In this document: piece after piece, positions 1 to 64,000 of the stretch | How positions within the stretch are numbered: the first letter of the stretch is position 1 | Layout: every line of letters starts with the position of its first letter | DNA from: Candidatus Moraniibacteriota bacterium | GTDB lineage: Bacteria > Patescibacteriota > Minisyncoccia > Moranbacterales > UBA2206 | Assembly: GCA_037137555.1 (NCBI GenBank) | Contig: JBAXKA010000001.1 | Span: 1,874 to 65,873, forward strand | Direction: 5' to 3' | DNA: 64,000 nt | Position numbers and translations under genes: made by a program | Notes under the pieces: model-generated | Told to the model about the DNA's origin: nothing | The model's database searches: none | Seen by the model: only the letters and a program-made list of their open reading frames with translations

Positions 1-348
1 TTTATCAGCATTAATGCCAAATTCTTCCAAGATATGATCGGCACGAAAGCGACTTCTACATTTCTTGCAATCAACTTGCGGATCGTTGAAACCACCAACA
101 TGACCAGACGCTACCCAAGTTGTCGGATGCATAAAAATTGCACTATCCAATCCCACGACATCATCGCGAAATTGCACCATTGTTTTCCACCAAGCATCAC
201 GAATATTATTTTTTAAAAGTGTTCCGTAATGACCATAGTCATAAATGGCTTGCATACCACCATAAATTTCTGATGATGGATAAACAAATCCCCGCCTTTT
301 GCAAAGTGATGTAATTTTCTCCAATATTATTTCTTTTTTTTCTTCCAT
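1..348 (-). CDS. glyQS: glycine--tRNA ligase, N-terminal part (partial; the rest lies upstream of the window)
   Basis: Minus-strand translation from the ATG at 348-346 reads [31 protein letters not shown]...[23 protein letters not shown], which is typical of the dimeric GlyRS N-terminus. The ORF runs off the window edge. Confidence 0.6.
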
Positions 349-398
349 AATTTTTTATTAATAAATTAAAAATAGCTTAACGATTTTCTATTTTTTTG

Positions 399-1418
399 TC
401 AATTATTTTTTCCCGCCAGTTGACCACAAGCACCCGTAACTTCTTGCCCCAAACTTTTTCTAATCGTAACACTCATTCCGCCTTTTTCTAGATAATTTTT
501 AAACAAATGCATTTTATTACCCGAAGATGGCATAAATTCTTTTCCTGTTTCATTATAGGCAATTAAATTGATATGCAAAAGTTGGCGATTGCCAATTGAC
601 TTTAAATAAGTTGAAAGTGCATAAGCATCTTCTTCATTATCGTTAATGCCGGAAAGCATTACATATTCCACAAAAACTTGTCTTCTCGTTTTAGTAAAAT
701 AATCCTGCAAGGCTTTCTTTAATTCTTCTAGATTATATTTTTTATTGATCGGCATAAACTGATTTCTCTTTTCATCCGTCGCAAAATGCAAAGAAATTGC
801 CAAATTAATTTGAGGAAATTCTTCTGCTAAAAAATTAATTCCCGCCGGAATTCCTGCTGTCGAGATTGAAATACTTCGTGAGCCAAAAGCAAATAAATTT
901 TTATCCACCAAATCATGCAAACTTTTTTTTACTTCATCCCAATTCAAAAATGGCTCCCCCATTCCCATATAAACAATATTTGTTAATTTATTTTCTTTCA
1001 AGTGTTGTCTCCAAAATAAAACTTGATCGCTAATTTCTTCGGCGGTTAAATTTCGCTGAAAGCCATTTTTTCCTGTTGCACAAAAGCTGCAATTCAAAGA
1101 ACAGCCGACTTGAGAAGAAATACAAACAGACCATTTTCCGGGCATCGGCGAAAGTAAAACAGTTTCTATCTCATTTCCATCAGTCAATACTAAAAGTGCT
1201 TTCAGAGAAAGACCATCGCTAGAAATTAAAACTTTTTTTACATCAAAAGATAAAATCTTAATTTTATTTTCCAATAGTTCACGCAAATTCTTCGGGATAG
1301 TTGAAATTTCAGAAAAACTAGCTATGCCATCTTGATAAATCGCTTTTTGAATTTGACTTAGGCGAAATTTCGGTTCACCATTTTCAATGAGTATTTTTTT
1401 TAAATTTTCGATTTGCAT
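399..1418 (-). CDS. rlmN: radical SAM rRNA/tRNA adenine-C2 methyltransferase (RlmN/Cfr family)
   Basis: A CxxxCxxC cluster (CSLNCSFCATG) and a C-terminal conserved Cys, with RlmN-like overall length and order. Confidence 0.8.
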   Translation of the reverse strand: MQIENLKKILIENGEPKFRLSQIQKAIYQDGIASFSEISTIPKNLRELLENKIKILSFDVKKVLISSDGLSLKALLVLTDGNEIETVLLSPMPGKWSVCISSQVGCSLNCSFCATGKNGFQRNLTAEEISDQVLFWRQHLKENKLTNIVYMGMGEPFLNWDEVKKSLHDLVDKNLFAFGSRSISISTAGIPAGINFLAEEFPQINLAISLHFATDEKRNQFMPINKKYNLEELKKALQDYFTKTRRQVFVEYVMLSGINDNEEDAYALSTYLKSIGNRQLLHINLIAYNETGKEFMPSSGNKMHLFKNYLEKGGMSVTIRKSLGQEVTGACGQLAGKNN

Positions 1419-1440
1419 AAAAAAATTGATTTTACTTTAT

Positions 1441-2529
1441 TTATTCTGTCAAAACTTTTGCAATCAAATCTGCACAATTATTCCAACTAAATCTTTTTAT
1501 ATTTTCATGGCCTTTATTAATTATGTCTTTAATTATTTTTTTATCTTGTGTTAATGTGATAATCGCGTCAGCAATAAGTTTTGGTTCAGACGGATCAACC
1601 AGAAAAGCACTTCCTCCGGAAACTTCAGGAAGAGCAGAGGTATTTGAAGTAATCACTGGCACGCCTTGACTTTGCGCTTCAAGAACTGGCAGACCAAAGC
1701 CTTCATAGAATGTGGGAAATAGAAAAACTTCTGCATTTTTATATAAACACCATTTTTTTGCATCAGCGATAAATCCCACCAAAATAATATCTTTTTTATA
1801 TTCTGATTTTTCAATTCGCTTTTTAATTTCTTTTTCTCCATAACCAAACTTGCCACCCAAAACTAATTTATGTTTGGAATTAGTTTTTTGTTTAAATAAA
1901 TCAAAAGCTTCCACGATTCCCAGAATATTTTTTCGTTTTTCTAGTCGTCCGACAAATAATAGATACGGCTTTAAATTTATAACTTCATTCGCTTCATCCA
2001 AATTCAAGTCTAATTCTTTAGTTTTATTATCATAGCCCTCATAGACTAAATTAATTTTTTCTTCCGAAACTTCATAAAAATTCATTAAATCCATTTTGGT
2101 ATTTCGAGAAACACTGATAATTTTGCTTGCCCAGCGACAAGAACTTTTGATAGATAAACGCATATAGAATCGCTCAAAAGCCGAATAGGCTTCTGGCATA
2201 ATTTCATACTCTAAGCCATGCACCGTTACGATAGTTTTCTTAGGATGGAAAAGTGGCACGGTATGTGCTGGAATAAACAATACATCCACGGGATACAAAA
2301 AAAGTTCCAACGATAATCCAAGCTGTGTCCAGAGACGAGGAAAATAAATTCTTTTTATACGCCAATTTTTTGGCAGAGAAAAATCCACTTTTTGCGTTCC
2401 GCGTAGATATAAAATTACACGATGATCTTTTAGTCGAGTGCGAAGTCGCCTGATTACCTGATAAGAATATTCTTCGATACCAGTTCGTTGTTTTAAAAAA
2501 GCCCTTGAGCCATCAATACCGATTTTCAT
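1441..2529 (-). CDS. GT4-family glycosyltransferase
   Basis: C-terminal EGFGLPVLEAQSQGVPVITSNTSALPE motif typical of the GT-B/GT4 family. Confidence 0.75.
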   Translation of the reverse strand: MKIGIDGSRAFLKQRTGIEEYSYQVIRRLRTRLKDHRVILYLRGTQKVDFSLPKNWRIKRIYFPRLWTQLGLSLELFLYPVDVLFIPAHTVPLFHPKKTIVTVHGLEYEIMPEAYSAFERFYMRLSIKSSCRWASKIISVSRNTKMDLMNFYEVSEEKINLVYEGYDNKTKELDLNLDEANEVINLKPYLLFVGRLEKRKNILGIVEAFDLFKQKTNSKHKLVLGGKFGYGEKEIKKRIEKSEYKKDIILVGFIADAKKWCLYKNAEVFLFPTFYEGFGLPVLEAQSQGVPVITSNTSALPEVSGGSAFLVDPSEPKLIADAIITLTQDKKIIKDIINKGHENIKRFSWNNCADLIAKVLTE

Positions 2530-2548
2530 TAGTTTATAATTTTATAAT

Positions 2549-3556
2549 TTATTTAGATAACATCATTGTCCGCTTATAGAGTTCAAGATTTTCTAGCGCG
2601 ATGCCAATACCTTTGATTACACAATATAGTGCATCATCTGCCACATAGCATGGCACACCGATTGTTTTTGTTATTAATTGATCGAGATTGCGCAGAAGCG
2701 CTCCACCGCCAGAAAGCACCATGCCTTTATCCATAATATCTGCCGCGAGTTCTGGTGGAGTTTCTTGTAGAACTTTCTTAATCGCATTAATCACTTCGCG
2801 CAACTCATCCTGAATGGCTTCTGTCACTTCATTTGATGAAATTCGTACAGTTCTTGGAAGTCCTCCGGTCAAATCTCGTCCTCGCACATCCATATAATCT
2901 TCTTTTACTTGCGGAAGTGCTGAGCCAATTTTTATTTTTACATCTTCTGCTGTGCGATCTCCAATCGACAAGCTATATTTTCGTTTAATGTAATCTGCGA
3001 TTGCTTGATCAATTTTATTTCCTCCCACTCGTGCACTATGCGCTGAAACAATTCCACCCAAAGAAACTACTGCTACTTCTGATGTTCCACCACCAATATC
3101 AATAATCATATTGCCCGCGGCATTATTGATGGGAATTCCGGCACCAATTGCTGCTAAGATTGGCTCTTTTACGACATAAGCCATTTTTGCACCAGCCCTA
3201 ATCGTGGCATCAATGACAGCTCTTCTTTCAGTTGAAGTTACACCGGCAGGAATAGACACCATCACTTCTGGACGAATCAAGCGAAATCTGCCACTAACTT
3301 TATTAATAAAATATTTAAGCATTGCTTCGGTAATTTTATAATCGGCAATCACACCATCTCGCATTGGACGACTTGCCATGATTGTATCTGGTGTTCTTCC
3401 AAGCATTTCCTTGGCTTCATTACCAATTGCCAAAACCTTATTTTCCAAAAGCGAAATCGCCACTACTGATGGTTCGTTGGAAACAATGCCTTTCCCTGGA
3501 ACAAAAACTAAAACATTGGCAGTGCCAAGATCAATTCCGATTTTTCGTACAAGCAT
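2549..3556 (-). CDS. mreB: rod shape-determining actin homologue MreB
   Basis: GIDLGTANVLVFV at the N-terminus, DIGGGTSEVAV, and actin-fold motifs along the whole length. Confidence 0.9.
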   Translation of the reverse strand: MLVRKIGIDLGTANVLVFVPGKGIVSNEPSVVAISLLENKVLAIGNEAKEMLGRTPDTIMASRPMRDGVIADYKITEAMLKYFINKVSGRFRLIRPEVMVSIPAGVTSTERRAVIDATIRAGAKMAYVVKEPILAAIGAGIPINNAAGNMIIDIGGGTSEVAVVSLGGIVSAHSARVGGNKIDQAIADYIKRKYSLSIGDRTAEDVKIKIGSALPQVKEDYMDVRGRDLTGGLPRTVRISSNEVTEAIQDELREVINAIKKVLQETPPELAADIMDKGMVLSGGGALLRNLDQLITKTIGVPCYVADDALYCVIKGIGIALENLELYKRTMMLSK

Positions 3557-3574
3557 GAAATTATCCTAAAAAAA

Positions 3575-4855
3575 TTATATTCTTTTTATATTCGCACCCA
3601 ATTTTTGCAACCGTTCTTCAATTTTTTCATAACCTCTATCAACTTGATAAATTTCTTTGATGGTTGTTTTCCCCTCAGCAATCAGTGCCGCAATAATCAG
3701 TGTTGCGCCAGCACGCAAATCAAAACTAGTAATTATTTTACCTTTTAATTTTGCTGGGCCACTAATCAGCACTCTGTGTGGATCCAAAATTTTTGCCTTG
3801 GCTCCCATTTTTTTCAACTCGCTGATATAATTAAAGCGGCTTTCATATAGCGAGTCATGAATTAGCGTTTCTCCTTCAGCTTGTGTCGCAAGCACACCGA
3901 AAGGCGCTTGCACATCTGATGGAACACCAGGATAAGTTCTCGTATCAATCTTAAAAACAGCTTTTATTTTTTTAGCTGGAATAACTTCGATACTATTTTT
4001 TTCAATTTTAAAATCTGCTCCAAATTCACGCAATTTTTCTAGAACTAAAGCTAAATGTTCCTCTTTGGCGTTTTTAATTTTAATTGCGCTTCCAGTTGTT
4101 ACAGCGAGAATAAGAAAAGTAGCCGCTTCATTAGCATCGGGAATAATAGTATGCGTTGCTTTGTGCATTTTTTTTGTACCAATAATTTCCAGGCTATGCG
4201 TTCCCAGTCCCTTTATTTTTGCACCAAGGGAAATCAAAAACTTTCCTAAATCTTCCACATGCGGTTCGCAAGCACAAGCTTTAATGGTTGTTTTTCCTTC
4301 AAGTGAAGACGCCAATATCATCGCATTCTCCGTAGCCGTTACAGACATTTCTCCCAAAGTAATCCTAGCTGATTTTCTTTTTTGCGCATTAATAACATAG
4401 CCACATTCGTTTTGCAAAATATCCACACCCATCTTACGCAATGCTTCAAAATGTGTGCCAAGTGGACGTGCACCAATCACACAACCACCGGGTCGATAAA
4501 ATTTAAATTTATCAAAACGCGCACTCAAAGCACCCAAAAGTAAAATCGAGGAACGCAACTTTTTTACAGTTTCGGTGTCTATTTTTGCTGGATCAATTTT
4601 TTCATTTTTAATACTAATTTTTCTTTTTCCCAACCATTTGATTTCCGCACCCATGCTAGTCAATATTTCCAACATGCGATAAACATCCTCAATGAGCGGA
4701 ATATTGGAAATAATACATTCCTCTTTTGTCAATAATGTCGCCGCTAAAATTGGGGTTGTCGCATTTTTGGATCCACGCACCTCAATTTCTCCTTGCAATT
4801 TTTTTCCACCAACAATTTCAAATGTTTCCATAATTTTAAGTTTAAAAAAGGCCAC
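3575..4855 (-). CDS. murA: UDP-N-acetylglucosamine 1-carboxyvinyltransferase MurA
   Basis: EIVGGKKLQGEIEVRGSKNA at the N-terminus, about 420 aa and the EPSP-synthase fold pattern. The true start may be the internal Met at 4831 (METFEIVGG). Confidence 0.9.
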   Translation of the reverse strand: MAFFKLKIMETFEIVGGKKLQGEIEVRGSKNATTPILAATLLTKEECIISNIPLIEDVYRMLEILTSMGAEIKWLGKRKISIKNEKIDPAKIDTETVKKLRSSILLLGALSARFDKFKFYRPGGCVIGARPLGTHFEALRKMGVDILQNECGYVINAQKRKSARITLGEMSVTATENAMILASSLEGKTTIKACACEPHVEDLGKFLISLGAKIKGLGTHSLEIIGTKKMHKATHTIIPDANEAATFLILAVTTGSAIKIKNAKEEHLALVLEKLREFGADFKIEKNSIEVIPAKKIKAVFKIDTRTYPGVPSDVQAPFGVLATQAEGETLIHDSLYESRFNYISELKKMGAKAKILDPHRVLISGPAKLKGKIITSFDLRAGATLIIAALIAEGKTTIKEIYQVDRGYEKIEERLQKLGANIKRI

Positions 4856-4904
4856 TTATAAAGTATATTCTATGTGGTATTAAAAATCAAACATTGTGCC
4901 ATAA

Positions 4905-5492
4905 CTAATTTCTAAAAATATTTAAATTATTTTCGTCCAAATCCCATTTAAAAGGATTATTCACAATATAATTACGAATATTATAGAGGGATTTTTCATT
5001 ACAAATAATGTGATCGTGAAATGATTTTTGCCATCCAAAATAGGACAATTTTTTATGGATTATTTTGGTAATGGCAGATTTGAACGATCCAATTATAATA
5101 GGTATTTTTTGATATTGTCGATTTTGTTGGGATTGGGATTGGGATTGTAGGGAACAGGCATGCCTGTTCCCTACGGGTTTCCCTGCGGGTTTCCCTGCGG
5201 GGTTATCGGTAGAATTATTATGGGCGTCATCATTTTTAATTACCAAAATACCATGAACATGATTTGGCATAATAATAAATTCATCTAATACGCAATATGG
5301 AAAATGATTAGGAATTTCTAGCCAACAATTTTTTGCTATCTCTCCATATTCATTTAAATTCATTTTTTCATGTTCAATGTTTCCAAAAAATTCTTCTCTA
5401 TTCTTTGTGCAAATCGTTACAAAATAAAATCCATTCTCAGAATAATTATAATTTTTTAATCTGGTTGGTTTACGGTTTTTTATTTGGGGCAT
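4905..5492 (-). CDS. IS200/REP-associated tyrosine (Y1, HUH) transposase (RAYT-like), carrying an in-frame low-complexity insertion
   Basis: HuH motif HVHGIL and a C-terminal Y-x3-NP-x-KW-like motif (YNIRNYIVNNPFKW). The middle of the ORF (NPAGKPAGKPVGNRHACSLQSQSQSQ) is encoded by a GGGATT microsatellite plus a 26-bp perfect palindrome. Confidence 0.7.
   Translation of the reverse strand: MPQIKNRKPTRLKNYNYSENGFYFVTICTKNREEFFGNIEHEKMNLNEYGEIAKNCWLEIPNHFPYCVLDEFIIMPNHVHGILVIKNDDAHNNSTDNPAGKPAGKPVGNRHACSLQSQSQSQQNRQYQKIPIIIGSFKSAITKIIHKKLSYFGWQKSFHDHIICNEKSLYNIRNYIVNNPFKWDLDENNLNIFRN
5101..5210. repeat. REP-like element copy 1: 28-bp head, (GGGATT)3, 26-bp perfect palindrome TAGGGAACAGGCATGCCTGTTCCCTA, then tandem CGGGTTTCCCTG x2
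   Basis: Read directly from the sequence. Lies inside the RAYT coding region. Near-identical to the reverse complement of 9348-9439. Confidence 0.85.
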
Positions 5493-5515
5493 AATTATTT
5501 GGAAAAAATTTATTG

Positions 5516-5587
5516 TGCCCTCAGTAGGAATCGAACCTACATCTTATCCTTAGGACGGATCTGCTCTATCCATTGAGCTATGAAGGC
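5516..5587 (-). tRNA. tRNA, probably tRNA-Arg (anticodon CCU)
   Basis: Manual fold: acceptor stem GCCTTCA/TGAGGGC, D stem GCTC/GAGC, anticodon loop GTCCTAA, T arm GTAGG-TTCGATT-CCTAC. CCA is not encoded. 72 nt. Confidence 0.55.
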
Positions 5588-5609
5588 CTATTGTAATATT
5601 TTAATTTTG

Positions 5610-5682
5610 TGGACATGAGGAGACTCGAACTCCTTACCTCTTCCATGCCATGGAAGCGCTCTACCAGATGAGCTACACGCCC
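5610..5682 (-). tRNA. tRNA-Ala (anticodon GGC)
   Basis: Manual fold: acceptor GGGCGTG with a G3:U70 pair (the Ala identity element), perfect anticodon stem CTTCC/GGAAG, loop ATGGCAT, T arm AGGAG-TTCGAGT-CTCCT. 73 nt. Confidence 0.8.
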
Positions 5683-5819
5683 GATACTATCAATCACTTT
5701 TCTATCATATCAGCTGTGAATAGTTAGTCAATTTTTTAATTTATCAAATTTTTCCTCGACAGCTTATTTTCTCTGTGCTAGTATATCTATGTTAATAAAA
5801 ACTTAATCAAAAAAAATTT

Positions 5820-6479
5820 ATGAATATCCAGTATTATGGTCATTCTTGTTTTAAGATTTGCTTAAAGCCGGCTGGTCGAGGTCAGAACGAAGTAGTTTTT
5901 TTTATGGATCCTTTTGACAAATCCATCGGTCTTCGTCCACCACAAGGACAAGCGGATTTTGTTTTGGTTTCACATGGTCATCCTGATCATAATAATATTG
6001 AAGCACTGAAAGGCGAACCACGCGTCATTGATTTACCGGGAGAATATTCAGTTAAAGGTGTAAATGTCATTGGCATTTCTTCTTTTCATGACAGTGTGCA
6101 AGGAAAAGAAAAAGGGGCTAATACAATTTTCTTGGTTGATAGCGAAGATATCAAGATTTGTCATTTGGGCGATCTTGGATCTGACTTAGATGAAAAACAA
6201 CTAGAAAAAATTGGCACAGTCAATATTCTGATGGTGCCAATCGGTGGAAAATATACACTGGATTATAAAAAAGCGATTGAAACAATCAAAAAAATTGAAC
6301 CAAACATTATTATTCCGATTCATTTTAAAATGGCTGGCTCGACTGTTGATATCGAAGACGAAAATCAATTCTGTCTTGAAATGGGTTATTGCAAAAAAGA
6401 AAGACCCGCTAAGCTAAATTTGAAAAGCAAAGATTTGGAAGGAAAGAATATGGAAATTATGATTATGGGTATTGAATAG
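5820..6479 (+). CDS. MBL-fold metallo-hydrolase
   Basis: HGHPDH metal-binding motif (VSHGHPDHNN), about 220 aa. Confidence 0.75.
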   Translation: MNIQYYGHSCFKICLKPAGRGQNEVVFFMDPFDKSIGLRPPQGQADFVLVSHGHPDHNNIEALKGEPRVIDLPGEYSVKGVNVIGISSFHDSVQGKEKGANTIFLVDSEDIKICHLGDLGSDLDEKQLEKIGTVNILMVPIGGKYTLDYKKAIETIKKIEPNIIIPIHFKMAGSTVDIEDENQFCLEMGYCKKERPAKLNLKSKDLEGKNMEIMIMGIE

Positions 6480-6493
6480 TTTTTAAAAAAATA

Positions 6494-6787
6494 ATGAGCA
6501 TCCAAAGAAAATTAGAAGAAATTCGCAAGAAACCAGAGCATATCAAAAAACGCTACACCTATATTGCCGTTGCCATTTCCATGTTTTTTATTATACTACT
6601 TTGGTTTTTTTCCATTGCTGATACACTTAAAAAAACTGAATTTACCAAAAAACAAAATGTTTTTGAGGATTTGCAAGTTGAAAAAAAATCACTCAAAGAT
6701 GCCACTGATGATATGAAAAACTCACTGACAGATCTAAATAAAAATCTAAAACAAGCTCCAACTGAAACTAATCAACCCTTAGAATAA
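6494..6787 (+). CDS. small membrane protein, function unknown
   Basis: One predicted TM segment ([19 protein letters not shown]) and a charged C-terminus. Follows the hydrolase gene with a short gap. Confidence 0.4.
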
Positions 6788-6798
6788 AAAATAATATT

Positions 6799-9243
6799 AT
6801 GGAAATGAAAATTGAATTGGAAAACATCCAACCGCGTGAAATAACTGAAGAAATTCAACAATCCTATTTGGATTATGCCATGAGTGTCATTGTTTCTCGT
6901 GCTCTGCCTGATGTGCGTGATGGCATGAAGCCAGTGCATCGTCGCATTCTTTATTCTATGTGGAACACTGGCCTTCGTGCTAATGCAAAATTTAGAAAAT
7001 CTGCGACAGTGGTGGGAGAAGTTTTGGGAAAATATCATCCACATGGTGATGTGGCAGTTTATGATTCAATGGTGCGTATGGCCCAAGATTTTTCTTTGCG
7101 TTATCCCCTCGTCAAAGGTCAAGGAAATTTTGGTTCGATGGATGGAGACTCGGCAGCGGCTTATCGTTACACCGAAGCAAAACTTTCACCAATTGCCGAA
7201 GAGATGCTTACTGATATTGAAAAAAATACAGTTAATTTTGTACCAAATTTTGATGGTCAACATGAAGAGCCGACTGTTTTGCCCGCTAATTTACCCCAAC
7301 TACTCTTAAATGGTTCCATGGGAATTGCCGTTGGAATGGCGACTAACATTCCTCCTCAAAATATTACTGAATTAATTGAAGGGATTGATCATTTAATCGA
7401 TAATCCCAATGCCACAGTAGAAGATCTTTGTGAATTTGTTAAAGGTCCCGATTTTCCAACTGGTGGCATAATTTATAATAAAAAAGATATTATTGAAGCT
7501 TATAGAACTGGTCGTGGAAAAATTCTCACCAGAGCAAAAGCGGAAATCAATGAAACTAAAACTGGTGCATTTCAAATTATTGTAACAGAAATGACCTATG
7601 CCACAAACAAATCAACCATGATTGAAAGAATGGCCGATCTTGTGAAGGAAGGAAAAATTATGGGCATTCGTGATATTCGCGATGAATCCGACAAAGATGG
7701 TGTTCGACTTGTGATTGAATTAAAAAAAGATGCTTATCCTCAAAAAGTGCTCAATAAGCTTTATGATTTAACTGATTTGCAAAAAAATTTCAATGTTAAT
7801 ATGCTCGCCCTTGTTAATGGCATTGAACCAACTGTCCTAAATTTAAAATCAATTTTTGAATATTATATTATTCACAGAAAAGAAGTAATCACTCGTCGCA
7901 CAAAATATGATTTGGAAAAAGCCCGTGATCGTGCCCATATTTTGGAAGGTCTAAAAAAAGCACTTGATCATATTGATGCCGTCATTGAAACAATCAAAAA
8001 ATCCAAAACAAAAGAAGAAGCCCATGTCAATTTGATGAAAAAATTCTTGCTTTCTGACAGACAGACTACGGCCATTCTGGAAATGCGATTGCAAACACTT
8101 GCCGGATTGGAACAAAAAAAGATTGAAGATGAATTGGCTGAAAAATTACGCATCATCGCTGAACTTGAAGCAATCCTAAAAAGTGAAAAGAAAATTCTCG
8201 GCATTGTCAAAAGCGAACTTAATCGTGTGAAGGAAAAATATGGCGACGAAAGAAAAACAAAAATAATTAAATCTGGCGTATCAGAATTTAAGCAAGAAGA
8301 TTTAGTCCCCAACGAAGAAGCAATCATAACGATTTCCAAGGAAGGTTATATTAAAAGAATGAACCCTGCTGTTTATAAAGTGCAAAAACGAGGTGGCAAG
8401 GGCGTGATTGGTGCCACAACCAGAGAGGGTGACGAAGTTGAAAAACTACTTGGTGTTATGACACATGATAATTTATTATTTTTCACTAACAGTGGAAAAG
8501 TTTTTCAAACTAAGTCTTATGAAATTCCAGAATCATCCAGAATTTCCAAAGGACAATCGATTGTTAATTTCTTGCAACTTTCTGGTGAAGAAAAAGTAAC
8601 AGCTATTATTGCTTTCAACAAAGATGATAATTATAAATATCTTTTTATGGCCACCGAGATGGGCACTGTCAAAAAAACTACACTGGAAGAATTTGAAAAT
8701 GTCCGTCGTTCAGGTCTTATTGCTATAAAATTAGACAAGGGTGATGCGCTTCGTTGGGTTAATGCCACAACTGGCACAGATGAAATTGTCATCACAACTT
8801 CACATGGTCAAGCAATTCATTACAAGGAAAGTGATGTTCGCTCTATGGGTCGTGCGGCCACGGGAGTGCGTGGAATTAAATTAAAAAAAGATGATCTTGT
8901 TGTTGGTATGGATGTTTTCTTCAAAGGTCAAAAGGGCAATCAACTTTTAGTCATCACTGAAAATGGTTATGGTAAAAGATCCGATATTAAATATTACAAA
9001 ATTCAAAAACGCGGTGGCTCAGGAATTAAAACAGCAGCGACGACTGCCAAAACAGGAAAGTTAATTGGTGCTAGTATTATCAATGTGGATAATCTTGATG
9101 CAGATTTAATTCTTACTTCCGATAAAGGTCAAATTATTCGTATTCCTCTTGTTAGTGTTTCTATTCTTGGTCGTGCCACACAAGGCGTTCGCGTTATGCG
9201 ACCACAAACTGGCGATAAGGTTAGTGCGATGACGGTTTTGTAA
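6799..9243 (+). CDS. gyrA: DNA gyrase subunit A
   Basis: [26 protein letters not shown], the active-site Tyr region ([11 protein letters not shown]) and C-terminal beta-pinwheel repeats. 814 aa. Confidence 0.95.
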
Positions 9244-9347
9244 AAAAATAAATAGAGATAAGGATCGACATAAACATAATTTGCACGAAAAGAAAAATCT
9301 ACTATCATGCCAAATTATGTTCACGGGTTCTTGATGATTGAAAATAT

Positions 9348-9439
9348 AACCCCGTAATCGTAGGGAACAGGCATGCCTGTTCCCTACAATCCCAATCCCA
9401 ATCCCAATCCCAACAAAATCGACAATATCAAAAAATACC
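9348..9439. repeat. REP-like element copy 2 (inverted relative to copy 1): palindrome, (CAATCC)4, 28-bp tail
   Basis: The reverse complement matches 5101-5210, including the 28-bp segment that in copy 1 is RAYT coding sequence. The CGGGGTTAT flank is shared. Confidence 0.85.
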
Positions 9440-9460
9440 TAATAAATTAACAAAAAAAAT

Positions 9461-10168
9461 ATGCCCAGACCAATTACAACATTGTTTATGCTCACTTCGG
9501 TTGATGGTAAAATTTCAACAGTCAGTAATGACAAATTAGATGTTGATAAAGATTTTCCAAGAATAAAAGGCCTCAAGGAAGGCTTGAAACAATATTATGA
9601 AATTGAACAAGCGACTGATTCACATTCATTGAATTCGGGCAGAGTGTTAGCAAAAGTTGGAGCAAATAAACCACAAAAGAATATTGTAAAACTACCAGTT
9701 AGTTTTTTGATAATTGATAATAAGCCCCACTTGAATTGCACTGGCGTAGATAATTTTCTTAAAAAAAGCAAAAAGCTCTACATCATCACAACAAATAAAG
9801 TGCATCCTGCTTTTCAAAGAAAGACTGCTAATAATTTGGAAATCATCTACTACAAAAACAAAATTGATTTTATTGATTTATTCAGAAAATTAAAACAAGA
9901 ATATGGAATTAGTCGATTAACTATTCAAACGGGAGAAACACTCAACGCAATTTTTTTGAGGAATAAATTGATTGATAAAATTTCACTTGTAATTGCTCCA
10001 GCTTTAATTGGTGGAGAAAATACGCCATCATTGATAGCTGGAAAGTCACTATCTTCTCTCAAGGAGCTTGCCCTGATAAAAGCGTTGAAATTAACCGAGG
10101 TAAAAAAATTAAATGATTCTTATTTAAATTTAAAATACGATGTCATCAATGACACCGAAATCGATTGA
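9461..10168 (+). CDS. dihydrofolate reductase-family protein (RibD C-terminal domain-like reductase)
   Basis: LFMLTSVDGKIS N-terminal motif and C-terminal ISLVIAPALIGGE motif, typical of the RibD_C/DHFR-like fold. Confidence 0.6.
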   Translation: MPRPITTLFMLTSVDGKISTVSNDKLDVDKDFPRIKGLKEGLKQYYEIEQATDSHSLNSGRVLAKVGANKPQKNIVKLPVSFLIIDNKPHLNCTGVDNFLKKSKKLYIITTNKVHPAFQRKTANNLEIIYYKNKIDFIDLFRKLKQEYGISRLTIQTGETLNAIFLRNKLIDKISLVIAPALIGGENTPSLIAGKSLSSLKELALIKALKLTEVKKLNDSYLNLKYDVINDTEID

Positions 10169-10256
10169 TTTTTAAATACACAAACTAAACATTTCCCTTT
10201 TTTTAAAAATAGTGTATACTAAAAATTCGAGTATTATCAATTAATTTTTACGCACT

Positions 10257-11708
10257 ATGTCCACCAATGAAGTTGCTATCAGATTTAATGAAGTTTCTTT
10301 TGAATATTCCCGTGATAAAATCATTCTTGATGATGCTTCTTTTTCTTTGCGTCAAGGAGCAAAAGTAACTTTAATGGGACAAAATGGTGCTGGTAAAAGC
10401 ACGCTATTGGAAATGATCACAGGAGCATTAAAACCAAAATCAGGCACAATTCATGTCGCAAAAAATCTCACTATCGCCTATGCCAAGCAAGTTATTCCTC
10501 GTGACGAATTAGATCTTACGGTGAATGATTTTTTTGCTAAACGCTTTACGGAAAAAATTTATAATCTGACTCCGCGTATTGATAAAGTTTTAAATGTGGT
10601 TAATTTAAAAGCACCGCATGATCGAATTATCAAATCTTTTTCTGGCGGACAACAAGCTCGCTTGCTTCTTGCTTCAGCAATTATTTCTGATCCGGATTTA
10701 TTAATTCTTGATGAACCAACTAACAACCTTGATCCGGCTGGCATTGAGCATTTAACTCAATTTTTAATCAACTCCACAAAAACTTGCTTAGTCATTTCGC
10801 ATGATGCTGATTTTTTAAATTCTTTTACTGATGGCGTTCTCTATTTAGATATTTTTAATCACAAAACCCAACAATATCTCGGCGACTACTATTCTGTTGT
10901 GGAAGAAATTGCCGCGCAAATTGAAAAAGAAAAACGCAAAAATGCTCAATATGAAAAAGAAATTATTGCTAATAAAGAAAAGGCTAATTTTTTTGCAAAC
11001 AAGGGTGGAAAAATGCGACTTGTCGCCAGAAGAATGCGTGACAAGGCAGCGGAAATGGAAGAAGCCAAAGTAGATATTCGAAGAGAAGACAAAGCCATTC
11101 GTCCATTCGAAATACCTTGCCAAGCAGAATTGGGCGGAGAAGTTTTACATATCGATTCTGTTACGATTGTTAAAAATTATGAACCAACGGAAAAAACCGT
11201 CAATGTTTCATTGCGTAAAAATCAGCATCTACTTCTTTCCGGACCAAATGGTATTGGCAAAAGCACCCTACTCGAATCAATTGCCAAAGGAGAAACACTT
11301 AGTGCAAAAATTCTAACTGATGTTCGTGTCGGTTATTATCGCCAAGATTTTTCTACTCTTAATTTTGAAGATACGGTTTATGATTCCCTACTTTCGGTCA
11401 TGAAACTAAAAGACGAAGAAAAAATGCGTTCAGTTGCCTCAGGTTTTTTACTCACAAAAGAATGTGTCTATGCTAAAATCGGCAGTCTTTCTGAAGGTCA
11501 AAAAGGTCTCGTGGCTTTCGCCCAACTCGTTTTGCTTGAGCCGGGACTTTTAATTCTTGACGAGCCAACTAATCACATCAATTTTCGCCATTTACCTATT
11601 ATTGCTAAAGCCTTAGATGAATACACTGGTGCAATGGTGCTCGTTAGTCATGTGCCAGATTTTGTCGCCCAAATTAGAATCGATGAAGTACTTGATCTTG
11701 AAAGATAA
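10257..11708 (+). CDS. ABC ATPase with tandem nucleotide-binding domains (ABC-F-like, no TM domain)
   Basis: Two Walker A motifs (GQNGAGKST, GPNGIGKST), two LSGGQ/LSEGQ signatures, two Walker B (LILDEPTN), linked by a charged region. Confidence 0.8.
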   Translation: MSTNEVAIRFNEVSFEYSRDKIILDDASFSLRQGAKVTLMGQNGAGKSTLLEMITGALKPKSGTIHVAKNLTIAYAKQVIPRDELDLTVNDFFAKRFTEKIYNLTPRIDKVLNVVNLKAPHDRIIKSFSGGQQARLLLASAIISDPDLLILDEPTNNLDPAGIEHLTQFLINSTKTCLVISHDADFLNSFTDGVLYLDIFNHKTQQYLGDYYSVVEEIAAQIEKEKRKNAQYEKEIIANKEKANFFANKGGKMRLVARRMRDKAAEMEEAKVDIRREDKAIRPFEIPCQAELGGEVLHIDSVTIVKNYEPTEKTVNVSLRKNQHLLLSGPNGIGKSTLLESIAKGETLSAKILTDVRVGYYRQDFSTLNFEDTVYDSLLSVMKLKDEEKMRSVASGFLLTKECVYAKIGSLSEGQKGLVAFAQLVLLEPGLLILDEPTNHINFRHLPIIAKALDEYTGAMVLVSHVPDFVAQIRIDEVLDLER

Positions 11709-11744
11709 TTTATTTTATTTTAGTTTTAGTTTAATTTTTTATTT

Positions 11745-12869
11745 ATGGTCTTTTTGCAAATTACTTTTTTTCTCACACTTTTAGTTTTAACGCTTTTTGG
11801 TTCGCATTATTTTTTATATGCATCACTAATTAAATTTTTTCCTTTTTTACATAACTATAAAAAGCTTTTGTTTATTACGCTTTTTTTATTAGCTATTAGT
11901 TTTATTTTGACTTCAATTCTTGCGCATGTGCGTGAAGATTTGGCTACTCGTGCCAGCTATTTACTCTCTGGTTTTTGGCTTGGATTTTTGACCAATCTTG
12001 TTTTGGCTATTTTAATTATTAGTTTTCTTAATTGGCTATTTAAACTAGCTGGTATCAATTTTAATCTCTCACTTATTGCTCTGATTTCTTTTAGTTTAGC
12101 TTTTGTTTTTTCACTTTATGGAAGCTGGAATGCTTTTCAGCCAAGACTGAAAAATATTACAGTTACAATTCCTAATTTACCCGAAAATTGGCAAGACAAG
12201 AAAGTCGTGCAACTCGCAGATGTGCATTTAGGATTAATTTATCGCAAGGATTTTCTGCAAAATATTATTGACCAAATAAATCCCCTCAACCCCGAACTAG
12301 TACTTATTACTGGAGATTTTTTTGATGGCATGGATGGAAAGCTAGATCTTTTAATCTCACCATTAAATAATCTCAAAACTGCTCAAGGAACTTTTTTTGT
12401 CAACGGAAATCATGAAACATATTTGGGCACAGAAAAAACAATTGCCACGCTCGAAAAAAATAAAGTCCAAATTCTTAAAGATCAGGTTGTGGATATTTCC
12501 GGATTAAAACTAATTGGCATTGGTTATCCAGAACGAGATTTAAAAAAAGATATTATTATTACGCTACAAGAATTAAAATCCCAGTTTTTTGGCAAGCCAA
12601 ATATCTTGCTTTATCATTCCCCTACTAACATACACCAATTTGCAGAAAATGGTGTCAATTTACAACTTTCTGGCCACACCCATTTGGGACAAATTTTTCC
12701 TTTTAATCTTATCACGAAACTAATTTATCACGGCTATGATTATGGATTGCACACAATAAACAATTACACAATTTATATTAGTAGTGGTTTGGGTACATGG
12801 GGACCAGCTATGCGCACAAATAGCACTCCAGAAATTGTCGTAATCACATTAAAAAATAAAACCAACTAA
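11745..12869 (+). CDS. membrane-anchored calcineurin-like metallophosphoesterase
   Basis: N-terminal TM helices, then DVHLG, GDFFDG, GNHE, GHTH phosphoesterase motifs. Confidence 0.75.
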   Translation: MVFLQITFFLTLLVLTLFGSHYFLYASLIKFFPFLHNYKKLLFITLFLLAISFILTSILAHVREDLATRASYLLSGFWLGFLTNLVLAILIISFLNWLFKLAGINFNLSLIALISFSLAFVFSLYGSWNAFQPRLKNITVTIPNLPENWQDKKVVQLADVHLGLIYRKDFLQNIIDQINPLNPELVLITGDFFDGMDGKLDLLISPLNNLKTAQGTFFVNGNHETYLGTEKTIATLEKNKVQILKDQVVDISGLKLIGIGYPERDLKKDIIITLQELKSQFFGKPNILLYHSPTNIHQFAENGVNLQLSGHTHLGQIFPFNLITKLIYHGYDYGLHTINNYTIYISSGLGTWGPAMRTNSTPEIVVITLKNKTN

Positions 12870-12883
12870 ACAGGAGGTGTAAA

Positions 12884-13339
12884 ATGAAAAAAATTGTTCT
12901 TTGCATTATTATTCGGCACAGAGAGATTTTGCTTTTGGAATATGAACGGGGATCGCTTATGCTCCCAGGCGGACATATTGAAAAAGAAGAAACTCCAAGT
13001 ATCGCCGCCAGGAGAGAAATTCATGAAGAGCTGGGACTGAAAAATCAGCCCGTTCAAGTCATTGAACTTAAAGATTGGGGAAAGATAAAAGAATACGAAA
13101 AAGTAAGTTATCATCTTTATCTCGCTCATCTGGACAGTTTCGGAAAAGAATTTCAAATGTCTCCTCAAAAAGAAGAAGGCATAAAAAGTTTCATCTGGGT
13201 TAATCCATGGGAATTATTTAGCTCTTGGGAATCCGATGGATTTTGGCGGAATATAAAAATAAGAAATAAGATGACTGAGATCGCCAAAGAAGCCATCGAG
13301 CTTTTTATCAGCCAGCCCATTATTAAAATCATGGTCTAG
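12884..13339 (+). CDS. NUDIX hydrolase
   Basis: Nudix box GGHIEKEETPSIAARREIHEELG. Strong RBS AGGAGG upstream. Locally higher GC than the flanks. Confidence 0.7.
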   Translation: MKKIVLCIIIRHREILLLEYERGSLMLPGGHIEKEETPSIAARREIHEELGLKNQPVQVIELKDWGKIKEYEKVSYHLYLAHLDSFGKEFQMSPQKEEGIKSFIWVNPWELFSSWESDGFWRNIKIRNKMTEIAKEAIELFISQPIIKIMV

Positions 13340-13373
13340 GAAGAGGAGAGATCTATGATAAAAAAACAAAAAA

Positions 13374-13410
13374 ACCGGCCAAAGCTAAACATAGCTTTGT
13401 CGGTTTTATT
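13374..13410 (+). terminator. rho-independent terminator after the NUDIX gene
   Basis: Hairpin CCGGCCAAAGCTA-aaca-TAGCTTTGTCGG followed by a T-run. Confidence 0.6.
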
Positions 13411-13427
13411 TTTTTTAAAAATTTCTT

Positions 13428-14270
13428 GTCATAAAAATATAGCTATGTCATAGTAGCGTTTTCTAGAAATGTCATACCTGCTAAGATATTGAGTTAATCA
13501 TTAAGCTCAATATCAATGTGATCAAAAGCGGAACACAAGGAATTATCCACAAACTAAGAAATAAGACGGGCAACAATAAATTAGAAAATAAACTTTTGGA
13601 AAAAGCCAAAAAACTGCTTAAAAAAAGTATTCTGATTTCGGTCCAACATTAGCAACAGAGAAACTAATGGAACTGAATAAAATCAATTTGGGCGTAACGA
13701 CAATTCGCGAGTTAATGATCGAAGAAAAATATTGGAAACCAAAAGTGAGAAAACAAAATCAAGTCCATAAAGTATATTCCTAATTTCAATCAAAGGTTTG
13801 CAGTTATTCCTACCAAAAAAACTGATTTGCACAAACCACTAACCAAAAATGAAAAAGAAAACCTAGCTAAAATATTTTCCATTCAGTCTAAGCGATAAGT
13901 TAAAAATGATTTCACTATTCAATTTAAAAACACATAGTATCAATTAAAAGAAATTCAACTCACAACCGTTTATCGCAGAGATGAAATTTTGATTGAAGAA
14001 AGATTAGACAATTCGATTCATCTAAGCAAAAAAGCTCAGTATCTTAATTTTGAAAAGTTACCCCAAAGACCTGAAAAAGTTAAAATGAAACTGCTGGCTA
14101 TTACTCCACAAAAAACTTCATGAATACCACCGATCAATCATCCTTGGAGAGTGAGAATGGCAGCTCAATTTAAGCAAAAACAATTAGCCCATAATTCTCT
14201 TGTTTCGCAAGTATGACATTTTAAAAAAACGCGGGGGTATGACATTTCTATATAATTTTGACATACGGAA
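13428..14270 (+). mobile_element. degraded IS element (ISNCY/ISPlu15-like transposase remnant) with terminal inverted repeats
   Basis: A frame-broken translation gives FGPTLATEKLMELNKINLGVTTIRELMIEEKYWKPKVRKQNQVHK, which resembles the N-terminal part of ISNCY-family transposases; several stops and frameshifts follow. Ends: ...TAGAAATGTCATACC (13466-13480) and GGTATGACATTTCTA (14237-14251) are perfect inverted 15-mers. Confidence 0.55.
13495..13800 (+). pseudogene. transposase pseudogene fragment (ISNCY-like N-terminal region)
   Basis: Same evidence as the mobile element above. No intact ORF longer than about 40 codons. Confidence 0.5.
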
Positions 14271-14375
14271 CTAATTATTGACAATTTCTTATATATAATC
14301 TATCCTGATTTCCATTAGCATTTGTATGCTAATAATTGTTCATTAACATTTTTGATATCGAAAGGAAAGCCCACT

Positions 14376-16013
14376 ATGAGAAAAACTATTTTTGGCACGA
14401 TTCTAATTTGTTTTTTGTCTTTATTATTTGTTGGTTCGTTAATGGCAACCGCTCCCCCAGTATTTATTTTGGGGAATATTTTAGTTGATATTCGAGAAAA
14501 TACTTGCAGACCAATTCATGGTCTGGGCATATCTGGACTGGAATATGGGATTCCGCATGTTGATAATCTCATATGTCCGGCAAGATACCCTGGAACAGCG
14601 GGTACTGATTATTTTGTTCCGAGCTCATCACAGTTTCAATCTGCCAAAAGCCTCGGATCCAGAGTGGTCAGACTGCCCTTTGATCTCGGACGCTTAGTCC
14701 CAGGCTCATTGAACATAAATTATGTCCCTGGCAAGGACATTGTGTTCGATCAGGTTTACCTGGGATATTTAAGACAATGCCTAGGGATGGCACAAGATTA
14801 CGATCAACTGCTAATCCTGGACATGCATAATTATCTATACTACATTGATGATTATGCGAAAAAAATATTCTTGATTAATGATTCATTGATTCATCGAGAA
14901 CTATTAAATCAAACATGGACACAGCTCGTGCAGGAGTTTGCAAATAGTCCTGCATTGTTTGGTTATGAAATTATGAACGAACCAAATAAAACCTCCCATG
15001 AATCAAATTGGCTGTCTATTGCCCAATCGGCAATAAATAGAATCAGAGAGGTTGATTCTGACCACTTTGTTTTCGTCAACGGAAAAACATTCAGCAGTGC
15101 TGGCGGATGGCTGAATGCTGAAAATGACAATCTGGAAAAATTAACCGATACAGCAAGCAAACTGGTTTTTACTCCCCATCTATATGCCGATTCCAATTAT
15201 AATGGAAAATACGATGGGGAGATAGACGATTATCCACCAGACGGGTGGAAAAGCGAACTCTATCGATTGGCCTGGGGCGCAATTAAATGGTCACGGGAAT
15301 ACAACAAGCCACTACTTTTTGGCGAAGTTGGCTTCCTGACAAAAACTGATGCGTGGGATATTGTTTTCAAAGAACTCCTGCGTGAATATTTAATGCTTCA
15401 TAATGTAGGAATAATTCTGTGGGCATTAGAACCAGAAGATATTCCTCATCAAGATACATACATTCTTGGCGAGAGCAAGGCCATCGCCAAAACATTTGCA
15501 GAATACTCCACCAAAAAAATAAACTTTCAAAATAGAAATGGTGGGGATTACATTTTCCACAATAACCTCCAAAATGGTTACCAGGTTTATGCCTGGGAAG
15601 GAGTGGCGTCTAGAATACTAGAAGCTGGTGGCTTGGACAATAGTCCAAGTCTAAGCATACACTTCAATGGCAATTGGAGTGATGGCTTTGACATAGCCAG
15701 CAAAAATATCAAAGATGAACACTCTGACTTTGATATTAGAGGCTCCTTGAATGTTTCCTTTTATTACAAAGGGGAAGCGAGTCTCCGAACGAGTTTTTGT
15801 GACGAAAGCATTTCTGGTTGTGGACAAATCATTGTTACACCCAGACAAGCAGAACTCACAAAGATAGAAATTCCAATCACACAACAAATGCTCCCATCTA
15901 GTGGCAAATTTGATCGCATCAAATTTCAAACTGGCGATGGAGCTTTTGTCGGGGATATTATCCTCGATGAAATAATATTAACACCCTGCATTCAAAAAAG
16001 AACGCAGGGTTGA
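14376..16013 (+). CDS. secreted glycoside hydrolase family 5 (cellulase/mannanase-like)
   Basis: Signal peptide/TM (MRKTIFGTILICFLSLLFVGSLMA). The GH5 catalytic acid/base motif FGYEIMNEP and the nucleophile region (FGEVG). Start moved to the Met at 14376, which has a good RBS. Higher GC than the genome background. Confidence 0.8.
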   Translation: MRKTIFGTILICFLSLLFVGSLMATAPPVFILGNILVDIRENTCRPIHGLGISGLEYGIPHVDNLICPARYPGTAGTDYFVPSSSQFQSAKSLGSRVVRLPFDLGRLVPGSLNINYVPGKDIVFDQVYLGYLRQCLGMAQDYDQLLILDMHNYLYYIDDYAKKIFLINDSLIHRELLNQTWTQLVQEFANSPALFGYEIMNEPNKTSHESNWLSIAQSAINRIREVDSDHFVFVNGKTFSSAGGWLNAENDNLEKLTDTASKLVFTPHLYADSNYNGKYDGEIDDYPPDGWKSELYRLAWGAIKWSREYNKPLLFGEVGFLTKTDAWDIVFKELLREYLMLHNVGIILWALEPEDIPHQDTYILGESKAIAKTFAEYSTKKINFQNRNGGDYIFHNNLQNGYQVYAWEGVASRILEAGGLDNSPSLSIHFNGNWSDGFDIASKNIKDEHSDFDIRGSLNVSFYYKGEASLRTSFCDESISGCGQIIVTPRQAELTKIEIPITQQMLPSSGKFDRIKFQTGDGAFVGDIILDEIILTPCIQKRTQG

Positions 16014-16118
16014 TAAAGAAACAATCCCGAAGTGTATATTTTATACTTCGGGATTTTTAATTATTTAAACTCGTTTGTTTCTAGCATAAAGTTTATTTCC
16101 TGAGTTATTAAAAAATAT

Positions 16119-17123
16119 TTAATCCGCTATTAAATTCTTAATAATTTTCACCATAATTTCTTTTTCTTTTGGATCACTTTCTGCGACAAGAAGCGCGAGC
16201 GCCGTGAGAGCATTATCATTAATCTTTCTCTCACCGCTCATACGATAGAGATAATCCGACTTGTCTAGAAAATATACGAACAAAAATGCACCTGAGCGTT
16301 TATTGCCATCAGAAAATGGATGGTCTTTGATCGTGAAATATAAGAGATGTGCCGCTCGATCTTCGATTGTTGGATAGAGTTCTTTTTTGCCAAAAGTTTG
16401 ATAAAGTCCCTTGACAATTCCCTCAAAACTCCCGCCTCTTGCTTGCCCAAATAAATCGCTAGCTTCTTTTTTATTAACTAGCTCTTTTTTCAATTCCAAA
16501 ATTACTTGCAAGCATTTTTTATAGGATAGCACAAATTTAGTTTTTCCGCCCCTCATTTCTTTCAAACTCCCTTTGTCATATTGTTCGAGCATTGTCAATG
16601 TTTTAGCATAAGCAGAAAGTAAATTCAAAATCTCACCAGATTGTCCTGCCAGCAATTCTTTTTTTGACTTTTTTTGCAAAAAATCAATGGTCATTTTTAG
16701 TTCATTGAATTTTTCTTGTGCTTCCATGAGGCGTTTTTCATTAATGACATAGCCTTGTAGCAAATATTTTCTTAAAACATTTGTCGCCCATTTTCTAAAA
16801 TGAATAGCTCTTGCAGAATTTGTCCTGTAGCCCACCGCTAAGATAACATCCAAACCATAAAACATCACTGGTTTATCAGAATTTGCAATGTGCAAAAAAT
16901 GCACATTACTTTTTTCGTCTATTTCTTTGTCGGAAAAAATTGCTTTAATGTGCTTAGCAATGACAGATCTTTCTTTTCCAAACAAAGTTGCAATTTCTCT
17001 TTGTCTAAGCCAGATAGCCTCCTCTTTAAATTGCACTTCCAACTCAACCTCATTTTTCGTGGTTTTATAGATAATAATTTCACCTCTATTGAATTCGTCT
17101 TTTTTTATTGTAGTTTTTTTCAT
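16119..17123 (-). CDS. RhuM-family N-terminal domain fused to a Fic/Doc (Fido) domain protein
   Basis: N-terminus GEIIIYKTTKNEVELEVQFKEEAIWLRQREIATLFGKERSVIAKHIKAIF (RhuM-like). C-terminal Fic motif HPFSDGNKRSGAFL, i.e. HPFx[DE]GN[G>K]R. Confidence 0.7.
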   Translation of the reverse strand: MKKTTIKKDEFNRGEIIIYKTTKNEVELEVQFKEEAIWLRQREIATLFGKERSVIAKHIKAIFSDKEIDEKSNVHFLHIANSDKPVMFYGLDVILAVGYRTNSARAIHFRKWATNVLRKYLLQGYVINEKRLMEAQEKFNELKMTIDFLQKKSKKELLAGQSGEILNLLSAYAKTLTMLEQYDKGSLKEMRGGKTKFVLSYKKCLQVILELKKELVNKKEASDLFGQARGGSFEGIVKGLYQTFGKKELYPTIEDRAAHLLYFTIKDHPFSDGNKRSGAFLFVYFLDKSDYLYRMSGERKINDNALTALALLVAESDPKEKEIMVKIIKNLIAD

Positions 17124-17143
17124 AAAATTTATTTTCTAATCAT

Positions 17144-18256
17144 CTAATTATTTGAACTAGTCTGCTTAGAAATATTTAAAAGCACACCGATTCCCGCCAT
17201 CAGAAAAATAAGAGATGTTCCGCCATAGCTAATAAACGGTAATGGAATTCCTGTGAGTGGAATAATTCCAGAAATGGCTGAAATATTAATGAGGGCTTGA
17301 AAAGTTATCCAGCAAGTAATGCCCACTGCGGTAAGTTGCGAAAAACGATCTGGTGCATTTTTGGCAATCCGAAAACCGATCATGGCAAGAGCTAAAAATA
17401 AAAAAACTAAAATTAAAACTCCGATCAGTCCCAATTCTTCTCCGATAATGGCAAAAATAGAATCGCCGACTGGTTCTGGCAAATAATTAAATTTTTGCAT
17501 GCTATGCCCCAATCCTACTCCAAAAATTCCACCTGAACCAATAGCCAGAAGTGCTTGATTAATTTGATAGCCAATTCCTCGCGGATCTAATTCGGGATGC
17601 AAAAAAACTAAAAATCGATCCATACGATAAGATTCAAATTTAATTAGCAGTGCAAGTGCCGCGAAACCAGAACCAGCAATCATAAACATATGGGAAAGTC
17701 TGGCACCGGAAATAAAAAAAATCGACATAGCAATAAAAATAATCACACCAAGCGTTCCCATGTCCGGTTGTTTTTCCAAAAGAAAACTAACCACACCAAC
17801 CACTGCTAAAAATGGCAACAAACCTTCATAGAAATCCTTCACTTTTTCCGCGCGACTTTCCAGCCAAGCTGACAGATAAATAATAATTGCTAATTTTAGC
17901 ATTTCTGAGGGCTGAAAAGAAAACGGACCAAGTTGCAACCAACGACTCGCACCATAAACTTTGGAGCCGACACCTGGTACAAAAACTAAAATAAGCAAAA
18001 AAATACTCAGAATAAAAAAAGGAAAAGCAATTTTTCTCCAAAAATTATAATTGATTTTTTGAGTTACATATAAAATAAATAATCCTGGCAAAACTCCATA
18101 AAATAATTGATGCTTAAAAAAATAATAAGAATCACCAAAGCGACTACGCGAATAAGCGATGCCAGCCGAAGCAATCATTGCCAAACCAAAAATAACTAAC
18201 AGTGAAGTTATAAATAATAAGTTTTTATTTATTTCATGTTCTTTATATTTTGTCAT
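17144..18256 (-). CDS. SEDS-family peptidoglycan glycosyltransferase (RodA/FtsW)
   Basis: Ten TM helices and the conserved SEDS motifs (PSE, GHSMQKFNYLPEPVGDSIFAIIGEELG). Confidence 0.85.
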   Translation of the reverse strand: MTKYKEHEINKNLLFITSLLVIFGLAMIASAGIAYSRSRFGDSYYFFKHQLFYGVLPGLFILYVTQKINYNFWRKIAFPFFILSIFLLILVFVPGVGSKVYGASRWLQLGPFSFQPSEMLKLAIIIYLSAWLESRAEKVKDFYEGLLPFLAVVGVVSFLLEKQPDMGTLGVIIFIAMSIFFISGARLSHMFMIAGSGFAALALLIKFESYRMDRFLVFLHPELDPRGIGYQINQALLAIGSGGIFGVGLGHSMQKFNYLPEPVGDSIFAIIGEELGLIGVLILVFLFLALAMIGFRIAKNAPDRFSQLTAVGITCWITFQALINISAISGIIPLTGIPLPFISYGGTSLIFLMAGIGVLLNISKQTSSNN

Positions 18257-18905
18257 TTTTTTCTCGCCATTTTTTTATTTCATTATGATTTCCGCTCATA
18301 AGCACTGCTGGCACTGGCCAATTATTAAATTCTTGCGGTTTGCTATATTGTGGATGTTCTTTGTAGTTTTTAATTTTATGGGATTCATTTTTAGCGCTTT
18401 CAGCATTTCCCAATACTCCAGGCAAAAGTCGTGCAACAGAATCAACAATAATTAACGCGGGAATTTCTCCGCCCGTAAGCACATAATCTCCAATAGAAAT
18501 TTCCTCATCAGCAATATTTTTTGCCACTCGCTCATCTACGCCTTCATAGCGTCCACAAATCAAAACCAAATTAGTATATTTTGCCAACCGCTCTGCTGTT
18601 CTTTGTGTATATTTTTTGCCCTTAGCTGAAAAAAGAATTATTCGTGTATTAGCTTTATTTTGTTTTTTAGTAATTATTTTTTTTATTTTCTCAACACAAG
18701 CATAAATCGGCTGAACTTGAAGCACCATTCCTGCTCCTCCGCCATATGGCGTATCATCAACCTTACCATTTTTATCGTCCGTATAATCTCGCAAATTATG
18801 CGTAAAAATTTCAATAAATTTATTTTTTTGAGCACGCCCAATAATTGATTCTTGCAAATAAGAATTTAAAATTTGAGGAAAAATTGTGATGATGTCGAAA
18901 CGCAT
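18243..18905 (-). CDS. trmD: tRNA (guanine37-N1)-methyltransferase TrmD
   Basis: MRFDIITIFPQIL start, SPOUT knot motifs (LICGRYEGVDERV, YVLTGGEIPALIIVDSVARLLPGVLGN). Confidence 0.9.
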   Translation of the reverse strand: MRFDIITIFPQILNSYLQESIIGRAQKNKFIEIFTHNLRDYTDDKNGKVDDTPYGGGAGMVLQVQPIYACVEKIKKIITKKQNKANTRIILFSAKGKKYTQRTAERLAKYTNLVLICGRYEGVDERVAKNIADEEISIGDYVLTGGEIPALIIVDSVARLLPGVLGNAESAKNESHKIKNYKEHPQYSKPQEFNNWPVPAVLMSGNHNEIKKWREKNDKI

Positions 18906-18925
18906 ATTTTTTGGTGATTATTTTC
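18875..18925. repeat. 51-bp direct repeat, copy 1 (contains the authentic trmD start codon and first 11 codons plus 7 bp upstream)
   Basis: GAGGAAAAATTGTGATGATGTCGAAACGCATATTTTTTGGTGATTATTTTC is identical to 21690-21740. Confidence 0.9.
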
Positions 18926-20000
18926 CAGATTTAGTTCGATTACAATTCTTACAAAGCATCTGGCAATTTTTTGAAATTGTTTTTCCGCCTTCGTGCCAAG
19001 GTGTGATATGATCAGCTTCCATTTCTTCTGTTTCAAAATGTTCTTTGCATTTTATGCAAATGCCTTTTTGTTTTTCATAAATTTCCCTTTTTTGTTTATC
19101 TGCAAAAGCACGGATATTTAAATATTTTTCATTTCTTGTCAGAACATAAGGATAAATTCCAGATTTTTTTGTTACATCTTCATCTTGCATTAGTTTTGTG
19201 ATTTCTTCTTCTAATTTTTCAAAATCAACTTCTTGATCTTTGAATCGATTGTATAAATTCCCAAAAGAAACGCCTTTCATTTCTTTGCGATAATTGGGAA
19301 AAACAGCTTTAATCCAATTTATTATGCTTTGAAAATAGAGCCACAACTCATTGGCGTTTGGCTTGTGCTGATTTTCTGCCATATACTGCTCAATGTTTTC
19401 ATCACTAATCCACGAAATAGCCGTTTCTAAATATTCTTGACGAATACTAGAACCATTTAAATAATCACTTCCAATACCATAGGCAGGGCAACCAGATTTA
19501 CTAAAATATCTTTTGGCATCAGTTAACCAAGTGCCAGTATAAATTGCATTTCGCAATTCTTGATCAGTTAATTTTTCACCAGCGATATTAATTGTTTTAA
19601 ACCAATCTAGTTTTTCCTTATCATTTCCCTCGCAAAAATAAACCATAAGTTTATAATTCAAAATTTGCTCTTGCTCTATGTCGGTAAGATTGTGAAAAGA
19701 TAAGTTATTTAGAAAAAAATTGCCTACCACATATTCGCAAATACTAATTGTGCGTTGTTGTCCGTCCAAAACTTCAAAAGTTCCATCTTCATTTTTCACC
19801 CAATACATTACATTTAATGGAAAACTTTTTTGCACAGTTTCAATCACTAAATCTCTTTGCTTATCCTTATACACAAATTCTCTTTGATATTTTGGACGGA
19901 TATTTAGTTTTCCACTATAGCCAACCACACCTTCTTCATCATTATTAGCATACGCATCAACAATTTCTCTGATTGCGATTTCTTGTAGTTTAATTTTCAT
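18918..20000 (-). CDS. DUF262 (ParB/GmrSD N-terminal-like, DGQQR motif) domain fused to a C-terminal HNH endonuclease domain
   Basis: LDGQQRTISI motif. C-terminus CIKCKEHFETEEMEADHITPWHEGGKTISKNCQMLCKNCNRTKSGK is an HNH/zinc-finger nuclease motif. Confidence 0.75.
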   Translation of the reverse strand: MKIKLQEIAIREIVDAYANNDEEGVVGYSGKLNIRPKYQREFVYKDKQRDLVIETVQKSFPLNVMYWVKNEDGTFEVLDGQQRTISICEYVVGNFFLNNLSFHNLTDIEQEQILNYKLMVYFCEGNDKEKLDWFKTINIAGEKLTDQELRNAIYTGTWLTDAKRYFSKSGCPAYGIGSDYLNGSSIRQEYLETAISWISDENIEQYMAENQHKPNANELWLYFQSIINWIKAVFPNYRKEMKGVSFGNLYNRFKDQEVDFEKLEEEITKLMQDEDVTKKSGIYPYVLTRNEKYLNIRAFADKQKREIYEKQKGICIKCKEHFETEEMEADHITPWHEGGKTISKNCQMLCKNCNRTKSGK

Positions 20001-20011
20001 AAATAGTATAA

Positions 20012-20299
20012 TTAAAAGTTATTTTTTCTAGCCAATTCTGGTAATTTTTCAAATTGATTATGTATCAACGCTTCTTTTTTTTCTCTTCTCCAACCTTGCA
20101 CTTGCTTTTCTCGATAAAATGCTTCATCAATTCTAGCATATTCTTCAAAATAAACTAATTTAACTGGCAATCTCTTTTTTGTGTGATTTGCACCTTTTCC
20201 TGATTGATGTTGAGCCAAACGAAATTCCAAATCTTTTGTACTTCCAGTGTAGTAACTACCATCAGCACATTCTAAAATATACATGTATCCTTTACTCAT
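20012..20299 (-). CDS. GIY-YIG nuclease family protein (short, about 95 aa)
   Basis: [31 protein letters not shown]...QGWRREKK. Start set at MSKGYMYIL (20299). The longer 151-aa ORF reads through the repeat array and is an artefact. Confidence 0.75.
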
Positions 20300-20640
20300 A
20301 CCCGTTGGTTGAGCTTGTCGAAACCAATACTTACTAATTCGCAGGTGTTGCCTTCGATAAGCATAGACATTGTGTGTTGCCTTCGACGGGTGTGTTGCCT
20401 TCGACGGGCTCAGGCAACGGGAACGCATCCGTTGGTTGAGCTTGTCGAAACCAACTGTCGAAACCAATCACCTACTCGTTGGTTGAGCTTGTCGAAACCA
20501 ACACTCACACCAATTCGCTGAGTGTTGCCTTCGATAAACTCAGGCAACGGAGAAGGGTGTTGCCTTCGACGGGCTCAGGCAACGGGAACGCATTGTTGGT
20601 TGAGCTTGTCGAAACCAACTATCGAAACCAACACCCACCT
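20300..20640. repeat. array of about 10 hairpin repeat units of two related types in alternating orientation
   Basis: Type A is CGTTGGTTGAGCTTGTCGAAACCAAC (4 near-perfect copies). Type B is GTGTTGCCTTCGACGGGCTCAGGCAACGG (2 full copies plus 3 partial or variant copies). Both share the architecture stem-TCGAC-nn-GCTC-stem, read on opposite strands. Confidence 0.8.
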
Positions 20641-21601
20641 AAATTTTCTTGTTTTTAATTAAAATTCTAAAATATGGACACTTTCCATTTATGCTTAAAT
20701 CTTTTTCATCATCACCTTTGCGAAATTTTATAATCTCAAACTGCTCCGGATTATATTTATCTAAAAAAGTAATCGGCACGCCCATCGTTCCGGCATAATC
20801 CATTGGGATATCTTTTGTCTTATTAATATTTATTGCATCATAATTATCATATTTTGGATAATCTTCTGGATTATATTGTTTGTATAAAATTAAATCTTCG
20901 TGTCGTTTATTTATTTCTAAGTTAGTGAACCAGACAACACCAGAAACTCTAATCATTCCATCCTTATGATCTCCAGCAGTTGCATAATCTTCATAATGCG
21001 TATTAATAAAATGTGCCGCCCCACCATTAAACCCATAGCCTAGCCATAATTTATCATCCTTGATCAATTTAAATATTTCTTTATATGTTATAGCATTTTG
21101 ATGTCCAATAATAATAAACTTCTTATCATACTCAACCAATTGTGCCACATATTCCCGAAACAAAGAAAAAGGCGGATTAGTCACCACGATATCAGCTTGC
21201 TTTAAAAGTTCAATACATTCAGGACTTCTGAAATCACCATTCTTTTTTAAATGCTTGATACCAATTTCTGAAATATCTGGCACTCGATTTTCATTTTTAT
21301 CGCCAATGTATTCCAAATAAATCGCTTTTTCAGAATTATTTTGACTGAACAAATCGACACTTTGATTTTTATAACAAGTTGTGATTAATTTTTTGAGTCC
21401 TAGAAATTCAAAATTATAGGAAAAATAATGAAAAAAATTGCTCACTCTTGGATCATCGCAATTGCAAAAAACTGTTTTGCCCTTGAAATGATTTTTATAA
21501 TGAGCTAACTCTCTAGTGATATCCGCAAGTTGTGTATAAAACTCATCATTTTTGGCTTTGTTGGCTTTATGTAAATTTTGATTGGAAGATTTTCCTGCCA
21601 T
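20639..21601 (-). CDS. N6-adenine DNA methyltransferase, EcoRI-methylase-like family
   Basis: NPPF motif IV (IVVTNPPFSLFREY). N-terminus DEFYTQLADITRELAHYKNHFKGKTVFCNCDDP and C-terminal PMDYAGTMGVPITFLDKYNPEQFEI recall the M.EcoRI family, recalled from memory rather than searched. Confidence 0.6.
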   Translation of the reverse strand: MAGKSSNQNLHKANKAKNDEFYTQLADITRELAHYKNHFKGKTVFCNCDDPRVSNFFHYFSYNFEFLGLKKLITTCYKNQSVDLFSQNNSEKAIYLEYIGDKNENRVPDISEIGIKHLKKNGDFRSPECIELLKQADIVVTNPPFSLFREYVAQLVEYDKKFIIIGHQNAITYKEIFKLIKDDKLWLGYGFNGGAAHFINTHYEDYATAGDHKDGMIRVSGVVWFTNLEINKRHEDLILYKQYNPEDYPKYDNYDAININKTKDIPMDYAGTMGVPITFLDKYNPEQFEIIKFRKGDDEKDLSINGKCPYFRILIKNKKI

Positions 21602-21689
21602 AAAATTGAATAAATTGCTTAATTATTTTCAGCATATCTTTTTTTTATTTTGTGCCGTATTTCTATTATACCAAAACAAATCAAATCTC

Positions 21690-21740
21690 GAGGAAAAATT
21701 GTGATGATGTCGAAACGCATATTTTTTGGTGATTATTTTC
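21690..21740. repeat. 51-bp direct repeat, copy 2 (a dead trmD 5' fragment: ATG then 10 matching codons, then divergence)
   Basis: Identical to 18875-18925. Overlaps the stop codon of the downstream ATPase gene. Confidence 0.9.
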
Positions 21741-23034
21741 TTAAAAACTCCTCAAAAAAGTTTTTTATTTCAATCTTTCCTCCTTCTACCTTTATCTCTT
21801 CCGAATAACCCATCGTAATAAGCTGAGCTTTTTTAAGTTTAAATTTTTTCATCGCTTCTTTCAATCCAGCGATTTCTCTCTCTCTGTTTCCCTCATTCAA
21901 CTCCCAACAAGCATTTATTGCTTTTTCAATTTTAACGCCTTTTCGCAAAAGAAAATCTATTTCATTTTTTCCTTTCCAATAAAAAATATCTTCGCCTTTT
22001 CGACGATATTCTAGAAAAACCATATTTTCAAAAATACGCCCCAAATTTTCACTGAATCGAAAAGAAACTGCTCGATAAATTCCCAAATCAATAACATACA
22101 CTTTCTCCGGATTAGCTTTTTGCTTCAAATAAGAATAGTCAAATAAATTTATTCCTTGAGTTAAAAAAACATCCTGAGCGTAAGTAAAAAATTTATTCGC
22201 CGTAGGTTGAGAAATAGCCAGAGTTTTTTCCGCCCGATAACCGGAAAAGCTAGTAGCAATACTAGTTACTAGGTTTATATAATACTCCTTAATCTTTTTA
22301 GTATCTCGCACATCATATCTCTGCACAATATCTTTTTCGATAATAGAAGAATAATAATCTTTTAAGAGTTGTAATTTATCTTGAACTTTCGAACTCAGAA
22401 CCACGCGTGGAAAACCACCATACCGCAAATATTCCATAAACTGATTTTTCAATGCCGGCAGTTCCCTTCCGCCAGAAAAATTAATTAGCTTTTGTTTATT
22501 TTTAAAAAGCAGAAACTCCCAAAAACTCAAAGGAAATATTTCATTAGTATAAATTCTTCCCGTAAGTGCTGTACCATATTCCTTGGAAAGTAACTTGGAG
22601 GACGAACCAGTTATATAGAATTTTATTCGTTCTTCCCGATCATGGAGACCACGAACAAATTTTTCCCATCCGTCTATATACTGAACTTCATCAAGCACAA
22701 TTAAAATTTTTCCTTCGGGACTGAATTTTTCCAAATAAGCATCCAGCAATTGAGCGAGAAACTCCAATTTCAGTTGTGGTGCGAAGGCTGGCTCTTCAAA
22801 ATTGATATAGAGAGTATTCTCCTTGGGAAGTCCCTGCTCAACAGCTTTTTTTAAAACCTGAAGTAAAATAGTAGATTTTCCTGATCGCCTAATTCCAGAA
22901 ACTATTGAAACTTCTTTGATATTCTTTTGTCGCAACAATTCTTTCACATAGCCAACCCGCTCTATGCCTGTTTCACGCACACCACCCCACAAATTCCAAT
23001 AAGCCAGAATTTCAATGATTTGCACTTTATTCAT
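21733..23034 (-). CDS. AAA ATPase (AAA_14/DUF4143-like, 'ATP-binding protein' family), copy 1 of 3
   Basis: Walker A GIRRSGKST, Walker B ILIVLDEVQY. Paralogous to 36581-37891 and, more distantly, 35226-36365. Confidence 0.75.
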   Translation of the reverse strand: MNKVQIIEILAYWNLWGGVRETGIERVGYVKELLRQKNIKEVSIVSGIRRSGKSTILLQVLKKAVEQGLPKENTLYINFEEPAFAPQLKLEFLAQLLDAYLEKFSPEGKILIVLDEVQYIDGWEKFVRGLHDREERIKFYITGSSSKLLSKEYGTALTGRIYTNEIFPLSFWEFLLFKNKQKLINFSGGRELPALKNQFMEYLRYGGFPRVVLSSKVQDKLQLLKDYYSSIIEKDIVQRYDVRDTKKIKEYYINLVTSIATSFSGYRAEKTLAISQPTANKFFTYAQDVFLTQGINLFDYSYLKQKANPEKVYVIDLGIYRAVSFRFSENLGRIFENMVFLEYRRKGEDIFYWKGKNEIDFLLRKGVKIEKAINACWELNEGNREREIAGLKEAMKKFKLKKAQLITMGYSEEIKVEGGKIEIKNFFEEFLRK

Positions 23035-23167
23035 ACATAAGTATAGTTTAGCAATTTATATCAAAATACTAAAGTATATTTTAGTATTTGTCAAGCGATT
23101 TAATTCGCCCTTTATTTTCAAAAACAACATTTATTCATGCTACATATTCATTATACCAAAACAAATC

Positions 23168-23198
23168 AAAAAAGGCTAACTTTCGTCAGCCTTTTTTA
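23168..23198 (-). terminator. rho-independent terminator after the KH-domain gene
   Basis: Hairpin GGCTGACGAAAGTTAGCC on the minus strand, flanked by A and T runs. Confidence 0.5.
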
Positions 23199-23219
23199 TT
23201 TCACAAAATTTCAATCAAA

Positions 23220-23570
23220 TTAGACAATATCACCAACAACATCATCAATACTTTTTCGCACTTCTTCTCTTGGCTCTCGTGGTTCGCGATCTTCTCTTGG
23301 TTTTCTTTCAGATCCTTCTGGTTCGTTAATTTTAAGATTGACTCTGGCATTATTTCTAGCACCAATCACACGAAGCAAAGTTCGCAAAGCTTTCGCAGTT
23401 GCTCCTTCACGACCAATTATCATTCCCATATCCTCAGGATTGACATCGAGTGTAATAAGCACACCCATCTCATCGATTTTTCTTTCAACCTTAACATCAT
23501 CCGGATTATTTACAACTTGTTTTACAACATACTCAACAAACTCTTTGTCAGTCACTTGAATTGTAGTCAT
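23220..23570 (-). CDS. KH-domain RNA-binding protein (KhpA/YlqC-like), with a charged Pro/Arg/Glu-rich tail
   Basis: VVKQVVNNPDDVKVERKIDEMGVLITLDVNPEDMGMIIGREGATAKALRTLL (GxxG KH core). The opposite-strand 196-aa ORF is low-complexity and was rejected. Confidence 0.65.
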   Translation of the reverse strand: MTTIQVTDKEFVEYVVKQVVNNPDDVKVERKIDEMGVLITLDVNPEDMGMIIGREGATAKALRTLLRVIGARNNARVNLKINEPEGSERKPREDREPREPREEVRKSIDDVVGDIV

Positions 23571-23719
23571 TTTCGTATTTCTAGATTAAAGTTTATATTT
23601 TTTCGTAAGAACGCTTCGGAAGATCGACCACCCACCATCGCTCTATTTTCTTACTTTCTATATTATACTATTTGCTAATTATTCTGTCAAAAAAACAAAT
23701 ACTCTCAAGTTTAAATCTG

Positions 23720-24517
23720 CTAATTAAGTCGTTTTTTGGCAATCCTTTTAAGTTCAAAATTAAATTCCGCAATTGCTTGATCAATCATCGGATCAAAATG
23801 CTCATAAATTTTTTTATTTTTAACAACCACGCTTGCTTCTAAAAGTGAATCGTATGTTCCAGCATCCAACCAAGCACCTTTAATTTTTTCAACTTTAAGT
23901 TCTCCCATTTTCATATAACACCGATTAATATCTGTCACTTCAATTTCTCCTCGTTTGGATGGCTTGAGTTTTTTGGCAATTTTAATAACTTGATTATCAA
24001 AAACATAAAAACCTGTTACAGCAAAATTACTTTTGGGTTTTTTTGGCTTCTCTTCAATTGAAATTACTTTGTCATTTTTATCAAATTCCACCACACCAAA
24101 ACGCTCAGGATCACTTACTTTTTTAGCAAAAACCAAACCGCCTTTTTTGAAATTTTTAATTTTCGCACTTAAATCATCTTCAAAAATATTATCACCCAGT
24201 GCCATCGCTACACTATCTTTGCCAATAAAAGTTTCTCCCAAAATAAAAGCATCCGCCAAACCTTTGGGAATTTTTTGCACACGAAATTCTAAGTGAATTC
24301 CCACTCCTTCAAAAATTGAACCAAGCAAATTAATAAATTGTCCTGAATGTTCCGGCGCAACAATAATTAAAATTTCTTTAATCCCCGCTTTAATTAAAAC
24401 ATTTATTGGATAAAAAATCATTTGTCGATCATAGACTGGCAAAAGTTGTTTGCTTGTTGTTGCGGTCAATGGAAATAATCGCGTTGCTGTTCCACCGGCT
24501 AAAATTATCCCTTTCAT
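23720..24517 (-). CDS. sugar-1-phosphate nucleotidyltransferase (RmlA/GalU-like)
   Basis: MKGIILAGGTATRLFPLT N-terminal signature. Confidence 0.75.
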   Translation of the reverse strand: MKGIILAGGTATRLFPLTATTSKQLLPVYDRQMIFYPINVLIKAGIKEILIIVAPEHSGQFINLLGSIFEGVGIHLEFRVQKIPKGLADAFILGETFIGKDSVAMALGDNIFEDDLSAKIKNFKKGGLVFAKKVSDPERFGVVEFDKNDKVISIEEKPKKPKSNFAVTGFYVFDNQVIKIAKKLKPSKRGEIEVTDINRCYMKMGELKVEKIKGAWLDAGTYDSLLEASVVVKNKKIYEHFDPMIDQAIAEFNFELKRIAKKRLN

Positions 24518-24535
24518 AAAATTTTTAAATTAAAA

Positions 24536-25375
24536 TTAAATCTTAAAAAAATTCTCTGCTGTTTTGTTTGTCATTTTTGCAATAATTTCTTCGCTTGAAT
24601 TTTTTAGCTCAGCAATCTTTTGGGCTATATGCTTTATATAAATCGGCTCATTTCTTTTTCCACGCCTTGGTACTGGTGCCAGATAAGGGCAATCAGTTTC
24701 GAGCATAATTTTCTCAAGTGGAATTTTCCTAATCACATCAAAAATTTCCGCATTTGATTTATTATAAGTGATATTGCCGGAAAAAGAAAATATAAAATTT
24801 TTTCTTGCTAATATTTTTTTTGTAAAATTTAATCGTCCACCAAAACTATGCCAGACAAAATTTAACTCTGGAAATTGAGAAATAATCTCAAAAATATCAC
24901 AATAAGCGTCATCAGACTCGCGATAAATATCCACTATTTCTGGTCGTGATCCACGACAATGCAAAATTACTGGCAACTTTAATGCTCTGGCAAATTCTAA
25001 TTGCAGTATAAAACCTTTTTTTTGTAATTCTTTTTGTTCGTCTGAAATTAAATTTCCATCTGGCATAAAATAATCCAAACCAATCTCGCCAATCGCTCTG
25101 ATTTTTTTACTAGAAGATAACGCTTTAAACTCAGCAATTTTATCAAAACTTTTTTCGCCATATTGCATAAAATAATGCGGATGCAGTCCGATCGAACAAA
25201 AAATATTTTCATATTTTTCAGCTAGTGCCACCGAACGAACACTGCTACCAAAGCTTGCGCCAATATTTATTATTTTTTTTATGCCACCAGAAAAAGCCCG
25301 CGAGATCACTTCATCACGATCTGCGTCAAATTGTTTGTCATCAAGATGGGCATGGGTTTCGATTAGCATAATCAC
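24536..25375 (-). CDS. tatD: TatD-family metal-dependent hydrolase/DNase
   Basis: ETHAHLD start, GLHPH, GEIGLD and ETDCPYL motifs. Confidence 0.8.
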   Translation of the reverse strand: MIMLIETHAHLDDKQFDADRDEVISRAFSGGIKKIINIGASFGSSVRSVALAEKYENIFCSIGLHPHYFMQYGEKSFDKIAEFKALSSSKKIRAIGEIGLDYFMPDGNLISDEQKELQKKGFILQLEFARALKLPVILHCRGSRPEIVDIYRESDDAYCDIFEIISQFPELNFVWHSFGGRLNFTKKILARKNFIFSFSGNITYNKSNAEIFDVIRKIPLEKIMLETDCPYLAPVPRRGKRNEPIYIKHIAQKIAELKNSSEEIIAKMTNKTAENFFKI

Positions 25376-26805
25376 TTAATCCTCCCAAACAAAACCGCAT
25401 CCAGCTTTTTTGTCTCAAGGGCTTTTTTAATTTTCTCGGAAGTTTCTGGCAAAAACGGTTTTAAATATTCTGAAATTACAAATAAATTATTCGCCAACTC
25501 GCTCATGACTTTTTCAAATTCGCTAATATTATTTTTTACAAGTTCCCAGGGTTTTTTCTCTTGCATTTTTTGATTGCTATCTCTAACTATATTTTTTATC
25601 AATTCTAACGCCTGATCTAATTCCATCGTTTCGATTAATTGGCAAAGTGCATTATTTGAAATTATTTTTGATTCGTTGGTCGGTAACTCAAATTTTAAAC
25701 TGCTTTTTTCAAAAAGTTTTATTACTCGCGAAACTAAATTTCCCAAACCATTGGCTAAATCAGCATTATATCTTTCTGTTAATTTTTCCCAAGTAATATC
25801 AAAATCCTCACCAAAATTTGCTCCGACCAAAAGCAAATAACGCGTAGCATCAGTTCCAAATTTCTCCACCATTTCATACGGCAAAATTACATTGCCCAAA
25901 GATTTGCTCATCTTTTTCCCATCAACTATAATAAAACCATTTACAAAAATTTGTTTAGACTTTGGCAACTTGGCCGACATTAACATTGCTTGCCACATCG
26001 CTGATTGTTGACGCAAATTATCTTTGCCACATATCTGCACGACCGGCCAAAATTTTTCAAAATTCTCTAAATTATTTGGCCAACCTAAGGATGAAATATA
26101 ATTCACAAGCGCATCAAACCAAACATATATCACATGATTATCATCACCGGGCACTGGCACGCCCCAAGCCATTTTGCTTTTAAGTCGAGAAATACTAAAA
26201 TCTTCAAGTCCTCGCTCCACAAAACTTCGCACCTCCTTCATTTTTTTTTGTGGCAAAACAAAATCTGGATTATTTTTATATAATTCTAAAAGTTTTTCTT
26301 GATAGGCCGAAAAACGAAAAAAATAATTTTCCTCTTCAATGGTTTCAATCTCCATATTGGGATGATCGGGACATTTTCCTTTTATCAATTCTGAATCCGT
26401 TTTTTCCAATTCACATCCAACGCAATATTTTATTTTATACTTTTTTTTATAAATATCGCCATTTTTCTCGCAAAGTTGCCAAAAAGTTTGCACCGCTTTA
26501 ACATGTTCAATATCCGTAGTTCTCACAAAATTATCATAACTCAAATCAAGCGCTTGTTTTAATTTATTAAATTCCGGCACGATATTATCGCAATATGCTT
26601 GCATATCCAGCTTAAGTTCTTTCGCTTTTTGATAAATCTTTTGTCCATGCTCATCTGTTCCAGTATTAAAAAAAACTACATCGCCTATTTCCCGATGATA
26701 CCTTGCCAAAACATCTGCTTCAACAATCTCCATTGCAAAACCAATGTGCGGTTTAGCATTAACATAAGGCAATGTTGTTGTTATATAAAAGTTATTTTTT
26801 GGCAT
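25372..26805 (-). CDS. metG: methionine--tRNA ligase (compact form)
   Basis: PYVNAKPHIGF (HIGH-like), KMSKSLGN, and a Cys knuckle CVGCELE...CPDH. Confidence 0.85.
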   Translation of the reverse strand: MPKNNFYITTTLPYVNAKPHIGFAMEIVEADVLARYHREIGDVVFFNTGTDEHGQKIYQKAKELKLDMQAYCDNIVPEFNKLKQALDLSYDNFVRTTDIEHVKAVQTFWQLCEKNGDIYKKKYKIKYCVGCELEKTDSELIKGKCPDHPNMEIETIEEENYFFRFSAYQEKLLELYKNNPDFVLPQKKMKEVRSFVERGLEDFSISRLKSKMAWGVPVPGDDNHVIYVWFDALVNYISSLGWPNNLENFEKFWPVVQICGKDNLRQQSAMWQAMLMSAKLPKSKQIFVNGFIIVDGKKMSKSLGNVILPYEMVEKFGTDATRYLLLVGANFGEDFDITWEKLTERYNADLANGLGNLVSRVIKLFEKSSLKFELPTNESKIISNNALCQLIETMELDQALELIKNIVRDSNQKMQEKKPWELVKNNISEFEKVMSELANNLFVISEYLKPFLPETSEKIKKALETKKLDAVLFGRIK

Positions 26806-26822
26806 ATTTTTTATAAAAAAAT

Positions 26823-27515
26823 CTAATAAGCTACCACCACAAATTCCCCTTTAATTTTATCTTTATTTTCCATAAAATAATTCAAAACTTGCGAGACATC
26901 TCCTCGCACAATTTCTTCAAACATTTTTGTCAGCTCGCGTCCGAGAATTATTTTTTTATCTGGTGCGAGACTTTTCAAAAGTTCTAAATTTTTAATAACC
27001 CGATGCGGTGATTCGAAATAACTGACAGGATATTTTTGTGCCACAACTTCCTTGAAAAAAGTTTCTCGCCCTTTTTTATGTGGCGGAAATCCCAGAAAAA
27101 TAAACTTCGTCAAATCAATTCCTGCAATACTAATCATTGCTCCCAATGCTGAAGCTCCAGGAATCGGAACCACTATTATATTATTTTCATAGGCAGTTGC
27201 CACCATTTGTTTTCCCGGATCAGATATGCCGGGAGTTCCCGCATCACTAACTAGCGCCACATTTTTTCCCATTTTTAATTCTTCTATAAAATATTCCAAT
27301 CGTGGTGCCGGCTTCACCGCTCCGCCTGTTTTTTGCATTTGATAAAAAGGCACCGCCTTAGTTGCAATAGCATAATGATTCAACAGTTTTTTAGTTACTC
27401 GCGTATCTTCGCAAATAACAAAATCTACATTTTTCAATGTTTCAATGGCACGAATAGTCATGTCGCCTAAGTTGCCAATCGGTGTGGCGATAATATATAA
27501 TATTCCATTATTCAT
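26823..27515 (-). CDS. rsmI: 16S rRNA (cytidine1402-2'-O)-methyltransferase RsmI
   Basis: LYIIATPIGNLGDMTIRAIETL start, ALVSDAGTPGISDPG motif. Confidence 0.8.
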   Translation of the reverse strand: MNNGILYIIATPIGNLGDMTIRAIETLKNVDFVICEDTRVTKKLLNHYAIATKAVPFYQMQKTGGAVKPAPRLEYFIEELKMGKNVALVSDAGTPGISDPGKQMVATAYENNIIVVPIPGASALGAMISIAGIDLTKFIFLGFPPHKKGRETFFKEVVAQKYPVSYFESPHRVIKNLELLKSLAPDKKIILGRELTKMFEEIVRGDVSQVLNYFMENKDKIKGEFVVVAY

Positions 27516-27752
27516 AATTCAAGCTTAGCCTAAATAGATTTTTTTTTCAAGCCCCTTGACAAAACTAGTATTTAGATATATGTTATCAGGTCAATTCGTT
27601 CTTTTTAAAAAAGAATAAATTTAGTGATTTGCCACAGCAGATAGGTTTTTGATCGATAAAAAGATAAAAACTTTTCTGCTGTGGCGAAACCATATCACAA
27701 ATATCGGCCAAGTCCAACAGTATTTTTTTTTTAGCAAAAAAAGGAGAACAAC

Positions 27753-28292
27753 ATGAAAAATTTAGTAGCAGTATTTTTTTGTTTGTTGGCAATGGTATTT
27801 GTTCCAGCTTTTGCTGGATCAAGTGAAAATCAAATGTGGGTCAGCACCCACAATTACTCCTACACCCAAATGGAAATGCCCTCAGGCATTTCCATGACAG
27901 CGGAAATGACCGCTACGGAATTTGTGATGACTATTCGTGGTGTGGATAGTCTCACGACTTACTTAAGGTTGAATTTGCCAACCGGAACTTCGTCAGTGGC
28001 ATCTCCCGGAGGTCCGCAAACGATCGCTAGGCGCTACGGTTATATCGACGCAGCAGGAAAGTTTAAAAAAAATTCCGCAGGAGATTGGGAAATCTCCGTG
28101 CCGAAAGTAGTGTTATGCCAAGACAAATCTATCAATGCTTTCTTTCCCGCATTGATGATGTATGATGAAAAAAATCCATCTCAGCAAACGGAGGTGGAAT
28201 TGTATCCCAACTCGGAATATTTTAAGTTGGGCAATGGCCTGAAGACTGGCATCGTAAATCATGGCATGGCCATGATGGTCGATTGCCAGTAA
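27753..28292 (+). CDS. secreted hypothetical protein
   Basis: Signal peptide MKNLVAVFFCLLAMVFVPAFA. RBS AAGGAG upstream. Followed by a strong terminator. Confidence 0.45.
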   Translation: MKNLVAVFFCLLAMVFVPAFAGSSENQMWVSTHNYSYTQMEMPSGISMTAEMTATEFVMTIRGVDSLTTYLRLNLPTGTSSVASPGGPQTIARRYGYIDAAGKFKKNSAGDWEISVPKVVLCQDKSINAFFPALMMYDEKNPSQQTEVELYPNSEYFKLGNGLKTGIVNHGMAMMVDCQ

Positions 28293-28308
28293 CTCTTAAC
28301 AACCAACC

Positions 28309-28346
28309 CCGCCTGACATAAATTTTATGTCAGGCGGTTTTTTATT
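28309..28346 (+). terminator. rho-independent terminator
   Basis: CCGCCTGACATAAATTTTATGTCAGGCGG followed by TTTTTTATT. Confidence 0.8.
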
Positions 28347-28439
28347 GCCAAATACTATTGCAATAATGTATAGTATATTTATTCTATCAAGTTTAAAATT
28401 TAAATTTTAATTTTTAAAAAATACTCTCATCAAACTCTT

Positions 28440-28916
28440 ATGATTCTTGCAACCCACGCTCTCACCGGTGCTGTTATTGGAAAAAATATTGATAACCCTT
28501 GGCTTATTATTATTTTAGCGTTAACTATTCATTTTATTATGGACAGTTTTCGCCATGGAGAATATTTTGATGATCGCACAGCTTCAATTAAAACGACTTG
28601 GTGGAAAGTGGCACTTGATTTATTTTTTGCTTTTTCTGTTCTCCTCTCTGCTTTTTATTTCCAGCAATTTAATTTTGAAAAAACATATCACATTCTATTG
28701 GGCTCTTTCTTTTCTATGTTTCCTGATCTCTTAACTGTTTTTTATTGGAAATTTCATTTTAAATTTCTGGAAAAAATTAAAACCTTTCATTCTTTTTGTC
28801 ATAGATATACTCGCTTTCCCAAATATTCCCCCGAACGAATGTGGACAGTTCGTAATGCCATTAATGATATTTTAATTTCCAGCGTTGCTATTATTATGCT
28901 TTTCTTTTTTCTATAA
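28440..28916 (+). CDS. polytopic small membrane protein, function unknown
   Basis: Four hydrophobic segments and no recognisable motif. Confidence 0.4.
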   Translation: MILATHALTGAVIGKNIDNPWLIIILALTIHFIMDSFRHGEYFDDRTASIKTTWWKVALDLFFAFSVLLSAFYFQQFNFEKTYHILLGSFFSMFPDLLTVFYWKFHFKFLEKIKTFHSFCHRYTRFPKYSPERMWTVRNAINDILISSVAIIMLFFFL

Positions 28917-29916
28917 AATCATTTACTGCAAGACTGATAGCTGTCGCAACGGGAATGGCCAAGATCGATCCCATCACGCCACCCAAACGAAGTCCCACCA
29001 AAAGAGCAATAATTGTTGTAACAGGATTTAGTCCGACGGCTTTTTTCATCACCTGAGGAACAATTAAATTATTTTCTAGCTGTTGTGCAATTAAATAAAC
29101 TAATAATGCCAAAAATCCGGTTGTAGGAGAAATTAAAAATCCCAAAATAACACCAGGCACCGCGGAAATTATTGGTCCGATATAGGGAACGATTTCCATT
29201 ACTCCGGCAAAAATTGCCAAAATTAAAGCATACGGAACGCCAACCAAATAAAGTCCAATTGCATCAAGCACGAAAATCATTAACATTAAAAATAGTTGTC
29301 CGAGCATCCACTTGCCAATTTTTTCCTTAATTCGCGTAGTCAAGTCCGCTGCATAAACTTTATATTTATCTGGCGTAACAGAAACAATAAATTTTTTAAT
29401 GCCACTTTCTTCTACTGTCATATAAAAGGCTAAAGAAAAAACCACTACGATAGAAATAAAACCAGAAAAAACACTGGCTGTTTTGGAAAAAATACTTCCT
29501 GATAGGCTTGTTATTGACCCAGTAAAGTTATCTGCCAATTGTTGTAAGTCGAGATTGATATTTTTACTCACAAAAAAATCTTTCAAATGTGCAAATGAAG
29601 CTTCGCCTGTTTGAAAATATCTAGGAAAATTCTGAGAAAAATCTTGAAACTGGGCAATCATTGGTGGAAAAAGAAATGAAATAGCCAGGCCAATTGCTAA
29701 AAATAATAATAAAAATAATCCCAACACACCAACTGTTCGGGGAATTTTTTTTGTTTGTAACCAATCAACTAGCGGATCCATCGCTGAAGTAATAATCACA
29801 GCGATAACTACCAAGGCAATCACATCTAACACGAGATACAAAAACCAGATTGCCAGAAGAACAAAAATAGTTCTGAAAACTATGCCAGTGGAAATTTCGA
29901 TTTCATTTTTTTGCAT
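28894..29916 (-). CDS. AI-2E family transporter (PerM/YhhT-like permease)
   Basis: Eight TM helices with a central hydrophilic loop. MEIVPYIGPIISAVPG motif region. Confidence 0.7.
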   Translation of the reverse strand: MQKNEIEISTGIVFRTIFVLLAIWFLYLVLDVIALVVIAVIITSAMDPLVDWLQTKKIPRTVGVLGLFLLLFLAIGLAISFLFPPMIAQFQDFSQNFPRYFQTGEASFAHLKDFFVSKNINLDLQQLADNFTGSITSLSGSIFSKTASVFSGFISIVVVFSLAFYMTVEESGIKKFIVSVTPDKYKVYAADLTTRIKEKIGKWMLGQLFLMLMIFVLDAIGLYLVGVPYALILAIFAGVMEIVPYIGPIISAVPGVILGFLISPTTGFLALLVYLIAQQLENNLIVPQVMKKAVGLNPVTTIIALLVGLRLGGVMGSILAIPVATAISLAVNDFIEKRKA

Positions 29917-29935
29917 ATATTTTATTATTAAATGC

Positions 29936-31204
29936 TTAGATACTCAATAATTTTTGTAACTTATCGCTATTTTTATGCGGACCAATAATAGCTAAATTTA
30001 ATTTTTTGTTTTGAAAAATATCTTTGGCAACTACTAGAATATCCTCAATTTTCACTTGATCAATTCGTGCAAAAATTTCCGCTCTTTTTAAGATTTCTTT
30101 TCGTGCCAATTCTTGACCGATAAAAAACATCGCTACTTCGTCTGAGGCTTCCATGCCCATCACCATTTTGCCTTTAATATAATTCTTAGCTTTTTGCAAT
30201 TCTTTTTCTGTCACTTTTTCCGTGGCCATTTTCTGATATTCAGCCAGAATAGTTTTCAAAGCCAGTGCCAGATTTTTATGTTCCACTCCAGCTTGTGTAG
30301 CGAGATAACCACATTCTTCAAATGATTCCGTGTTTGTTCTGACATAATAGGCCAAGCCTCTTTTTTCTCGCACTTCCATAAATAATCGACTGGACATATT
30401 ACCACCTAAAATAATAGAAAGCAAGGAAAGTGCAAAACGCTTTTCGCTATATAAATCATACGCTCGCACTCCAAGCACAAGTTGCGTTTGATCGGTTTTT
30501 TTAAATTTAATTTTTAGGGCCGGCGTTTTTTGTTTTTCCACGACTTTTTTAATTTCTGGTTTTTTGCCGTCTGACATTTCCTGAAAATATTTTTTAACTT
30601 GCTCAACGATTTTTTTTTCGTCAAACTTCCCTGCCACACAAATTACTGTGTCATTTGCCAAATAAAACCGCTTGAGATATTTCAAAAAATCTGCCCGCTT
30701 AAAATTGTTAATTGTTTTTTTATAACCAATAATATCTCTCCCCAAATTATTTTCCGGATAAAGCAAGTTTTCAAAAACATCACCCACACTACGCATCGGC
30801 ATATCTTCATACATATTCAATTCTTGAATAATTGTTCCTCGTTCTTTTTCTACTTCTGTTTCTTCGATTTTAGAATGCAAATACATATCCGCCACCACAT
30901 CCAGTGCCACATTAATATGATTAGCATCGACTTTTACATAATAACCAGTTGAATCCTTGGAAGTAAACGCATTAAACTCTCCACCAATCGCATCAAGTTC
31001 TTCAGAAATAGCCAAAGCTGTTGGTCGTTTTTCCGTGCCCTTAAAAAACATATGTTCAATAAAATGTGAAAGTCCCGCCTCTTTTTCATTTTCATAGCGA
31101 CTACCAACACCAACCATTGCCACCACCGTTACTGTTTGCGTTTCAGCCATTGGCACTGTGATAATTCGCAGACCATTTTTTAGTTCTAGTTTTTTGTAAT
31201 TCAT
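29936..31204 (-). CDS. M16-family (pitrilysin/insulinase-like) zinc peptidase
   Basis: Inverted zincin motif HFIEHMFFKGT (HxxEH), about 420 aa. Confidence 0.8.
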   Translation of the reverse strand: MNYKKLELKNGLRIITVPMAETQTVTVVAMVGVGSRYENEKEAGLSHFIEHMFFKGTEKRPTALAISEELDAIGGEFNAFTSKDSTGYYVKVDANHINVALDVVADMYLHSKIEETEVEKERGTIIQELNMYEDMPMRSVGDVFENLLYPENNLGRDIIGYKKTINNFKRADFLKYLKRFYLANDTVICVAGKFDEKKIVEQVKKYFQEMSDGKKPEIKKVVEKQKTPALKIKFKKTDQTQLVLGVRAYDLYSEKRFALSLLSIILGGNMSSRLFMEVREKRGLAYYVRTNTESFEECGYLATQAGVEHKNLALALKTILAEYQKMATEKVTEKELQKAKNYIKGKMVMGMEASDEVAMFFIGQELARKEILKRAEIFARIDQVKIEDILVVAKDIFQNKKLNLAIIGPHKNSDKLQKLLSI

Positions 31205-31263
31205 AAGCTGTAATTTTTTTATAATTAAATTTTTTCAATAAACTATTTCATGTATCCGCAAAA

Positions 31264-32034
31264 TTATGCCAAAATCGTATTTATAATTTGCAAAATATCA
31301 TGTTTATGATTAACAGACAAGGTGCCAAACATTTTTAGCATTTCTAAAAAAACCTTGATATTGTTTTTTGTTATTTCAAAATGGGCGATTTCTTTTGTTT
31401 TGGCAGTTCGTCCAATTAAATTGATTTCCGTTTTTAGCTCTGTAATGGGAAAACATAAATATAACATCGGTTGCGTGCCGACTGCATATTGTTTTTCAGT
31501 AATTTTTATCTCGGTAACTATTTCATATCCATTGAATTTGTGAATTAAAAGAGGATATTTGACCTGAGTATACTCAAAATCAAATCCATTTATATTTCTT
31601 GCTACTGGATGACTACGATCAATTTGCAATTCAGAATTATTATCAATTAAATCATTGTTTTGTATCGAATTAAGATAATTAATAACATTCTCTAGATCTT
31701 TTCTAGATATAATACCCCACTTAAAAAAATACCAAATGTATTCCGATAATTCATAAAGTGCTTTAATCTTTCCATTTGCTCCAATAAATTCCGTGTCTGG
31801 CAATGATGATTCTGCAAGCTTTTCAACTTCCTTTTTAACAACATCATAACCGATTTGCCATTCGACATAATTACTCAAAACAAACCCATCGCGTCTAGTT
31901 GCAACTGGCGTTCCATACTCATTTAAAATTGAACGATTTTTAACGCGAATTTTCCCACTAACAGTAGTTAATAAAATTGGCACTTCAATCTTATGTTCTT
32001 GTTCTTTAATTAAAATTTTTGGCATATTTTTCAC
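31264..32034 (-). CDS. hypothetical protein; candidate restriction endonuclease partner of the upstream methyltransferase
   Basis: No recognisable family. Overlaps the 3' end of the methyltransferase gene by 29 bp on the same strand. PD...E-like residues around PDTEF...YELSEY are weak. Position only. Confidence 0.3.
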   Translation of the reverse strand: MKNMPKILIKEQEHKIEVPILLTTVSGKIRVKNRSILNEYGTPVATRRDGFVLSNYVEWQIGYDVVKKEVEKLAESSLPDTEFIGANGKIKALYELSEYIWYFFKWGIISRKDLENVINYLNSIQNNDLIDNNSELQIDRSHPVARNINGFDFEYTQVKYPLLIHKFNGYEIVTEIKITEKQYAVGTQPMLYLCFPITELKTEINLIGRTAKTKEIAHFEITKNNIKVFLEMLKMFGTLSVNHKHDILQIINTILA

Positions 32035-33172
32035 CTAATTTACTTCCTAATAATTCCCTAAAATAATTATCTATTTTTAGCTTAGCATTAGGAATTTCTC
32101 TAAATTTAAATTTATTTTTTAAAACTGGATTTGTGTGAACACTCTGTGCAATAAAACATTCCTTTATATCATTGAATTTTTCATTATCAATTATTATATC
32201 ACAATTTCCAATAAAATATGGCATTTTATCTGCGTATTGCTTAAAGATATCAATATAACAATAATAGGGAAGTTTTTCCATTAATATATAAACTGTATTA
32301 TAAGTATCAGAATCAATAAAAGTGCGATTGCGCTTAAGTGCGTTTATATCTCTCAATGTCCAAAATTTTGCGACTGGTTTATCGTTTTTATTTAAGTATT
32401 TTTTGTTCGGATATTTTTGAACATAATTAACTATGGTATCAAAATCTTTTAATCGAAAAATACCATCATCTTTTATTTTAAATTTATAATTTTGAATATA
32501 ATCATATGTCATTCCGTCCTGATCCTTTTTATAGAAAGCTACCAAGATAGGAAAGGCCATGCCTCGAGAGGTGCTGGAAAACTCATGACTACTTATAATC
32601 ATTCCGTCAATCAATTTATAATTTCTAGAAAATTTTGAAAGTAACGAAAAATTCGCTTTTTTAATAAGATATGACAACGGATGCAAAACACAAACATAAT
32701 CCGCTCGAAGCTTATTATAAGACAGTAAAAATGACATTCCCAAATCGCGAGTCTTTATATCAAAATCAGTTTTATCTTGAAGTGAACCATCTTTTATGGA
32801 ATTACGGATTATAGACATAGTATCATTGTATGGCGGATTACCAATAACTATAAGTTTTTCATCATTTTCAATTGTTAGATTTTTACGGCAAACATTCAAG
32901 AGTGAATTTTGGCAAATATAATCGATAGTATCAATTGTTTTCTTCGCTTCAAAAATAGCATCTTGATCTATATCTGCACCAACCAATCTTTTTGCAATAT
33001 TTTTTTTTACCAAAAATGAACCATACCCGCAAGACGAATCTAGAATTGTAAAATCTTTTATATCCTTAATATTCTTTTGCAAAATAAGATAGGCCAAATC
33101 AACGATAGTCTCTGGCGTATAATAAGAGCCAAGATTGACAGTGTCTATATGATTTAAATGTTTTTGATCCAT
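32006..33172 (-). CDS. N6-adenine DNA methyltransferase, gamma class (Eco57I/TaqI-like order X-I-IV)
   Basis: Motif X YYTP, motif I LDSSCGYGSFL, motif IV IVIGNPPYN, followed by a long target-recognition region. Confidence 0.7.
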   Translation of the reverse strand: MDQKHLNHIDTVNLGSYYTPETIVDLAYLILQKNIKDIKDFTILDSSCGYGSFLVKKNIAKRLVGADIDQDAIFEAKKTIDTIDYICQNSLLNVCRKNLTIENDEKLIVIGNPPYNDTMSIIRNSIKDGSLQDKTDFDIKTRDLGMSFLLSYNKLRADYVCVLHPLSYLIKKANFSLLSKFSRNYKLIDGMIISSHEFSSTSRGMAFPILVAFYKKDQDGMTYDYIQNYKFKIKDDGIFRLKDFDTIVNYVQKYPNKKYLNKNDKPVAKFWTLRDINALKRNRTFIDSDTYNTVYILMEKLPYYCYIDIFKQYADKMPYFIGNCDIIIDNEKFNDIKECFIAQSVHTNPVLKNKFKFREIPNAKLKIDNYFRELLGSKLGEKYAKNFN

Positions 33173-33183
33173 ACTTATAATTT

Positions 33184-34200
33184 TTATTTATTTTTATTCC
33201 GACTATACCGAATCAATCCGGCAAACGGAATTATTTCTAAACCTTTTTTTTCCAGCTCATCCAAAAATAAATTCATGCCGATTGAATCTGATGAAATGTG
33301 TCCGGCAATCACTACATTGATGTGTGCCGCTTCTGCTGCTTTTCTGTGATCTTCACTTTGATGCATGCCAATAATCGTTCCCACTCCAGCATTCGCCATG
33401 GCTTGATAAATTTCCTTTGAACCTTCCGTGCCTCCAGTAATTTCTGAAGCGACAATTTTTCCAGCCCGATTTTTTTTATCTCCGGAAAAAAGCACCGGTC
33501 CCGCTCCTTGCTTTTTAGCTTCTTGATATTCCGGCACTCGTTCCAGAATTTCCAAAACTTCTCCCACATAACGGGGATTTTCTTTTGCAATTTGTTTTGT
33601 GATAAACTGGGCCACTAAATTATCCGCTGGTGTATGAATATTGATTAAATTTATTTTCAAAAGTCGTGCCGCATCTACCGTCACAAAATGATTAACCGGA
33701 TTTAAGCCCCGTGCCACTTCCGAAATTCTTTTGTGAATCATTTTTTCAGCAATATTAACTGGCACGCCAATTTTTTCCATCAAATCAATTTGCAAATCCA
33801 TCACCGCATCCAGACCAGAAAGTGCCAAGCCCACTGGATGATGATTGATTACCAAATCCACACCAAGCTCTCGTGCCAAAATTAAACCGCCGACAGAGAT
33901 GTCGATGCCCGCCAAGATTTTCTTGATTTTTTTTGCACCGTTGTCATTATGAATCCGCGAATCAGCATACGGATTAGTTAGCCTCTCTTTGTCAAAATAT
34001 TTTTGTTCTTCTTTTGGAAGTTTATTATATTCTGTTTTTTTATGTGCCAAATAATCTTCAATTTCTTTTTTAGTACGAAAATCATTTTTAATTCCCAGCT
34101 CAATGGCTAAATTATAGATTTCTTGGATTAGCATAATATTTTTTATAAAATTTAACTTCAGCTTAATAGAAATTCTAACATAAACCAAAGAACAAAGCAA
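33184..34200 (-). CDS. Nif3-family dinuclear metal centre protein (GTP cyclohydrolase 1 type 2 homologue)
   Basis: LVINHHPVGL and VVIAGHISSDSIGMN motifs with an inserted PII-like middle domain. Confidence 0.6.
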   Translation of the reverse strand: MLCSLVYVRISIKLKLNFIKNIMLIQEIYNLAIELGIKNDFRTKKEIEDYLAHKKTEYNKLPKEEQKYFDKERLTNPYADSRIHNDNGAKKIKKILAGIDISVGGLILARELGVDLVINHHPVGLALSGLDAVMDLQIDLMEKIGVPVNIAEKMIHKRISEVARGLNPVNHFVTVDAARLLKINLINIHTPADNLVAQFITKQIAKENPRYVGEVLEILERVPEYQEAKKQGAGPVLFSGDKKNRAGKIVASEITGGTEGSKEIYQAMANAGVGTIIGMHQSEDHRKAAEAAHINVVIAGHISSDSIGMNLFLDELEKKGLEIIPFAGLIRYSRNKNK

Positions 34201-34204
34201 AATT

Positions 34205-34243
34205 AAAAAAGAGCAGGCAATCAGCCCACTCTTTTTTGTTTTT
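34205..34243 (-). terminator. terminator-like A-run/hairpin/T-run after HepT-1
   Basis: AAAAAAGAG...CTCTTTTTT inverted arms. The same architecture recurs at 37993-38030. Confidence 0.4.
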
Positions 34244-34675
34244 TTATTTTTTAGTTACAAATTCTAAAATATAATGGCAATACTGATTATAGTCACGGAG
34301 ACAATCGCCGATTGAATGATACACTTTTTCTTTATCCACATTATCATATTCATGAACTAACACATTTCTCGTTCCCGCACTTTTGGCAATTTCTTTGGCA
34401 AAATCATAAGGATAAACTTTTAATTCAGCTAAGATTAAAAAAGTCTCCGTATAGGCCAATGGAGTTCTGGATGTCTTTTCTGCCAATTCATAAACAATGT
34501 GCTGATTAATATCAATCGCACGATTAACTATTCTTTCTAGAAATCTCTCGACTGCCGCCAATTTCACTGGGTCACTAGCCACTTCATCAAATGAATATCT
34601 GGCAAACGGCAATAGATTTTGCAATTCGTCTTCAATTAGTGTTATTTTTCTTTGAATAAAAGTTTTATTTATCAT
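34244..34675 (-). CDS. hepT: HepT-like HEPN toxin (DUF86), pair 1
   Basis: HEPN Rx4HxY motif RNVLVHEY. Start overlaps or abuts the MntA gene. Confidence 0.75.
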   Translation of the reverse strand: MINKTFIQRKITLIEDELQNLLPFARYSFDEVASDPVKLAAVERFLERIVNRAIDINQHIVYELAEKTSRTPLAYTETFLILAELKVYPYDFAKEIAKSAGTRNVLVHEYDNVDKEKVYHSIGDCLRDYNQYCHYILEFVTKK

Positions 34676-34681
34676 AATGAG

Positions 34682-35110
34682 TTAGGCTTGAAGTGCTTGA
34701 TTTATTATCATATATTTCCTTTGAGACATTTTCGCTTCAAAATCAAAAAGTGGTTTCGCATCAACAAAATAGCGATAGGATCGCGCACGCAATTCATCAA
34801 ATTCATTGCGCTCGCCATAAAGCATTTTTCCTTGGAATAAGACCTCGTACGCCAATAATGGATTGGCCTTGTTCAAATTCGTCAAATCAATTAAGCCATC
34901 TGAAACATTCAATACGCGAGATAAAAAAGATAACACGGCACTATAGTTATCCATGCTTTCCCCAATATTTTTCTCTTCTGAAGTTAAGATAGCAATATCA
35001 TAATCACTATTTTCTTGCGCTTTTCCGCTGGCACGCGAACCAAAAAGAATGACCATTTTTATGCCCAATTCTGATGCCTCTTTCTTAAATTTTTTATTAT
35101 CAATTTCCAT
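34682..35110 (-). CDS. mntA: MntA-like minimal nucleotidyltransferase antitoxin, pair 1
   Basis: GSxxxG...DxD motif LFGSRASGKAQENSDYDIAI. Start set at MEIDNKK (35110). The longer ORF begins in the 5' UTR. Confidence 0.75.
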   Translation of the reverse strand: MEIDNKKFKKEASELGIKMVILFGSRASGKAQENSDYDIAILTSEEKNIGESMDNYSAVLSFLSRVLNVSDGLIDLTNLNKANPLLAYEVLFQGKMLYGERNEFDELRARSYRYFVDAKPLFDFEAKMSQRKYMIINQALQA

Positions 35111-35225
35111 ATTTCCAATATACCATATATCCAAAAAAAACACAAAAACAAAAAAGAGCAAGCAAATCACCCAATCTTCTTGTTTTATTTTTCTTCTTTG
35201 ATTGTCGGTGGTGCATTACCAATCA

Positions 35226-36365
35226 TTAAGCCACAAAATCATGATAATTATCGCGATTTATTATCGTAAATTCTGATTGCGGATAGCTCTCCATAAATTT
35301 CTTCGGATAAGGCGCATGTGTTTTTTTCCACTTGAATTCATAGGCATGATATTTTCCACCACTATCTTCGATATAATCAATCTCACTACCAGTATAGGCT
35401 CGCCAAAAATAACTCGTCGCTATTACTTCTTGATATTTTATTTTCTTCATCCTTTCGACTACTAATAAATTCTCAAACAGTGCGCCTTGATCATTGCGAT
35501 CATTCATTGCATTAAGGTTATCAATGAGAATATTTCTAATACCAAGATCATAAAAATATATTTTATCCTTTTTGGTGATTTCTTTGCGTGGATTTTTTGA
35601 CAAGGCTGACAGGCGAAAAATAACAAAAGACTTTTCCAATAAATCAACATACCTGTTCACCGTCTCACTGCTCAGCTCCAGACTATCGGCCAATTCATTA
35701 ATAGAAACTTCCTGTCCGATCTGAAAGGCCAGCAACTTCAGCAATTTATATATTTTATCAGATTTCTTAATCGATTCCAGTTCCAAAATATCCTTATAGA
35801 GATACGAGGTAGCAATTTCTTCTAAAAGTTTCTTTTTATTTTTCAAATTCTCCATAGTGAAAACTTCCGGATATGCTCCATGAATTAAAAAATTATCGAG
35901 ATAGCCACCGAGTTCAAATTCATTATGATAACTGGATAATTCCAAAAATGATAATGGATAGAGAGTATATGTCCAAACTCTGCCAGTTAGTGGTTCTTTT
36001 ATTTTATTTGCCAATTCAAAGGAAGATGAGCCAGTCACAATTATTTTCAAATCCTTCATTCCATCAGCCAAAATTTTCAAATTAATTCCAATATTTTCAA
36101 TCCTTTGCGCCTCATCAATAAATAACAATTCGTAACCGCTTACAAGTGATTTCAGTCTAGAAAGATCACGACTACTCAACACATCGTGGTATTTTTTCTC
36201 ATCAGCATTGATTTTTAGGGTTTTCAAATTAAGCCTGCTAATTATTTGATTCACTAGCGTCGTTTTTCCCACCTGCCTGGCGCCATAAACAATCACAATT
36301 TTATTGCTTTGAGTTAATTTGCCTATTATTGGCTCCAAAATGGCTCTTTCAATTATTTCAACCAT
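35226..36365 (-). CDS. AAA ATPase (AAA_14/DUF4143-like), copy 2 of 3
   Basis: Walker A GARQVGKTT, Walker B LLFIDEAQ. Confidence 0.75.
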   Translation of the reverse strand: MVEIIERAILEPIIGKLTQSNKIVIVYGARQVGKTTLVNQIISRLNLKTLKINADEKKYHDVLSSRDLSRLKSLVSGYELLFIDEAQRIENIGINLKILADGMKDLKIIVTGSSSFELANKIKEPLTGRVWTYTLYPLSFLELSSYHNEFELGGYLDNFLIHGAYPEVFTMENLKNKKKLLEEIATSYLYKDILELESIKKSDKIYKLLKLLAFQIGQEVSINELADSLELSSETVNRYVDLLEKSFVIFRLSALSKNPRKEITKKDKIYFYDLGIRNILIDNLNAMNDRNDQGALFENLLVVERMKKIKYQEVIATSYFWRAYTGSEIDYIEDSGGKYHAYEFKWKKTHAPYPKKFMESYPQSEFTIINRDNYHDFVA

Positions 36366-36416
36366 AAATATTAGCGTTAATTTTTAAGGCTAATATTAAA
36401 TATTAGCGTTAATATG

Positions 36417-36445
36417 ATTATATTACCTAACCGCTTTTCTGTCAA
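36417..36445 (-). promoter_or_regulatory. near-consensus sigma70 promoter (TTGACA, 17 nt, TATAAT) for ATPase copy 2
   Basis: Minus strand reads TTGACAGAAAAGCGGTTAGGTAATATAAT. Downstream in the 5' UTR there are two direct AATATTAGCGTTAAT copies and a 17-bp palindrome CTAATATTAAATATTAG at 36366-36414. Confidence 0.6.
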
Positions 36446-36580
36446 ATTTTCGCTAAAAATGGATGAATTATAGCCTGATTTTTTAGCACAAAAAAAGAAT
36501 CCACGCCGAGGCGGGATTCTTTTTTTTATTTTTTACTGAATTTGATAAAAGGTACTTGACCCCTTTTTTCTTTATCACTT

Positions 36581-37891
36581 TTATTGCAGTAACCAACGCC
36601 AAACAGGCATAACAACGATCTCTCCACTTTCCATTCCAACTGAATCTTCCTCGCTTTCAGTTAGAATTAATGCTTTTTTCAGACCTAGCTCGCGCATAGC
36701 CGATACCGTGGCATTAATTTCTCGCTCGCGAGTTTCAAATTTTTCTAGCGATACGCAAACTTGAATTATGGCTTCTATTTTCTGTTTTTTTCTGATCAAA
36801 AAATCAACTTCGAGATTATTTTTTGTTTTATAATAATATACTTCTTCCTCTTTTTTTAATAAGTGCAAAAAAACCAAGTTTTCCAACAATTTTCCACGAT
36901 CTTCATTAAAGCTAAAACTTATAGCATTACGCAATCCCAAATCTGACGCATACACTTTGCGCGGATTAACAGCCTGCTCCTTCAAAGAATAGGCAAATTT
37001 TGGCAGGAAATAAAGCAGGAAAGGCGTTGTCAAATATTCGGAAAAACGCTCGACTGTTGAAAGGGGGATTTTTAAAAAATCCTTCACTTTATTGTAAGAC
37101 ATTAGAGCGGAGATGTTAGTCAAATAAAATTTTGTCAAAATCCTCAATTTCTCAGATTGCCTTATCTTAAACCGACTCAGCAAATCTCTGTTTATAATGT
37201 CCTCGAAATAATTGCGCAGAATCGTGTTTTTATCCTCTGCTGTTTTCAAAAAAACTGTTTTTGGCATACCGCCAAATTTCAAATATTCCCCAAATAGCTC
37301 CTTTATTTTTGCCTTTTGCCTTACAATACTAAGTTGATCAGAAATTTCGATTTTATTAAAAATCAAAAATTCCGCAAAAGTCAACGGATAGATTTTTAAA
37401 GTCAGTTGCCGTCCGGTCAAAACCGTGCTCAACTCAGAATTGAGTAAATGAGAATTGCTTCCGGATACAAAAATCGACGCCACTTTTCTTTCATGTAAAC
37501 TATTCACGAATTTTTCCCAGCCAGGCACATTTTGAATTTCATCCAACAGAATGAGCGGCTTTCCTCCCGGTTTCAAATTTTGCAAATATGTTTCATATAT
37601 CTCACCCAAAAGCTCAGGGGAATATTCGCCCAAGAATCTCGCATCCTCAAAATTGACATACAAAATATCTTGAGGCAAGAATTTTTTTTCTTCCAGCATT
37701 TTTTTGGCAAACTGCAACATCAAAGTTGATTTTCCGCTTCTTCTGATTCCAATAAGCGACACTACTAAGCCAATATTAAAATATCGCTCCATTTTATCAA
37801 CATATTCCTTTCTTTCTATGCCAGTTTCGATCTTTTTTTGCCAAAAATTCCAATCATTGAGAATTTCCAACAACTTTTCATTATTTATCAT
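36581..37891 (-). CDS. AAA ATPase (AAA_14/DUF4143-like), copy 3 of 3
   Basis: Walker A GIRRSGKST, Walker B LILLDEIQ. N-terminus resembles copy 1. Confidence 0.75.
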   Translation of the reverse strand: MINNEKLLEILNDWNFWQKKIETGIERKEYVDKMERYFNIGLVVSLIGIRRSGKSTLMLQFAKKMLEEKKFLPQDILYVNFEDARFLGEYSPELLGEIYETYLQNLKPGGKPLILLDEIQNVPGWEKFVNSLHERKVASIFVSGSNSHLLNSELSTVLTGRQLTLKIYPLTFAEFLIFNKIEISDQLSIVRQKAKIKELFGEYLKFGGMPKTVFLKTAEDKNTILRNYFEDIINRDLLSRFKIRQSEKLRILTKFYLTNISALMSYNKVKDFLKIPLSTVERFSEYLTTPFLLYFLPKFAYSLKEQAVNPRKVYASDLGLRNAISFSFNEDRGKLLENLVFLHLLKKEEEVYYYKTKNNLEVDFLIRKKQKIEAIIQVCVSLEKFETREREINATVSAMRELGLKKALILTESEEDSVGMESGEIVVMPVWRWLLQ

Positions 37892-37929
37892 ATATGTGGG
37901 TTAAGATTAGTCTTTTTTAAACTATATGC

Positions 37930-37957
37930 AGTATAACAAATTCTGTGCTCTTGTCAA
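37930..37957 (-). promoter_or_regulatory. sigma70-like promoter (TTGACA, 16 nt, TATACT) for ATPase copy 3
   Basis: Shares the core TGTCAAATTTTC(C/G)CTAAAAATGG with the promoter at 36417-36445. Confidence 0.5.
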
Positions 37958-38034
37958 ATTTTCCCTAAAAATGGCTTCAATAAAGCAAACAAAAAAGAGC
38001 AAGCATTTCACTCACTCTTTTTGTTTTCTTTTTT

Positions 38035-38457
38035 TTATTTTGACTTTAAAAATTCATCAATATAGATTAAATATTCCTCAAATTGCGAAAGTCCATCCTT
38101 CAGATCTTGAATCATTTTTTTATTATCCACTTTATCATATTTATGCACGACCATATTTCTCAATTTAACTGCCTCCGCAATTTTATAGGAAAAATCGACT
38201 GGTATCACTCCCTTCTCGCCAAGAATAATAAAAGTATTGCTATATGTGTCAGGAATACCAAAATTTTCTTCCACAATGATATGTGAGTTTATATCCAGCA
38301 TAGTATCAACAATCAACTGAAAATTTCTTTCAAAAAATCTTAAGTTTTTAACATCACGCAATATATCAAAAACATCCAGATCTTTAATAGACTCAATTTC
38401 GCCAAGATAATTGACGATGGAACCCATTTTAGATCTTATTAAATCATTATTGAGCAT
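38035..38457 (-). CDS. hepT: HepT-like HEPN toxin (DUF86), pair 2
   Basis: Rx4HxY motif RNMVVHKY. Paralogue of 34244-34675. Confidence 0.75.
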   Translation of the reverse strand: MLNNDLIRSKMGSIVNYLGEIESIKDLDVFDILRDVKNLRFFERNFQLIVDTMLDINSHIIVEENFGIPDTYSNTFIILGEKGVIPVDFSYKIAEAVKLRNMVVHKYDKVDNKKMIQDLKDGLSQFEEYLIYIDEFLKSK

Positions 38458-38857
38458 AAACTTTTTTTAATTTTTTAATTTTATTGGTGATTATACTATC
38501 TCGTATTTCAAAAAGTCGTTTAGCTTCAAAATACTCTTGCATAGTATTGACAAAAAAATATTCATATTCATTTTTAGCGTCATACAAAACTTTATTATTT
38601 TTAACAATTTCGTATTGCAACAATGGTCCGACATTTTTCAAATCAACAACATCGGCTTCTTTCTTGACTAATTGAGATAACTCAATGCTTAGACTGTCTT
38701 TTTCCAAATAATCCAACCCTCTCTCGCCAATAAAACCAAAATCGAAATCACTCATCGGGTGAGTTTTTCCACTAACTTGTGAACCAAAAAGAAGCAATAG
38801 CTTTAGGCCGTATTTTTGAGCAAGTTCTTTAATTTTCTTTTCATCAATTTTTTCCAT
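38447..38857 (-). CDS. mntA: MntA-like nucleotidyltransferase antitoxin, pair 2
   Basis: LFGSQVSGKTHPMSDFDFG. Start set at MEKIDEKK (38857). The 5' UTR is nearly identical to that of pair 1. Confidence 0.75.
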   Translation of the reverse strand: MEKIDEKKIKELAQKYGLKLLLLFGSQVSGKTHPMSDFDFGFIGERGLDYLEKDSLSIELSQLVKKEADVVDLKNVGPLLQYEIVKNNKVLYDAKNEYEYFFVNTMQEYFEAKRLFEIRDSIITNKIKKLKKVYAQ

Positions 38858-38967
38858 ATTTCCAATATACCATATATCCAAAAAAAACACAAAAACAAAA
38901 ACCAGCACAAAAAAGAAGGGAGGGATTACTCGAAAAAAAAGTAGCTGTAAAAAAAACTAGCAAAAGC

Positions 38968-38998
38968 AAGAGCCCCACCTAGGCGGGGCTCTTTTCGT
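38968..38998 (-). terminator. rho-independent terminator (bidirectional in appearance) after the pilin gene
   Basis: AGCCCCACCTAGGCGGGGCT hairpin with T-runs on both sides. Confidence 0.7.
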
Positions 38999-39094
38999 TT
39001 TCTTTATCCATAACGGTAACCAAAATACTCAGAGAAAAACAATAAACCGGAAAAAAACCAAAAGAAGCAGGCGATAAAACCTGCTCCTGCAAGA

Positions 39095-39490
39095 TTAACA
39101 TCCTGTAGGAAATGTTGCTCCAGTAGCACTAATTGTCGTTGTGTTACACGCCACTGGTATGCCAACATATCTTGTAGCAGGAGTAACTGTTGGACTAGTA
39201 ACAAAATCTCCATTAACACAAGCACTCGTAAGTGTAACTGACACACCATCAGGAACAGCGATTACTGCAGTTTGCGTTCCGGTTGTTCCATCACAAAACA
39301 TCGTTATAGCAGGAACCATGCTTTGAGTAGAAGCCTTAAATCCAGAAATTTTCGCTTTTGTTCTTGCAGTATTCAAACTAACCAAAACAATCGAAGCTAA
39401 AATTCCGATGATTGCGATTACGATTAAAAGTTCGATTAATGTAAAGCCCTGTCTGCCGTTAGGCATGACTTTTAAATTTTTATTTTTCAT
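39095..39490 (-). CDS. type IV pilin (class III signal peptide)
   Basis: [25 protein letters not shown] prepilin N-terminus. Cys pair near the C-terminus. Confidence 0.8.
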   Translation of the reverse strand: MKNKNLKVMPNGRQGFTLIELLIVIAIIGILASIVLVSLNTARTKAKISGFKASTQSMVPAITMFCDGTTGTQTAVIAVPDGVSVTLTSACVNGDFVTSPTVTPATRYVGIPVACNTTTISATGATFPTGC

Positions 39491-39643
39491 TTTTTATTCA
39501 CCTGTCTTTCTAGTTAACCTCGCAGTTATTAAAAATAAGTTGCGAAATTTTATTTTTTCTTGCCAAATTTCACTTGATGTGAGTTCTAGCTTCGCCAGAT
39601 TTGGCAAAATTGTTTTCTATATTAAATCTGTTTTTTGTCTTTC

Positions 39644-40009
39644 TTATGGACAGGCAGTGAAATCTGCGCCTGATTCTTTCAGAGTTGCTCCTGTACATGT
39701 TGCTGGAACACCGGCAATTGCTGGAGTTACTGCAACATCAGTAAAACTTCCTGCTCCGTCGCAATTGTTTCTTGCTGGCACGGTAACTGATGGTGGTGGA
39801 GTAATGTTAGTTGTGTCGCCTGTAAGACTATCACATTCATTGACATAAGCTTTTGCCAAGCTGGCTGCTCCTGATTTAAAATCGGCTTGTTTCGCTTTGT
39901 CTCTTGCGCTACTAAGACTAACTAGCACGATCGAAGCTAAAATTCCGATAATAGCAATCACGATTAAAAGTTCGATTAATGTGAAACCCTGCTTATTTTT
40001 ATTTTTCAT
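39644..40009 (-). CDS. type IV pilin, second paralogue
   Basis: [32 protein letters not shown]. The 5' end is nearly identical to that of the first pilin. Confidence 0.8.
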
Positions 40010-40154
40010 ATTTTCACCAACCTTTCTAGTTTTTAATTTTTATTTTCTTTTTATCTCAAATGCTGTCAGAAATCTAAATTTTAACTTTTTCTAGCACGAA
40101 TTCTTTAATCTTTTTTGCCGCAACGACCACAAATAATTTTTCTATTATCCTCTT

Positions 40155-40493
40155 TCATGATGATTTTTTTTCATATAAAAGCATTCCTTTTTTTGAAACC
40201 TTGGTTATAAATGGCTCCTCGAAAGAAAGCTCTTTTTTAAGCTGATTAGGGGTGTAAACAAATAAATCCATCGGAAAAGGTCTCGGGAAGATTGAACCGT
40301 CAATTTCCATGGCTGTTTTTCTATTATCTGTTGTTTCTTTTACCACAAACAAATCTACATCTGAATCTTCCGTTGGCTCACCCCACGCCCAAGAGCCAAA
40401 AAGAATAATTTTTTCCGGCTGAAATTCCTGGACAATTTTGTCCGCCACTTCCTGAATCTTTTTTTCCATTTTCTTTCTGTTTATTACTGCCAT
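40155..40493 (-). CDS. minimal nucleotidyltransferase (MNT, Pol-beta superfamily), third MNT in the window
   Basis: LFGSWAWGEPTEDSDVDLFV motif. Confidence 0.7.
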   Translation of the reverse strand: MAVINRKKMEKKIQEVADKIVQEFQPEKIILFGSWAWGEPTEDSDVDLFVVKETTDNRKTAMEIDGSIFPRPFPMDLFVYTPNQLKKELSFEEPFITKVSKKGMLLYEKKSS

Positions 40494-40681
40494 ATAGTTA
40501 GTCTATTATTACTTTGCTGATCAAATTTTTCAATCATCATCTGTTGGTATTCCACCAAAAGACCTAGTCTATAATTCAAATCTTCCAGTATGGGAATATG
40601 TTTCTTCCATACTTCTCGTTCTTTTCTTTCAGTTTTTTTTCTATCTTTTTTTATAGCTCGCTTTTTCATAAAATTCATCAA
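40484..40681 (-). CDS. small hypothetical protein upstream of, and overlapping, the MNT gene
   Basis: 65-aa ORF, Lys/Arg-rich N-terminus, no HEPN motif. Overlaps the MNT start by 10 bp. Confidence 0.3.
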   Translation of the reverse strand: MMNFMKKRAIKKDRKKTERKEREVWKKHIPILEDLNYRLGLLVEYQQMMIEKFDQQSNNRLTIWQ

Positions 40682-40719
40682 AAATTCTCTCTCTTAATAG
40701 CATAGCACACTTTTAATTT

Positions 40720-41928
40720 TTATTGAATTTGTCCGGCGATATTATAGATTGGCATCAACACTCCAACTGCCATAAAAGCCACACCAATTCCAATAGCGAT
40801 CATCAAAATCGGTTCGATAAGTGTGGACATATTTTTTGCCATCAATTCAACCTCTTGGCCATAAAATTTTGTAATATGTCCCAACACGGAATCAATTTGT
40901 CCAGAATCTTCACCAATCTTGATCATGTGTGCAACCATTGGCGGGATAAGTGGACTTCGCCTGAGAACATCACTCATATTCTCTCCTCGCTTAACACTTT
41001 CCGCTGTGCGTAAAAATAATTCTTCATAAACAGAGCTTCCAACCACGGCACTGACAATTGTCAGTGATTTAATGATCGGAATACCGCCATCCAAAAGCAC
41101 CGCTAAGTTTTCAGAAAATCTGGTAATATAGACATAACGAAACATCACGCCAACAACAGGTAATCTCAGCTTGATTTGATCCCATTCTTTTTTTCCATCA
41201 GCTGTTCCAAGATAATAAACCACACCAGCAACAACACCAGCAACAAGCACGAGCACTGCCCACCAATATTGTGCCATAAAATCACCAGTGGTGATGAGCA
41301 CTTTAGTATACCATGGGACATTCGCTCCCAGCTCCTTAATCATCACGGTTAATTTTGGAATAATCAATGTGATAACCAAAAAAGCAATCACAAAAAAGAC
41401 CACCAGAACAATTAAGGGATAAAGCATTGCGGATTTGACTTTATTGGTCAGATTGTAATTCCTTTCGATATTATCTGCAACATATTCCACGGATTTTTTT
41501 AAATTTCCTGATGCTTCTCCTGATTTAATCACATTCAAAACCAAATTAGAAAAAACTTCTTTATGCTTTGCCAGAGCATCAGAAAGTGGCACACCATCTT
41601 CAATTTCCTTTATAGATTCAGCGAGAATAATTTTCAAATACGCACCACTAGTTTGCTCACTGATCGCTGTAAGTGCCACAACGATTGGCACGCGAGCTTC
41701 AATCAGGATTGCCAACTGTCGGAAAAAAATTACTAACTCCTTATCTGTCACTCTATCATAATATTTAGAAAAAACTTTTTTCGCCAAGCCATCAACTTCT
41801 TCTTCAATTTGAATCGGAAAAAGTTCATTTTTTTGCAAGATTGCCGCTGCCAAATCTCGATTGGCCGCACTCACAACACCAGTATTTATTGTGCCTGCTT
41901 TTGTTTTAGCTTTGAATTTAAATTTCAT
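40720..41928 (-). CDS. pilC: type IV pilus platform protein PilC (GspF family)
   Basis: Two repeats of the GspF domain, three TM segments, about 400 aa. Confidence 0.85.
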   Translation of the reverse strand: MKFKFKAKTKAGTINTGVVSAANRDLAAAILQKNELFPIQIEEEVDGLAKKVFSKYYDRVTDKELVIFFRQLAILIEARVPIVVALTAISEQTSGAYLKIILAESIKEIEDGVPLSDALAKHKEVFSNLVLNVIKSGEASGNLKKSVEYVADNIERNYNLTNKVKSAMLYPLIVLVVFFVIAFLVITLIIPKLTVMIKELGANVPWYTKVLITTGDFMAQYWWAVLVLVAGVVAGVVYYLGTADGKKEWDQIKLRLPVVGVMFRYVYITRFSENLAVLLDGGIPIIKSLTIVSAVVGSSVYEELFLRTAESVKRGENMSDVLRRSPLIPPMVAHMIKIGEDSGQIDSVLGHITKFYGQEVELMAKNMSTLIEPILMIAIGIGVAFMAVGVLMPIYNIAGQIQ

Positions 41929-41952
41929 ATTTATTTTTTTAATTATTACAAT

Positions 41953-43023
41953 TTAATATTTTAAAAGTGTTTCAAAGTTTTTTTGATCCCGTGCATAAAT
42001 CGTTGCCACTTCCAAGGAAACAAAGCCACGACGAACCAAATCAACCAATGCCTTGTCCATTGTAATCATCCCTTCTTGCGAGCTAGTTTCAATCACATTG
42101 GAAATTTGATAACTCTTATTTTCTCGAATTAAATTTTCCACTGCGTGATTTTTAATCATTATTTCCACGGCCGGAATTCTGCCCTCGTCAACTCGAGGAA
42201 TCAGTCTTTGAGAAACCACAGCCAAAAGCACATTGGCCAATTGTGCTCGCACTTGATTTTGCTGATGTGCAGGAAAAACATCCACGATACGATCGATTGT
42301 TTGCGGAGCATCATTAGTATGCAATGTTCCAAAAATTAAATGGCCTGTTTCTGCTGCTGTCATTGCGGCTGAGATAGTATCTAAATCACGCAATTCTCCA
42401 ATCAACACCACATTCGCATCTTCACGAAAAAGACCCTTAAGCGCCGACTGAAAGGAATTTGTATCTTGATAGACTTCTCTTTGATTTATAATTGAACGAT
42501 CCTGCTCATAAACATATTCAATCGGATCCTCGATTGTCAGTATGTGTTTTTCCTGATTTATATTTATATCATTAATCATCGCTGCGAGCGTTGTTGATTT
42601 TCCATGTCCCACGGGGCCAACCAGCAAAAATAATCCTTGAGAAACTTTGGTAAAATCATAAAGAATTTCTGGTATACCCAATTCTTCCAGCGTTTTAATG
42701 TTTCGGGAAATTAAACGAAAAGCAATACTCGTGAAACCTTGCTGAGTAAAAGCATTCACGCGAAAACGCACCTTATCTTCAAAATTATAGGAAAAATCAA
42801 CTTGCCCTTCTTCAGCTAATTGCTTTCTTTTTTCCTCTTTTAAAATAACCTCACAAATTTCTTGTGTAATATTTGGCGTAATAATCTCATCCTGATTGAG
42901 TTGAATGAGTTTTCCATCAATGCGATAAGTCGGATAACGACCAACCACAAGATGCAAATCCGAAGCGCCTCGCTGAGCGGCAATTCTTAATAAACTTTTT
43001 ATTTTTTGTTCAATTCGTAGCAT
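41953..43023 (-). CDS. pilT: twitching-motility retraction ATPase PilT
   Basis: Walker A GPVGHGKST, Asp box, His box (GHLIFGTLHTN), about 356 aa. Confidence 0.85.
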   Translation of the reverse strand: MLRIEQKIKSLLRIAAQRGASDLHLVVGRYPTYRIDGKLIQLNQDEIITPNITQEICEVILKEEKRKQLAEEGQVDFSYNFEDKVRFRVNAFTQQGFTSIAFRLISRNIKTLEELGIPEILYDFTKVSQGLFLLVGPVGHGKSTTLAAMINDININQEKHILTIEDPIEYVYEQDRSIINQREVYQDTNSFQSALKGLFREDANVVLIGELRDLDTISAAMTAAETGHLIFGTLHTNDAPQTIDRIVDVFPAHQQNQVRAQLANVLLAVVSQRLIPRVDEGRIPAVEIMIKNHAVENLIRENKSYQISNVIETSSQEGMITMDKALVDLVRRGFVSLEVATIYARDQKNFETLLKY

Positions 43024-43042
43024 TGTTTTTTTTTAAATTATA

Positions 43043-43426
43043 TTAAGCTAAAATAACCCTAATTTTTTCCAAAACTTCTGATGGTGTAAAATGTGATTTG
43101 ATTAAATAATCTACTGCTCCCAATTGCATACCTTCACTGATTTCTTTTTTTTGACTTAAGTTTGTTAAAAGAAGCACGGGAATATTTTTAAGTCTATCGT
43201 CTGTTTTAATTTGCTTCAATACTTCAATCCCATTGAGGTATGGCATAATAATATCCAGAAGAATCAAGTCGGGAATATTTTTCTCTGCTTGCAGTTTCTG
43301 TGCTCCCTCTTTGCCATCACTGGCACATATTACATCAAAACCAGACTGAATTAATTTTAAATTATAGATATCCATCACAAAAAAATCATCCTCAATAATC
43401 ATTATCCGTTTTTTTTTATTTTCCAT
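43043..43426 (-). CDS. stand-alone response-regulator receiver domain (CheY/PilH-like)
   Basis: DD at the N-terminus, phospho-acceptor Asp (LLDIIMP) and a conserved Lys (DYLIK). Confidence 0.8.
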   Translation of the reverse strand: MENKKKRIMIIEDDFFVMDIYNLKLIQSGFDVICASDGKEGAQKLQAEKNIPDLILLDIIMPYLNGIEVLKQIKTDDRLKNIPVLLLTNLSQKKEISEGMQLGAVDYLIKSHFTPSEVLEKIRVILA

Positions 43427-43459
43427 AAAATTATAAATTAAAAAATAAATCGATTAACT

Positions 43460-45130
43460 TTAATCATTTTCCTCCGCTAATGTCGTAAAATAACATTCTG
43501 TCACCCTCTCTACCTCTTCGATGGTAGTTAGTCCCTGGATAATTTTAAGAGCACCGTCTTGCTCAATTGTCAAAACACCCATTTTTTCTCTTTCTTTTTT
43601 GATTAAATCTTCACTGCCTCTTTTTTCAATAATAATATTTTTCACTGCTTCTGTCACGGGAACTGCTTCATAAATTGCCACTCGTCCTTTGAGTCCTGTT
43701 CCGTTACAAACATCACAACCAGCGCCATGATAAAATTTAATTCCGTCTGCCAAGTTTATCGCATAACTTTCCAATTCTTTGGTAGAAATATTTTTTATTT
43801 TTTCCATCACGCGTTCTTTGATAAAATCAGAAATTTTAATTTCTTCTTTGCATTTTTCACAAATTCGACGCACCAATCTTTGCGCGATCACCATTCGCAA
43901 AGATGATGATAATAAAAATGGTTCAATTCCCATATCGATAAGTCGTGGGATTGCTCCAATTGCTGTGTTTGTGTGCAAGGTAGAAAACATTAAATGACCA
44001 GTTAGAGCCGCATGCACAGCAAGCTCTGCTGTTTCTGCATCGCGAATTTCTCCCACCATAATTACATTCGGATCCTGACGCAAAACTGTTCGCAAACCAG
44101 AAGCAAATGTATAACCGATTTCCGGTTTAATCTGACTTTGATTCATACCTTCAATAAAATATTCCACAGGATCCTCTAGCGTAATAATATTTCGCTCTTC
44201 GCTATTGAGCATTTTCAATAGAGTATATAATGTCGTTGACTTTCCCGAGCCAGTTGGTCCTGTCATTAAAATCATACCATAAGTTTCTTTGATTGCCAAT
44301 GTGATATCATCTCTGGCTTTTCCCACTAAGCCCAAAAGTTCCGTACTACTGGATTCCGCTTCTTTGTCCAATATTCGCATCACAATTTTTTCTCCTCCCA
44401 CAACCGGCAATGACGAAACACGAAAGTCAATATCTTTTTTATTAAAATTAAGTCTAAATCTTCCGTCTTGCGGTTTTCGTTTTTCATCAATTTTTAAATT
44501 AGCCAAAATTTTAATGCGCGAAATTACAACAGGACCAATCTCGAGTGGAAAAATCAAACTAACATGCAAAATTCCATCAACACGAAAACGCACACGATAA
44601 TCCTTATCCATTGGTTCGATATGAATATCGCTCGCTTTTCCCTCTACCGCATGACTAATCACCACTTCAACTAATTTAGTTACTGGGGCGTCCTTTAATA
44701 TCTCTGCTTCATTTTTATCTTTTTTAGTATTTTCATTATTTTTTTCATAGGCATCCTCCTGATCTTTATCATCTTTATATGAATCAAGTGCGTCCTTCAG
44801 TGCTTCACTCGTTTCGTTATAGTGTGCCAATAAAATAACAAAATTTTCTCTTGAAACTTCATAAGTTTCTATCGTCACTTTTTCTTTTTCCGCCACGAAA
44901 TTCAAAGCATTTAAGGCTTCTGTGTTCTCCAAATCAATCATCGCCACCTTTAAAATACCTTCGGATTTTTCGAAAGCCATCATTTCATACTTTTTAGCAA
45001 CTTCACTAGGAATAATATTTATAATATCTCCAGCAATATTTTTTGGCAATTCACTTAAGATATTTTTTTTATTTTCCTGATCATTAAGGCTATCGTTGTT
45101 GCTTTCAATTTTGTCATCATTTTTGGTCAT
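43460..45130 (-). CDS. pilB: type IV pilus assembly ATPase PilB (GspE family)
   Basis: Walker A GPTGSGKST, a tetracysteine motif (CEKC...CDVC) and an N-terminal GspII domain. Confidence 0.85.
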   Translation of the reverse strand: MTKNDDKIESNNDSLNDQENKKNILSELPKNIAGDIINIIPSEVAKKYEMMAFEKSEGILKVAMIDLENTEALNALNFVAEKEKVTIETYEVSRENFVILLAHYNETSEALKDALDSYKDDKDQEDAYEKNNENTKKDKNEAEILKDAPVTKLVEVVISHAVEGKASDIHIEPMDKDYRVRFRVDGILHVSLIFPLEIGPVVISRIKILANLKIDEKRKPQDGRFRLNFNKKDIDFRVSSLPVVGGEKIVMRILDKEAESSSTELLGLVGKARDDITLAIKETYGMILMTGPTGSGKSTTLYTLLKMLNSEERNIITLEDPVEYFIEGMNQSQIKPEIGYTFASGLRTVLRQDPNVIMVGEIRDAETAELAVHAALTGHLMFSTLHTNTAIGAIPRLIDMGIEPFLLSSSLRMVIAQRLVRRICEKCKEEIKISDFIKERVMEKIKNISTKELESYAINLADGIKFYHGAGCDVCNGTGLKGRVAIYEAVPVTEAVKNIIIEKRGSEDLIKKEREKMGVLTIEQDGALKIIQGLTTIEEVERVTECYFTTLAEEND

Positions 45131-45930
45131 TATTTTGCGATAATAAATGGATTATTTCCACTTTTTTGTCCTGGCGAAACATTATTCACATCAATGCTTC
45201 GACTACTTTTTATTTTTCCCACAACCTGTTTATTAAAAACTCCAGTTGCAAAGACAGGATTATTGATATCGCCATCTACTAATCTTTTTAATTCTTTGAG
45301 ATAATTAAATTCCAGCGTGATATTGGCCTGCAAAGACTCACTAATGCTTTGATCTTCTTTTGAAAATGTTTTTATTTCCAGTGTCGACAATGCATTAAAT
45401 CTTTTTAATTTTTGAATCTTATCAATTAAAATTTTTATATTTCCATAATCACCAATAACAGACAACTTCACTTCTAGCTTTCTTGATTCAGCTTTTGGTG
45501 TTATCGGAGCTTGTATTGGAGCATCCGGAGTTAATCCTGGAATTGGATTAACAGAAAGACCAGCTGTAGCAGCCTCAGTAACAGCAACCGCTTCTTTCGC
45601 CTCAGAAATAGAAATATTCAACACTGAGAGAGCACTATCCTTAGACAAAGAATTTAAATTTTCAATAATTTTTTCTTCTTCTTTATCTGATGGAATATAA
45701 CTAAATACAGCCCCATTTTCAAGATAATTGGCCACCAAATCTGCCTTTAATAATTCTGCATTATTTATTGTATTCTCCAAATTTTTTGCCAAACTTTCTT
45801 GTATTAAAAGTTTCGCTTTTTTTTCTCTAACACCATCAAACCCATTTGTGTAAGCAGGATAAATATACCAAATAATCATCGTTATAATTATTACAATCAA
45901 AAATGGTGCTGCTAGTATTTTTATTTTCAT
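45130..45930 (-). CDS. PilO-like pilus assembly protein (single N-terminal TM)
   Basis: TM helix, then a coiled region and a C-terminal domain. Sits in the PilM-N-O order. Confidence 0.45.
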   Translation of the reverse strand: MKIKILAAPFLIVIIITMIIWYIYPAYTNGFDGVREKKAKLLIQESLAKNLENTINNAELLKADLVANYLENGAVFSYIPSDKEEEKIIENLNSLSKDSALSVLNISISEAKEAVAVTEAATAGLSVNPIPGLTPDAPIQAPITPKAESRKLEVKLSVIGDYGNIKILIDKIQKLKRFNALSTLEIKTFSKEDQSISESLQANITLEFNYLKELKRLVDGDINNPVFATGVFNKQVVGKIKSSRSIDVNNVSPGQKSGNNPFIIAK

Positions 45931-45935
45931 ATTTT

Positions 45936-46496
45936 TTATTTAATAGTTATAACTACAGGAAAATTAATTTTATTATTTTTTGTATCAAATTTAGTTTCTC
46001 CCGCAAGCACATTGGAAAAATAATCAAAACTCTTAAAACTTAAAATTTGCTTGGCGATTGTTTCATAGTTATCCGAAAAACAATCCAGGGTAATCGCCTT
46101 TGTTGCATCATCATATTTATAAGAACCAATAAAAACACCTGCTATCATAGCTTCTTCAATTTTTGCAATATCCCGATTACCACTTCGCTCCCTAGCCAAA
46201 AGTTCTTCTGAAATTGTTAATCTGCTCTGAAAATCAACAACTTTACTTGCATCGCTAGCAACAAATCCGAAAGATTTAAGTTTTGAATCATCATCAATAA
46301 GCTTCATGTTATTATCAAGCTGTTTTCCATAAAAAAGCAATCCCCCATAAACCAACAGGATTAACACGAGTACGCCAAGAAGCATACCAATGCCCGCTCC
46401 CAATGCATTACCATCTTCTTTATTTGTGACTAAATTTATATTTGCCATTTTATTTTTATCCCGCGAGATTCCGCTTCGAGCGAAAATATCCAGCAA
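45936..46496 (-). CDS. PilN-like pilus assembly protein
   Basis: Single TM after a short cytoplasmic N-terminus. Located between the PilM and PilO-like genes. Confidence 0.45.
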   Translation of the reverse strand: MLDIFARSGISRDKNKMANINLVTNKEDGNALGAGIGMLLGVLVLILLVYGGLLFYGKQLDNNMKLIDDDSKLKSFGFVASDASKVVDFQSRLTISEELLARERSGNRDIAKIEEAMIAGVFIGSYKYDDATKAITLDCFSDNYETIAKQILSFKSFDYFSNVLAGETKFDTKNNKINFPVVITIK

Positions 46497-46508
46497 GATG
46501 AAATTAAT

Positions 46509-47606
46509 TTATTTATTATTTTTAACTTCTTTTTTAAAATATTCGTCAACACCTTTTAGTGCTGAACCAATCGCTACAGAAAAACCAGCTCGCATTTCAG
46601 AAACCGCATATTCCAATCTGCTGTCGTATCCAATTCCAGAAAGTGGATTGCCGATAACCGTTTTTATTTTCAATTTATTGAAAAAATAACCAGTTAGGCC
46701 AACCATATTAGCCGTTCCACCAGAAAGAATTATTTCAGTTATTTTATCTCTACCCTCTTCTTTATAATATGTTCGGACCATTCTTTCCACTTCTCCTGCT
46801 ATCAATTCCAGTGTATAAAAACTAATCGGCGATTCTGTTGTAAAAAAATTCTTACCAGAAATTTTTAAACTATCAGCTCTCTCAAAATCAATTTGCATTC
46901 CCTTAGCAATTGTATTTGTCATTTCAAATCCTCCTGCGTCAATATTTCTATTAATCCTAATCACGCCCTTTTCTACTAAAATAATATTGCAAATCCTAGC
47001 ACCGATATCCACAATGACAAAGCTTCCAGGATCATTGCCAATAAGCGCACGAGCGATAGAAAAAGTCTCAATATTTATTGATTTTAATTTTAACCCAACG
47101 GTTTTGACTAAATTTTCATATTTCAAAATTTTACTTTTTGACGCTGCTACCAAAAGCACTTTCACTACCATACCAGCACTACTTGTTTCTGTTTTTTTCA
47201 AAACTTCCTTTCTTTCTACAATATCCCAACTAATCACTACATCGTCCAAGGATGTGGGAATATATTTGTGTGCTTCAAATTTAATTGCCTGCTCCATATC
47301 AGCAATTGCCATTTCAGGAAAATCAATCAGCGTTATAAGTCCACCAAAAGATGGCAACGAAGCATATGCATCATCTCCATTAAATTTTGCTTTTTTTATA
47401 ATCTTTTTTATACACGCTGGCAATATAGAATAAAAATATTCGGAATCACTATCTCTTTTACCTAAATTATCACCACGAAGATCCATCCATGCATAATTAG
47501 AAAGCACGGGCTTACCATCAACTATCCTTATTTCTACAATTTTGATTGAGGCTGTCCCCACATCAATACCCAGAAACATATTATTCTTGAAATTAAAATC
47601 AAACAT
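46509..47606 (-). CDS. pilM: type IV pilus assembly ATPase-like protein PilM (actin fold)
   Basis: FLGIDVGTASIKIVE N-terminal actin-like phosphate-1 motif, about 365 aa. Confidence 0.75.
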   Translation of the reverse strand: MFDFNFKNNMFLGIDVGTASIKIVEIRIVDGKPVLSNYAWMDLRGDNLGKRDSDSEYFYSILPACIKKIIKKAKFNGDDAYASLPSFGGLITLIDFPEMAIADMEQAIKFEAHKYIPTSLDDVVISWDIVERKEVLKKTETSSAGMVVKVLLVAASKSKILKYENLVKTVGLKLKSINIETFSIARALIGNDPGSFVIVDIGARICNIILVEKGVIRINRNIDAGGFEMTNTIAKGMQIDFERADSLKISGKNFFTTESPISFYTLELIAGEVERMVRTYYKEEGRDKITEIILSGGTANMVGLTGYFFNKLKIKTVIGNPLSGIGYDSRLEYAVSEMRAGFSVAIGSALKGVDEYFKKEVKNNK

Positions 47607-47638
47607 TGTATAGAATTATATTTTTTATTTTTCTTATT

Positions 47639-48049
47639 TTATGATCTTGAGACAGAAATTAGCATTGTATTTTTATTTATTTTATCATAGGTTACAATAA
47701 CTAAATCGCCCTTTTTGAGATCTGCCAGTTGACCAACAACTGGACTCGCACTTCCAACCATCAACATAACAGGAGTAGCACCATTAATATTGACCACAAT
47801 TGATTCTTGCGGATTTTTTACAGTCAGCGTTTTTTCAGCAATAATCTCTACGCTACCAGTAACAGTTGCAATATTTGCTTTATTTTCTTCTGTATTTTGC
47901 CCAAACAAGTTAGCTGGCTGTTTTTCTCCACCGATAGGTGCTTGCGCCGTACCAGCTTGTTTTTCTTTAATACTCCTAGCAACAAAGAAGATTCCACCGA
48001 AAAGCACTAATAGTGCGAAAGCGATGATAGCAATTTTTTTTCTTTCCAT
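47639..48049 (-). CDS. secreted/membrane-anchored hypothetical protein
   Basis: N-terminal TM (IAIIAFALLVLFGGIFFVA). No known motif. Confidence 0.4.
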   Translation of the reverse strand: MERKKIAIIAFALLVLFGGIFFVARSIKEKQAGTAQAPIGGEKQPANLFGQNTEENKANIATVTGSVEIIAEKTLTVKNPQESIVVNINGATPVMLMVGSASPVVGQLADLKKGDLVIVTYDKINKNTMLISVSRS

Positions 48050-48178
48050 ATTATTTTTTATCTTACTCGCTAAATCGAATTAAAAAAATATTTAATGAGC
48101 AGATTTTTTTATTTTATAAATTATTTTAATTAACTTTTTTATTATATCACATGCTTATTTTTATCGCAATTTATTTTA

Positions 48179-48799
48179 TTATTCTCTCCCTGTACATTCT
48201 CTCGTTCCTCGTTGTCTTACGCAACCATCCGAACAATAGACATCTTTGCAGGTACTTTTAGCACAGTCAGGATTGTCTGGTCGGCAGATGGGTTTAATTG
48301 GCACAGTAGTTTCAGTATTATCCGCATCTTCAATAATAACACTCGCGAAACAAGCCCCCCCCGCAACGCTTCCGCTGAATGGAATAAATGTGCAAGTTTG
48401 CGTACCAATCTGATCAATTGAAAAGGAAAATGGATAACCAGAATAATTCAAACCGTAATCCGCTTTTATTAGTGGCACTGGACCAGTGCAAGAACCAATC
48501 ATTTTATCCGCACCAAAAGAGCTCCACGAAAGACTAGAAATTCCCGGAACAATTATCTTATTTAAAGAAAATGAAACTGAACAAGTTGGCGCAACAACAT
48601 CCTCTGAATTTTTTATTTCGATACTAGCACAATCCTCATTTTTATTTCCCGCAACATACTTCACACCATCCCAACAAGAAATATTTTCAAAAGAAATGGC
48701 GACAGCAGACTGACTTGCCAAAACAAAACACGAAAAAATAAAAATTCCTGCAAACTTTTTTTTATTAACAAAATATTTTTTTGATTTTATTTTATGCAT
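48179..48799 (-). CDS. secreted Cys-rich hypothetical protein
   Basis: Signal peptide. Multiple Cys in the C-terminal 60 aa (CRPDNPDCAKSTCKDVYCSDGCVRQRGTRECTG). Confidence 0.4.
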   Translation of the reverse strand: MHKIKSKKYFVNKKKFAGIFIFSCFVLASQSAVAISFENISCWDGVKYVAGNKNEDCASIEIKNSEDVVAPTCSVSFSLNKIIVPGISSLSWSSFGADKMIGSCTGPVPLIKADYGLNYSGYPFSFSIDQIGTQTCTFIPFSGSVAGGACFASVIIEDADNTETTVPIKPICRPDNPDCAKSTCKDVYCSDGCVRQRGTRECTGRE

Positions 48800-48859
48800 A
48801 TCATTATATTACTACAAATTAAAAAACCTTGCAAGGGCTATTTCTCTTTTTGTTAATTT

Positions 48860-51106
48860 ATGCTAAATTATATTTATCAAACAATCCTGCTTATTATTAT
48901 CCCTATGACCAAAAAGAAAATGGACAAAAAAATACCTCGATTGGAACCGCAATTTCATGATGTTTTGATTTGCAAAAAAAATAATTGTCGGCCATTTCTA
49001 GAAATATTAGTTGAAGAGCCAGAAAATATTTCTCATCAAAATCTGGGAATCCTTGTGGGTATTTTTCAAATCGATGATCATAGTGAAGATTCTTCCTATG
49101 TCGTGAACTATTTAATTTCTATCATAAAAAAGGAATATTTCTCGCATACTAATCGCGGACCAGTGGAAAATTTTGAATCAGCTTTGCACAAAGCCAATCT
49201 TGCTCTTGCCAAATTAGCCACCCATGAAAATATCAATTGGATTGGAAAAATTAATGCTCTTTGCGCTGTAATTGAAAAAAATAATCTTTTGCTTTCTCAG
49301 ACTGGCAATGCTTCAGCTTTTCTTTTGCGTGGTAATACTTTCACAGAAATTACTGAGTTACCCTCTGATGAAGAAAATTCCAATCCATTAAAAACATTTC
49401 AGGATGTTATTTCAGGAAAAATCGAAAAAAATGACAAACTTCTTTTTACCACCAAGGAACTTTTTGATATTTTCTCGCTAGAAGAAATTAAAAAAAGTGC
49501 TATTAAGTTCTCTCGCGAAAATTTTGTCCAATTCATAAACACGGCGCTTGTCAATGAACTCGACCAAGTTGCTACGCTAATTGTTGATATTGATGAAAAA
49601 AGCGAAGAAATAATCAGAAACACACCAGCACAAAAAACGAAAGAAATAAATGCTTTTAGCCAAAATGCTTTCAGGAAAGAACCTTCGCCGAAAACAAAGG
49701 CTCAAGAAAAAGTAAAAGAAGAATCTTTGAAAAAAGAACGCCAAGCCATGTTACAAGAATTGAAAAACGAAAAAAATGATTTTATTGATGAAAAAACTGG
49801 ACACATCTATATTAAAGAAGCAGAAACTGACTCATCGCAAGAAACTCCCACAGAAAAAATCGAATTTGATCCCTCCGCTTTCTTTGGCGAAAAATTTTCA
49901 ACGCTATCAATCTTAAGCATTAAGGCGCTTAAAAAAACAACAAATATTACACGAGATTTTTCACTTTCTCTTTGGCAAAAAAGTCGTTCAAGAATTACTA
50001 AAATAAAGCCTGGGACTAGTTGGATGAAAGATAAATCTATTGATGGACTCATTCTGCTCCTGCAAAAACCAACTGCTCTTTCACTTAAATTTATTATTTT
50101 CCTGAAAAAAAATTGGCGTGATTATAAGACAAGCAAATACTCAGAAATAAAACTAAAAAAAATTCTGCCTAATTTTTCTCGCCTAAAACAAATAATCAAA
50201 AATCTCAACCAAACACAAAAGCTTTCTGCCGTGGCAATATTAATTCTGCTTTTAATTGTGCCTTATTGGATTGCGAAGCTAGGAAATGTGCCCGAAAAAA
50301 AACCGGTCGTTGTCGAAGAGCTTCCGGCGATTGTTTTGCCACTCGAAAAAGATCTCAATGTTTCACGAATTGAAAAATTAAACGAAGTTTATCCAATAAC
50401 CGTTGCTAAAATTATTAATCTTAATAATAAATTTTTTGCCCTGAGTGATACGGAAATTATAGATTTAGAAAATAAAAAAAGTCTTTCAATTCCGAATGAT
50501 TTTCAAAATCCCGAATTATTCTTGGGCATGGATGACTTAAATTTAATCTTTCTAATCAAAAACAATCAAACAATTTCGCTCTCCCCCACAACTGGAAAAT
50601 TTCAAAACAATACGCTAGCACTTTCTTCTGGCGAAAAAATAATTGCTGCCAAAACTTATCTGACCTATATTTATTTACTTGATACAAATAACAGCCAACT
50701 CTATCGCGTGCCAAGAGCTGAAGGTGGTTTTGGCGAAAAAGCTTCCTGGCTTAAAGAAAAACTAGATTTATCCACTGCTACGGATTTCGTTATTAATGAA
50801 AATATTTTTATTATCAACAATCAAACTATTCTAAAATTATTTCGTGGAAAAAAACTTGATTTTTCTATCGAAAATACCGCCACAACAATTTTGCCAGATA
50901 AACTTTATGCCAAAAATACCAGCACTAATTTATATGTTCTTGATAAAGTCAACGCCAGAATAATAAAATTAGATGCTACTGGAAAAATTCTTGCTCAATA
51001 TTATAATCAAGCTATCACAACGACAACTGATTTTTCTGTGAATGAAGATGCTAATTTAGTTTATCTTTTGGATACAACTGGCGTAAAAAGTTTTGAAATG
51101 AATTAA
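48860..51106 (+). CDS. large membrane protein: N-terminal PP2C-like (apparently degenerate) domain, one TM, about 270-aa extracytoplasmic C-terminal domain
   Basis: GILVGIFQIDDH...ALCAVIEKNNLLLSQTGNASAFLLRG...NDKLLFTTKELFD follows the PP2C motif order, but the metal-binding Asp residues appear substituted. TM at LSAVAILILLLIVPYWIA. Confidence 0.45.
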   Translation: MLNYIYQTILLIIIPMTKKKMDKKIPRLEPQFHDVLICKKNNCRPFLEILVEEPENISHQNLGILVGIFQIDDHSEDSSYVVNYLISIIKKEYFSHTNRGPVENFESALHKANLALAKLATHENINWIGKINALCAVIEKNNLLLSQTGNASAFLLRGNTFTEITELPSDEENSNPLKTFQDVISGKIEKNDKLLFTTKELFDIFSLEEIKKSAIKFSRENFVQFINTALVNELDQVATLIVDIDEKSEEIIRNTPAQKTKEINAFSQNAFRKEPSPKTKAQEKVKEESLKKERQAMLQELKNEKNDFIDEKTGHIYIKEAETDSSQETPTEKIEFDPSAFFGEKFSTLSILSIKALKKTTNITRDFSLSLWQKSRSRITKIKPGTSWMKDKSIDGLILLLQKPTALSLKFIIFLKKNWRDYKTSKYSEIKLKKILPNFSRLKQIIKNLNQTQKLSAVAILILLLIVPYWIAKLGNVPEKKPVVVEELPAIVLPLEKDLNVSRIEKLNEVYPITVAKIINLNNKFFALSDTEIIDLENKKSLSIPNDFQNPELFLGMDDLNLIFLIKNNQTISLSPTTGKFQNNTLALSSGEKIIAAKTYLTYIYLLDTNNSQLYRVPRAEGGFGEKASWLKEKLDLSTATDFVINENIFIINNQTILKLFRGKKLDFSIENTATTILPDKLYAKNTSTNLYVLDKVNARIIKLDATGKILAQYYNQAITTTTDFSVNEDANLVYLLDTTGVKSFEMN

Positions 51107-51112
51107 TTACAT

Positions 51113-51964
51113 TTATATTAGATATTTTTTCAAAAGACCCTTAAAAATTTCTTGATAGTTATCAGCTAGTTTTTTCGTTGCTTCAGGACTGAGCGTTAGA
51201 TTTTTCAAATCAGCATAAATCCCTTGTGTTGCAACACCGCTCACTCGCTCAGAAAGTAAGTGCCAAAGATCAGCATAACCGCCAATTTCAATTCCCTGCT
51301 CTGTTTTTATAATTTCTTTTACTCGTGCCAGATTTGGCCAATAACCTTTTTCCAAAAACCAAATTAAATCATAAAAATCTCGTCCACGAAAATCATATTG
51401 ATTAAGAAAGATTTTTCCCTTTCTACCCAAAATTGCTCCAATTTTTCCCGCAAATAAAGTTGGGAAATCATAACTCTCCACCACAAAAAAAAGATTATTT
51501 TTCATAATAGCGGTTTTTTGAGTCGCAAAATGCTCATAATGATTATTTTCTACCTCTATTTTCAAATGCAAGAAATTTGTTTGTGCCTTATTGTCGCACA
51601 ATCCTAATTTTTCCAATATTGGAAATTTTAAAGTAATCACCTTTCCATTGGATTTAATTGATAGTTCAGCATCCGGAAAACCCATTTTTTGAAATCTTTC
51701 CAATAAATCAACAGAAAATGCCTGTGAATCAAACTCCCGTTCCAAATTATCCAAGTCCAAATCTTCCGAAAGTCTGGCGGTTTCGCCCAAAACCCGCAAT
51801 GCCGTTCCGCCAGTAAAAATCAGATTGCTCCATCTGGGTGAATTATAAATAAAATCCAGACAAGCCAAAATCATAAATTCCTTTAATTGAATTTTTATAA
51901 TCTCCCCTGACAGCCTGCCCACTTTGCCATCCCTTACAATTTCTTCTAATTTTTCTAAAATCAT
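51113..51964 (-). CDS. abiEii: AbiEii/AbiGii-family nucleotidyltransferase toxin (type IV TA, DUF1814)
   Basis: NLIFTGGTALRVLGETARLSEDLDLD matches the GGTAL...RxSxDxD signature. Confidence 0.7.
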   Translation of the reverse strand: MILEKLEEIVRDGKVGRLSGEIIKIQLKEFMILACLDFIYNSPRWSNLIFTGGTALRVLGETARLSEDLDLDNLEREFDSQAFSVDLLERFQKMGFPDAELSIKSNGKVITLKFPILEKLGLCDNKAQTNFLHLKIEVENNHYEHFATQKTAIMKNNLFFVVESYDFPTLFAGKIGAILGRKGKIFLNQYDFRGRDFYDLIWFLEKGYWPNLARVKEIIKTEQGIEIGGYADLWHLLSERVSGVATQGIYADLKNLTLSPEATKKLADNYQEIFKGLLKKYLI

Positions 51965-52590
51965 TTATGCTCAATTAATTTAATTAATTTATACACTATT
52001 TGCATTTTTTTTCCCGCAAGATTAAGATATTTTTCAAATTCCAACCAATCTTGCTTAGTAAAAACTTCAAAATTAATTCTTAAATCAAGAATATCATTCC
52101 CAGAAACAATCTTTTTTTTTCTTAATTTCAGACGCAAAAAATCAAATAGTGCCCTTGCCTTAGTTGCTTCATACCAAATCATATCTCCATACTTCTTTTT
52201 CTCAAAACCAGAAAATAACCCAGGATCAATTGAATAATAATTAAAACTACCGAATTGATTTTTGATTGTTGTTGTTTTTTTTGTAGTCATCAGTGAATAA
52301 CCAAAGACAACATCCGTGAGTGCTTGATATTCCTGCAATATAAATTCTGCACTCAAATAGCTCGGCTCAATCAATTTTGTTCCTAAAAATCTAGCATAAT
52401 AGAGAGAGTTATCACTCTTATCAATAAAATTTTTAAAAACATAAAAACCTCTTTTAACAGGCAAGAGTTCTTCTTTTTTTTGCCAATAACTAATATAATT
52501 TCGTAGCGTATTTAAATTAGGCTTATTTAAAGCCTTCCCGAGTGCAGTTTTAGAAATATAGGGCATTCGTTGTATATCCTTTTTTTCCAT
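51961..52590 (-). CDS. abiEi: AbiEi-like antitoxin/transcriptional regulator (by position and size)
   Basis: About 209 aa, immediately upstream of AbiEii with a 4-bp overlap. The N-terminus is predicted helical. Weak by sequence. Confidence 0.5.
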   Translation of the reverse strand: MEKKDIQRMPYISKTALGKALNKPNLNTLRNYISYWQKKEELLPVKRGFYVFKNFIDKSDNSLYYARFLGTKLIEPSYLSAEFILQEYQALTDVVFGYSLMTTKKTTTIKNQFGSFNYYSIDPGLFSGFEKKKYGDMIWYEATKARALFDFLRLKLRKKKIVSGNDILDLRINFEVFTKQDWLEFEKYLNLAGKKMQIVYKLIKLIEHK

Positions 52591-52814
52591 AGATACTTAT
52601 TTTTTTAGTATTTAGTGTCTTAATTATACACTATCAGCCCTATTGTGTCAATTATTTTTCCCTAGCCTTGACTTTTTCCCATTTTTATGCCAAGATATCC
52701 AGTCAATGCAATAATCGTTATTGTAACGACTTGGCTCTAAAATTCAAAGAGCTGAATGGTCGGCTCTTTGACAATTTTTATATAAATTAAAATTTAAAAA
52801 AGGGGGAACGGGCT

Positions 52815-53564
52815 ATGTTATCAGGAATTATCGCAGGATTGAAGAGTTTGTCTGGTTTCGGCGTAGAAGTTGCCGCCGATGCAGCAGTAATAAAAGGAAT
52901 CCCAGCCATATGGGGCTGGCTCAAGAAAAGTAGAGAAACGCTTTCTCCTGAGGCAAAGGAGAAATTAGACAAATTCCTTCTTAGTCCGATTAATTCGGAC
53001 GGAAGAACGAGGGAAGATGAAATGGTTTTTTCCGTTTCATTATTCACATTGCCAGGAGTGCCACAATGGATAAAAGAGCTTTTTATCAAGAAGCACGATG
53101 AGCTCTTGAATCCAGATTTATCAGGAAAGTCTCCTGATGAAATAAAAAAATTAAAAGAATGGGAGAGGAGGGCAAAGGGATTTATTTTCCTTATTGCCAC
53201 CGATCCCACGGTCAAGGAGATTGACGAAAGCAAGCGATTTGTTTTCGCCAAAAAAATATGGTATGGAATTTTTTCAGAAGTTGAAAAACTTCCAAGCGAT
53301 GACGCTCGACTCGAAAAGTTTGAGCGGGACATTTTGCTCTGGGGAAAGAATTACCAGGAAAAAATGTCCAAAGAAGAATTGCTAGAAAAAACTAGCGCCT
53401 TTTTTAAGGAAGCTGATTCCGTAATAGCAAGCGGAATCGACCTTATCTCGGGAAAAATAAATTCCCAATGGGACGAGATTGAAACGCAAAGAGTTGCACG
53501 TAAAAATCTCCCATGGAAGGGAAATGCAACCGAAAAAATATGGGGCTGGCTAATGGATTGCTAG
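52815..53564 (+). CDS. hypothetical soluble protein (first gene of a GC-richer two-gene module)
   Basis: Strong RBS AAGGGGGAA. No recognisable motif. Local GC is clearly above the window background. Confidence 0.45.
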   Translation: MLSGIIAGLKSLSGFGVEVAADAAVIKGIPAIWGWLKKSRETLSPEAKEKLDKFLLSPINSDGRTREDEMVFSVSLFTLPGVPQWIKELFIKKHDELLNPDLSGKSPDEIKKLKEWERRAKGFIFLIATDPTVKEIDESKRFVFAKKIWYGIFSEVEKLPSDDARLEKFERDILLWGKNYQEKMSKEELLEKTSAFFKEADSVIASGIDLISGKINSQWDEIETQRVARKNLPWKGNATEKIWGWLMDC

Positions 53565-53585
53565 TACCCACAATAGGAGGAAAAA

Positions 53586-54791
53586 ATGAACACGATGGGT
53601 TCATTGAGAGCGTTTTTCGCAGCTTTTCCCCGCATGGTACAAGGAGAATTGCGTGGTCTGAGGAATCTGCTTCTGCGGTTAGCAGGAGCACTTTGTTTTC
53701 TTTTTCTTTTCCAGCTGACGATGGACAGTTATATTTTTTCGTCTGTCGTAGGAATTGTTTTGTGGATATTTAGTTTTTTATGGATAGTAAATATCCGCAG
53801 GATAACAAATATGGCAATCGTCGGAGAGGCTTTTGAAGCTCTTCATATAACACCAATAACACCCGCCGAAAGATCAGCTGAAGGGGCTGCCGCAATAGTG
53901 GTCAATCCCCTCAATGATCTTTTCTGGCGGGTTTCGCTGCAACTGTTTTTTTTCATGACAGTTGCAGCGTTAGTTGTTCCGCTGTTACCATTGCGGAACA
54001 ACCCCGCGCTAGTTTTTCTTTTCCCCTTGATGCTAGTCGCTTCGGCGATTGCATTTAGGGGAGCCGTGCTCATCACGGCGAATATATTGTCCGGAATTTT
54101 CATTGCTGGACTAATCATGTTTCATTGCGGGATGTTATTTCTCCCGCAAATTCTATTAATTTTCCCATCATTCGCAACAGAGTATGTTGCGAAGTTCAGA
54201 ACGGGAAATCTCGCTGGCAGAAATGCTAGCGAGCTTGGTGAAATCGTCACAATTCGTGAGCGACAACGCCAAGAAATGGTCGCCGAGGCTATGGGAAAAG
54301 CTCGGCGATGGCAAGAACAAAATCGGGGGAAGCCTCTCCCTGTGGAAATTGAGCGAGACATAGAGGCAGCGAAGCAAGGCCTGAGTCTGGCTGAATTACA
54401 AGCCAGACTCAAGGCCGAAGCCGACGCCAAAGCGAAAGCCGAGGCGGAGGCAAAAGCCAAGGCCGAAAAAGCCGAAGCAGAAGCAAAGGCGAAAGCCCAA
54501 GCTGAAGCCAAGGCTTTGGAACTCCGCCGACAAGCTGAAAAGCTTGAGGCAGAAAAAAACAAAATAAAAACCATCAGCAATGGGTATGTTTTACGCCCTG
54601 CCGATGGTGGCGTCGTCTGCTTGACGATGCAGGCGGGCGACTGGAATGTTTTTCCAGCTAATACAAGAATGAAGGAAGCGGGTGATAAGATTCCAAGGGA
54701 AACCGGAGGGGAAATGTTCGTTTCTAGAGAAACGACCTCATGCTTTTTCCCCTCCCCTGGCACGAGGGAAATCGTGCTAACGAAAAAATAA
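53586..54791 (+). CDS. hypothetical membrane protein with a long Ala/Lys/Glu coiled-coil and a C-terminal globular region
   Basis: RBS AGGAGG. About six TM helices (residues about 25-200), then KAEADAKAKAEAEAKAKAEKAEAEAKAKAQAEAKALELRRQAEKLEAEKNK, then a 70-aa C-terminal region. Confidence 0.5.
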   Translation: MNTMGSLRAFFAAFPRMVQGELRGLRNLLLRLAGALCFLFLFQLTMDSYIFSSVVGIVLWIFSFLWIVNIRRITNMAIVGEAFEALHITPITPAERSAEGAAAIVVNPLNDLFWRVSLQLFFFMTVAALVVPLLPLRNNPALVFLFPLMLVASAIAFRGAVLITANILSGIFIAGLIMFHCGMLFLPQILLIFPSFATEYVAKFRTGNLAGRNASELGEIVTIRERQRQEMVAEAMGKARRWQEQNRGKPLPVEIERDIEAAKQGLSLAELQARLKAEADAKAKAEAEAKAKAEKAEAEAKAKAQAEAKALELRRQAEKLEAEKNKIKTISNGYVLRPADGGVVCLTMQAGDWNVFPANTRMKEAGDKIPRETGGEMFVSRETTSCFFPSPGTREIVLTKK

Positions 54792-54820
54792 ATAACTTTC
54801 AACGAAAGGAGGTGAAAAAA

Positions 54821-54850
54821 GGGCAGACTCAAAATTGAGCTGCCCTTTAA
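54821..54850 (+). terminator. rho-independent terminator (convergent genes on both sides)
   Basis: GGGCAGACTCAAAATTGAGCTGCCC followed by TTTAAAATT. Confidence 0.7.
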
Positions 54851-54880
54851 AATTGTCTATTTTTAAAACTTCTATAAATT

Positions 54881-55576
54881 TCATCTTAATAAGAAATCCA
54901 CTGTTTTAATTGCAATAAATCCAGATAACGCCACAACCAAACCAATAATCGAAGCCACCATTGTTTTCTTGGCTTTTTCAACCATCTTCTCATCCGTTGC
55001 TACTAGAAAATATTGAAATCCGGAAATTATAAATCCAATAATTGCAATAATCCCAACGATACTCAAAAGCCAATCAACAACATTAGTGAGAATACCTTTT
55101 ACTAAATCTGGATTGGCTGGTAATCCTACATCTGGAATATCTAAGTCACCTCCAGATGTTCCACTTTTTGTAGCTGAACAACTAACAGAATCACATGTTC
55201 CAGTGAGTGCACAACTCCAAGTCCATGGACCAGTCCCAGTAACAGAAGTGTTTGTTCCCGTAGAACAAAGATTAGTAGTAGGTTTACTTGTAAATGGACC
55301 AGAAGAACCGCATACACAGAGAGTTGCAGATCCACTTTTTGTAGCCGAACAATTAACGGAATCGCATACCCCAACAGCATCACAACTCCACTGCCACGGA
55401 CCAGCTCCTGTAACAGAAGTGTTATTTCCCGTAGTGCAAAGACCAGTGGTAGGCTTACTTGCGAATGGACCAGAAGAACCGCAAGTACAAGGTGCTGCCA
55501 AAACCTGCTCTGTCATCAAAAACCCACCCCCGAAAACTATCACCATCATCAAAAACAATTTCATTTTATTTTGCAT
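54881..55576 (-). CDS. secreted protein with two tandem about 55-aa Cys-containing repeats and a C-terminal VirB2/TrbC-like (T4SS-pilin-like) hydrophobic module
   Basis: Internal repeat C(T/V)CGSSGPF(A/T)SKPTT(G/N)LC(T/S)TG(N/T)NTSVTG(A/T)GPW(Q/T)WSC...CDSV(N/S)CSATKSG occurs twice. C-terminus VVDWLLSIVGIIAIIGFIISGFQYFLVATDEKMVEKAKKTMVASIIGLVVAL. Confidence 0.5.
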   Translation of the reverse strand: MQNKMKLFLMMVIVFGGGFLMTEQVLAAPCTCGSSGPFASKPTTGLCTTGNNTSVTGAGPWQWSCDAVGVCDSVNCSATKSGSATLCVCGSSGPFTSKPTTNLCSTGTNTSVTGTGPWTWSCALTGTCDSVSCSATKSGTSGGDLDIPDVGLPANPDLVKGILTNVVDWLLSIVGIIAIIGFIISGFQYFLVATDEKMVEKAKKTMVASIIGLVVALSGFIAIKTVDFLLR

Positions 55577-56414
55577 ATTTTTTTATTTTAAAATTTTTAA
55601 CATGTAACATTTTTGCGTTTTTACTTGTGAGCACTTTTTTACCAGTTTCACTTTCAATATCTTTGCGTGCATTCCCCGCTATTCCTCCACCAACGCGTGC
55701 CACGATTTCATTTTCAGCTAAATTTTTCGGCTCGCGTTTTTTGGAAATTTCCATCGTTGCAGTTTCTGCCAGCATATTCAAAACCAATTCCATATTGGTC
55801 ATATTATCTCGCAAATTTTCTTTTTTGAGATTTTTTAAATTTTTATACTCCTTGGTTGTGAGTCCTGTCCACGCCTGAGTAATTTCATTCGTCAAAATAG
55901 CAAATTCCAAACCTTCTTTCACTCCGCGTTTTTCCCACTCATCAGTCAAAGTTTTTCTGATTTCAATACTTTTTAATCTTTGATTAACCCAGTTTTGACT
56001 GTAGCCTTTTTGTAAATAAGTTTTCAACGCACGATCAATCGCTAATTCCGGATCGGCTGTTTCTTCCAGTCTTTCATAGCCCACCCGTGCAAGCCAAAGC
56101 TTGAATGGCTCAGCGTTTGGTGAAGGAATTGATTGGATGAGCCGAAGCATAACTTCAGTGTCCACAGTATCAGTCAAATATAACTTGCCATCGCTAGCCA
56201 ACATTTTCAGTTGGTTACATTTTGTAACCAACTCACTTCCCTCAGTTTTTAAGCGGCTCTTAAACACTTTCCAGTAATTTCTAGGGTCAGTACTTTTAGT
56301 CAGCACTCCTATGACATCAACCACTGAAAAATACCACAACTCTTTTTCCGCATCCCAATGACGACGAATTTGACTGCCTTCGAAAATTGCAACTGTTTTA
56401 ATTTTTTTTTGCAT
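55566..56414 (-). CDS. DinD-like (DNA-damage-inducible protein D) / Bro-N domain protein
   Basis: N-terminus FEGSQIRRHWDAEKELWYFSVVDVIGVLT (Bro-N-like), with middle and C-terminal regions aligning by eye to E. coli DinD (recalled from memory). Confidence 0.55.
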   Translation of the reverse strand: MQKKIKTVAIFEGSQIRRHWDAEKELWYFSVVDVIGVLTKSTDPRNYWKVFKSRLKTEGSELVTKCNQLKMLASDGKLYLTDTVDTEVMLRLIQSIPSPNAEPFKLWLARVGYERLEETADPELAIDRALKTYLQKGYSQNWVNQRLKSIEIRKTLTDEWEKRGVKEGLEFAILTNEITQAWTGLTTKEYKNLKNLKKENLRDNMTNMELVLNMLAETATMEISKKREPKNLAENEIVARVGGGIAGNARKDIESETGKKVLTSKNAKMLHVKNFKIKKYAK

Positions 56415-56567
56415 ATTTTCTTATTTTAAATTTTTAATAATTATTTTTATATTTTTAGTATAGCATAAATAAAAAAAATTAACCAAGCAAAAAAGTATTA
56501 CTTTTTATATACCATAGTATATTAAATAACCTATTTTTTTCAATATTTCAAAAATAATTCCCACAAA

Positions 56568-56948
56568 CTAGATACCTCCCTGTCCAGTCAATAAGGCGTC
56601 CGCCGCATAAATTATCACTAATCCGGAAATTGCCACAACAACACCGAGGATAGAATTAACCATGGCTTTTTTGGCTAGCTTGATCTGTTCCTCCTGTCCA
56701 GCTGATGTGAGATACATTATGCCAGCAATTGCAAAACCAATCACACCAACAATTCCCACGATTCTTAATAACCAATTCAATACACCAGTAAGAATATCGC
56801 TGATAGTTGCACTTGATAGGCCAGTGTTGGTCATAGCACCAGGATCCCATCCTGTTGCCATCGCTATTTCCCCGAAAACAAATAAACCGATTACACTCAA
56901 TCCCACAACTGAAAAAACTTTTTTTATGCTTGTTTTTTTTCTTTGCAT
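56568..56948 (-). CDS. VirB2/TrbC-like (T4SS-pilin-like) small membrane protein, paralogue A
   Basis: Signal/TM, then ISDILTGVLNWLLRIVGIVGVIGFAIAGIMYLTSAGQEEQIKLAKKAMVNSILGVVVAISGLVII. Confidence 0.55.
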   Translation of the reverse strand: MQRKKTSIKKVFSVVGLSVIGLFVFGEIAMATGWDPGAMTNTGLSSATISDILTGVLNWLLRIVGIVGVIGFAIAGIMYLTSAGQEEQIKLAKKAMVNSILGVVVAISGLVIIYAADALLTGQGGI

Positions 56949-57059
56949 TGTATTTATTTTAAATTATTAATTACACTAAAATTATAGCACAAATCTAAAA
57001 ATAAAAACAATCCCAATAAATTGGAACTGTTTTTATTTAAACTAACAAAAATATTTTTA

Positions 57060-57431
57060 CTAGAATGTTCCCGTTCCTTTGAGCATTGCGTTTGCTGCGC
57101 TAAGTGCCACAACACCAACTAATGCCACAATTACTCCAATAATAGAATTAACCATTGCGCGCTTAGCAGCCTTGATTCTGTCTTCGTCTCCCGCTGCTGT
57201 AAGATAGAGAATTCCAGAAATCGCAAAACCAATCACACCAGCAATTCCCACTGCGGTCAAAAGCCACTTCATGATACCAGTTACAATTTCCATCAATGAT
57301 CCTCCTGGAAGATTCGTTCCTCCGCCTGCTGTTGGATCGAAAGCTCCCGTAACGGCACCAAAAACCACAGCTGGCAAAGTCAATGCCAAGAGTGAAGCTC
57401 CGTATGTCAATCCTTTAATTTTATTTTTCAT
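57060..57431 (-). CDS. VirB2/TrbC-like (T4SS-pilin-like) small membrane protein, paralogue B
   Basis: LMEIVTGIMKWLLTAVGIAGVIGFAISGILYLTAAGDEDRIKAAKRAMVNSIIGVIVALVGVVAL, about 60% identical to paralogue A. Confidence 0.55.
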   Translation of the reverse strand: MKNKIKGLTYGASLLALTLPAVVFGAVTGAFDPTAGGGTNLPGGSLMEIVTGIMKWLLTAVGIAGVIGFAISGILYLTAAGDEDRIKAAKRAMVNSIIGVIVALVGVVALSAANAMLKGTGTF

Positions 57432-57470
57432 GAAAACACCTCCTTCTATTTTTATTTTTTATTTTCAAAT

Positions 57471-58634
57471 TTAGCCAGTAATCAAAATTTTTATTTGCTC
57501 GACTGCCACAAGCGAACCGAGGGCAACAATAATTCCAATGATCGCATATGTTCCCATTTTCTTAGCTGTCTTTATTCGCTCATCATCACCATAAGCTGTC
57601 ATATACATACTGCCAGCAATCACTAAACTAATTATAGCAATGATTCCCACAATCGACAAGAGCATTGACAAAACTCTTGTCGCAATATCTTTAATCGTTG
57701 GTGCTCCCTGGAGTTCACTCCCAGGCAAATTGCCTCCCAAAATTTCTTGCACTTGTGCCAAAAATGTTGGTGCCGCAATTACAATCGCCAAACCAATCAC
57801 CGCACCAGTCCAACAATCTTTCGCTCGCTTCAACATTGTAGGATCCCCCGCTGACATCATATACAAAATTCCACCCAACACAATAAAAATAATCGCCAGC
57901 GTAACCACAAAACCTTTCAAAGCAGTCAAAAGCCCAGTCAAAACCCCCTCAATACTATTAAAGTTAAGTGGATTAACAAAAGAAGCAGAGGTGCTACTAG
58001 TGCCCGAATTAGATCCTGTACAATAAGTAGTACATGCGCCCTCCTTTATTGAACCCTTTGCGCATGTTCCATCTGTTTTTGGACTATCGCAAGTTGCAGT
58101 ACTGCCACTACCATCCACACAACATTTGGAGCTTGTGCAATAAGAAGAGCAATCATTATCTTTCTTTTTGCCAACAGCACATTTTCCATCAGCATCAGGA
58201 ACTCCTGGACATTCATTGGGAGTTTTACTTTCATCAACACAACATCCTCCTTTTGTACCACCGCATTTACTAATTTGATTACAAGGTTTTTCTGTTGGTT
58301 TTCCTGATGAGCAACTCCCCCCAGGAAAAACATCCGTACATTTATCCTCACAACACCATTTTTCAGCTGTGGCACACTCCTTGTCAATTGGACTACCATA
58401 GCCAGAACATACAGAAAGATTTCCATCGCAACAACCTTCTTGCGTACCCCTTGTGTATTCAGTGCATTTTTGACAAACCCCCGCAGCTACACAATCACCA
58501 GCAGTTTCAGCTGAATGACATTGATTATTGAAATAACAACAGTCTGGATATGCATTAACAATACCTCCCCCAAAAACTCCCATCAACATAATCACAAAAA
58601 CTGCCAGACTAAAAAAATATTTTTTCTTTTGCAT
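57471..58634 (-). CDS. Cys-rich surface protein fused to two tandem VirB2/TrbC-like pilin modules
   Basis: Signal/TM, then about 180 aa with more than 30 Cys (CCxxNxC, CxxC patterns), then two copies of the W/LLxxxGxxAIIxxVxxGxxYMxxxGDxxxxKxAK module. Confidence 0.5.
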   Translation of the reverse strand: MQKKKYFFSLAVFVIMLMGVFGGGIVNAYPDCCYFNNQCHSAETAGDCVAAGVCQKCTEYTRGTQEGCCDGNLSVCSGYGSPIDKECATAEKWCCEDKCTDVFPGGSCSSGKPTEKPCNQISKCGGTKGGCCVDESKTPNECPGVPDADGKCAVGKKKDNDCSSYCTSSKCCVDGSGSTATCDSPKTDGTCAKGSIKEGACTTYCTGSNSGTSSTSASFVNPLNFNSIEGVLTGLLTALKGFVVTLAIIFIVLGGILYMMSAGDPTMLKRAKDCWTGAVIGLAIVIAAPTFLAQVQEILGGNLPGSELQGAPTIKDIATRVLSMLLSIVGIIAIISLVIAGSMYMTAYGDDERIKTAKKMGTYAIIGIIVALGSLVAVEQIKILITG

Positions 58635-58658
58635 TTTATTTTAAGAATAAATTAAAAA

Positions 58659-60035
58659 TTATTTCATTTCCAACTTCCGAATTCTTTCTTCGGCTGTTCG
58701 CAAGGCATCTGACACACTGGAAATACCTTTGTTCACATTATCAATCATCTCGGCAAAAATTGCTTCTGTTGCCACAGGATCAAGTTGCATCCAATTTTTA
58801 GCTGTCAGATTACCTTTGGCAAAAATGCCTAAATCCATATCGGCTTTTTGTTTTTCAATTAAATCTCTTCTGGCGGCTGGTTGTTTAGTTTTTTCCAAAT
58901 ACGCTTCCGCTGCATCTATTGCACTGACTGGTTTTTTTACGACTGTTGTGGCTGAAGTCGCAGCTGTCAGTGACGCTTCAACTTTTGTTGTGAGATAAGT
59001 CAAAAATTTCCAGGCTTCCGCCACACGAATTTCATTTGTGATTGGAGCTGTTGTGCTTCTTGGATCAACTTCAATAATTTTATTGCCAGCCACTGCATAG
59101 CCCCAATAGTTTGCATAATTAACTGGAACACTAAGATTTACTTGCGGAGCATCGGCCACTGCAAAATTTAATTTTGGTGATTTACTTCGAATAACTGGCA
59201 GTTGCCAAGAATAATTTAGCATCATCGCCAGTGTTCCCTCGGAAAAAGCATCAACAGAATAATGTGATTGTGTATTCCAAGAAAAGTTAGGCGCTCCGCT
59301 TGTGGAAAATTGTGTATAAAAATCCAAGGCCTTTGTGGCACCAGCATCATTGCCAAAAGAAACGCGATTACTTGTGTCTCGCAACCTTGCTCCATTTTGT
59401 AGCATCAACATGCCCAAAACATCGGTTGAACGATTGATATTATAGGCCATTCCCATCGCTGCGCCGGAAGGATTGATTTCTCCAACTGCATTAATTTTTG
59501 TAATTTTTTCGGTTATTGCCACAAATTCATCCCAAGTTTTTGGTGGAGCAGTTACACCCGCCGCATTAAATAAATCTCGATTATAATAAAGTGCGAGCGA
59601 ATTAGCTGAAAGTGGCACAGCAAAAACATCACCTTTGGAAACAAAATCATCGGCACAAACATCCACAAAATCTTTGCGAAATTTTTGTTCTGTCAAGATT
59701 GTTTTTGGTGCAGCAACTATCTTATTCGAAAAAGTTGGCAACCAGGTATTGTGAATTAAAAAAATATCTGGTCCTTTGCCTGACGCCAAAGCATCAATCA
59801 AATCTTTTTCATAAGTCTCAATTCTTTGTTTTTTATAGACAATTTCACCAATATTAGGATTTATTTCACGATAACTTTTGAAAATTTCGCCAAAAGTATC
59901 ACTGTCATCAATCGCCCCCCAAACTTCCAGATTGACTTTATATCTATTCACCGTTGGTTTACATCCACAACCAGAAATAGTCAGGAGACCGATAATTAAA
60001 CAGGCTGTCGAAAATAATTTAAATTTAGTTTGCAT
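58659..60035 (-). CDS. extracellular solute-binding lipoprotein (ABC transporter SBP family 1, sugar-type)
   Basis: Lipobox LTISGCGC, about 458 aa, SBP_bac_1-like periplasmic fold features. Confidence 0.7.
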   Translation of the reverse strand: MQTKFKLFSTACLIIGLLTISGCGCKPTVNRYKVNLEVWGAIDDSDTFGEIFKSYREINPNIGEIVYKKQRIETYEKDLIDALASGKGPDIFLIHNTWLPTFSNKIVAAPKTILTEQKFRKDFVDVCADDFVSKGDVFAVPLSANSLALYYNRDLFNAAGVTAPPKTWDEFVAITEKITKINAVGEINPSGAAMGMAYNINRSTDVLGMLMLQNGARLRDTSNRVSFGNDAGATKALDFYTQFSTSGAPNFSWNTQSHYSVDAFSEGTLAMMLNYSWQLPVIRSKSPKLNFAVADAPQVNLSVPVNYANYWGYAVAGNKIIEVDPRSTTAPITNEIRVAEAWKFLTYLTTKVEASLTAATSATTVVKKPVSAIDAAEAYLEKTKQPAARRDLIEKQKADMDLGIFAKGNLTAKNWMQLDPVATEAIFAEMIDNVNKGISSVSDALRTAEERIRKLEMK

Positions 60036-60040
60036 ATTTT

Positions 60041-60634
60041 TTATTTTTCAAAAATTATTCCAAAATGGAAATGACTAATTTCAATTTCTCGCACAATAGT
60101 TAGACCGCAATCTTTGGCTAATTTTAAAATTTCTGTTTTCGAAATACGCAGATCACTAGTTGGACCGAAAGTTGAATCACCCATATTCCATTCGATAACT
60201 AAAACTTTTCCACTTTTTTTCAAAACACGCACGGCTTCTTCAAAAATTAAATTTTTACTTTTATTTTGAAACAGCATATTGACCAAGCACACCAAATCCA
60301 AACTGTCGGCTTCTAATTTTGATCCACCAGTCATTTCTAAGTTCGCTCGCTTAGTCACTACATTATTAAGTCCCAAAATTTTTGCTTCTGATTCGATGGC
60401 TTCTAATTTTTCTTTTAAAATATCCAAAGCATACACCACGCCACTATCCCCCACTTTTTGTGCCAAGGGAAAAGTGAAATAACCAGTGCCTGCTCCGAAA
60501 TCTCCGATTAACATTCCAGTTGTAATTTCCAGCGTATCAATAATTGCTGAAGGATTAATAAATTTCAAGCCAGAAGATGCTTCGTCTGCTCCACCAAAAT
60601 TATTGCCTGTTATTTTTTTTTCTTGTTTTTCCAT
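60041..60634 (-). CDS. class I SAM-dependent methyltransferase
   Basis: Motif I LIGDFGAGTGYFT. Start placed at MEKQEKK (60634) rather than at the start of the long ORF. Confidence 0.7.
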   Translation of the reverse strand: MEKQEKKITGNNFGGADEASSGLKFINPSAIIDTLEITTGMLIGDFGAGTGYFTFPLAQKVGDSGVVYALDILKEKLEAIESEAKILGLNNVVTKRANLEMTGGSKLEADSLDLVCLVNMLFQNKSKNLIFEEAVRVLKKSGKVLVIEWNMGDSTFGPTSDLRISKTEILKLAKDCGLTIVREIEISHFHFGIIFEK

Positions 60635-60762
60635 TTTAGTTTTTTTTAAAAAAATATTTTTTAATTCTCTACTTCTATATATTACAACTAAATTAAAAAA
60701 ACGACAAGCCAGCATAAACTACAGTCTTTACATAAGTTGTTTTTAATGCTAGCTTTAACTAT

Positions 60763-61287
60763 ATGGAGATTATTACAGCTACAATTGAAGCAAACTTATT
60801 TCTGCTATTTATTGTTGTTTTTTTAATTTTAATTTTGGCACTGATTTGGAATATTTTTTTGCATCTGAGATTGCAGAAAATCGAAACTGCCAATGCCATA
60901 TTTTTCAAAGGAGAAAAAGTTATTAACTTAGAAGAGCTACTTCTTGAACAAGCTAAAAATCTCAAAGTGCTCGACAAAGACATTCAAGAACTCTATGCTA
61001 TTTCTAATGAAATAAACAATTTGGCACTCCGTGGTATTCACAAAGTTTCAGCTATTCGTTTTAATCCTTTCAAGGATGTTGGTGGAAATCAAAGCTTCTC
61101 GATTGCGTTATTAAATGGAAAAAATACTGGCATAACAATCACCGCATTATATACAAAAGAAGGCACTCGAGTTTATGCCAAAGCCATCACAGAAGGTGAA
61201 TCAATTAATTTTCCCCTGACAGATGAAGAAAAAATGGCCATCAAAACCGCTCTCCTGCCAGAAGAACCTAAGAAAATAAAAAAATAA
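60763..61287 (+). CDS. hypothetical membrane-anchored protein (DUF4446-like)
   Basis: N-terminal TM, about 174 aa, divergent from infB. Confidence 0.4.
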   Translation: MEIITATIEANLFLLFIVVFLILILALIWNIFLHLRLQKIETANAIFFKGEKVINLEELLLEQAKNLKVLDKDIQELYAISNEINNLALRGIHKVSAIRFNPFKDVGGNQSFSIALLNGKNTGITITALYTKEGTRVYAKAITEGESINFPLTDEEKMAIKTALLPEEPKKIKK

Positions 61288-61339
61288 AAACGGCTTTAAT
61301 AAATTTGTTAAGTTATAACTTCATTAATTTAAAAATATC

Positions 61340-63121
61340 ATGCCAGAAATTGAAAGAAAAAAAGTTATTCTCCCACCATCAGTCACCGTAAAAAAATTCG
61401 GTGAGCTTTTGACAACGCCCGTTAATATTATTATTACCGAGTTAATTAAAAATGGTATTTTTGCTACTATCAATGAAAAGATTGATTTTGAAACGGCTTC
61501 TATTATTGCCAGCGATCTTGGCTTTGATGCAACGGAAGAAGTTTTTGACGCTGGAGACACAATGACTTTGGAAAAATTGCTAGATATTTGCAAAAGTGAA
61601 ATAAATTCAGGAGAAAATCTCAAATCCCGCCCTCCCGTTGTCACAATATTGGGTCATGTTGATCATGGGAAAACAACACTCTTGGACACAATCAGAAAAA
61701 CTAGCGTCGCCATGAAAGAATCTGGCGGAATCACACAACATATTAGCGCCTATCAAGTAAAAAAGAAAGGTCAACTAATCACTTTTATTGACACTCCTGG
61801 TCATGAAGCTTTTTCTGCAATGCGTGAACGCGGAGTTAGTCTCGCTGATATTGCCGTTTTAGTTGTGGCAGCTGATGATGGAGTGCGACCACAAACCAAA
61901 GAAGTAATTGAATATCTTTTGGCAAAAAAAATTCCAGTTGTTGTTGCCATTAATAAAATTGATAAACCGGGTGTTAATATTCAACGAGTCAAACAAGAAT
62001 TGGCCGAAAATGGAATCCTGCTTGAAGAATGGGGTGGACAAGTGCTTTCATCGAAAGTTAGTGCTAAGCAAAATATTGGCATTGATGATCTTTTAGATAA
62101 TATTTTATTGATTGCTGAAGTGGAAGAATTTAAAGCTAATCAAGAACGAACAGCCCTTGGAATAATTCTGGAAGCGCATCTCGATCCACATAAAGGTCCT
62201 GTTTCAACTATCTTAGTCAAAACCGGAATCCTGAAAGAAGGTCAAGATGTTATCGCTGGAAATACTTTTGGACGGGTGCGCCGACTAGAAGATTTTATGG
62301 GAAAAAGAATTGCTCTGGCTTTGCCTGGCACGCCGGTTAGTTTAATTGGTTTGCATGCCACGCCTAATTCTAATGACATTTTGCAAGTTGTAGCTTCAAA
62401 ATCTATTGGTCAAGCGAAATTAAATGAAGCAAAAATATTTTCTCATGCTGAAAGTGGATCAAACCTAAACACAGAAAAAATTTATTCCAGTCTTGCTAAT
62501 GAAAAAATTGCTAAATTAAATATTATTATTAAATCCGATGTCCATGGTTCACTAGAAGCAATCCAACAAATACTGAGCGAAATAAAATCTGACAAAGTTG
62601 CCATTGATTATGTTGGCACTGGCGTTGGTAATATTACGGAATCAGATGTGCGTTTTGCTGGAAGCTCTAAATCAATTATTTTCGGTTTTAATGTTGAAAT
62701 TACTCCGGTTGCCAAAAGAATGGCAGATGCTAGTAATGTCTTGGTGAAAAATTATAAAATTATTTATGAACTAATTGATGATATTAAAGCTCGTCTGATG
62801 GCGATGCTACCTGACGAATTCGAAAGAGAAGATTTTGGCAAAATGAAAGTCCTCGCTATTTTTAAAACTGGGAAAAAAGACATGATTGTTGGCGGAAAAG
62901 TTACGGCTGGTCGCATTGAAAATAATTCTTCTTTGGAAGTGGAAAGAAACGACACGATTATTGGCAAAGGCGTAATGGGCAATTTGCAATCCAATAAAGT
63001 TGATGTTAATGATTGCAAGATGCCAAATGAATGTGGCATTACTTTTATGGGGGAAACAAAAATTAAAGTTGATGATATTTTAATTTCTTTCAGAGAAAGC
63101 CCTAAGAAAAAAGTTTTATAA
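61340..63121 (+). CDS. infB: translation initiation factor IF-2 (short form)
   Basis: G-domain GHVDHGKTTLLD, DTPGHEAF, NKID, and C-terminal beta-barrel domains. Confidence 0.9.
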   Translation: MPEIERKKVILPPSVTVKKFGELLTTPVNIIITELIKNGIFATINEKIDFETASIIASDLGFDATEEVFDAGDTMTLEKLLDICKSEINSGENLKSRPPVVTILGHVDHGKTTLLDTIRKTSVAMKESGGITQHISAYQVKKKGQLITFIDTPGHEAFSAMRERGVSLADIAVLVVAADDGVRPQTKEVIEYLLAKKIPVVVAINKIDKPGVNIQRVKQELAENGILLEEWGGQVLSSKVSAKQNIGIDDLLDNILLIAEVEEFKANQERTALGIILEAHLDPHKGPVSTILVKTGILKEGQDVIAGNTFGRVRRLEDFMGKRIALALPGTPVSLIGLHATPNSNDILQVVASKSIGQAKLNEAKIFSHAESGSNLNTEKIYSSLANEKIAKLNIIIKSDVHGSLEAIQQILSEIKSDKVAIDYVGTGVGNITESDVRFAGSSKSIIFGFNVEITPVAKRMADASNVLVKNYKIIYELIDDIKARLMAMLPDEFEREDFGKMKVLAIFKTGKKDMIVGGKVTAGRIENNSSLEVERNDTIIGKGVMGNLQSNKVDVNDCKMPNECGITFMGETKIKVDDILISFRESPKKKVL

Positions 63122-63125
63122 ATTT

Positions 63126-63458
63126 ATGCCCGCCAATCGCCTACCAAAAATTAATGAACTTGTACGGAAATATGTCAACGACATTATTCTCAGAGAACTC
63201 TCGCTCAAGAGCGGAGTTTTTTTGACGATTGCCAAGGTTGACACCAGTCCAGATGTTCGCTATACTCGAGTGTTCATTAGTGTTTTTCCTGAAAGTGAAT
63301 TTGCTTATGCCCTGAAAACGCTAGAAAAAGAACGACACAATATCCAGCTACTTCTCAATCAAAAACTGCGTATTAAACCTTTTCCTCGCCTTGAATTTAG
63401 AAGTGATTTCACGGAAAGCGAAGCGGATAAAATTGAAAAGTTGCTGAAAGAACTCTAG
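63126..63458 (+). CDS. rbfA: ribosome-binding factor A
   Basis: 110 aa immediately after infB. KH-like RbfA fold motifs (VRYTRVFISV). Confidence 0.8.
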   Translation: MPANRLPKINELVRKYVNDIILRELSLKSGVFLTIAKVDTSPDVRYTRVFISVFPESEFAYALKTLEKERHNIQLLLNQKLRIKPFPRLEFRSDFTESEADKIEKLLKEL

Positions 63459-63486
63459 AAAAAATTACTGTTTAGCTTTTTTGCTT

Positions 63487-64000
63487 ATGCCTAAATTTGC
63501 CAAAGAATTTCATACTTTGAATTATGCTATCCGTGGCTCAGAAAATATTTTGCTTTTTGCCCACAGCCGACCTGACGGAGATACTGCCGGATCTGTTTTG
63601 GCGTTGCGAGAATACATACAAGTTTTGGGAAAAAATGTTGATATCGCCTGTTTCGATTCTTTTCCAGATTACTTAAGCTCATTTTCTTCCGTGGCTTTTA
63701 TTCATCCTGACAAACTGGATCTGGGAAAATATAAACTTATTATTGCAGCTGATAGCGTTGAACGCGGTTTTGAAAAAATCCTTCCCCTTATTGATACAGA
63801 AATAATTACGGCTATCGTTGATCATCATCCTGACATCACGATTGCTGGCGACATAACTATTATTGATGCGACTTATTCATCGGTTTGCGAGATGGTTTAT
63901 GATTTTTTTATTTCCAATAAAATTGAAATCACCAGAGAAATGTCTATTTTTTTAATGCTCGGCATTATTGCTGACACGGGCATATTACAACATTCCAACA
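63487..64000 (+). CDS. nrnA: DHH-family phosphoesterase (NrnA-like oligoribonuclease/pAp phosphatase), 5' partial within the window
   Basis: LLFAHSRPDGDTAGSVLAL (DHH motif I) and DHH at about residue 100. The ORF runs off the window end. Confidence 0.65.
   Translation, partial: MPKFAKEFHTLNYAIRGSENILLFAHSRPDGDTAGSVLALREYIQVLGKNVDIACFDSFPDYLSSFSSVAFIHPDKLDLGKYKLIIAADSVERGFEKILPLIDTEIITAIVDHHPDITIAGDITIIDATYSSVCEMVYDFFISNKIEITREMSIFLMLGIIADTGILQHSN

Follow-up and report, generated by a model that had tools for sequence, protein, structure and literature searches.

The window analysed here, a 64,000-nt stretch of DNA from a Candidatus Moraniibacteriota bacterium, probably holds a REP-associated tyrosine transposase (RAYT) gene of subclass 2.4 with its cognate REP palindrome in frame, the remnant of another RAYT gene, and two REP blocks between which an exchange inverts a 4.2-kb block. 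Both orientations of this block exist in assembled contigs of one strain, the flipped form in a single contig. The in-frame REP in this RAYT is, as a core finding, already known, because Quentin, Siguier, Chandler, and Fichant (2018, BMC Genomics 19:475; PMC6006769) described a "double-foot" GTAG REP, in frame and placed between the HuH and Tyr motifs, as unique to TnpA_REP subclass 2.4. It is a published family-wide hallmark of that subclass and not a one-off self-insertion or a mark of decay.

The RAYT gene and its in-frame REP

The elements described by the first-pass annotation were present where it had placed them or a few bases away. Those within the RAYT gene are as follows:

4905..5492, minus strand: putative RAYT/TnpA_REP gene, subclass 2.4; intact ORF, 195 aa
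5112..5234, minus strand: variable loop, residues ~87-127, between the HUH strand and the next helix, encoded by the REP and micro-repeats
5127..5146, no strand: hexamer microsatellite, GGGATT on the plus strand and CAATCC on the gene strand, encoding SQSQSQ
5147..5174, no strand: REP copy 1, "double-foot" GTAG-GGAACAGGCATGCCTGTTCC-CTAC, read in frame as VGNRHACSLQ
5175..5201, no strand: 12-mer tandem, CAGGGAAACCCG on the gene strand, encoding AGKPAGKP

The ORF at 4905-5492 fits a predicted Y1 HUH nuclease of the REP-associated tyrosine transposase family, subclass 2.4 (RAYT group 4), by its sequence and structural model. The HUH motif (H78-V-H80) lies at 5253-5261 and the catalytic tyrosine motif (Y175-IVNNP) at 4953-4970, with W154-Q155 also present; the NHVH, WQ, and YIVNNP motifs agree with the subclass 2.4 motif table (PMC6006769), and the invariant residues were identified among 38 homologues. 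The match to NCBIfam NF047646 (REP_Tyr_transpos; E = 4.9e-16) scores 58.9 bits, below the cutoff of 80 bits, the Pfam Y1_Tnp score is under the gathering threshold, and the sole match in a PDB profile search, 4ER8, is marginal (E = 0.002). In the AlphaFold2 model the core has pLDDT >90, and Y1 HUH transposases, 4ER8 among them, were the only Foldseek matches to it. Taken together, the family match, invariant residues, PDB profile, and Foldseek results support the original assignment of a RAYT-type Y1 HUH gene. The protein is identical to MEI7425300.1 at NCBI, from a Candidatus Moraniibacteriota MAG.

REP copy 1 lies within this ORF without breaking its frame, as first described, and encodes the peptide ...NPAGKPAGKPVGNRHACSLQSQSQSQ.... 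The palindrome had been given as 26 bp and perfect; this sequence is exact at both sites (5148-5173 and 9361-9386, the only matches in a window search that allowed up to 3 mismatches, and matched in 0 of 100 dinucleotide-preserving shuffles), but its true extent is 28 bp because the GTAG...CTAC "foot" belongs to it. The 28-bp perfect palindrome, GTAGGGAACAGGCATGCCTGTTCCCTAC, occupies 5147-5174 and 9360-9387, with no third site in the 64 kb, where just one other palindrome has arms as long. Copy 1 is predicted to form a DNA hairpin with a 12-bp stem, and the 84-nt stretch around it has a predicted folding energy of -17.9 kcal/mol (z = -4.8). The reading of the palindrome as a REP held: it is GTAG-footed and of the kind that flanks homologous RAYT genes.

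The variable loop was modelled with pLDDT 43-57 and no secondary structure, and its length differs among homologues. Because the REP is translated within this apparently disordered surface loop, the protein would tolerate it in frame, a view supported by the model. The RAYT alleles within the species encode 195, 203, 207, and 209 aa, all in frame and differing only by repeat number. The TTGGGA/GGGATT hexamer has 3.5 units at 5127-5147 in copy 1, and three units here compare with 9-10 in other strains. The 12-mer, with 2.9 copies across 5167-5201, consists of degenerate duplicates of the 5' foot and arm of the REP and is present in strain D as one unit rather than two; homologues show analogous arm duplications. 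Slippage at the hairpin probably produces such in-frame partial-arm duplications (12-mers and hexamers), in numbers that vary by strain.

We collected 80 homologous loci from many phyla and parsed 65 genes for an internal palindrome. A perfect palindrome with arms of at least 10 nt is present between the HUH and WQ motifs in 49 of the 65, against a background mean for the longest arm of 5.3 nt, and the hairpin sits at the same spot across phyla. A GT[AG]G foot is found in 34 of these 49 palindromes, 29 of them read as GTA-GGG and 5 as xGT-AGG. The same DNA, GTAGGGACAGGTCGCGACCTGTCCCTAC, is read as VGTGRDLSLR in one homologue (L016) and as RRDRSRPVPT or CRDRSRPVPT in two others (L061 and L069). 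Moreover, the internal REP differs from the REP flanking the same gene by at most 1 mismatch per 10 nt in 16 of 25 loci, compared with a mean of 5.2 mismatches between different loci. Selection thus acts on the DNA, with the peptide not the target, because the position is constant, the flanking REPs match, and two frames are read. The foot and perfect pairing are kept while the inner stem changes through paired substitutions, and the REP DNA is translated in either of two stop-free frames.

An ancestral protein segment under selection for the peptide VGNRHACSLQ, with the palindrome incidental, was one alternative considered from the start. This decapeptide does recur in many homologues of different phyla; however, perfect palindromes that share this foot encode all the differing peptides of other homologues, the internal sequence follows that of the extragenic REPs in its own genome, and the segment is predicted to be disordered and is entirely missing in some homologues, which, as had been asked, do include genes without the internal palindrome. 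The two-frame reading of the same DNA contradicts this explanation, and we judge it extremely improbable. The other proposal was a tolerated self-insertion or a decaying gene. Tolerance in a disordered loop stands, but the family-wide occurrence and the HUH, WQ, and Y motifs, intact in four strains, argue against the rest. While the micro-repeats and low complexity within the coding region and the dead paralogue close by would suit a recent one-off insertion into this gene or its decay, the REP holds the same position across phyla, the catalytic motifs are all intact, the four strain alleles differ by in-frame repeat numbers alone, and the core is modelled at high confidence, making such an event highly unlikely.

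The second copy and the bracketed block

The features of the block and of its far border are as follows:

5175..9359, no strand: segment inverted in a near-identical strain, from comparison of contig L081 with the window
5515-5587, minus strand: tRNA-Arg
5609-5682, minus strand: tRNA-Ala
5820-6479, plus strand: MBL hydrolase gene
6494-6787, plus strand: 97-aa ORF
6799-9243, plus strand: gyrA
9291..9444, plus strand: putative remnant of a second, diverged RAYT gene; KSTIMPNYVHGFLMIENITP-stop-S-stop, then the REP, then ...NKIDNIKKYL
9360..9387, no strand: REP copy 2, 28-bp palindrome as in copy 1, followed by 4.5 CAATCC units (9387-9413)

Copy 2 had been taken for a REP element; by its sequence, it is instead a putative remnant of a second, diverged RAYT gene. 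The remnant is ~150 bp long, truncated on both sides, and reads MPNYVHGFLMIEN... with in-frame stop codons. The inverted pair aligns over 52 nt at 98% (5096-5147 / 9393-9444), over 49 nt at 100% (5127-5175 / 9359-9407; the longest exact repeat), and over 55 nt at 76% (5232-5286 / 9291-9345). The last of these is the HUH-motif coding region, missed earlier; the REP-proximal block is thus 98-100% identical and the HUH region 76%. The description of copy 2 as a near-exact reverse complement holds over just ~80 nt, because 18 nt of the 12-mer tandem and a 25-nt stretch are missing; identity between the repeats comes to ~49 bp perfect, or ~107 bp with gaps. A tblastn search of the window matched the RAYT gene and the remnant and nothing further. 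The site between gyrA and the RibD_C gene probably once carried this second, diverged RAYT gene, of which ~150 bp around the REP were left, inverted; the REP-proximal part would then have been homogenised with copy 1, presumably by gene conversion.

The tRNA-Arg, tRNA-Ala, MBL hydrolase, and gyrA genes were all located between the copies. As previously noted, gyrA is on the plus strand and most large ORFs of the window are on the minus strand; it sits within a 10-kb plus-strand island (5820-16013). Every relative keeps the MBL-97aa-gyrA operon, with no RAYT and between flanks that vary, and gene order is fluid across the whole lineage. In a RAYT-free strain of the same species (~95-97% identity), the tRNA-Arg to gyrA block (5513-9242) lies in a different context, and synteny is broken precisely where each RAYT copy has its outer end (~4890 and 9439/9440), resuming at 9440, the edge of the remnant. 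In that strain, murA and the RibD_C gene are not neighbours.

Probable inversion of the 4.2-kb block

An inversion of the bracketed block had been predicted, and we found it in a near-identical strain, in the single metagenome contig L081 (strain B, ~97% identical). In this contig, window 5091-9391 is flipped and the RAYT gene is split: L081 1-4305 corresponds to window 9391->5091, and L081 4216-7762 to window 9359-12893. The inverted segment holds the N-terminal two thirds of the RAYT, both tRNAs, the MBL gene, the 97-aa ORF, gyrA, and the HUH part of the remnant. In the flipped form, what the split RAYT gene still encodes is a HUH-only product of 124 aa, and both tRNA genes, the MBL gene, and gyrA point the other way. 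All other contigs of strains A, B, and D have the window order. Within strain B, L169 and L170 show no mismatch to L081 on either side yet have the window orientation, and their alignments to L081 share just 33 nt, the palindrome and a few flanking bases. Likewise in window order, L168 differs from L081 at 5 of 3783 nt in the inverted block and L085 at 1 base in 4185 nt; junction 1 is spanned in L085 and junction 2 in L168, L169, and L170. The window order was independently confirmed in L083 at 100% identity. The structural markers locate the crossover in the interval delimited by the 12-mer tandem and the fourth hexamer. The block would be inverted by an exchange that joins one REP block to the other inside an identical tract of at most ~49 bp with the palindrome at its centre; the window has the "intact RAYT" orientation. 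We favour short-homology recombination stimulated by the palindrome as the mechanism, although a perfect match of ~49 bp is little for RecA-type recombination to act on.

The flipped junction could instead be an assembly chimera in which L081 jumps between repeat copies, with no inversion and the pair a static intact gene and remnant. The junction occurs in one contig alone, that contig stops 4 nt past the palindrome at the reciprocal junction, the remaining contigs of strains A, B, and D all have the window order, and the sibling MEGAHIT contig L168 is clearly chimeric, with 243 nt of foreign high-GC DNA joined inside tRNA-Ala. However, the longest exact repeat of 49 nt is far under the final k of 141, and spanning k-mers should therefore come from reads; all four flanks come from one genome and have equal depth, which makes tip or low-depth pruning an unlikely source of the join; and the structural markers on both sides are exactly as reciprocal exchange predicts. 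A chimera is thus possible but doubtful. If the inversion is real but catalysed by the RAYT, which would cut and rejoin the DNA at the feet of both double-foot REPs, the segment would act as a self-inactivating switch and would not be a product of general recombination. In its favour, the exchange is limited to a tract of at most ~49 bp with the REP in the middle, orientation is the one difference between contigs that are otherwise identical on both sides, which suggests a fast process, the palindromic REP offers the same hairpin on both strands, and Escherichia coli TnpA_REP cleaves single-stranded REPs with strand transfer in vitro (PMC8266576). Y1 enzymes, however, act on one strand, and exchange of two same-strand sites gives excision rather than inversion; RAYTs are not known to mediate rearrangements in vivo, and REP-proximal homogenisation resembles ordinary gene conversion. 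We consider RAYT catalysis unlikely. A composite mobile element, in which two RAYT/REP copies carried the tRNAs, MBL gene, and gyrA to this place, had also been suggested and gained no positive support. The different context of the block in the RAYT-free strain and the loss of synteny at the outer edges of the RAYT copies would be compatible with it, but that strain has no empty site, because murA and the RibD_C gene are not adjacent there, target duplications are absent, and one copy is a dead remnant. The conserved operon without RAYT in relatives and the fluid gene order further make a composite element very unlikely. Inversion by exchange between the REP blocks remains our preferred reading.

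Comparison with known systems

The gene resembles subclass 2.4 (PMC6006769) in its NH[IFV]H, WQ, and YIxNNP motifs, the variable insertion after the HuH strand, REP feet of 5' GT[AG]G and 3' C[TC]AC, short DNA repeats that give length heterogeneity, and a scattered taxonomic distribution. Unlike in that description, the host is a Patescibacteria/candidate phyla radiation (CPR) bacterium, a truncated paralogue carries a second, inverted copy, and the two copies bound an inversion, a process unmentioned in the paper. Pattern and palindrome searches of the window found no REPs flanking the gene, unlike in a classical REPtron.

The E. coli TnpA_REP REPtron (subclass 2.2; PDB 4ER8; PMC3333891, PMC3479197, PMC8266576) shares the Y1 HUH fold, modelled here, and the GTAG hairpin foot. 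In vitro, that enzyme recognises single-stranded REP hairpins, cuts them between C and T on the 5' or the 3' side of the hairpin, and rejoins them (PMC8266576). Sequence similarity to 4ER8, however, is marginal here. Moreover, E. coli REPs are extragenic, imperfect (bulged), single-footed, and flank the gene in hundreds of copies. GTAG REPs tolerated in frame in coding regions were reported by Di Nocera, De Gregorio, and Rocco (2013, BMC Genomics 14:522; PMC3733652); those are scattered, lineage-specific insertions that hit other genes (uvrA, recB, dnaE, and others), whereas here the host gene encodes the REP's own putative enzyme and the position is conserved family-wide.

IS200/IS605 TnpA has the same Y1 HUH fold and recognises subterminal DNA hairpins, but there the hairpins are placed outside tnpA, at the ends of an element that transposes as a whole, whereas the hairpin here is internal and the RAYT gene is single-copy and non-syntenic between genomes. 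Segments bounded by inverted repeats and found in two orientations, one of which disrupts a gene, are familiar from repeat-mediated inversions (IS, rRNA) and Hin/Gin-type invertons. Among the ORFs of the invertible segment, we identified no serine or tyrosine invertase gene. Compared with invertons, the repeats here have ~49 bp of perfect identity, and the repeat itself is the predicted hairpin substrate of the HUH enzyme whose gene is split.

A REP palindrome lies within the RAYT gene

Searches of the window confirmed the sequence description in the first-pass annotation, namely a palindrome with one copy in frame within a RAYT gene, an inverted partner and the genes bracketed between them. 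Between the two copies lie the genes for tRNA-Arg, tRNA-Ala, and an MBL-fold hydrolase, a 97-aa ORF, and gyrA. The palindrome TAGGGAACAGGCATGCCTGTTCCCTA has exactly two exact matches in the 64-kb window, and no further match was found there with up to three mismatches; none of 100 shuffles matched. Both annotated sites hold, but the length had to be corrected from 26 bp to a full perfect palindrome of 28 bp, GTAG-GGAACAGGCATGCCTGTTCC-CTAC.

Features of the RAYT locus (window coordinates)
4905-5492, minus strand: RAYT gene (195 aa), with copy 1 in frame within it
5127-5147: hexamer tandem, copy 1 side, 3.5 units
5147-5174: copy 1, full palindrome (TAGGGAACAGGCATGCCTGTTCCCTA at 5148-5173)
5167-5201: 12-mer tandem, 2.9 copies
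9360-9387: copy 2, full palindrome (TAGGGAACAGGCATGCCTGTTCCCTA at 9361-9386)
9387-9413: hexamer tandem, copy 2 side, 4.5 units

Arms of this length recur in just one further palindrome of the 64-kb window. The two copies form inverted arm pairs of 52 nt at 98% and 49 nt at 100% identity, and each is predicted to fold as ssDNA into a 12-bp stem, with z values against shuffles of -4.8 for an 84-nt stretch at copy 1 and -6.9 for an 81-nt stretch at copy 2. A terminator or other RNA element was set aside as a reading of the hairpin, which has no T-run and lies inside a coding sequence, and whose central symmetry is perfect and GTAG foot REP-like. Two more long palindromes were noted in the window, ATGGAAATGCCCTCAGGCATTTCCAT at 27870-27895 and CCGCCTGACATAAATTTTATGTCAGGCGG at 28309-28337, the latter directly downstream of ORF 27753-28292.

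The gene encodes a RAYT-type Y1 HUH enzyme

The Pfam scan of the RAYT ORF gave no match at the default threshold; in a relaxed scan, Y1_Tnp (PF01797) scored 14.1 bits, short of its threshold of 23. The NCBIfam model for REP-associated tyrosine transposases (NF047646) matched with E = 4.9e-16 and 58.9 bits, below its cutoff of 80. A database search returned 2120 homologues, many of them annotated RayT and many with a precomputed PF01797 match. A Candidatus Moraniibacteriota MAG encodes an identical protein, MEI7425300.1. Across the 38 homologues that were aligned, Pro76, Asn77, and His78 of the HUH motif (N77-H78-V79-H80) are invariant and His80 is nearly so, Trp154 and Gln155 are invariant, and Tyr175, Ile176, and Asn179 of the tyrosine motif (Y175-I-V-N-N-P) are nearly invariant. 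The sole PDB match to the profile of this alignment was E. coli TnpA_REP (4ER8). Likewise, the AlphaFold2 model, with a mean pLDDT of 80, a pTM of 0.73, and a confident core, gave 30 Foldseek matches at E <= 0.001, every one a Y1 HUH transposase or TnpA_REP 4ER8 (TMq 0.51); among the Y1 matches were ISDra2, IS608, IS200, a Sulfolobus tokodaii transposase, and the putative transposase DR_0177. The conserved motifs, the profile match to 4ER8, and the Y1-only structural matches indicate that the gene, as judged from alignment and predicted fold, is an intact RAYT-type Y1 HUH enzyme. The RAYT-type call of the first-pass annotation was thus borne out, also by the NCBIfam model, and its alternative that the gene is decaying does not agree with the retained catalytic motifs and the confidently modeled core.

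The in-frame REP is a family-wide trait

TnpA_Y1 subclass 2.4 was defined by Quentin, Siguier, Chandler, and Fichant in 2018 (PMC6006769) and corresponds to group 4 in the RAYT classification of Bertels et al. 2017. The subclass is characterized by the NH[IFV]H, WQ, and YIxNNP motifs and REPs with a "double foot," that is, a 5' and a 3' foot, and exactly the present architecture, an in-frame hairpin within the RAYT gene, was described for it (PMC6006769). For genes other than RAYTs, Di Nocera et al. 2013 (PMC3733652) described REPs lying within the gene. The RAYT studied here fits the three motifs and the insertion of variable length and sequence, derived from short DNA repeats, that follows the HuH strand (residues ~87-127, where the homologue alignment is gapped), and it carries an in-frame REP with the 5' GT[AG]G and 3' C[TC]AC feet (GTAG...CTAC, 5147-5174). 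REPs flanking the gene, the REPtron trait, were not found within the 64-kb window, where the gene abuts murA and tRNA-Arg; in many homologous loci, the same palindromes do lie outside the coding region and flank the RAYT gene.

The peptide encoded by the palindrome, VGNRHACSLQ, recurs at the same position in homologues of other phyla, and GNADLRSLQ, GNKNFCSLQ, GTGLKPVPT, and similar peptides take its place in others of the alignment. In 80 genomic loci drawn from Omnitrophota, Patescibacteria, Bacteroidota, Planctomycetia, Thermodesulfobacteriota, Cyanobacteria, Gammaproteobacteria, and others, we searched the stretch from the HUH to the WQ motif for palindromes. Of the 65 parsed genes, 49 have a perfect palindrome there whose arms measure 10 nt or more, against a mean longest arm of 5.3 nt in equal-sized windows of the same loci. 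The hairpins have the outer stem, or foot, GTAGGGAC...GTCCCTAC in common, and the inner stem varies by paired changes. A GT[AG]G foot is present in 34 hairpins, of which 29 are translated in the frame GTA-GGG and five in the frame xGT-AGG; the third frame would contain TAG. One identical DNA hairpin encodes VGTGRDLSLR in one genome and RRDRSRPVPT or CRDRSRPVPT in two others. Moreover, in 16 of 25 cases the internal copy is within one mismatch per 10 nt of a flanking copy of the same locus, and REPs of different loci differ by a mean of 5.2 mismatches. The hairpin-encoded loop (residues ~87-127) has a pLDDT of 43 to 57 and is predicted to be disordered. The shared foot, the paired changes, the reading in two frames, the match to flanking copies, and the predicted disorder together show that it is the hairpin as DNA that is constrained, that it represents the REP of the RAYT lineage, and that the protein loop tolerates it. 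It had been suggested that a REP had inserted into its own RAYT gene; the REP, its frame, and its tolerance stand, but a one-off self-insertion does not, the trait being family-wide and published. Around the RAYT homologues, no synteny was shared among the 80 genome loci, which held no other RAYT fragments or inverted pairs save one tandem pair in L030, one of the fetched contigs.

Copy 2 lies in a remnant of a second RAYT gene

Upstream of the near-identical block, the alignment of copy 2 with the RAYT gene runs on at 76% identity over 55 nt and includes HUH-motif codons. Copy 2 reads KSTIMPNYVHGFLMIENITP, then stops, then the REP, then ...NKIDNIKKYL. This order of HUH codons, stops, and REP identifies 9291-9444, at the level of sequence, as a ~150-bp remnant of a second, diverged RAYT gene and not a free REP; a tblastn search of the window found the RAYT gene and this fragment and nothing else. 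Identity between remnant and RAYT gene is mosaic, 98 to 100% around the REP and 76% further out, which indicates later homogenization of the REP-proximal part, probably by gene conversion.

The REP-adjacent DNA is unstable among strains of the species

Strains B and D differ from the window in the repeats next to the REP. These repeats (window 5127-5201) are a hypervariable microsatellite within the coding loop.

Repeat-number alleles of the RAYT gene
Window: two 12-mer units, three hexamers; RAYT of 195 aa
Strain B (L085 960-1030): two 12-mer units, 10 hexamers; RAYT of 209 aa
Strain D (L174 6250-6460): one 12-mer unit, nine hexamers; RAYT of 203 aa

A further allele, on another contig, encodes a RAYT of 207 aa. 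All loop-repeat alleles are in frame, the hexamer encoding SQ and the 12-mer AGKP. Slippage at the hairpin probably produced these tandem repeats from its arms. In addition, strain D (L174, GCA_964482625.1) has lost 640 bp (L174 10420-10700, window 9433-10076), so that the RAYT remnant runs at its tail straight into the final 30 codons of RibD_C, with a short A-rich microhomology at the join.

The inter-REP block is probably inverted in strain B

A 124-aa homologue that shares 99% identity with the RAYT over its N-terminal two thirds is encoded on the strain B contig L081 (ENA ERZ27300181), which is ~97% identical to the window. L081 1-4305 corresponds to window 9391->5091 and L081 4216-7762 to window 9359-12893; the inter-REP block is flipped, the RAYT gene is split, and its N terminus faces the RibD_C gene. 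The order of the window is confirmed by an independent assembly, L083, which is 100% identical over 11.7 kb, and strain B also occurs in the window orientation on four contigs (L085, L168, L169, and L170). L085 (JGI Ga0194058), which differs from L081 by one base in 4185, has an intact RAYT of 209 aa along with murA, the tRNAs, the MBL gene, and gyrA; the other three carry gyrA, the remnant, and RibD_C. L169 and L170 match L081 at 100% on both sides, in alignments that overlap only in 33 nt, the palindrome and a few flanking bases. Two structural markers, the 12-mer tandem that flanks copy 1 on its inner side and a variant fourth hexamer that flanks copy 2 on its outer side, confine the exchange to at most ~49 bp including the palindrome.

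Both orientations are present in assembled contigs, the flipped one in a single contig, L081, and the two orientations of strain B come from different samples or assemblies. The reciprocal junction in L081 stops 4 nt past the palindrome. Elsewhere, the reciprocal flipped junction (murA, RAYT C terminus, REP, gyrA) was not recovered, and exact-product look-ups of the RibD_C and gyrA proteins of the window were empty; Logan contigs break at the REP repeat. L168 is a chimeric MEGAHIT contig in which foreign high-GC DNA (1-243) is joined inside tRNA-Ala, and this join calls for caution with single contigs from the L168/L081 data set. Weighing these contigs, we consider it quite likely that the block has inverted in strain B, as the first-pass annotation had predicted and the flipped order on L081 supports.

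The RAYT start codon lies 22 nt from tRNA-Arg (window 5493-5514), with no promoter-sized gap. The gene might share a transcript with the tRNA-Ala/tRNA-Arg unit, in which case the flipped orientation could still allow expression of the truncated 124-aa product. Past window position 12893, strain B (L081) is wholly divergent. In this region, the window has a NUDIX-like gene (12884-13339) that is also found in a RAYT-free strain, ~1 kb of stop-riddled ORF fragments (13340-14320) resembling by eye a degraded transposase, and the gene of a large secreted protein (14322-16013).

Both RAYT copies sit on rearrangement breakpoints

In the RAYT-free strain (L172, L175, L176, and L181-L190), which belongs to the same species (~95-97% identity), neither of the RAYT copies is present, nor is the palindrome. 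Its tRNA-Arg to gyrA block lies in another context, between a YdjC gene and a homologue of window 52.67-55.6 kb, and its RibD_C gene is a pseudogene in pieces of 88 and 45 aa. In window coordinates, the block spans about 5513 to 9242 and the homologous stretch lies from about 52667, and synteny resumes exactly at the outer edges of the RAYT copies, ~4890 and 9440. Both copies therefore sit on rearrangement breakpoints, in a lineage whose gene order is fluid throughout. Since murA and RibD_C are not adjacent in the RAYT-free strain, which offers no empty site, and the outer flanks share no target duplication, the suggestion that the pair behaves as a composite element is unsupported; one end, moreover, is the 150-bp dead remnant, and a composite transposon was rejected.

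Among 80 gyrA-anchored metagenome loci, examined to polarize the inversion, MBL-97aa-gyrA is kept, but at gyrA identities of 95% or less the flanks are unrelated and RAYT is absent. Because more distant relatives retain just this operon amid other flanks, they do not reveal the ancestral orientation, and the GC skew of the window was not decisive for it.

Other features were seen around these genes. At murA, where the window has the RAYT, the RAYT-free strain has another repeated element with two direct GCTCATGTTGCGTT repeats (L181 1-125); an identical 125-nt inverted copy ends L172 (19043-19167), and six assemblies break there. In relatives with gyrA 75 to 95% identical (L086-L094, L100, and L102), the DNA a few kb downstream of gyrA contains loose arrays of a different, likewise perfect palindrome, (A)ATTGTTCCACGTGGAACAAT(T), for example at L086 7366-8068 and L093 9142-10258; this palindrome is absent from the window with up to two mismatches allowed. 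The RibD_C protein (window 9461-10168) is 71 to 84% identical to proteins of Nanoarchaeota, Woesearchaeota, and "archaeon" MAGs and 72 to 74% identical to Labilibaculum proteins, which suggests that the gene is horizontally mobile or that contigs are mis-binned.

Possible mechanism and comparison with known REP systems

Exchange between the inverted REP blocks would flip the segment, split the RAYT gene so as to leave a 124-aa HUH-only product, and re-orient gyrA, the MBL gene, and the tRNA genes. No dedicated serine or tyrosine invertase was seen among the genes in and beside the segment, which are those of the RAYT, two tRNAs, the MBL hydrolase, a 97-aa ORF, gyrA, the RibD_C protein, and murA; for the 97-aa ORF, this is judged from its Pfam record, which lists no hit. 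Our favored mechanism is palindrome-stimulated short-homology recombination together with gene conversion. Single-strand chemistry yields excision more naturally than inversion, and it seems unlikely that the RAYT itself catalyzes the inversion by acting on the REP within its own gene and on the decoy REP in the dead paralogue. Cleavage and rejoining by the RAYT at the REP foot is possible by analogy with E. coli TnpA_REP, for which cleavage at C|T beside REPs and strand transfer were shown in vitro in the CST assay (PMC8266576). If RAYT catalysis were true, a domesticated HUH transposase would here operate its own ON/OFF switch, and the locus would be the first natural in vivo footprint of RAYT-mediated DNA rearrangement, with gyrA and two tRNA genes re-oriented relative to replication as a side effect. 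A literature search on REP- or RAYT-bounded inversions found nothing specific.

The variation among strains, in repeat alleles, a REP-adjacent deletion, and a candidate inversion, suggests that DNA is actively unstable at the hairpin. The locus bears on how REPs spread and what RAYTs do in cells, and is a minimal natural test case in a tiny candidate phyla radiation genome, where the only nearby substrates of the intact RAYT gene are its own in-frame hairpin and one decoy copy. If the 28-bp palindrome or GTAGGGAAC-type hairpins prove few and RAYT-restricted across the whole genome, the locus would be a "minimal REPtron"; with extragenic copies by the dozen, it would count as a classical REPtron. 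Should reads confirm the inversion, the orientation ratio with versus without the catalytic tyrosine would be an assay for RAYT action in vivo; should they not, the locus is an ordinary new member of the described subclass. We know of no experimental work on subclass 2.4.

Overall, the first-pass interpretation was essentially right, its central feature being a published hallmark of subclass 2.4 (PMC6006769). The core finding is thus already in the literature, and the RAYT described here is one more member of that subclass. New here are the host, a member of the Patescibacteria (candidate phyla radiation), the dead paralogue as inverted partner, and, probably, a strain-level inversion that splits the RAYT gene.

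What the first reader, a model, noticed from the sequence alone, without database searches (positions are those of the whole stretch)
12880..16020. GC-richer acquired block: NUDIX, degraded ISNCY-like IS with intact terminal inverted repeats, and a secreted GH5 glycoside hydrolase
Composition rises visibly above the ~30% GC background from the NUDIX gene through the GH5 gene. Between them is an IS remnant. Its transposase is shattered by stops and frameshifts (FGPTLATEKL...KYWKPKVRKQNQVHK). Both 15-bp terminal inverted repeats (GGTATGACATTTCTA) are still recognisable at 13466-13480 and 14237-14251, about 790 bp apart. A signal-peptide GH5 (NEP catalytic motif) is an unusual catabolic capacity for a streamlined, probably episymbiotic lineage. 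It may reflect horizontal acquisition of polysaccharide-degrading ability, possibly to attack host or biofilm glycans.
Basis: partly seen in the sequence, partly recalled or inferred. Interest (0 to 1): 0.5.

Follow-up and report, generated by a model that had tools for sequence, protein, structure and literature searches.

The report
Dead insertion sequence beside accessory cellulase
In this Moraniibacteriota (candidate phyla radiation) genome, a dead, internally deleted IS1202-family insertion sequence lies exactly where two unrelated gene blocks were joined, one ending in a NUDIX gene and the other starting with an intact secreted GH5 beta-glucanase; this is ordinary genome flux, not one imported GC-rich block.

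Summary
All three annotations hold: NUDIX hydrolase (12884-13339), ISNCY-type IS relic, and GH5 glycoside hydrolase (14376-16013).

**The relic.** It runs 13427-14263 (837 bp, TGT...ACA ends), not 13466-14251. It pairs non-equivalent copies of a TGTCAT(A) site; each ~58-bp end has three TGTCA-core sites, the outermost being the terminus itself. The relic belongs to the IS1202 family. It lacks about 140 bp of the N-terminus and the whole DDE core (about 485 bp). It has three in-frame stops and no target-site duplication.

**Not one block.** In a sister strain (about 95-97% nucleotide identity) NUDIX and GH5 lie on different contigs in different contexts. Homology on each side stops within about 13 bp of the relic ends. 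The relic therefore marks a rearrangement junction.

**Composition.** Only GH5 is a GC outlier (0.40, 96th percentile). The block as a whole is not (0.365, 83rd percentile), and the relic is below average (0.31).

**GH5.** It has a signal peptide, a GH5_5-like barrel with all catalytic residues, and a CBM-like beta-sandwich. It is under purifying selection (dN/dS 0.12). Outside its own species-level cluster the closest relative is 38% identical. Old horizontal acquisition is plausible but unproven.

Ordinary finding; low-to-moderate interest.

The parts
12884..13339 (+). NUDIX hydrolase gene (151 aa) with a complete Nudix box. It is the last gene of the ABC-F / metallophosphoesterase / NUDIX synteny block.
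   Evidence: Pfam PF00293 at E 2e-14. The block is 95% identical to sister-strain L050 from 9440 to 13414. Against the sister strain dN/dS is 0.09 and dS 0.42. The only homologue cluster found in the k-mer search is its own (P0242, 92% identity).
13363..13416 (.). Bidirectional intrinsic terminator after NUDIX: hairpin 13380-13399 flanked by an A-run and a T-run. Homology with the sister strain ends here.
   Evidence: Terminator scan, inverted repeat I3, and the end of the L050 alignment at 13414.
13427..14263 (+). Relic of an IS1202-family (ISNCY) insertion sequence, 837 bp, with TGT...ACA termini. It is non-autonomous and has no target-site duplication.
   Evidence: The left end is fixed by 91% identity to an independent copy (L042 127-39) that starts exactly at 13427. 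The right end is fixed by three independent copies whose similarity stops at TTTGACA, 14263. The pseudo-protein hits NF033594 at E 1e-30. Full copies of relatives are about 1352 bp (L045/L046). No TSD is found at any length from 3 to 28 bp.
13427..13484 (+). Left terminal inverted-repeat region with three TGTCA-core sites: the terminal TGTCATA (13427-13433) and two internal ATGTCATA sites (13445-13452 and 13469-13476, followed by CC to 13478).
   Evidence: Inverted pairs I1, I2, I4 and direct repeat D7; three-way alignment A4.
13518..13783 (+). N-terminal helix-turn-helix part of the transposase pseudogene. About 140 bp are missing after the start codon, and there is a frameshift near 13640. 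The DDE-core deletion junction lies at 13762-13782.
   Evidence: Six-frame translation and protein alignment A1, in which the relic skips roughly columns 138-300. By blastn, 13569-13761 matches L002 69-262 and 13783-14264 matches L002 748-1229, so about 485 bp are absent. The intact ATG and N-terminus are seen in L042.
13784..14215 (+). C-terminal part of the transposase pseudogene, with three in-frame stops (near 13897, 13937 and 14121). The original stop codon lies inside the first right-end site.
   Evidence: tblastn gives 65% identity to P0003 residues 176-337.
14204..14263 (+). Right terminal inverted-repeat region with three TGACA-core sites: two internal TATGACAT sites (14212-14219 and 14238-14245) and the terminal TGACA (14259-14263).
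   Evidence: alignment A2 of four right ends.
14278..14306 (+). Probable native GH5 promoter (TTGACA, 17 nt, TATCCT), 14 nt downstream of the IS end. It is conserved in the sister strain, which has no IS here.
   Evidence: Promoter scan, 10 of 12 matches. Alignment A3 shows homology with L042/L043 starting at about 14274-14277. This is a consensus match only; function is inferred.
14376..16013 (+). GH5 glycoside hydrolase gene (545 aa). It comprises a signal peptide (aa 1-25), a (beta/alpha)8 catalytic domain (aa ~29-377, nt 14460-15506) and a C-terminal CBM-like beta-sandwich (aa ~390-540, nt 15543-15995). The acid/base residue is E202 (14979-14981) and the nucleophile E317 (15324-15326).
16023..16055 (+). 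Intrinsic terminator of GH5.
   Evidence: Terminator scan: 14-pair stem plus T-run. It is conserved in L042.
16119..17123 (-). RhuM-Fic/DOC gene (context only). It is an insertion/deletion difference from the sister strain and separates GH5 from ftsW.
   Evidence: Pfam PF13310 and PF02661. It is absent in L042/L043. It is bracketed by an imperfect repeat of about 25 bp of the ftsW 3' end.

Best explanation
The flagged stretch is three independent things that came to lie side by side in a Candidatus Moraniibacteriota genome.

1. **IS relic (13427-14263).** This is a dead copy of an IS1202-family insertion sequence.
   - Intact relatives are about 1.35 kb and encode a DDE transposase of about 405 aa.
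   - Their ends are TGT...ACA, with the terminal site plus two internal Tn7-like transposase-binding repeats per end.
   - One relative shows a 16-bp target duplication.
   - The window copy keeps both ends. It has lost about 140 bp of the N-terminus and the whole catalytic core, and it carries stops and frameshifts. It cannot move by itself.
2. **A rearrangement junction.** The relic sits exactly at a synteny breakpoint.
   - To its left is the ABC-F / phosphoesterase / NUDIX block. To its right is the GH5-ftsW block.
   - In a sister strain these blocks are unlinked, and homology stops within about 13 bp of each IS end.
   - The likeliest history (inferred) is that IS copies at two loci recombined, or an IS-adjacent deletion or inversion occurred. 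This joined the blocks, left a hybrid element without matching target duplications, and the element then decayed.
3. **GH5.** This is an intact, selectively maintained accessory gene with its own promoter and terminator.
   - A Sec signal peptide exports a retaining GH5_5-like endo-beta-1,4-glucanase, with E202 as acid/base and E317 as nucleophile.
   - The catalytic domain is tethered to a beta-sandwich glycan-binding module.
   - It most probably cleaves soluble or amorphous beta-glucans outside the cell to yield oligosaccharides for a fermentative cell.
   - It occurs only in this species-level clade and was probably acquired long ago from an unsampled source.

NUDIX is a separate, intact housekeeping-type pyrophosphohydrolase gene.
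For: **Lineage.** FtsW is 88-91% identical to named Moraniibacteriota MAGs. The GH5 protein equals MEI7425309.1.

**IS identity and ends.**
- NF033594 hit at E 1e-30, and 81 homologues, with the most complete relatives about 400-408 aa.
- Alignment A1 shows the DDE core missing from the relic. Relatives carry SPQAKGRVERLFxTLQ, that is Q at E+7. This is the IS1202-family hallmark (PMC10132070).
- Left end at 13427 and right end at 14263.
- Full copies are 1352 bp with TGT...ACA ends, and one relative has a 16-bp TSD, AGATATTGATTTTGAT.
- The window copy has no TSD.

**Breakpoint.**
- L050 homology runs 9440-13414 and then diverges into DHH/isp genes.
- L042/L043 homology starts at 14277, preceded there by a histidine kinase and, beyond it, an IS left end.
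- L041 is 100% identical to the window, so the junction is not an assembly artefact of one data set.

**GH5.** dN/dS is 0.12. Among 5.8 billion 90%-identity clusters searched, the only matches were its own cluster (six near-identical member sequences) and one 31%-identical protein. The next relative in the exhaustive search is 38% identical.

**Composition.**
Against: - The direction of the rearrangement is not known, because no outgroup has either arrangement. The sister strain could be the derived one, and the IS could be a bystander that simply inserted into an already existing junction.
- Only 64 kb of this genome was examined, so a second IS copy, which a recombination model requires, has not been seen in this strain.
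- No SignalP-type tool was available. The signal peptide is judged from the sequence (MRK + 20 hydrophobic residues + ATA|PP) and an AF2 N-terminal helix.
- The closest solved enzymes are only 25-28% identical, so substrate specificity is an inference.
- The C-terminal domain model has only moderate confidence (pLDDT 66.5).
- No transcript or activity data exist.
Confidence: 0.75

Rival explanations
1. First reader's model. NUDIX, the IS and GH5 form one GC-rich island that entered the genome together by horizontal transfer, with the IS as the vehicle or a scar of the transfer.
For: NUDIX and GH5 both have raised GC3 (0.37 and 0.36, against a mean of 0.29). Both are restricted to this species-level cluster. 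Both show high dS against the sister strain.
Against: In the sister strain the two genes are on different contigs in different contexts, and neither is next to an IS relic. Block GC is at the 83rd percentile, and the IS itself is AT-richer than average. NUDIX is collinear with the ABC-F and phosphoesterase genes on its left. An IS1202-type IS carries no passenger genes in its 1.35-kb form.
Confidence: 0.07
2. The IS relic is a simple old insertion between NUDIX and GH5 that decayed in place. The synteny differences arose independently in the sister lineage, and the IS played no part in the rearrangement.
For: The relic is heavily decayed (two deletions, three stops), so it is old enough for a 16-bp TSD in AT-rich intergenic DNA to be eroded. 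The flanking intergenic DNA is only about 69% identical between strains. The whole region is highly rearranged between close relatives.
Against: Both homology boundaries fall within about 13 bp of the IS ends, an unlikely coincidence for unrelated events. The best flank match at 16-18 bp is only 50-53%. The sister strain has a copy of the same IS 1.8 kb from GH5, which shows that the IS was active at this locus.
Confidence: 0.2
3. GH5 is an ancient vertically inherited Patescibacteria gene that has been lost from most relatives. It is not a horizontally acquired one.
For: GH5 genes have been reported in Patescibacteria MAGs (PMC9868632). No donor is identifiable, as the best outside hit is 38% identical. 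Codon position 3 GC is only 1.2 SD above the mean. The gene is present in both sister strains at the same place relative to ftsW.
Against: None of 34 related loci has it near ftsW; in four close relatives (L010-L013) ftsW is followed by murG and murC. No protein above 40% identity exists outside its own cluster in 15 billion sequences, a collection that draws on NCBI genome records, though whether these particular related MAGs are in it was not checked. It is a top 2-4% composition outlier.
Confidence: 0.2
4. The 837-bp element is a functional non-autonomous (MITE-like) derivative that can still be mobilised in trans. Alternatively, it has been co-opted to drive or regulate GH5 through the outward-facing TTGACA at its right tip.
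For: Both TGT...ACA termini and all three binding-site repeats per end are retained. Arm complementarity (81-83%) is no worse than in intact relatives (79-92%). A TTGACA lies at the very tip (14258-14263), 16 nt from GACAAT.
Against: Only one copy is present in 64 kb, and no identical copies were found elsewhere. Promoter-like hits are no more frequent than in shuffles (14 found, 13.4 expected). A native promoter conserved in the IS-free sister strain is present downstream.
Confidence: 0.07

Closest known systems
IS1202 family (formerly the IS1202 group of ISNCY), long-TSD subgroup such as ISTde1 and ISCARN53 (Harmer, Pong and Hall 2023, PMC10132070)
   Same: - The transposase is homologous (NF033594).
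- The termini are 5'-TGT...ACA-3'.
- The terminal repeats are imperfect, about 26 bp, with additional internal copies of the binding site, as in Tn7 ends.
- Intact relatives are 1.35-1.41 kb with transposases of 404-408 aa. For comparison, ISTde1 is 1327 bp/394 aa and ISCARN53 is 1404 bp/407 aa.
- A 16-bp TSD is seen in relative L047.
- Q lies seven residues after the catalytic E.
   Different: - The window copy is a deletion derivative of 837 bp without the DDE domain and without a TSD.
- The host is a CPR bacterium. The curated family lists Gram-negative, Gram-positive and metagenomic elements only.
- Each end has three TGTCA-core sites, that is the terminal repeat plus two further internal copies, where the paper describes the IR plus one additional internal site.
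GH5 subfamily 5 endo-beta-1,4-glucanases: Pseudomonas stutzeri Cel5A (4LX4/6R2J), metagenomic RBcel1 (4EE9) and Thermoascus aurantiacus Cel5A (1GZJ). The subfamily label comes from my own knowledge of CAZy and was not tested here.
   Same: - The fold is the same (beta/alpha)8 barrel (Foldseek TM about 0.83-0.88 to the target, E about 1e-21).
- All GH5 signature residues are conserved, including the NEP acid/base and the GEx nucleophile.
   Different: - Sequence identity is only 25-28%.
- The window protein has an extra C-terminal beta-sandwich of about 150 aa with no Pfam match.
- Only three 50%-cluster representatives in 1.8 billion (P0084-P0086) share the full architecture.
- No cellulose-synthase genes lie nearby, unlike the bcs-linked Cel5A and RBcel1.
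Type-B beta-sandwich carbohydrate-binding modules (CBM29, CBM11, CBM8, CBM30, CBM4/22)
   Different: Sequence identity is 8-19%, and there is no Pfam or NCBIfam hit. Ligand-binding residues have not been identified. The model confidence is moderate (pLDDT 66.5 alone, 63-91 within the full-length model).

Membership tests
IS1202 family (ISNCY) | Transposase homologous to IS1202-family / ISNCY transposases | tested here: met
   The pseudo-protein hits NF033594 at E 1e-30 (107 bits). This is below the 250-bit full-length cut-off because only about 60% of the protein remains. It is 50-68% identical to its closest relatives, the most complete of which are about 400-408 aa.
IS1202 family (ISNCY) | DDE catalytic domain with Q (not K/R) seven residues after the E | tested here: not met
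   The whole catalytic core is deleted from the window copy. The feature is present in the intact relatives P0003, P0007, P0009, P0010, P0014, P0016 and P0018 as GRVERLFxTLQ. The copy is therefore a relic of a family member, not a functional member.
IS1202 family (ISNCY) | Outer ends 5'-TGT and ACA-3' | tested here: met
   13427-13429 is TGT and 14261-14263 is ACA. The boundaries are set by independent copies. The same ends are seen in L045/L046.
IS1202 family (ISNCY) | Imperfect terminal inverted repeats of about 24-26 bp plus an additional internal transposase-binding site near each end | tested here: met
   The outer pair is 13427-13452 / 14238-14263 (26 nt, 81%). The inner pair is 13456-13484 / 14204-14232 (29 nt, 83%). 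Each end carries three TGTCA-core sites: the terminus plus two internal ATGTCATA copies.
IS1202 family (ISNCY) | Target-site duplication of 3-5 bp or 16-28 bp (a few members have none) | tested here: not met
   No direct repeat is found at any tested length, with boundaries shifted by up to 3 nt either way; the best match at 16-18 bp is 50-53%. Relative L047 has a clean 16-bp TSD. The absence fits a recombinant or eroded copy.
IS1202 family (ISNCY) | Length 1.3-1.75 kb | tested here: not met
   The window copy is 837 bp. Relatives are 1352 bp (L045/L046) and about 1.41 kb (L047/L048).
Glycoside hydrolase family 5 | Match to the GH5 profile above the curated threshold | tested here: met
   PF00150 scores 113.8 bits against a cut-off of 23.5, over residues 75-353.
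Glycoside hydrolase family 5 | (beta/alpha)8 barrel with the acid/base Glu in N-E-P at strand 4 and the nucleophile Glu at strand 7, plus conserved R, H, H, Y and W | tested here: met
   The AF2 model has pLDDT 85, and Foldseek gives TM about 0.85 to GH5 endoglucanases. R99, H151, N201, E202, H268, E317 and W349 are invariant or at least 90% conserved in 56 sequences. The alignment to 4EE9 pairs GEVG with GEFG.
Glycoside hydrolase family 5 | Assignment to a CAZy subfamily (GH5_5 suspected) | not testable with these tools
   No CAZy or dbCAN subfamily models are available. The only evidence is that the nearest solved structures are enzymes I know as GH5_5, at 25-28% identity.
Glycoside hydrolase family 5 | Hydrolytic activity on a beta-glycan | not testable with these tools
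   This needs an enzyme assay.
NUDIX hydrolase superfamily | Nudix box GX5EX7REUXEEXGU within a Nudix fold domain | tested here: met
   PF00293 at E 2e-14. The box GHIEKEETPSIAARREIHEELGL can be read in the translation. The substrate is not assignable, as the best NCBIfam equivalog hits are far below their cut-offs.
Genomic island acquired as one unit | Contiguous block with shared atypical composition, absent as a unit from close relatives, and bounded by mobility signatures | tested here: not met
   Block composition is at the 83rd-86th percentile. NUDIX and GH5 are both present in the sister strain but unlinked. The IS lies in the middle of the block, not at its borders.

The most novel reading that the evidence does not exclude
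The GH5 protein together with P0084-P0086 would define a previously unclassified GH5 lineage fused to a new CBM family. In Moraniibacteriota it would be a recently mobile, recombining accessory cassette. The evidence for that is its mosaic 81-99% identity between strains, dS five to ten times that of the flanking core genes, and its position at a broken dcw cluster. An episymbiont would use it to harvest beta-glucan from its host's envelope or biofilm matrix.
Probability: 0.12. Interest if true: 0.5.

Novelty: new member of a known kind. Interest (0 to 1): 0.25.

Why it matters
The value lies mostly in correct annotation and in a small case study.

- **IS family.** It shows an IS1202-family element, a family formally proposed only in 2023, in a CPR genome, with Tn7-like multi-site ends.
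- **Genome plasticity.** It shows how such an element marks a rearrangement junction between two genomes that are otherwise about 95-97% identical. This illustrates that these tiny genomes are structurally fluid.
- **GH5.** The gene is a clean example of a strain-restricted, selectively maintained extracellular glycanase in a Moraniibacteriota genome. It adds to evidence that some Patescibacteria process polysaccharides themselves. Its C-terminal module is a candidate for a new CBM family.

None of this overturns current understanding.

Tried and rejected
1. **Exact look-ups.** Look-ups of the GH5 product as P0001 (553 aa) and as the 545-aa form found no contig on record. The cluster members P0236 and P0233 worked instead.
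2. **Metagenome scan.** The single metagenome-contig scan with GH5 returned only a 29%-identical relative. It gave no empty site.
3. **ftsW-anchored synteny.** Synteny in 34 GTDB genomes was meant to find an empty site. Only trmD-ftsW is conserved, so it showed only that GH5, NUDIX and the IS are absent near ftsW in relatives.
4. **TSD search.** An 8-nt AATTTCTT match lies 20 nt in from the right end. I judged it chance: it is AT-rich and not adjacent to the end.
5. **The 15-bp inverted repeat as statistical evidence.** Rejected, because simulated sequences give about 1.5 such pairs per 64 kb.
6. **C-terminal domain of GH5.** Pfam and NCBIfam searches found nothing, so only fold comparison was informative.
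7. **P0002 and P0084 as possible donors.**
   - P0002 lies in a polysaccharide-utilisation cluster on a 62% GC contig.
   - P0084 lies on a 47% GC contig.
   - At 31-38% identity neither is informative about a donor.
8. **Other IS copies.** A search of the window for further copies found none.
9. **The stronger composition outliers.** PHROG and Pfam searches of the outliers at 52.8-54.8 kb and 27.7-28.3 kb gave no hits.

Full report
**Observation**

The window averages 34.9% GC. Pfam confirms three flanking genes:
- a NUDIX hydrolase at 12884-13339 (E 2e-14);
- a GH5 'Cellulase' domain protein at 14376-16013 (E 1.3e-32);
- a metallophosphoesterase upstream and a RhuM-Fic protein downstream.

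Between NUDIX and GH5 no ORF exceeds 50 aa. A pseudo-protein stitched from them hits NCBIfam NF033594, 'ISNCY family transposase', at E 1e-30.

The 15-nt perfect inverted repeat exists at 13464-13478 / 14236-14250, 1-2 nt from the stated positions. On its own it is not significant. Markov-simulated 64-kb sequences contain about 1.5 such pairs, and the real window has two.

**True anatomy of the IS relic**

A search of 5.8 billion protein clusters gave 81 relatives, the most complete about 400-408 aa. Alignment shows what the window copy keeps and what it has lost:
- It retains the N-terminal helix-turn-helix region.
- It then jumps straight to the C-terminal third.
- The whole DDE core is gone.

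At the DNA level 13569-13761 matches L002 69-262 and 13783-14264 matches L002 748-1229, so about 485 bp are missing. A further 140 bp or so just after the start codon is also missing, judged against the intact start seen in L042. Three in-frame stops and frameshifts complete the decay.

The ends can be fixed by comparison with independent copies:
- **Right end.** Four right ends from unrelated contigs agree up to ...ATTTTGACA and then diverge. This places the end at 14263.
- **Left end.** A left end in sister-strain contig L042 is 91% identical from exactly 13427 (TGTCATAAA...) inward and unrelated outward.

The element is therefore 13427-14263, 837 bp, with TGT...ACA tips.

Each end is about 58 bp long and has three TGTCA-core sites: the terminus itself plus two internal ATGTCATA copies. 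The outer 26-nt arms are 81% complementary and the inner 29-nt arms 83%. It is real sequence, but out of register and internal.

**Family of the IS**

Harmer, Pong and Hall (PMC10132070) define the IS1202 family by these features:
- TGT/ACA ends;
- imperfect TIRs of 24-26 bp with an extra internal binding site, as in Tn7;
- length 1.3-1.75 kb and transposases of 394-507 aa;
- Q at E+7;
- TSDs of 3-5 bp, 16-28 bp, or none.

Intact relatives of the window element fit. L045/L046 give a 1352-bp unit with TGT...ACA ends. L047/L048 show a 16-bp duplication, AGATATTGATTTTGAT. The relatives carry GRVERLFxTLQ.

The window copy is thus a relic of a long-TSD-type IS1202-family element. It has no TSD at any length from 3 to 28 bp, even when the boundaries are shifted by up to 3 nt either way.

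**Lineage and comparative context**

FtsW, which lies next to the locus, is 88-91% identical to FtsW in named Candidatus Moraniibacteriota MAGs. The GH5 protein is identical to NCBI MEI7425309.1 from such a MAG.

An ENA contig (L041) is 100% identical over 8.5 kb, including the relic. The arrangement is therefore reproducible.

A sister strain from JGI sample 3300044991 is decisive.
- **Left block.** Its ABC-F / phosphoesterase / NUDIX block is 95% identical to window 9440-13414. It then continues into DHH, ispE, ispF, ispD, dxr and gltX, with no IS and no GH5 (L050).
- **Right block.** Its GH5 lies on another contig, preceded by a hybrid histidine kinase and followed directly by ftsW. Homology with the window begins at 14277 (L042/L043).
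- **IS copy.** Beyond the kinase, at the contig end, is a left end of the same IS with an intact transposase start.

Both homology boundaries lie within about 13 bp of the relic's ends. NUDIX and GH5 belong to different ancestral blocks, and the relic is the seam between them.

I infer, but have not shown, IS-mediated recombination or an IS-adjacent deletion or inversion, followed by decay. This would also explain the missing TSD.

The alternative is a simple old insertion with an eroded TSD plus unrelated rearrangement in the sister lineage. It cannot be excluded without an outgroup.

**Composition**

| Region | GC | Position in the window distribution |
|---|---|---|
| NUDIX | 0.377 | z = 0.55 |
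| IS relic | 0.311 | below the window mean of 0.349 |
| GH5 | 0.401 | 95.8th percentile; tetranucleotide distance 97.8th percentile |
| Block 12880-16020 | 0.365 | GC 83rd percentile; tetranucleotide distance 86th |

The strongest outlier in the window is at 52.8-54.8 kb, not here. The claimed GC-rich block is therefore really only GH5, and only mildly so. NUDIX and GH5 do share raised GC3 (0.37 and 0.36, against a mean of 0.29).

**The GH5 protein**

*Sequence features.* The N-terminus, MRKTIFGTILICFLSLLFVGSLMATA|PP, looks like a Sec signal peptide. This is my reading of the sequence; no predictor was available. A 56-sequence alignment keeps all GH5 signature residues: R99, H151, N201-E202, H268, E317 and W349.

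*Catalytic domain.* AlphaFold2 gives a (beta/alpha)8 barrel plus a C-terminal beta-sandwich (pLDDT 85, pTM 0.81). The barrel is closest to the endo-1,4-glucanases P. stutzeri Cel5A and RBcel1 (TM about 0.85, 25-28% identity). I know these as GH5_5.

*Selection and distribution.*
- Against the sister allele dN/dS is 0.12, so the gene is maintained.
- dS is 0.33, against 0.03-0.07 for ftsW, trmD and gmrSD.
- NUDIX likewise has dS 0.42, against 0.11-0.16 for its neighbours.
- GH5 identity is mosaic, from 81% to 99% in 150-nt windows.
- These patterns suggest allelic recombination, or suppressed gene flow next to the breakpoint.
- Outside its own 90% cluster (six sequences) the nearest proteins are 38%, 33% and 30% identical, in an exhaustive search of 1.8 billion representatives. 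The 38% relative lies on a 47% GC contig of unknown taxonomy.
- None of 34 related loci carries GH5 near ftsW. In four close relatives (L010-L013) ftsW is followed by murG and murC.

GH5 is thus a narrowly distributed accessory gene. Ancient horizontal acquisition is plausible, but no donor or recent event can be demonstrated.

GH5 genes have been reported before in Patescibacteria MAGs (PMC9868632). The capacity is not exceptional.

**Regulatory context**

- NUDIX ends in a bidirectional terminator (13380-13399 plus a T-run).
- GH5 has its own terminator at 16023-16055.
- A TTGACA-17-TATCCT promoter-like site at 14278-14306 is conserved in the IS-free sister strain. The relic sits 14 nt upstream of it without disrupting it.
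- The IS tip itself ends in TTGACA. Promoter-like matches in the region are no more frequent than in shuffles, so I make no regulatory claim.

**Verdict**

The annotations are right, the coordinates and the 'one acquired GC-rich block' interpretation are not, and the biology is ordinary. It is a decayed IS1202-family element at a rearrangement junction next to a strain-restricted, intact secreted GH5-CBM enzyme in a Moraniibacteriota genome.

- Novelty: new member of known kinds.
- Interest: about 0.25.

Noticed in passing
window 16057-17167 (RhuM-Fic gene 16119-17123, minus strand): The RhuM-Fic/DOC gene is absent from sister strain L042/L043, where the GH5 terminator abuts ftsW. In the window it is bracketed by an imperfect direct repeat of about 25 bp of the ftsW 3' end (about 16057-16083 and 17141-17167). 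A 25-aa C-terminal relic of it follows ftsW in L006 (11199-11273).
   Followed up: partly
window 18918-23034 (minus strand): A defence-type gene run lies next to trmD-ftsW: GmrSD/HNH, GIY-YIG, an EcoRI-like adenine methylase and an AAA_14/DUF4143 ATPase. The ATPase segment (about 21685-23150) is missing in the sister strain.
   Followed up: partly
window 52815-54791 (plus strand): This is the strongest composition outlier of the whole window (GC 0.41-0.48, GC3 0.40-0.46). It contains two ORFs of 249 and 401 aa with no Pfam or PHROG hit. It is a better candidate for foreign DNA than the flagged block.
   Followed up: partly
window 27753-28292 (plus strand): A 179-aa ORF has GC 0.44 and GC3 0.47 (z about 3) and no Pfam or PHROG hit.
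   Followed up: no
window 12884-13339 and 14376-16013, compared with L050 and L042: The two genes flanking the IS relic have synonymous divergence from the sister strain of 0.42 and 0.33. Genes further from the junction have 0.03-0.16. GH5 identity is mosaic (99% at 14577-14876, 81% at 15177-15326). This suggests recombination between divergent alleles, or reduced gene flow beside the breakpoint.
   Followed up: partly
window 14264-14283; L002 1229-1250; L004 about 1931-1952; L003 about 6090-6110: In all four loci with a right end of this IS family, a TTGACA-like hexamer lies 14-15 nt beyond the IS tip. In the window that hexamer belongs to the native GH5 promoter. This could be a target preference or chance (n = 4).
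   Followed up: no
window 17144-18905, compared with L010-L013: In four close Moraniibacteriota relatives (L010-L013) ftsW is followed by murG and murC, the usual dcw order. In this genome the cluster is broken right after ftsW, and murG and murC are not within the 64 kb. Only trmD-ftsW is syntenic across 28 related genomes.
   Followed up: partly
window 20299-20641: Short repeated segments of 25-29 nt recur several times, and there are small tandem repeats (18-nt unit at 20372-20408, 13-nt unit at 20443-20467). They lie in and upstream of the GIY-YIG gene and differ in copy arrangement from the sister strain.
   Followed up: no

Follow-up and report, generated by a model that had tools for sequence, protein, structure and literature searches.

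The window, by which we mean the whole stretch of 64,000 nucleotides of Candidatus Moraniibacteriota DNA that was analysed, carries a locus in which several accessory genes lie beside the essential gene trmD, all on the minus strand. In the direction of transcription the order is promoter, ATPase, dead trmD start, promoter, M, hairpins and GIY-YIG, R and the live trmD. A first-pass annotation made from the sequence had recognised this common orientation, the hairpin array and the genes themselves (trmD, DUF262-HNH, GIY-YIG, EcoRI-family methylase and an AAA ATPase), and all of these calls were borne out, with GmrSD_N plus HNH domains in the second and AAA_14 plus DUF4143 domains in the ATPase. 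The features are listed below.

23220-23570, minus strand: khpA, KH-domain protein, conserved left neighbour of trmD (PF13083, E 3e-22)
23167-23198, minus strand: khpA intrinsic terminator, a 14-pair stem followed by a T-run; the hairpin is kept in the empty sites of sister species
23150-23170, minus strand: A1, first copy of the 21-bp putative trmD promoter, with extended -10 TGGTATAAT; exact repeat of 21665-21685
23095-23149, minus strand: 55 nt between A1 and the ATPase cassette, found at this locus alone among the fetched loci; not homologous to L054-L058 or to what follows A2
21741-23094, minus strand: ATPase cassette, promoter/operator plus AAA_14/DUF4143 gene (Pfam, PADLOC)
21690-21740, minus strand: B2, the 51-mer copy with the dead trmD start; comprises 8 nt from the end of a gene, a 12-nt spacer and the first 31 nt of trmD
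21686-21689, minus strand: junction filler between trmD fragment and promoter copy, GAGA in the window and AAGA in L010; no homology beyond the repeats
21665-21685, minus strand: A2, second putative trmD promoter copy, exact repeat of A1
21643-21664, minus strand: 22 nt, AGAAATACGGCACAAAATAAAA, which follow the single promoter in strains without the ATPase
20639-21601, minus strand: M, EcoRI-family N6-adenine DNA methyltransferase (PF13651, E 3e-138; PADLOC MTase_II, E 4e-133)
20300-20638, minus strand: array of GC-rich hairpin repeats, belonging to a distinct GIY-YIG unit
20012-20299, minus strand: GIY-YIG protein, 95 aa (PF01541, E 7e-18)
18918-20000, minus strand: R, predicted DUF262(GmrSD_N)-HNH restriction endonuclease (PADLOC REase_II, full length, E 6e-142); last 8 nt in B1
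18875-18925, minus strand: B1, the 51-mer copy with the live trmD start, located where R and trmD meet; a diverged version exists in L059
18243-18905, minus strand: trmD, intact (PF01746, E 7e-57; full-length alignment to relatives), followed by ftsW as in all relatives

The 51-mer, GAGGAAAAATTGTGATGATGTCGAAACGCATATTTTTTGGTGATTATTTTC, is a perfect direct repeat, with 0 mismatches between B1 and B2 and a spacing of 2,815 bp from start to start. Its chance expectation in 100 shuffles is 0, and the search for further copies that had been proposed found no third one in the whole window at up to 3 mismatches. The boundaries of the repeat are sharp and homology beyond them is absent. Each copy holds 20 nt upstream of the ATG and 31 coding nucleotides (10 codons plus 1 nt), not the 7 bp and 11 codons that were first described, and the stop codons of the genes in front of it lie 6-8 nt inside the repeat rather than on its last bases. 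The description of B2 as a dead trmD start was correct; its reading frame encodes MRFDIITIFP before it departs from trmD, giving a 33-aa ORF that gene callers also report on L003, L005 and L008.

One concern is that such a duplication was made by the assembly or is a chimera, especially as the MEGAHIT contigs of the source sample break in the island, in the hairpin/GIY-YIG region. Yet both perfect copies are spanned by a single JGI contig, L005, which comes from a different sample and a different strain (~98.7% identical), and each junction is crossed by several independent assemblies: one copy with its flanks is covered by each of the ENA contigs L001, L002 and L003 and by the NCBI MAG contig L010. 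The Logan contigs L012, L006 and L007 end 30 nt into the 51-mer, probably because of a 51-bp repeat in a k=31 graph, which is the place where a true repeat predicts the end of a unitig. The duplication is therefore almost certainly not an artefact. In L010 the identity between the copies extends to 53 bp, so that the G at 21689 of the window is a later SNP.

While the 51-mer had been noticed from the beginning, a second direct repeat interleaved with it had been overlooked. This is the 21-bp sequence TTTGATTTGTTTTGGTATAAT (A1 and A2), whose 20-mer core has 2 matches against 0.05 expected. The 21-mer appears to be the native trmD promoter, of the extended -10 type. A1 is invariant across all strains, and A2 carries strain-specific SNPs (GATATAAT in L003 and L005, GGTACAAT in L010). 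Because of this second, interleaved repeat we conclude that the whole module from promoter to start codon was duplicated, with its own cargo in each copy. The locus is thus two "promoter-cargo-trmD start" modules in tandem, and two defence-gene cassettes, the ATPase and the R-M pair, are stacked between the essential trmD and its own promoter. At the head of the 2.8-kb "island" stands another copy of the native trmD promoter, which identifies the segment as a duplicate of this locus instead of foreign DNA flanked by a target-site duplication. Of the earlier reading, an insertion with target duplication inside trmD, the long repeat that spans the start codon and the intact trmD remain; the insertion within the coding sequence does not, as the slot lies between the trmD promoter and the ATG.

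Defence genes cluster in hotspots. In sister species of the Moraniibacteriota (CPR) the slot is empty (L019, L023 and L043) and runs from khpA through the terminator and the promoter, then 9-10 nt, to the trmD ATG; in these and in L024 and L025, khpA lies 83-120 bp upstream of trmD. The three empty sites contain only the trmD half of the 51-mer, which adjoins the promoter. The DNA between the 51-mer copies is accessory, as had been proposed, and from the arrangement of the empty sites the ATPase is cargo too. It had been predicted that the empty site would show the ATPase next to trmD with a single 51-mer; no such arrangement was found among the related loci examined, and the empty sites of the sister species have no ATPase. 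Other cargo is also seen: L022 holds a Type IIG R-M and PDC-S13 in the slot, with no duplication, and L021, L018 and L020 have other genes just upstream of it. In this CPR genus, accessory and defence genes may well have landed repeatedly in the gap between the trmD promoter and its ATG, and the same reading places a second slot a little further upstream, between khpA and the khpA terminator.

The cargo next to the live trmD, the "island", is a predicted type II R-M pair in which the DUF262-HNH protein would be the restriction enzyme. Homologues of both R and M (PADLOC REase_II and MTase_II) lie within the repeat-flanked segment, as separate genes that form an operon in homologues, a type II trait. 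M homologues are found 2-4 nt upstream of R homologues in such operons, one of them on contigs with a rolling-circle Rep, and this proximity indicates that M and R are one unit. In the window they are kept apart by the 640-bp hairpin/GIY-YIG unit. Folding of the hairpin array gives a long, imperfect palindrome (z = -9); the array varies in unit number between strains and has no Rfam match. The GIY-YIG protein consists of the catalytic domain only; its homologues (77-86% identity) occur across phyla, and one of them, with the same hairpin motif, sits between hsdM and hsdS of a type I R-M operon. The GIY-YIG gene and the hairpins are a separate unit that splits M from R.

These data bear on whether the segment could be a self-mobile element, either homed by the GIY-YIG or HNH nuclease or integrated site-specifically by an integrase that was later lost, with the 51-mers as attL and attR. 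The direct repeats around the unit and the two nuclease genes inside it had suggested both routes to the first-pass annotation. However, the HNH protein matches a type II restriction enzyme over its full length and is paired with M in homologous operons, and the 95-aa GIY-YIG protein belongs to the hairpin-associated unit, so neither was retained as a homing endonuclease. A recombinase domain is absent from every cargo protein and neighbour, and no integrase, transposase or phage gene is present among the called genes ~10 kb either side, in line with the first report of none in the cargo. Moreover, the window has no further 51-mer, no other locus was seen to carry the 2.8-kb unit, and in other species the slot is taken by unrelated cargo without repeats. 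A self-mobile origin is very unlikely.

The ATPase gene (23034-21733, with its last 8 nt in B2) has its own promoter/operator at 23094-23035, with the promoter TTGACA-17-TAGTAT. From its PADLOC match (E 3e-106) it is a candidate defence gene of type PDC-S01. Nucleotide homology to relatives in unrelated contexts covers 23094-21743, that is, it ends 3 nt short of B2. On the side of R, the homology to L060 and L061 stops exactly at the stop codon (18918), and 106 of the 120 R homologues, most of them 360 aa among the matches listed, have the C-terminal SGK; given this ending and the homology through the stop, B1 seems to belong natively to R. As the nearest ATPase homologues have G-K-stop at their ends too, the first 8 nt of the 51-mer may have come from either R or the ATPase.

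Related strains give some indication of the relative age of the two modules. In L059 (84-89% identical) the order is GIY-YIG, R with an internal deletion, spacer and trmD, and its version of the repeat differs by 2 SNPs in the 31 trmD nucleotides and by an 18-nt spacer indel. The deletion in R is 490 bp long, so the R-M system is able to decay. As L059 has the junction with a diverged repeat, the R/trmD junction is older than the dead copy, and therefore the ATPase module appears to be the newcomer. The identity of B1 and B2 (51/51), set against the diverged L059 version, likewise makes B2 the younger copy, although 51 bp is too short to date the event statistically (~0.5-1 difference expected at strain-level divergence) and an old duplication may have been kept identical by gene conversion. 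SNP density in the cargo equals or falls below that of the flanks and, together with the strain-specific SNPs of A2, this places the arrangement before the divergence of the strains. Three contigs that are ~98% identical (L011, L015 and L017) have a single promoter and neither the ATPase nor M nor the dead trmD start; they read A-AGAAACACGGCACAAAATAAAA, then hairpin, and contigs of this type end in the hairpins before reaching the trmD side. Sub-lineage SNPs of L011 are found also in L010 and L012, both of which have the ATPase, and the state of L011 could be a secondary deletion rather than ancestral. Neither single-module allele (promoter-ATPase-51-mer-full trmD, or promoter-M...R-trmD without the ATPase) was found end to end among the contigs.

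One possible option, which keeps the direction of insertion assumed by the first-pass annotation, is that the ancestor was promoter-ATPase-51-mer-trmD and that the R-M pair came second, inserted with a 51-bp long target duplication of the Nobusato/Furuta type or as a circle that recombined in the 51-mer. This would fit an R-M pair between perfect direct repeats of >30 bp, in an insert of <20 kb without mobility genes, with a repeat that spans the start codon as in published cases; the first 8 repeat nucleotides could then be the ATPase's, as its nearest homologues natively end G-K-stop. But such an insert would start with the exact host trmD promoter and the 22 nt known from the strains without ATPase, and the R/trmD junction with a diverged repeat is already present in the L059 lineage. 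In addition, a single-copy ATPase-trmD site was not seen and the sister-species empty sites are without ATPase, and the ATPase homology stops before the repeat while that of R continues through the stop codon. We consider this order of events unlikely.

The mechanism that we favour, with about even confidence, is a recombinase-free duplicative rearrangement in which an ATPase allele came to be stacked in front of the R-M allele already resident there. The slot would first have been occupied by the type II pair, M and then the DUF262-HNH R, with 12 nt between the R stop codon and the trmD ATG, and the GIY-YIG/hairpin unit would later have split this pair. A second allele of the slot (the promoter, the PDC-S01 ATPase and an identical stop, spacer and trmD start) would then have been joined upstream of the R-M allele without replacing it. 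A single illegitimate crossover may have linked trmD at codon 11-12 with the base that immediately precedes the promoter, where the junction sequence is ...CCTCAA-GA-TTTGATTTG...; an equivalent route would be a circularised allele that integrated by recombination within shared sequence. Such an event would leave as scars the interleaved direct repeats of 21 bp and 51-53 bp and the dead 10-codon trmD start. The agent was likely host recombination after DNA uptake, with no element-encoded recombinase, and both alleles may have been kept because a chromosomal R-M resists allelic replacement via post-segregational killing. In the resulting locus trmD would be transcribed through the R-M module from A2, and recombination of promoter with promoter or of 51-mer with 51-mer could precisely remove either cassette and leave an intact, promoter-driven trmD.

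The same junction and the same interleaved repeats would also result if the module of promoter, R-M and trmD start (~2.9 kb) had been tandem-duplicated by illegitimate recombination and the ATPase cassette had then taken the place of the upstream R-M; published cases include the amplification of R-M units with flanking repeats. This path requires one extra step, and the replacement must have hit precisely both boundaries of the R-M cargo, at GAAAATAA on one side and directly behind TATAAT on the other. Two R-M copies were not observed in any genome, and we find this path rather improbable. Under the stacking of two alleles the exact shared boundaries are easier to explain, because the ATPase may have sat in the same slot in the donor.

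The closest known class is the R-M insertion with long target duplication (Nobusato et al., 2000, Gene 259:99; Furuta, Abe & Kobayashi, 2010, NAR 38:2428, PMC2853133), in which, as described there, R-M units lie between direct repeats of >30 bp that span start or stop codons, without mobility genes, and repeats of 46-47 bp overlap gene 3' ends. In common with the cases in that account, our locus has a complete R-M pair (R and M in one segment) in an insert of <20 kb, a repeat of >30 bp, no integrase, transposase or other mobile-element genes, and an intact target gene. Unlike them, it has a second interleaved repeat, the promoter, and a separate cargo in each module; the cargo beside the live trmD seems to predate the duplication; an empty site with just one full 51-mer was not found among related loci; and the host belongs to the CPR, outside the taxa named there for that class. 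The locus is a variant of the known repeat-flanked R-M rearrangement, not a new mobile element, and extends this class to CPR bacteria.

Resistance of chromosomal R-M to allelic replacement, with survivors rearranged or multiplied, was described by Handa et al. (2001) and Sadykov et al. (2003), as cited in Mruk & Kobayashi (2013, PMC3874152). There, too, the incoming allele and the resident R-M end together, by the logic of post-segregational killing; those were laboratory experiments in E. coli and Bacillus, whereas our link is drawn from the anatomy of the locus. The conserved khpA and trmD, which flank defence cargo that varies between strains and species, resemble the cassette-type allelic variation of defence loci such as the E. 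coli hsd/immigration control region, or the allelic substitution of R-M types in Furuta et al. (2010), but here the slot lies between a promoter and a start codon 9-10 nt apart and two alleles coexist in tandem.

The locus preserves a record that includes empty sites, other cargo, a strain without one of the modules, an older lineage in which R is decaying, and both junctions of the duplicative event. It indicates that repeats of this kind can arise without an inserting element that duplicates its target, as the scar left when two hotspot alleles are joined in tandem, and that cargo can be added between an essential gene and its promoter while the function of the gene is kept. A broader idea, which we regard as a long shot, is that the segment from promoter to start codon of the essential, nearly leaderless trmD serves as a recombinase-free gene-capture platform in tiny CPR genomes. 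If so, each incoming cassette would bring or gain a promoter and the first trmD codons, and host homologous recombination could stack cassettes, exchange them or excise them precisely while trmD was never silenced, R-M addiction favouring stacking over replacement. This would be like an integron built only from the control region of an essential gene: the co-oriented cassettes stacked downstream of a promoter recall integron arrays, but there is no integrase and there are no attC-like sites here, and the repeats are pieces of the host trmD control region. At 35-39 kb of the window two further ATPase genes display a similar pattern of identical promoter and start with different cargo, which hints that the capture principle could be general.

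The genes around trmD in the window are all on the minus strand and are given here in the direction of transcription.

Features of the trmD locus (window coordinates)
23570-23220, minus strand: khpA, KH-domain protein
23198-23167, minus strand: strong intrinsic terminator
23034-21733, minus strand: ATPase gene, AAA_14/DUF4143 (PADLOC candidate defence family PDC-S01)
21740-21690, minus strand: dead trmD start, copy B2 of the 51-mer
21601-20639, minus strand: M, EcoRI-family methyltransferase (PADLOC type II methyltransferase, E 4e-133)
20638-20300, minus strand: hairpin array, 340 nt, GC-rich
20299-20012, minus strand: GIY-YIG gene, 95-aa protein
20000-18918, minus strand: R, GmrSD_N and HNH domains (PADLOC type II restriction enzyme, full length, E 6e-142)
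18905-18243, minus strand: trmD, intact
18256-17144, minus strand: ftsW
17123-16119, minus strand: RhuM/Fic gene (candidate defence family PDC-S23, E 2e-116)

The RhuM/Fic-domain protein encoded downstream of ftsW matches PDC-S23, so that the trmD-ftsW pair has defence-type genes on both sides. No recombinase gene is encoded near the trmD locus, and homing or integrase-mediated integration is not supported and was rejected as very improbable.

Two copies of the 51-mer GAGGAAAAATTGTGATGATGTCGAAACGCATATTTTTTGGTGATTATTTTC, at 18875-18925 and 21690-21740, are present in the 64-kb window with 0 mismatches, which bears out the perfect direct repeat described in the first-pass annotation; there is no further copy in the window at ≤3 mismatches, and 0 are expected in shuffles. 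On the coding (minus) strand it consists of the last 8 nt of the upstream gene (GA AAA TAA), a 12-nt spacer TCACCAAAAAAT and the first 31 nt of trmD (ATG CGT TTC GAC ATC ATC ACA ATT TTT CCT C). The repeat is therefore 20 nt upstream of the ATG together with 10 codons and one base, and its earlier description as 7 bp plus 11 codons was wrong. Copy B1 (18925-18875) runs on into an intact 220-aa TrmD (PF01746, E 7e-57), whilst copy B2 (21740-21690) is a dead start, as had been read, which encodes MRFDIITIFP and then diverges into a 33-aa ORF; an exact-protein look-up of this ORF returned no record. The duplication also holds in a second sample, where one JGI contig (L005, ~98.7% identical) covers both copies, each perfect, and several ENA and NCBI contigs cover one junction apiece. 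An assembly artefact, which the first reading had asked to be checked, was therefore rejected and has next to no chance of being the explanation. Logan contigs stop 30 nt inside the 51-mer, probably as the expected effect of a 51-bp repeat on a k=31 graph.

Scans of metagenome and genome collections with TrmD recovered species-level relatives only (identity ≤81%), from Candidatus Moraniibacteriota and allied CPR genomes, and missed conspecific strains; the strain variants were recovered only through look-ups of KhpA, M and GIY-YIG. The species is present in samples ERZ27300174, ERZ27300181, ERZ27299992, ERZ27300176, JGI 3300021071, SRR7053572, SRR7053539, SRR12261224, SRR21424281, SRR21424287, SRR21424289 and ERR12084952. 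In three sister-species contigs (L019, L023 and L043; TrmD 76-78% identical) the khpA-trmD gap is only 82-84 bp and contains the same terminator hairpin, TTGATTTATTTTGCTATAAT or a close variant, 9-10 nt and the trmD ATG. In the window this interval is 4.3 kb, which indicates that the ATPase gene is cargo too. The TTGATTTATTTTGCTATAAT element contains the extended -10 motif TGnTATAAT and is probably the promoter, a position that would make trmD nearly leaderless. Other sister-species contigs carry other genes here: a Type IIG R-M fusion and a Bro-N/PDC-S13 protein exactly between promoter and ATG (L022, 5967-10001), a 410-aa secreted protein in the gap that separates khpA from the terminator (L021, 8422-10001; L018, 1-1382), and a 202-aa protein immediately before the terminator on a contig that ends before khpA (L020, 1-733). 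No duplication is seen at the cargo of these four contigs. The khpA-trmD locus is a recurrent landing site.

The promoter element, TTTGATTTGTTTTGGTATAAT, also occurs twice in the window, as A1 at 23170-23150, past the khpA terminator, and as A2 at 21685-21665, which begins 4 nt after the dead trmD start (2 matches to its 20-mer core versus 0.05 expected). With this second copy the order becomes A1, ATPase, B2, GAGA, A2, M-hairpins-GIY-R, B1, trmD, and the locus is two complete promoter-cargo-trmD-start modules in tandem. No homology was found past A1/A2 or past B1/B2; the scores are within the shuffle range, so that a 66-nt '91%' extension is chance AT-rich similarity. One possible option is that the R-M module was duplicated in tandem and its upstream copy was later replaced by the ATPase cassette. 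This option needs an extra step with coincident boundaries, and we consider it improbable. The 55 nt that separate A1 from the ATPase cassette have no match outside this locus. The cassette's own promoter (window 23035-23094), TTGACA-17-TAGTAT, overlaps a 26-nt perfect palindrome (ACAAATACTAAAATATACTTTAGTAT region) that is conserved with relatives in unrelated contexts and may be an operator.

The PADLOC matches of M and R, together with the tight M-R operons of their homologues, indicate that the island is a predicted type II R-M pair. For two of the closest R homologues (85-86% identity), the gene follows an EcoRI-family M gene at a distance of 2-4 nt. In the window genome M and R are split by the hairpin array and the GIY-YIG gene. 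Contigs with one such operon also encode a rolling-circle Rep; on these small contigs (R homologue 85% identical, L061 167-1213; Rep PF23343) a 78-aa protein upstream of M is possibly a controller protein. The combination of Rep and R-M genes suggests that this R-M family travels on a plasmid or phage-like vehicle. A PDB search with R gave only a generic HNH motif match, and exact-match look-ups of the TrmD and R proteins returned the source sample only. A second R-M pair is found ~8 kb upstream of khpA, where an N6_Mtase gene is followed by a PabI-family restriction enzyme (PF09522; L002 1-1771, roughly window 31.3-33.0 kb); it is absent from the same-species strain contig L011, where the arrangement differs and a HepT-like gene is found.

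The C-terminus ...SGK is found in 106/120 R homologues and the nucleotide homology of R to the homologue contigs L060 and L061 stops exactly at the stop codon (18918), which indicates that the first 8 nt of B1 are R's native end. The homology of the ATPase cassette to relatives in unrelated contexts starts at its own promoter (23094) and stops at 21743, three bases short of B2. Its closest homologues end ...FLGK and the window ATPase ends ...FLRK, so that both cargo genes natively end G-K-stop. These shared ends may have served cassette exchange as an 8-9-nt microhomology, and they leave slight ambiguity over the left 8 nt of the repeat.

In the lineage of L059 (84-89% identical) the order is hairpins, GIY-YIG, R, a 30-nt spacer and trmD; the R/trmD junction is therefore old. 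Its R (401-874, matching window 20000-18918) has a ~490-bp internal deletion that leaves a 157-aa remnant, indicative of decay of the R-M system, and its 51-mer region differs from the window by 2 substitutions in 31 trmD bases, an 18-nt spacer indel and a change in R's last codons. Since B2 is 51/51 identical to the B1 of the window lineage, B2 is the younger one, barring gene conversion, although 51 bp are too short for statistical dating of the duplication. The same-species contig L010 has the junction CCTC-AAGA-TTTGATTTG, which shows that the trmD-derived part was originally 53 bp and that the window's G is a later SNP. Across strains A1 is invariant, A2 carries strain-specific SNPs, and SNPs are no denser in the cargo (0.1-0.8%) than in trmD and ftsW (1.4-2.3%), indicating that the stacked arrangement predates strain divergence. 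Three strain contigs (L011, L015 and L017; ~98% identical) have a single promoter, then AGAAACACGGCACAAAATAAAA, the 22 nt found after A2 in the window, and then the hairpin repeat, without ATPase, dead trmD start or M, which is missing from its expected place. L011 may be the product of a precise cassette loss or else the pre-insertion state; among the contigs retrieved no single-module haplotype is complete end to end.

The mechanism that most likely explains this locus is a stacking of two alleles of one slot. The R-M pair would first have settled in the slot that separates the trmD promoter from the ATG, just as another R-M has in L022, and the GIY-YIG/hairpin unit would then have separated M from R. 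The resident R-M allele would later have met an alternative allele of this slot that carried the ATPase gene and shared both of its boundaries, after TATAAT on the left and at GAAAATAA-spacer-ATG on the right. Rather than being swapped in, the ATPase allele would have been joined upstream of the R-M allele through a single illegitimate crossover that linked trmD codon 11-12 to the base preceding the promoter. Integration of a circularised allele, through recombination inside the sequence common to both, would be an equivalent route. Resistance of chromosomal R-M systems to allelic replacement via post-segregational killing is on record (PMC3874152) and would favour survivors that keep both alleles. 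In such an arrangement trmD would now be expressed through the R-M module, from A2, and the two repeat pairs would permit the precise loss of either cassette with trmD left intact and promoter-driven.

Among known classes the nearest is the Kobayashi group's "insertion with long target duplication", which is described as R-M units between repeats of >30 bp, without mobility genes and with repeats that often span start or stop codons (PMC2853133). The direction proposed in the first-pass annotation, in which the R-M pair entered a junction of the ATPase gene with trmD and duplicated 51 bp of target, fits these published criteria. Yet such an insert would start with the host's own trmD promoter, which needs explaining, the R/trmD junction is also found in the divergent L059 lineage, and the empty site it predicts, with the ATPase gene adjoining trmD and one 51-mer, was not seen among the contigs retrieved. 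We regard this direction as unlikely, if slightly better placed than the duplication of the R-M module. Four of the five operational criteria of the class are found at the window locus; the fifth calls for an empty site with one repeat copy, and the true empty sites contain just the trmD half of the repeat, adjoining the promoter. With the interleaved promoter repeat and the event order suggested for the stacking of alleles, the locus would be a variant of the class in which two alleles of one hotspot are stacked; it is neither a plain class member nor a new kind of element. It overturns nothing and is a clear natural record, in a CPR genome, of how defence cassettes between repeats can come about with no recombinase.

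Together, the gene of the 95-aa GIY-YIG protein and the GC-rich hairpins resemble a selfish unit in its own right, seen at window 20012-20638, in L003, L005 and L059, and in the homologue contigs L068-L075 (e.g. L068 4045-4465). The array folds as one long imperfect palindrome (z = -9) and consists of two hairpin types, mutual reverse complements with compensatory stem changes. Strains at 98-99% identity differ in the number of hairpin units, and the array is a point where short-read assemblies break. GIY-YIG homologues (77-86% identity) are found across CPR, Bacteroidota and others. One of them (86%) is located in a type I R-M operon, with hsdM on one side and hsdS on the other; it has the same hairpin motif family 3' of the gene and is flanked by a ~19-bp imperfect direct repeat, GGGTTrAAwTATGAGTAAA, over the hsdS start codon. 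An exact-protein look-up of the 95-aa protein gave no record and the array matches no Rfam family. A dispersed REP element was rejected, as within the window the hairpins are found only at 20300-20640. The 12 top-ranked of 300 literature matches, mainly on organellar introns and other mobile elements, include no bacterial GIY-YIG and palindromic-repeat unit.

Long direct repeats around other accessory genes were seen in one further case in the window, at MNT/HEPN pairs (34244-38908). There two paralogous nucleotidyltransferase/HEPN-like gene pairs, whose nucleotidyltransferase proteins are only ~45% identical by eye, have their promoter and initial codons formed by a 70-nt direct repeat at 35091-35160 and 38838-38907 (89% identical, ~95% in its upstream part). 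The two copies bracket two further AAA_14/DUF4143-like ATPase genes (35226-36365 and 36581-37891), all of these families being read from translations. As far as can be read from these features, this region shares the theme of the trmD locus, a constant promoter and start with variable putative defence cargo.
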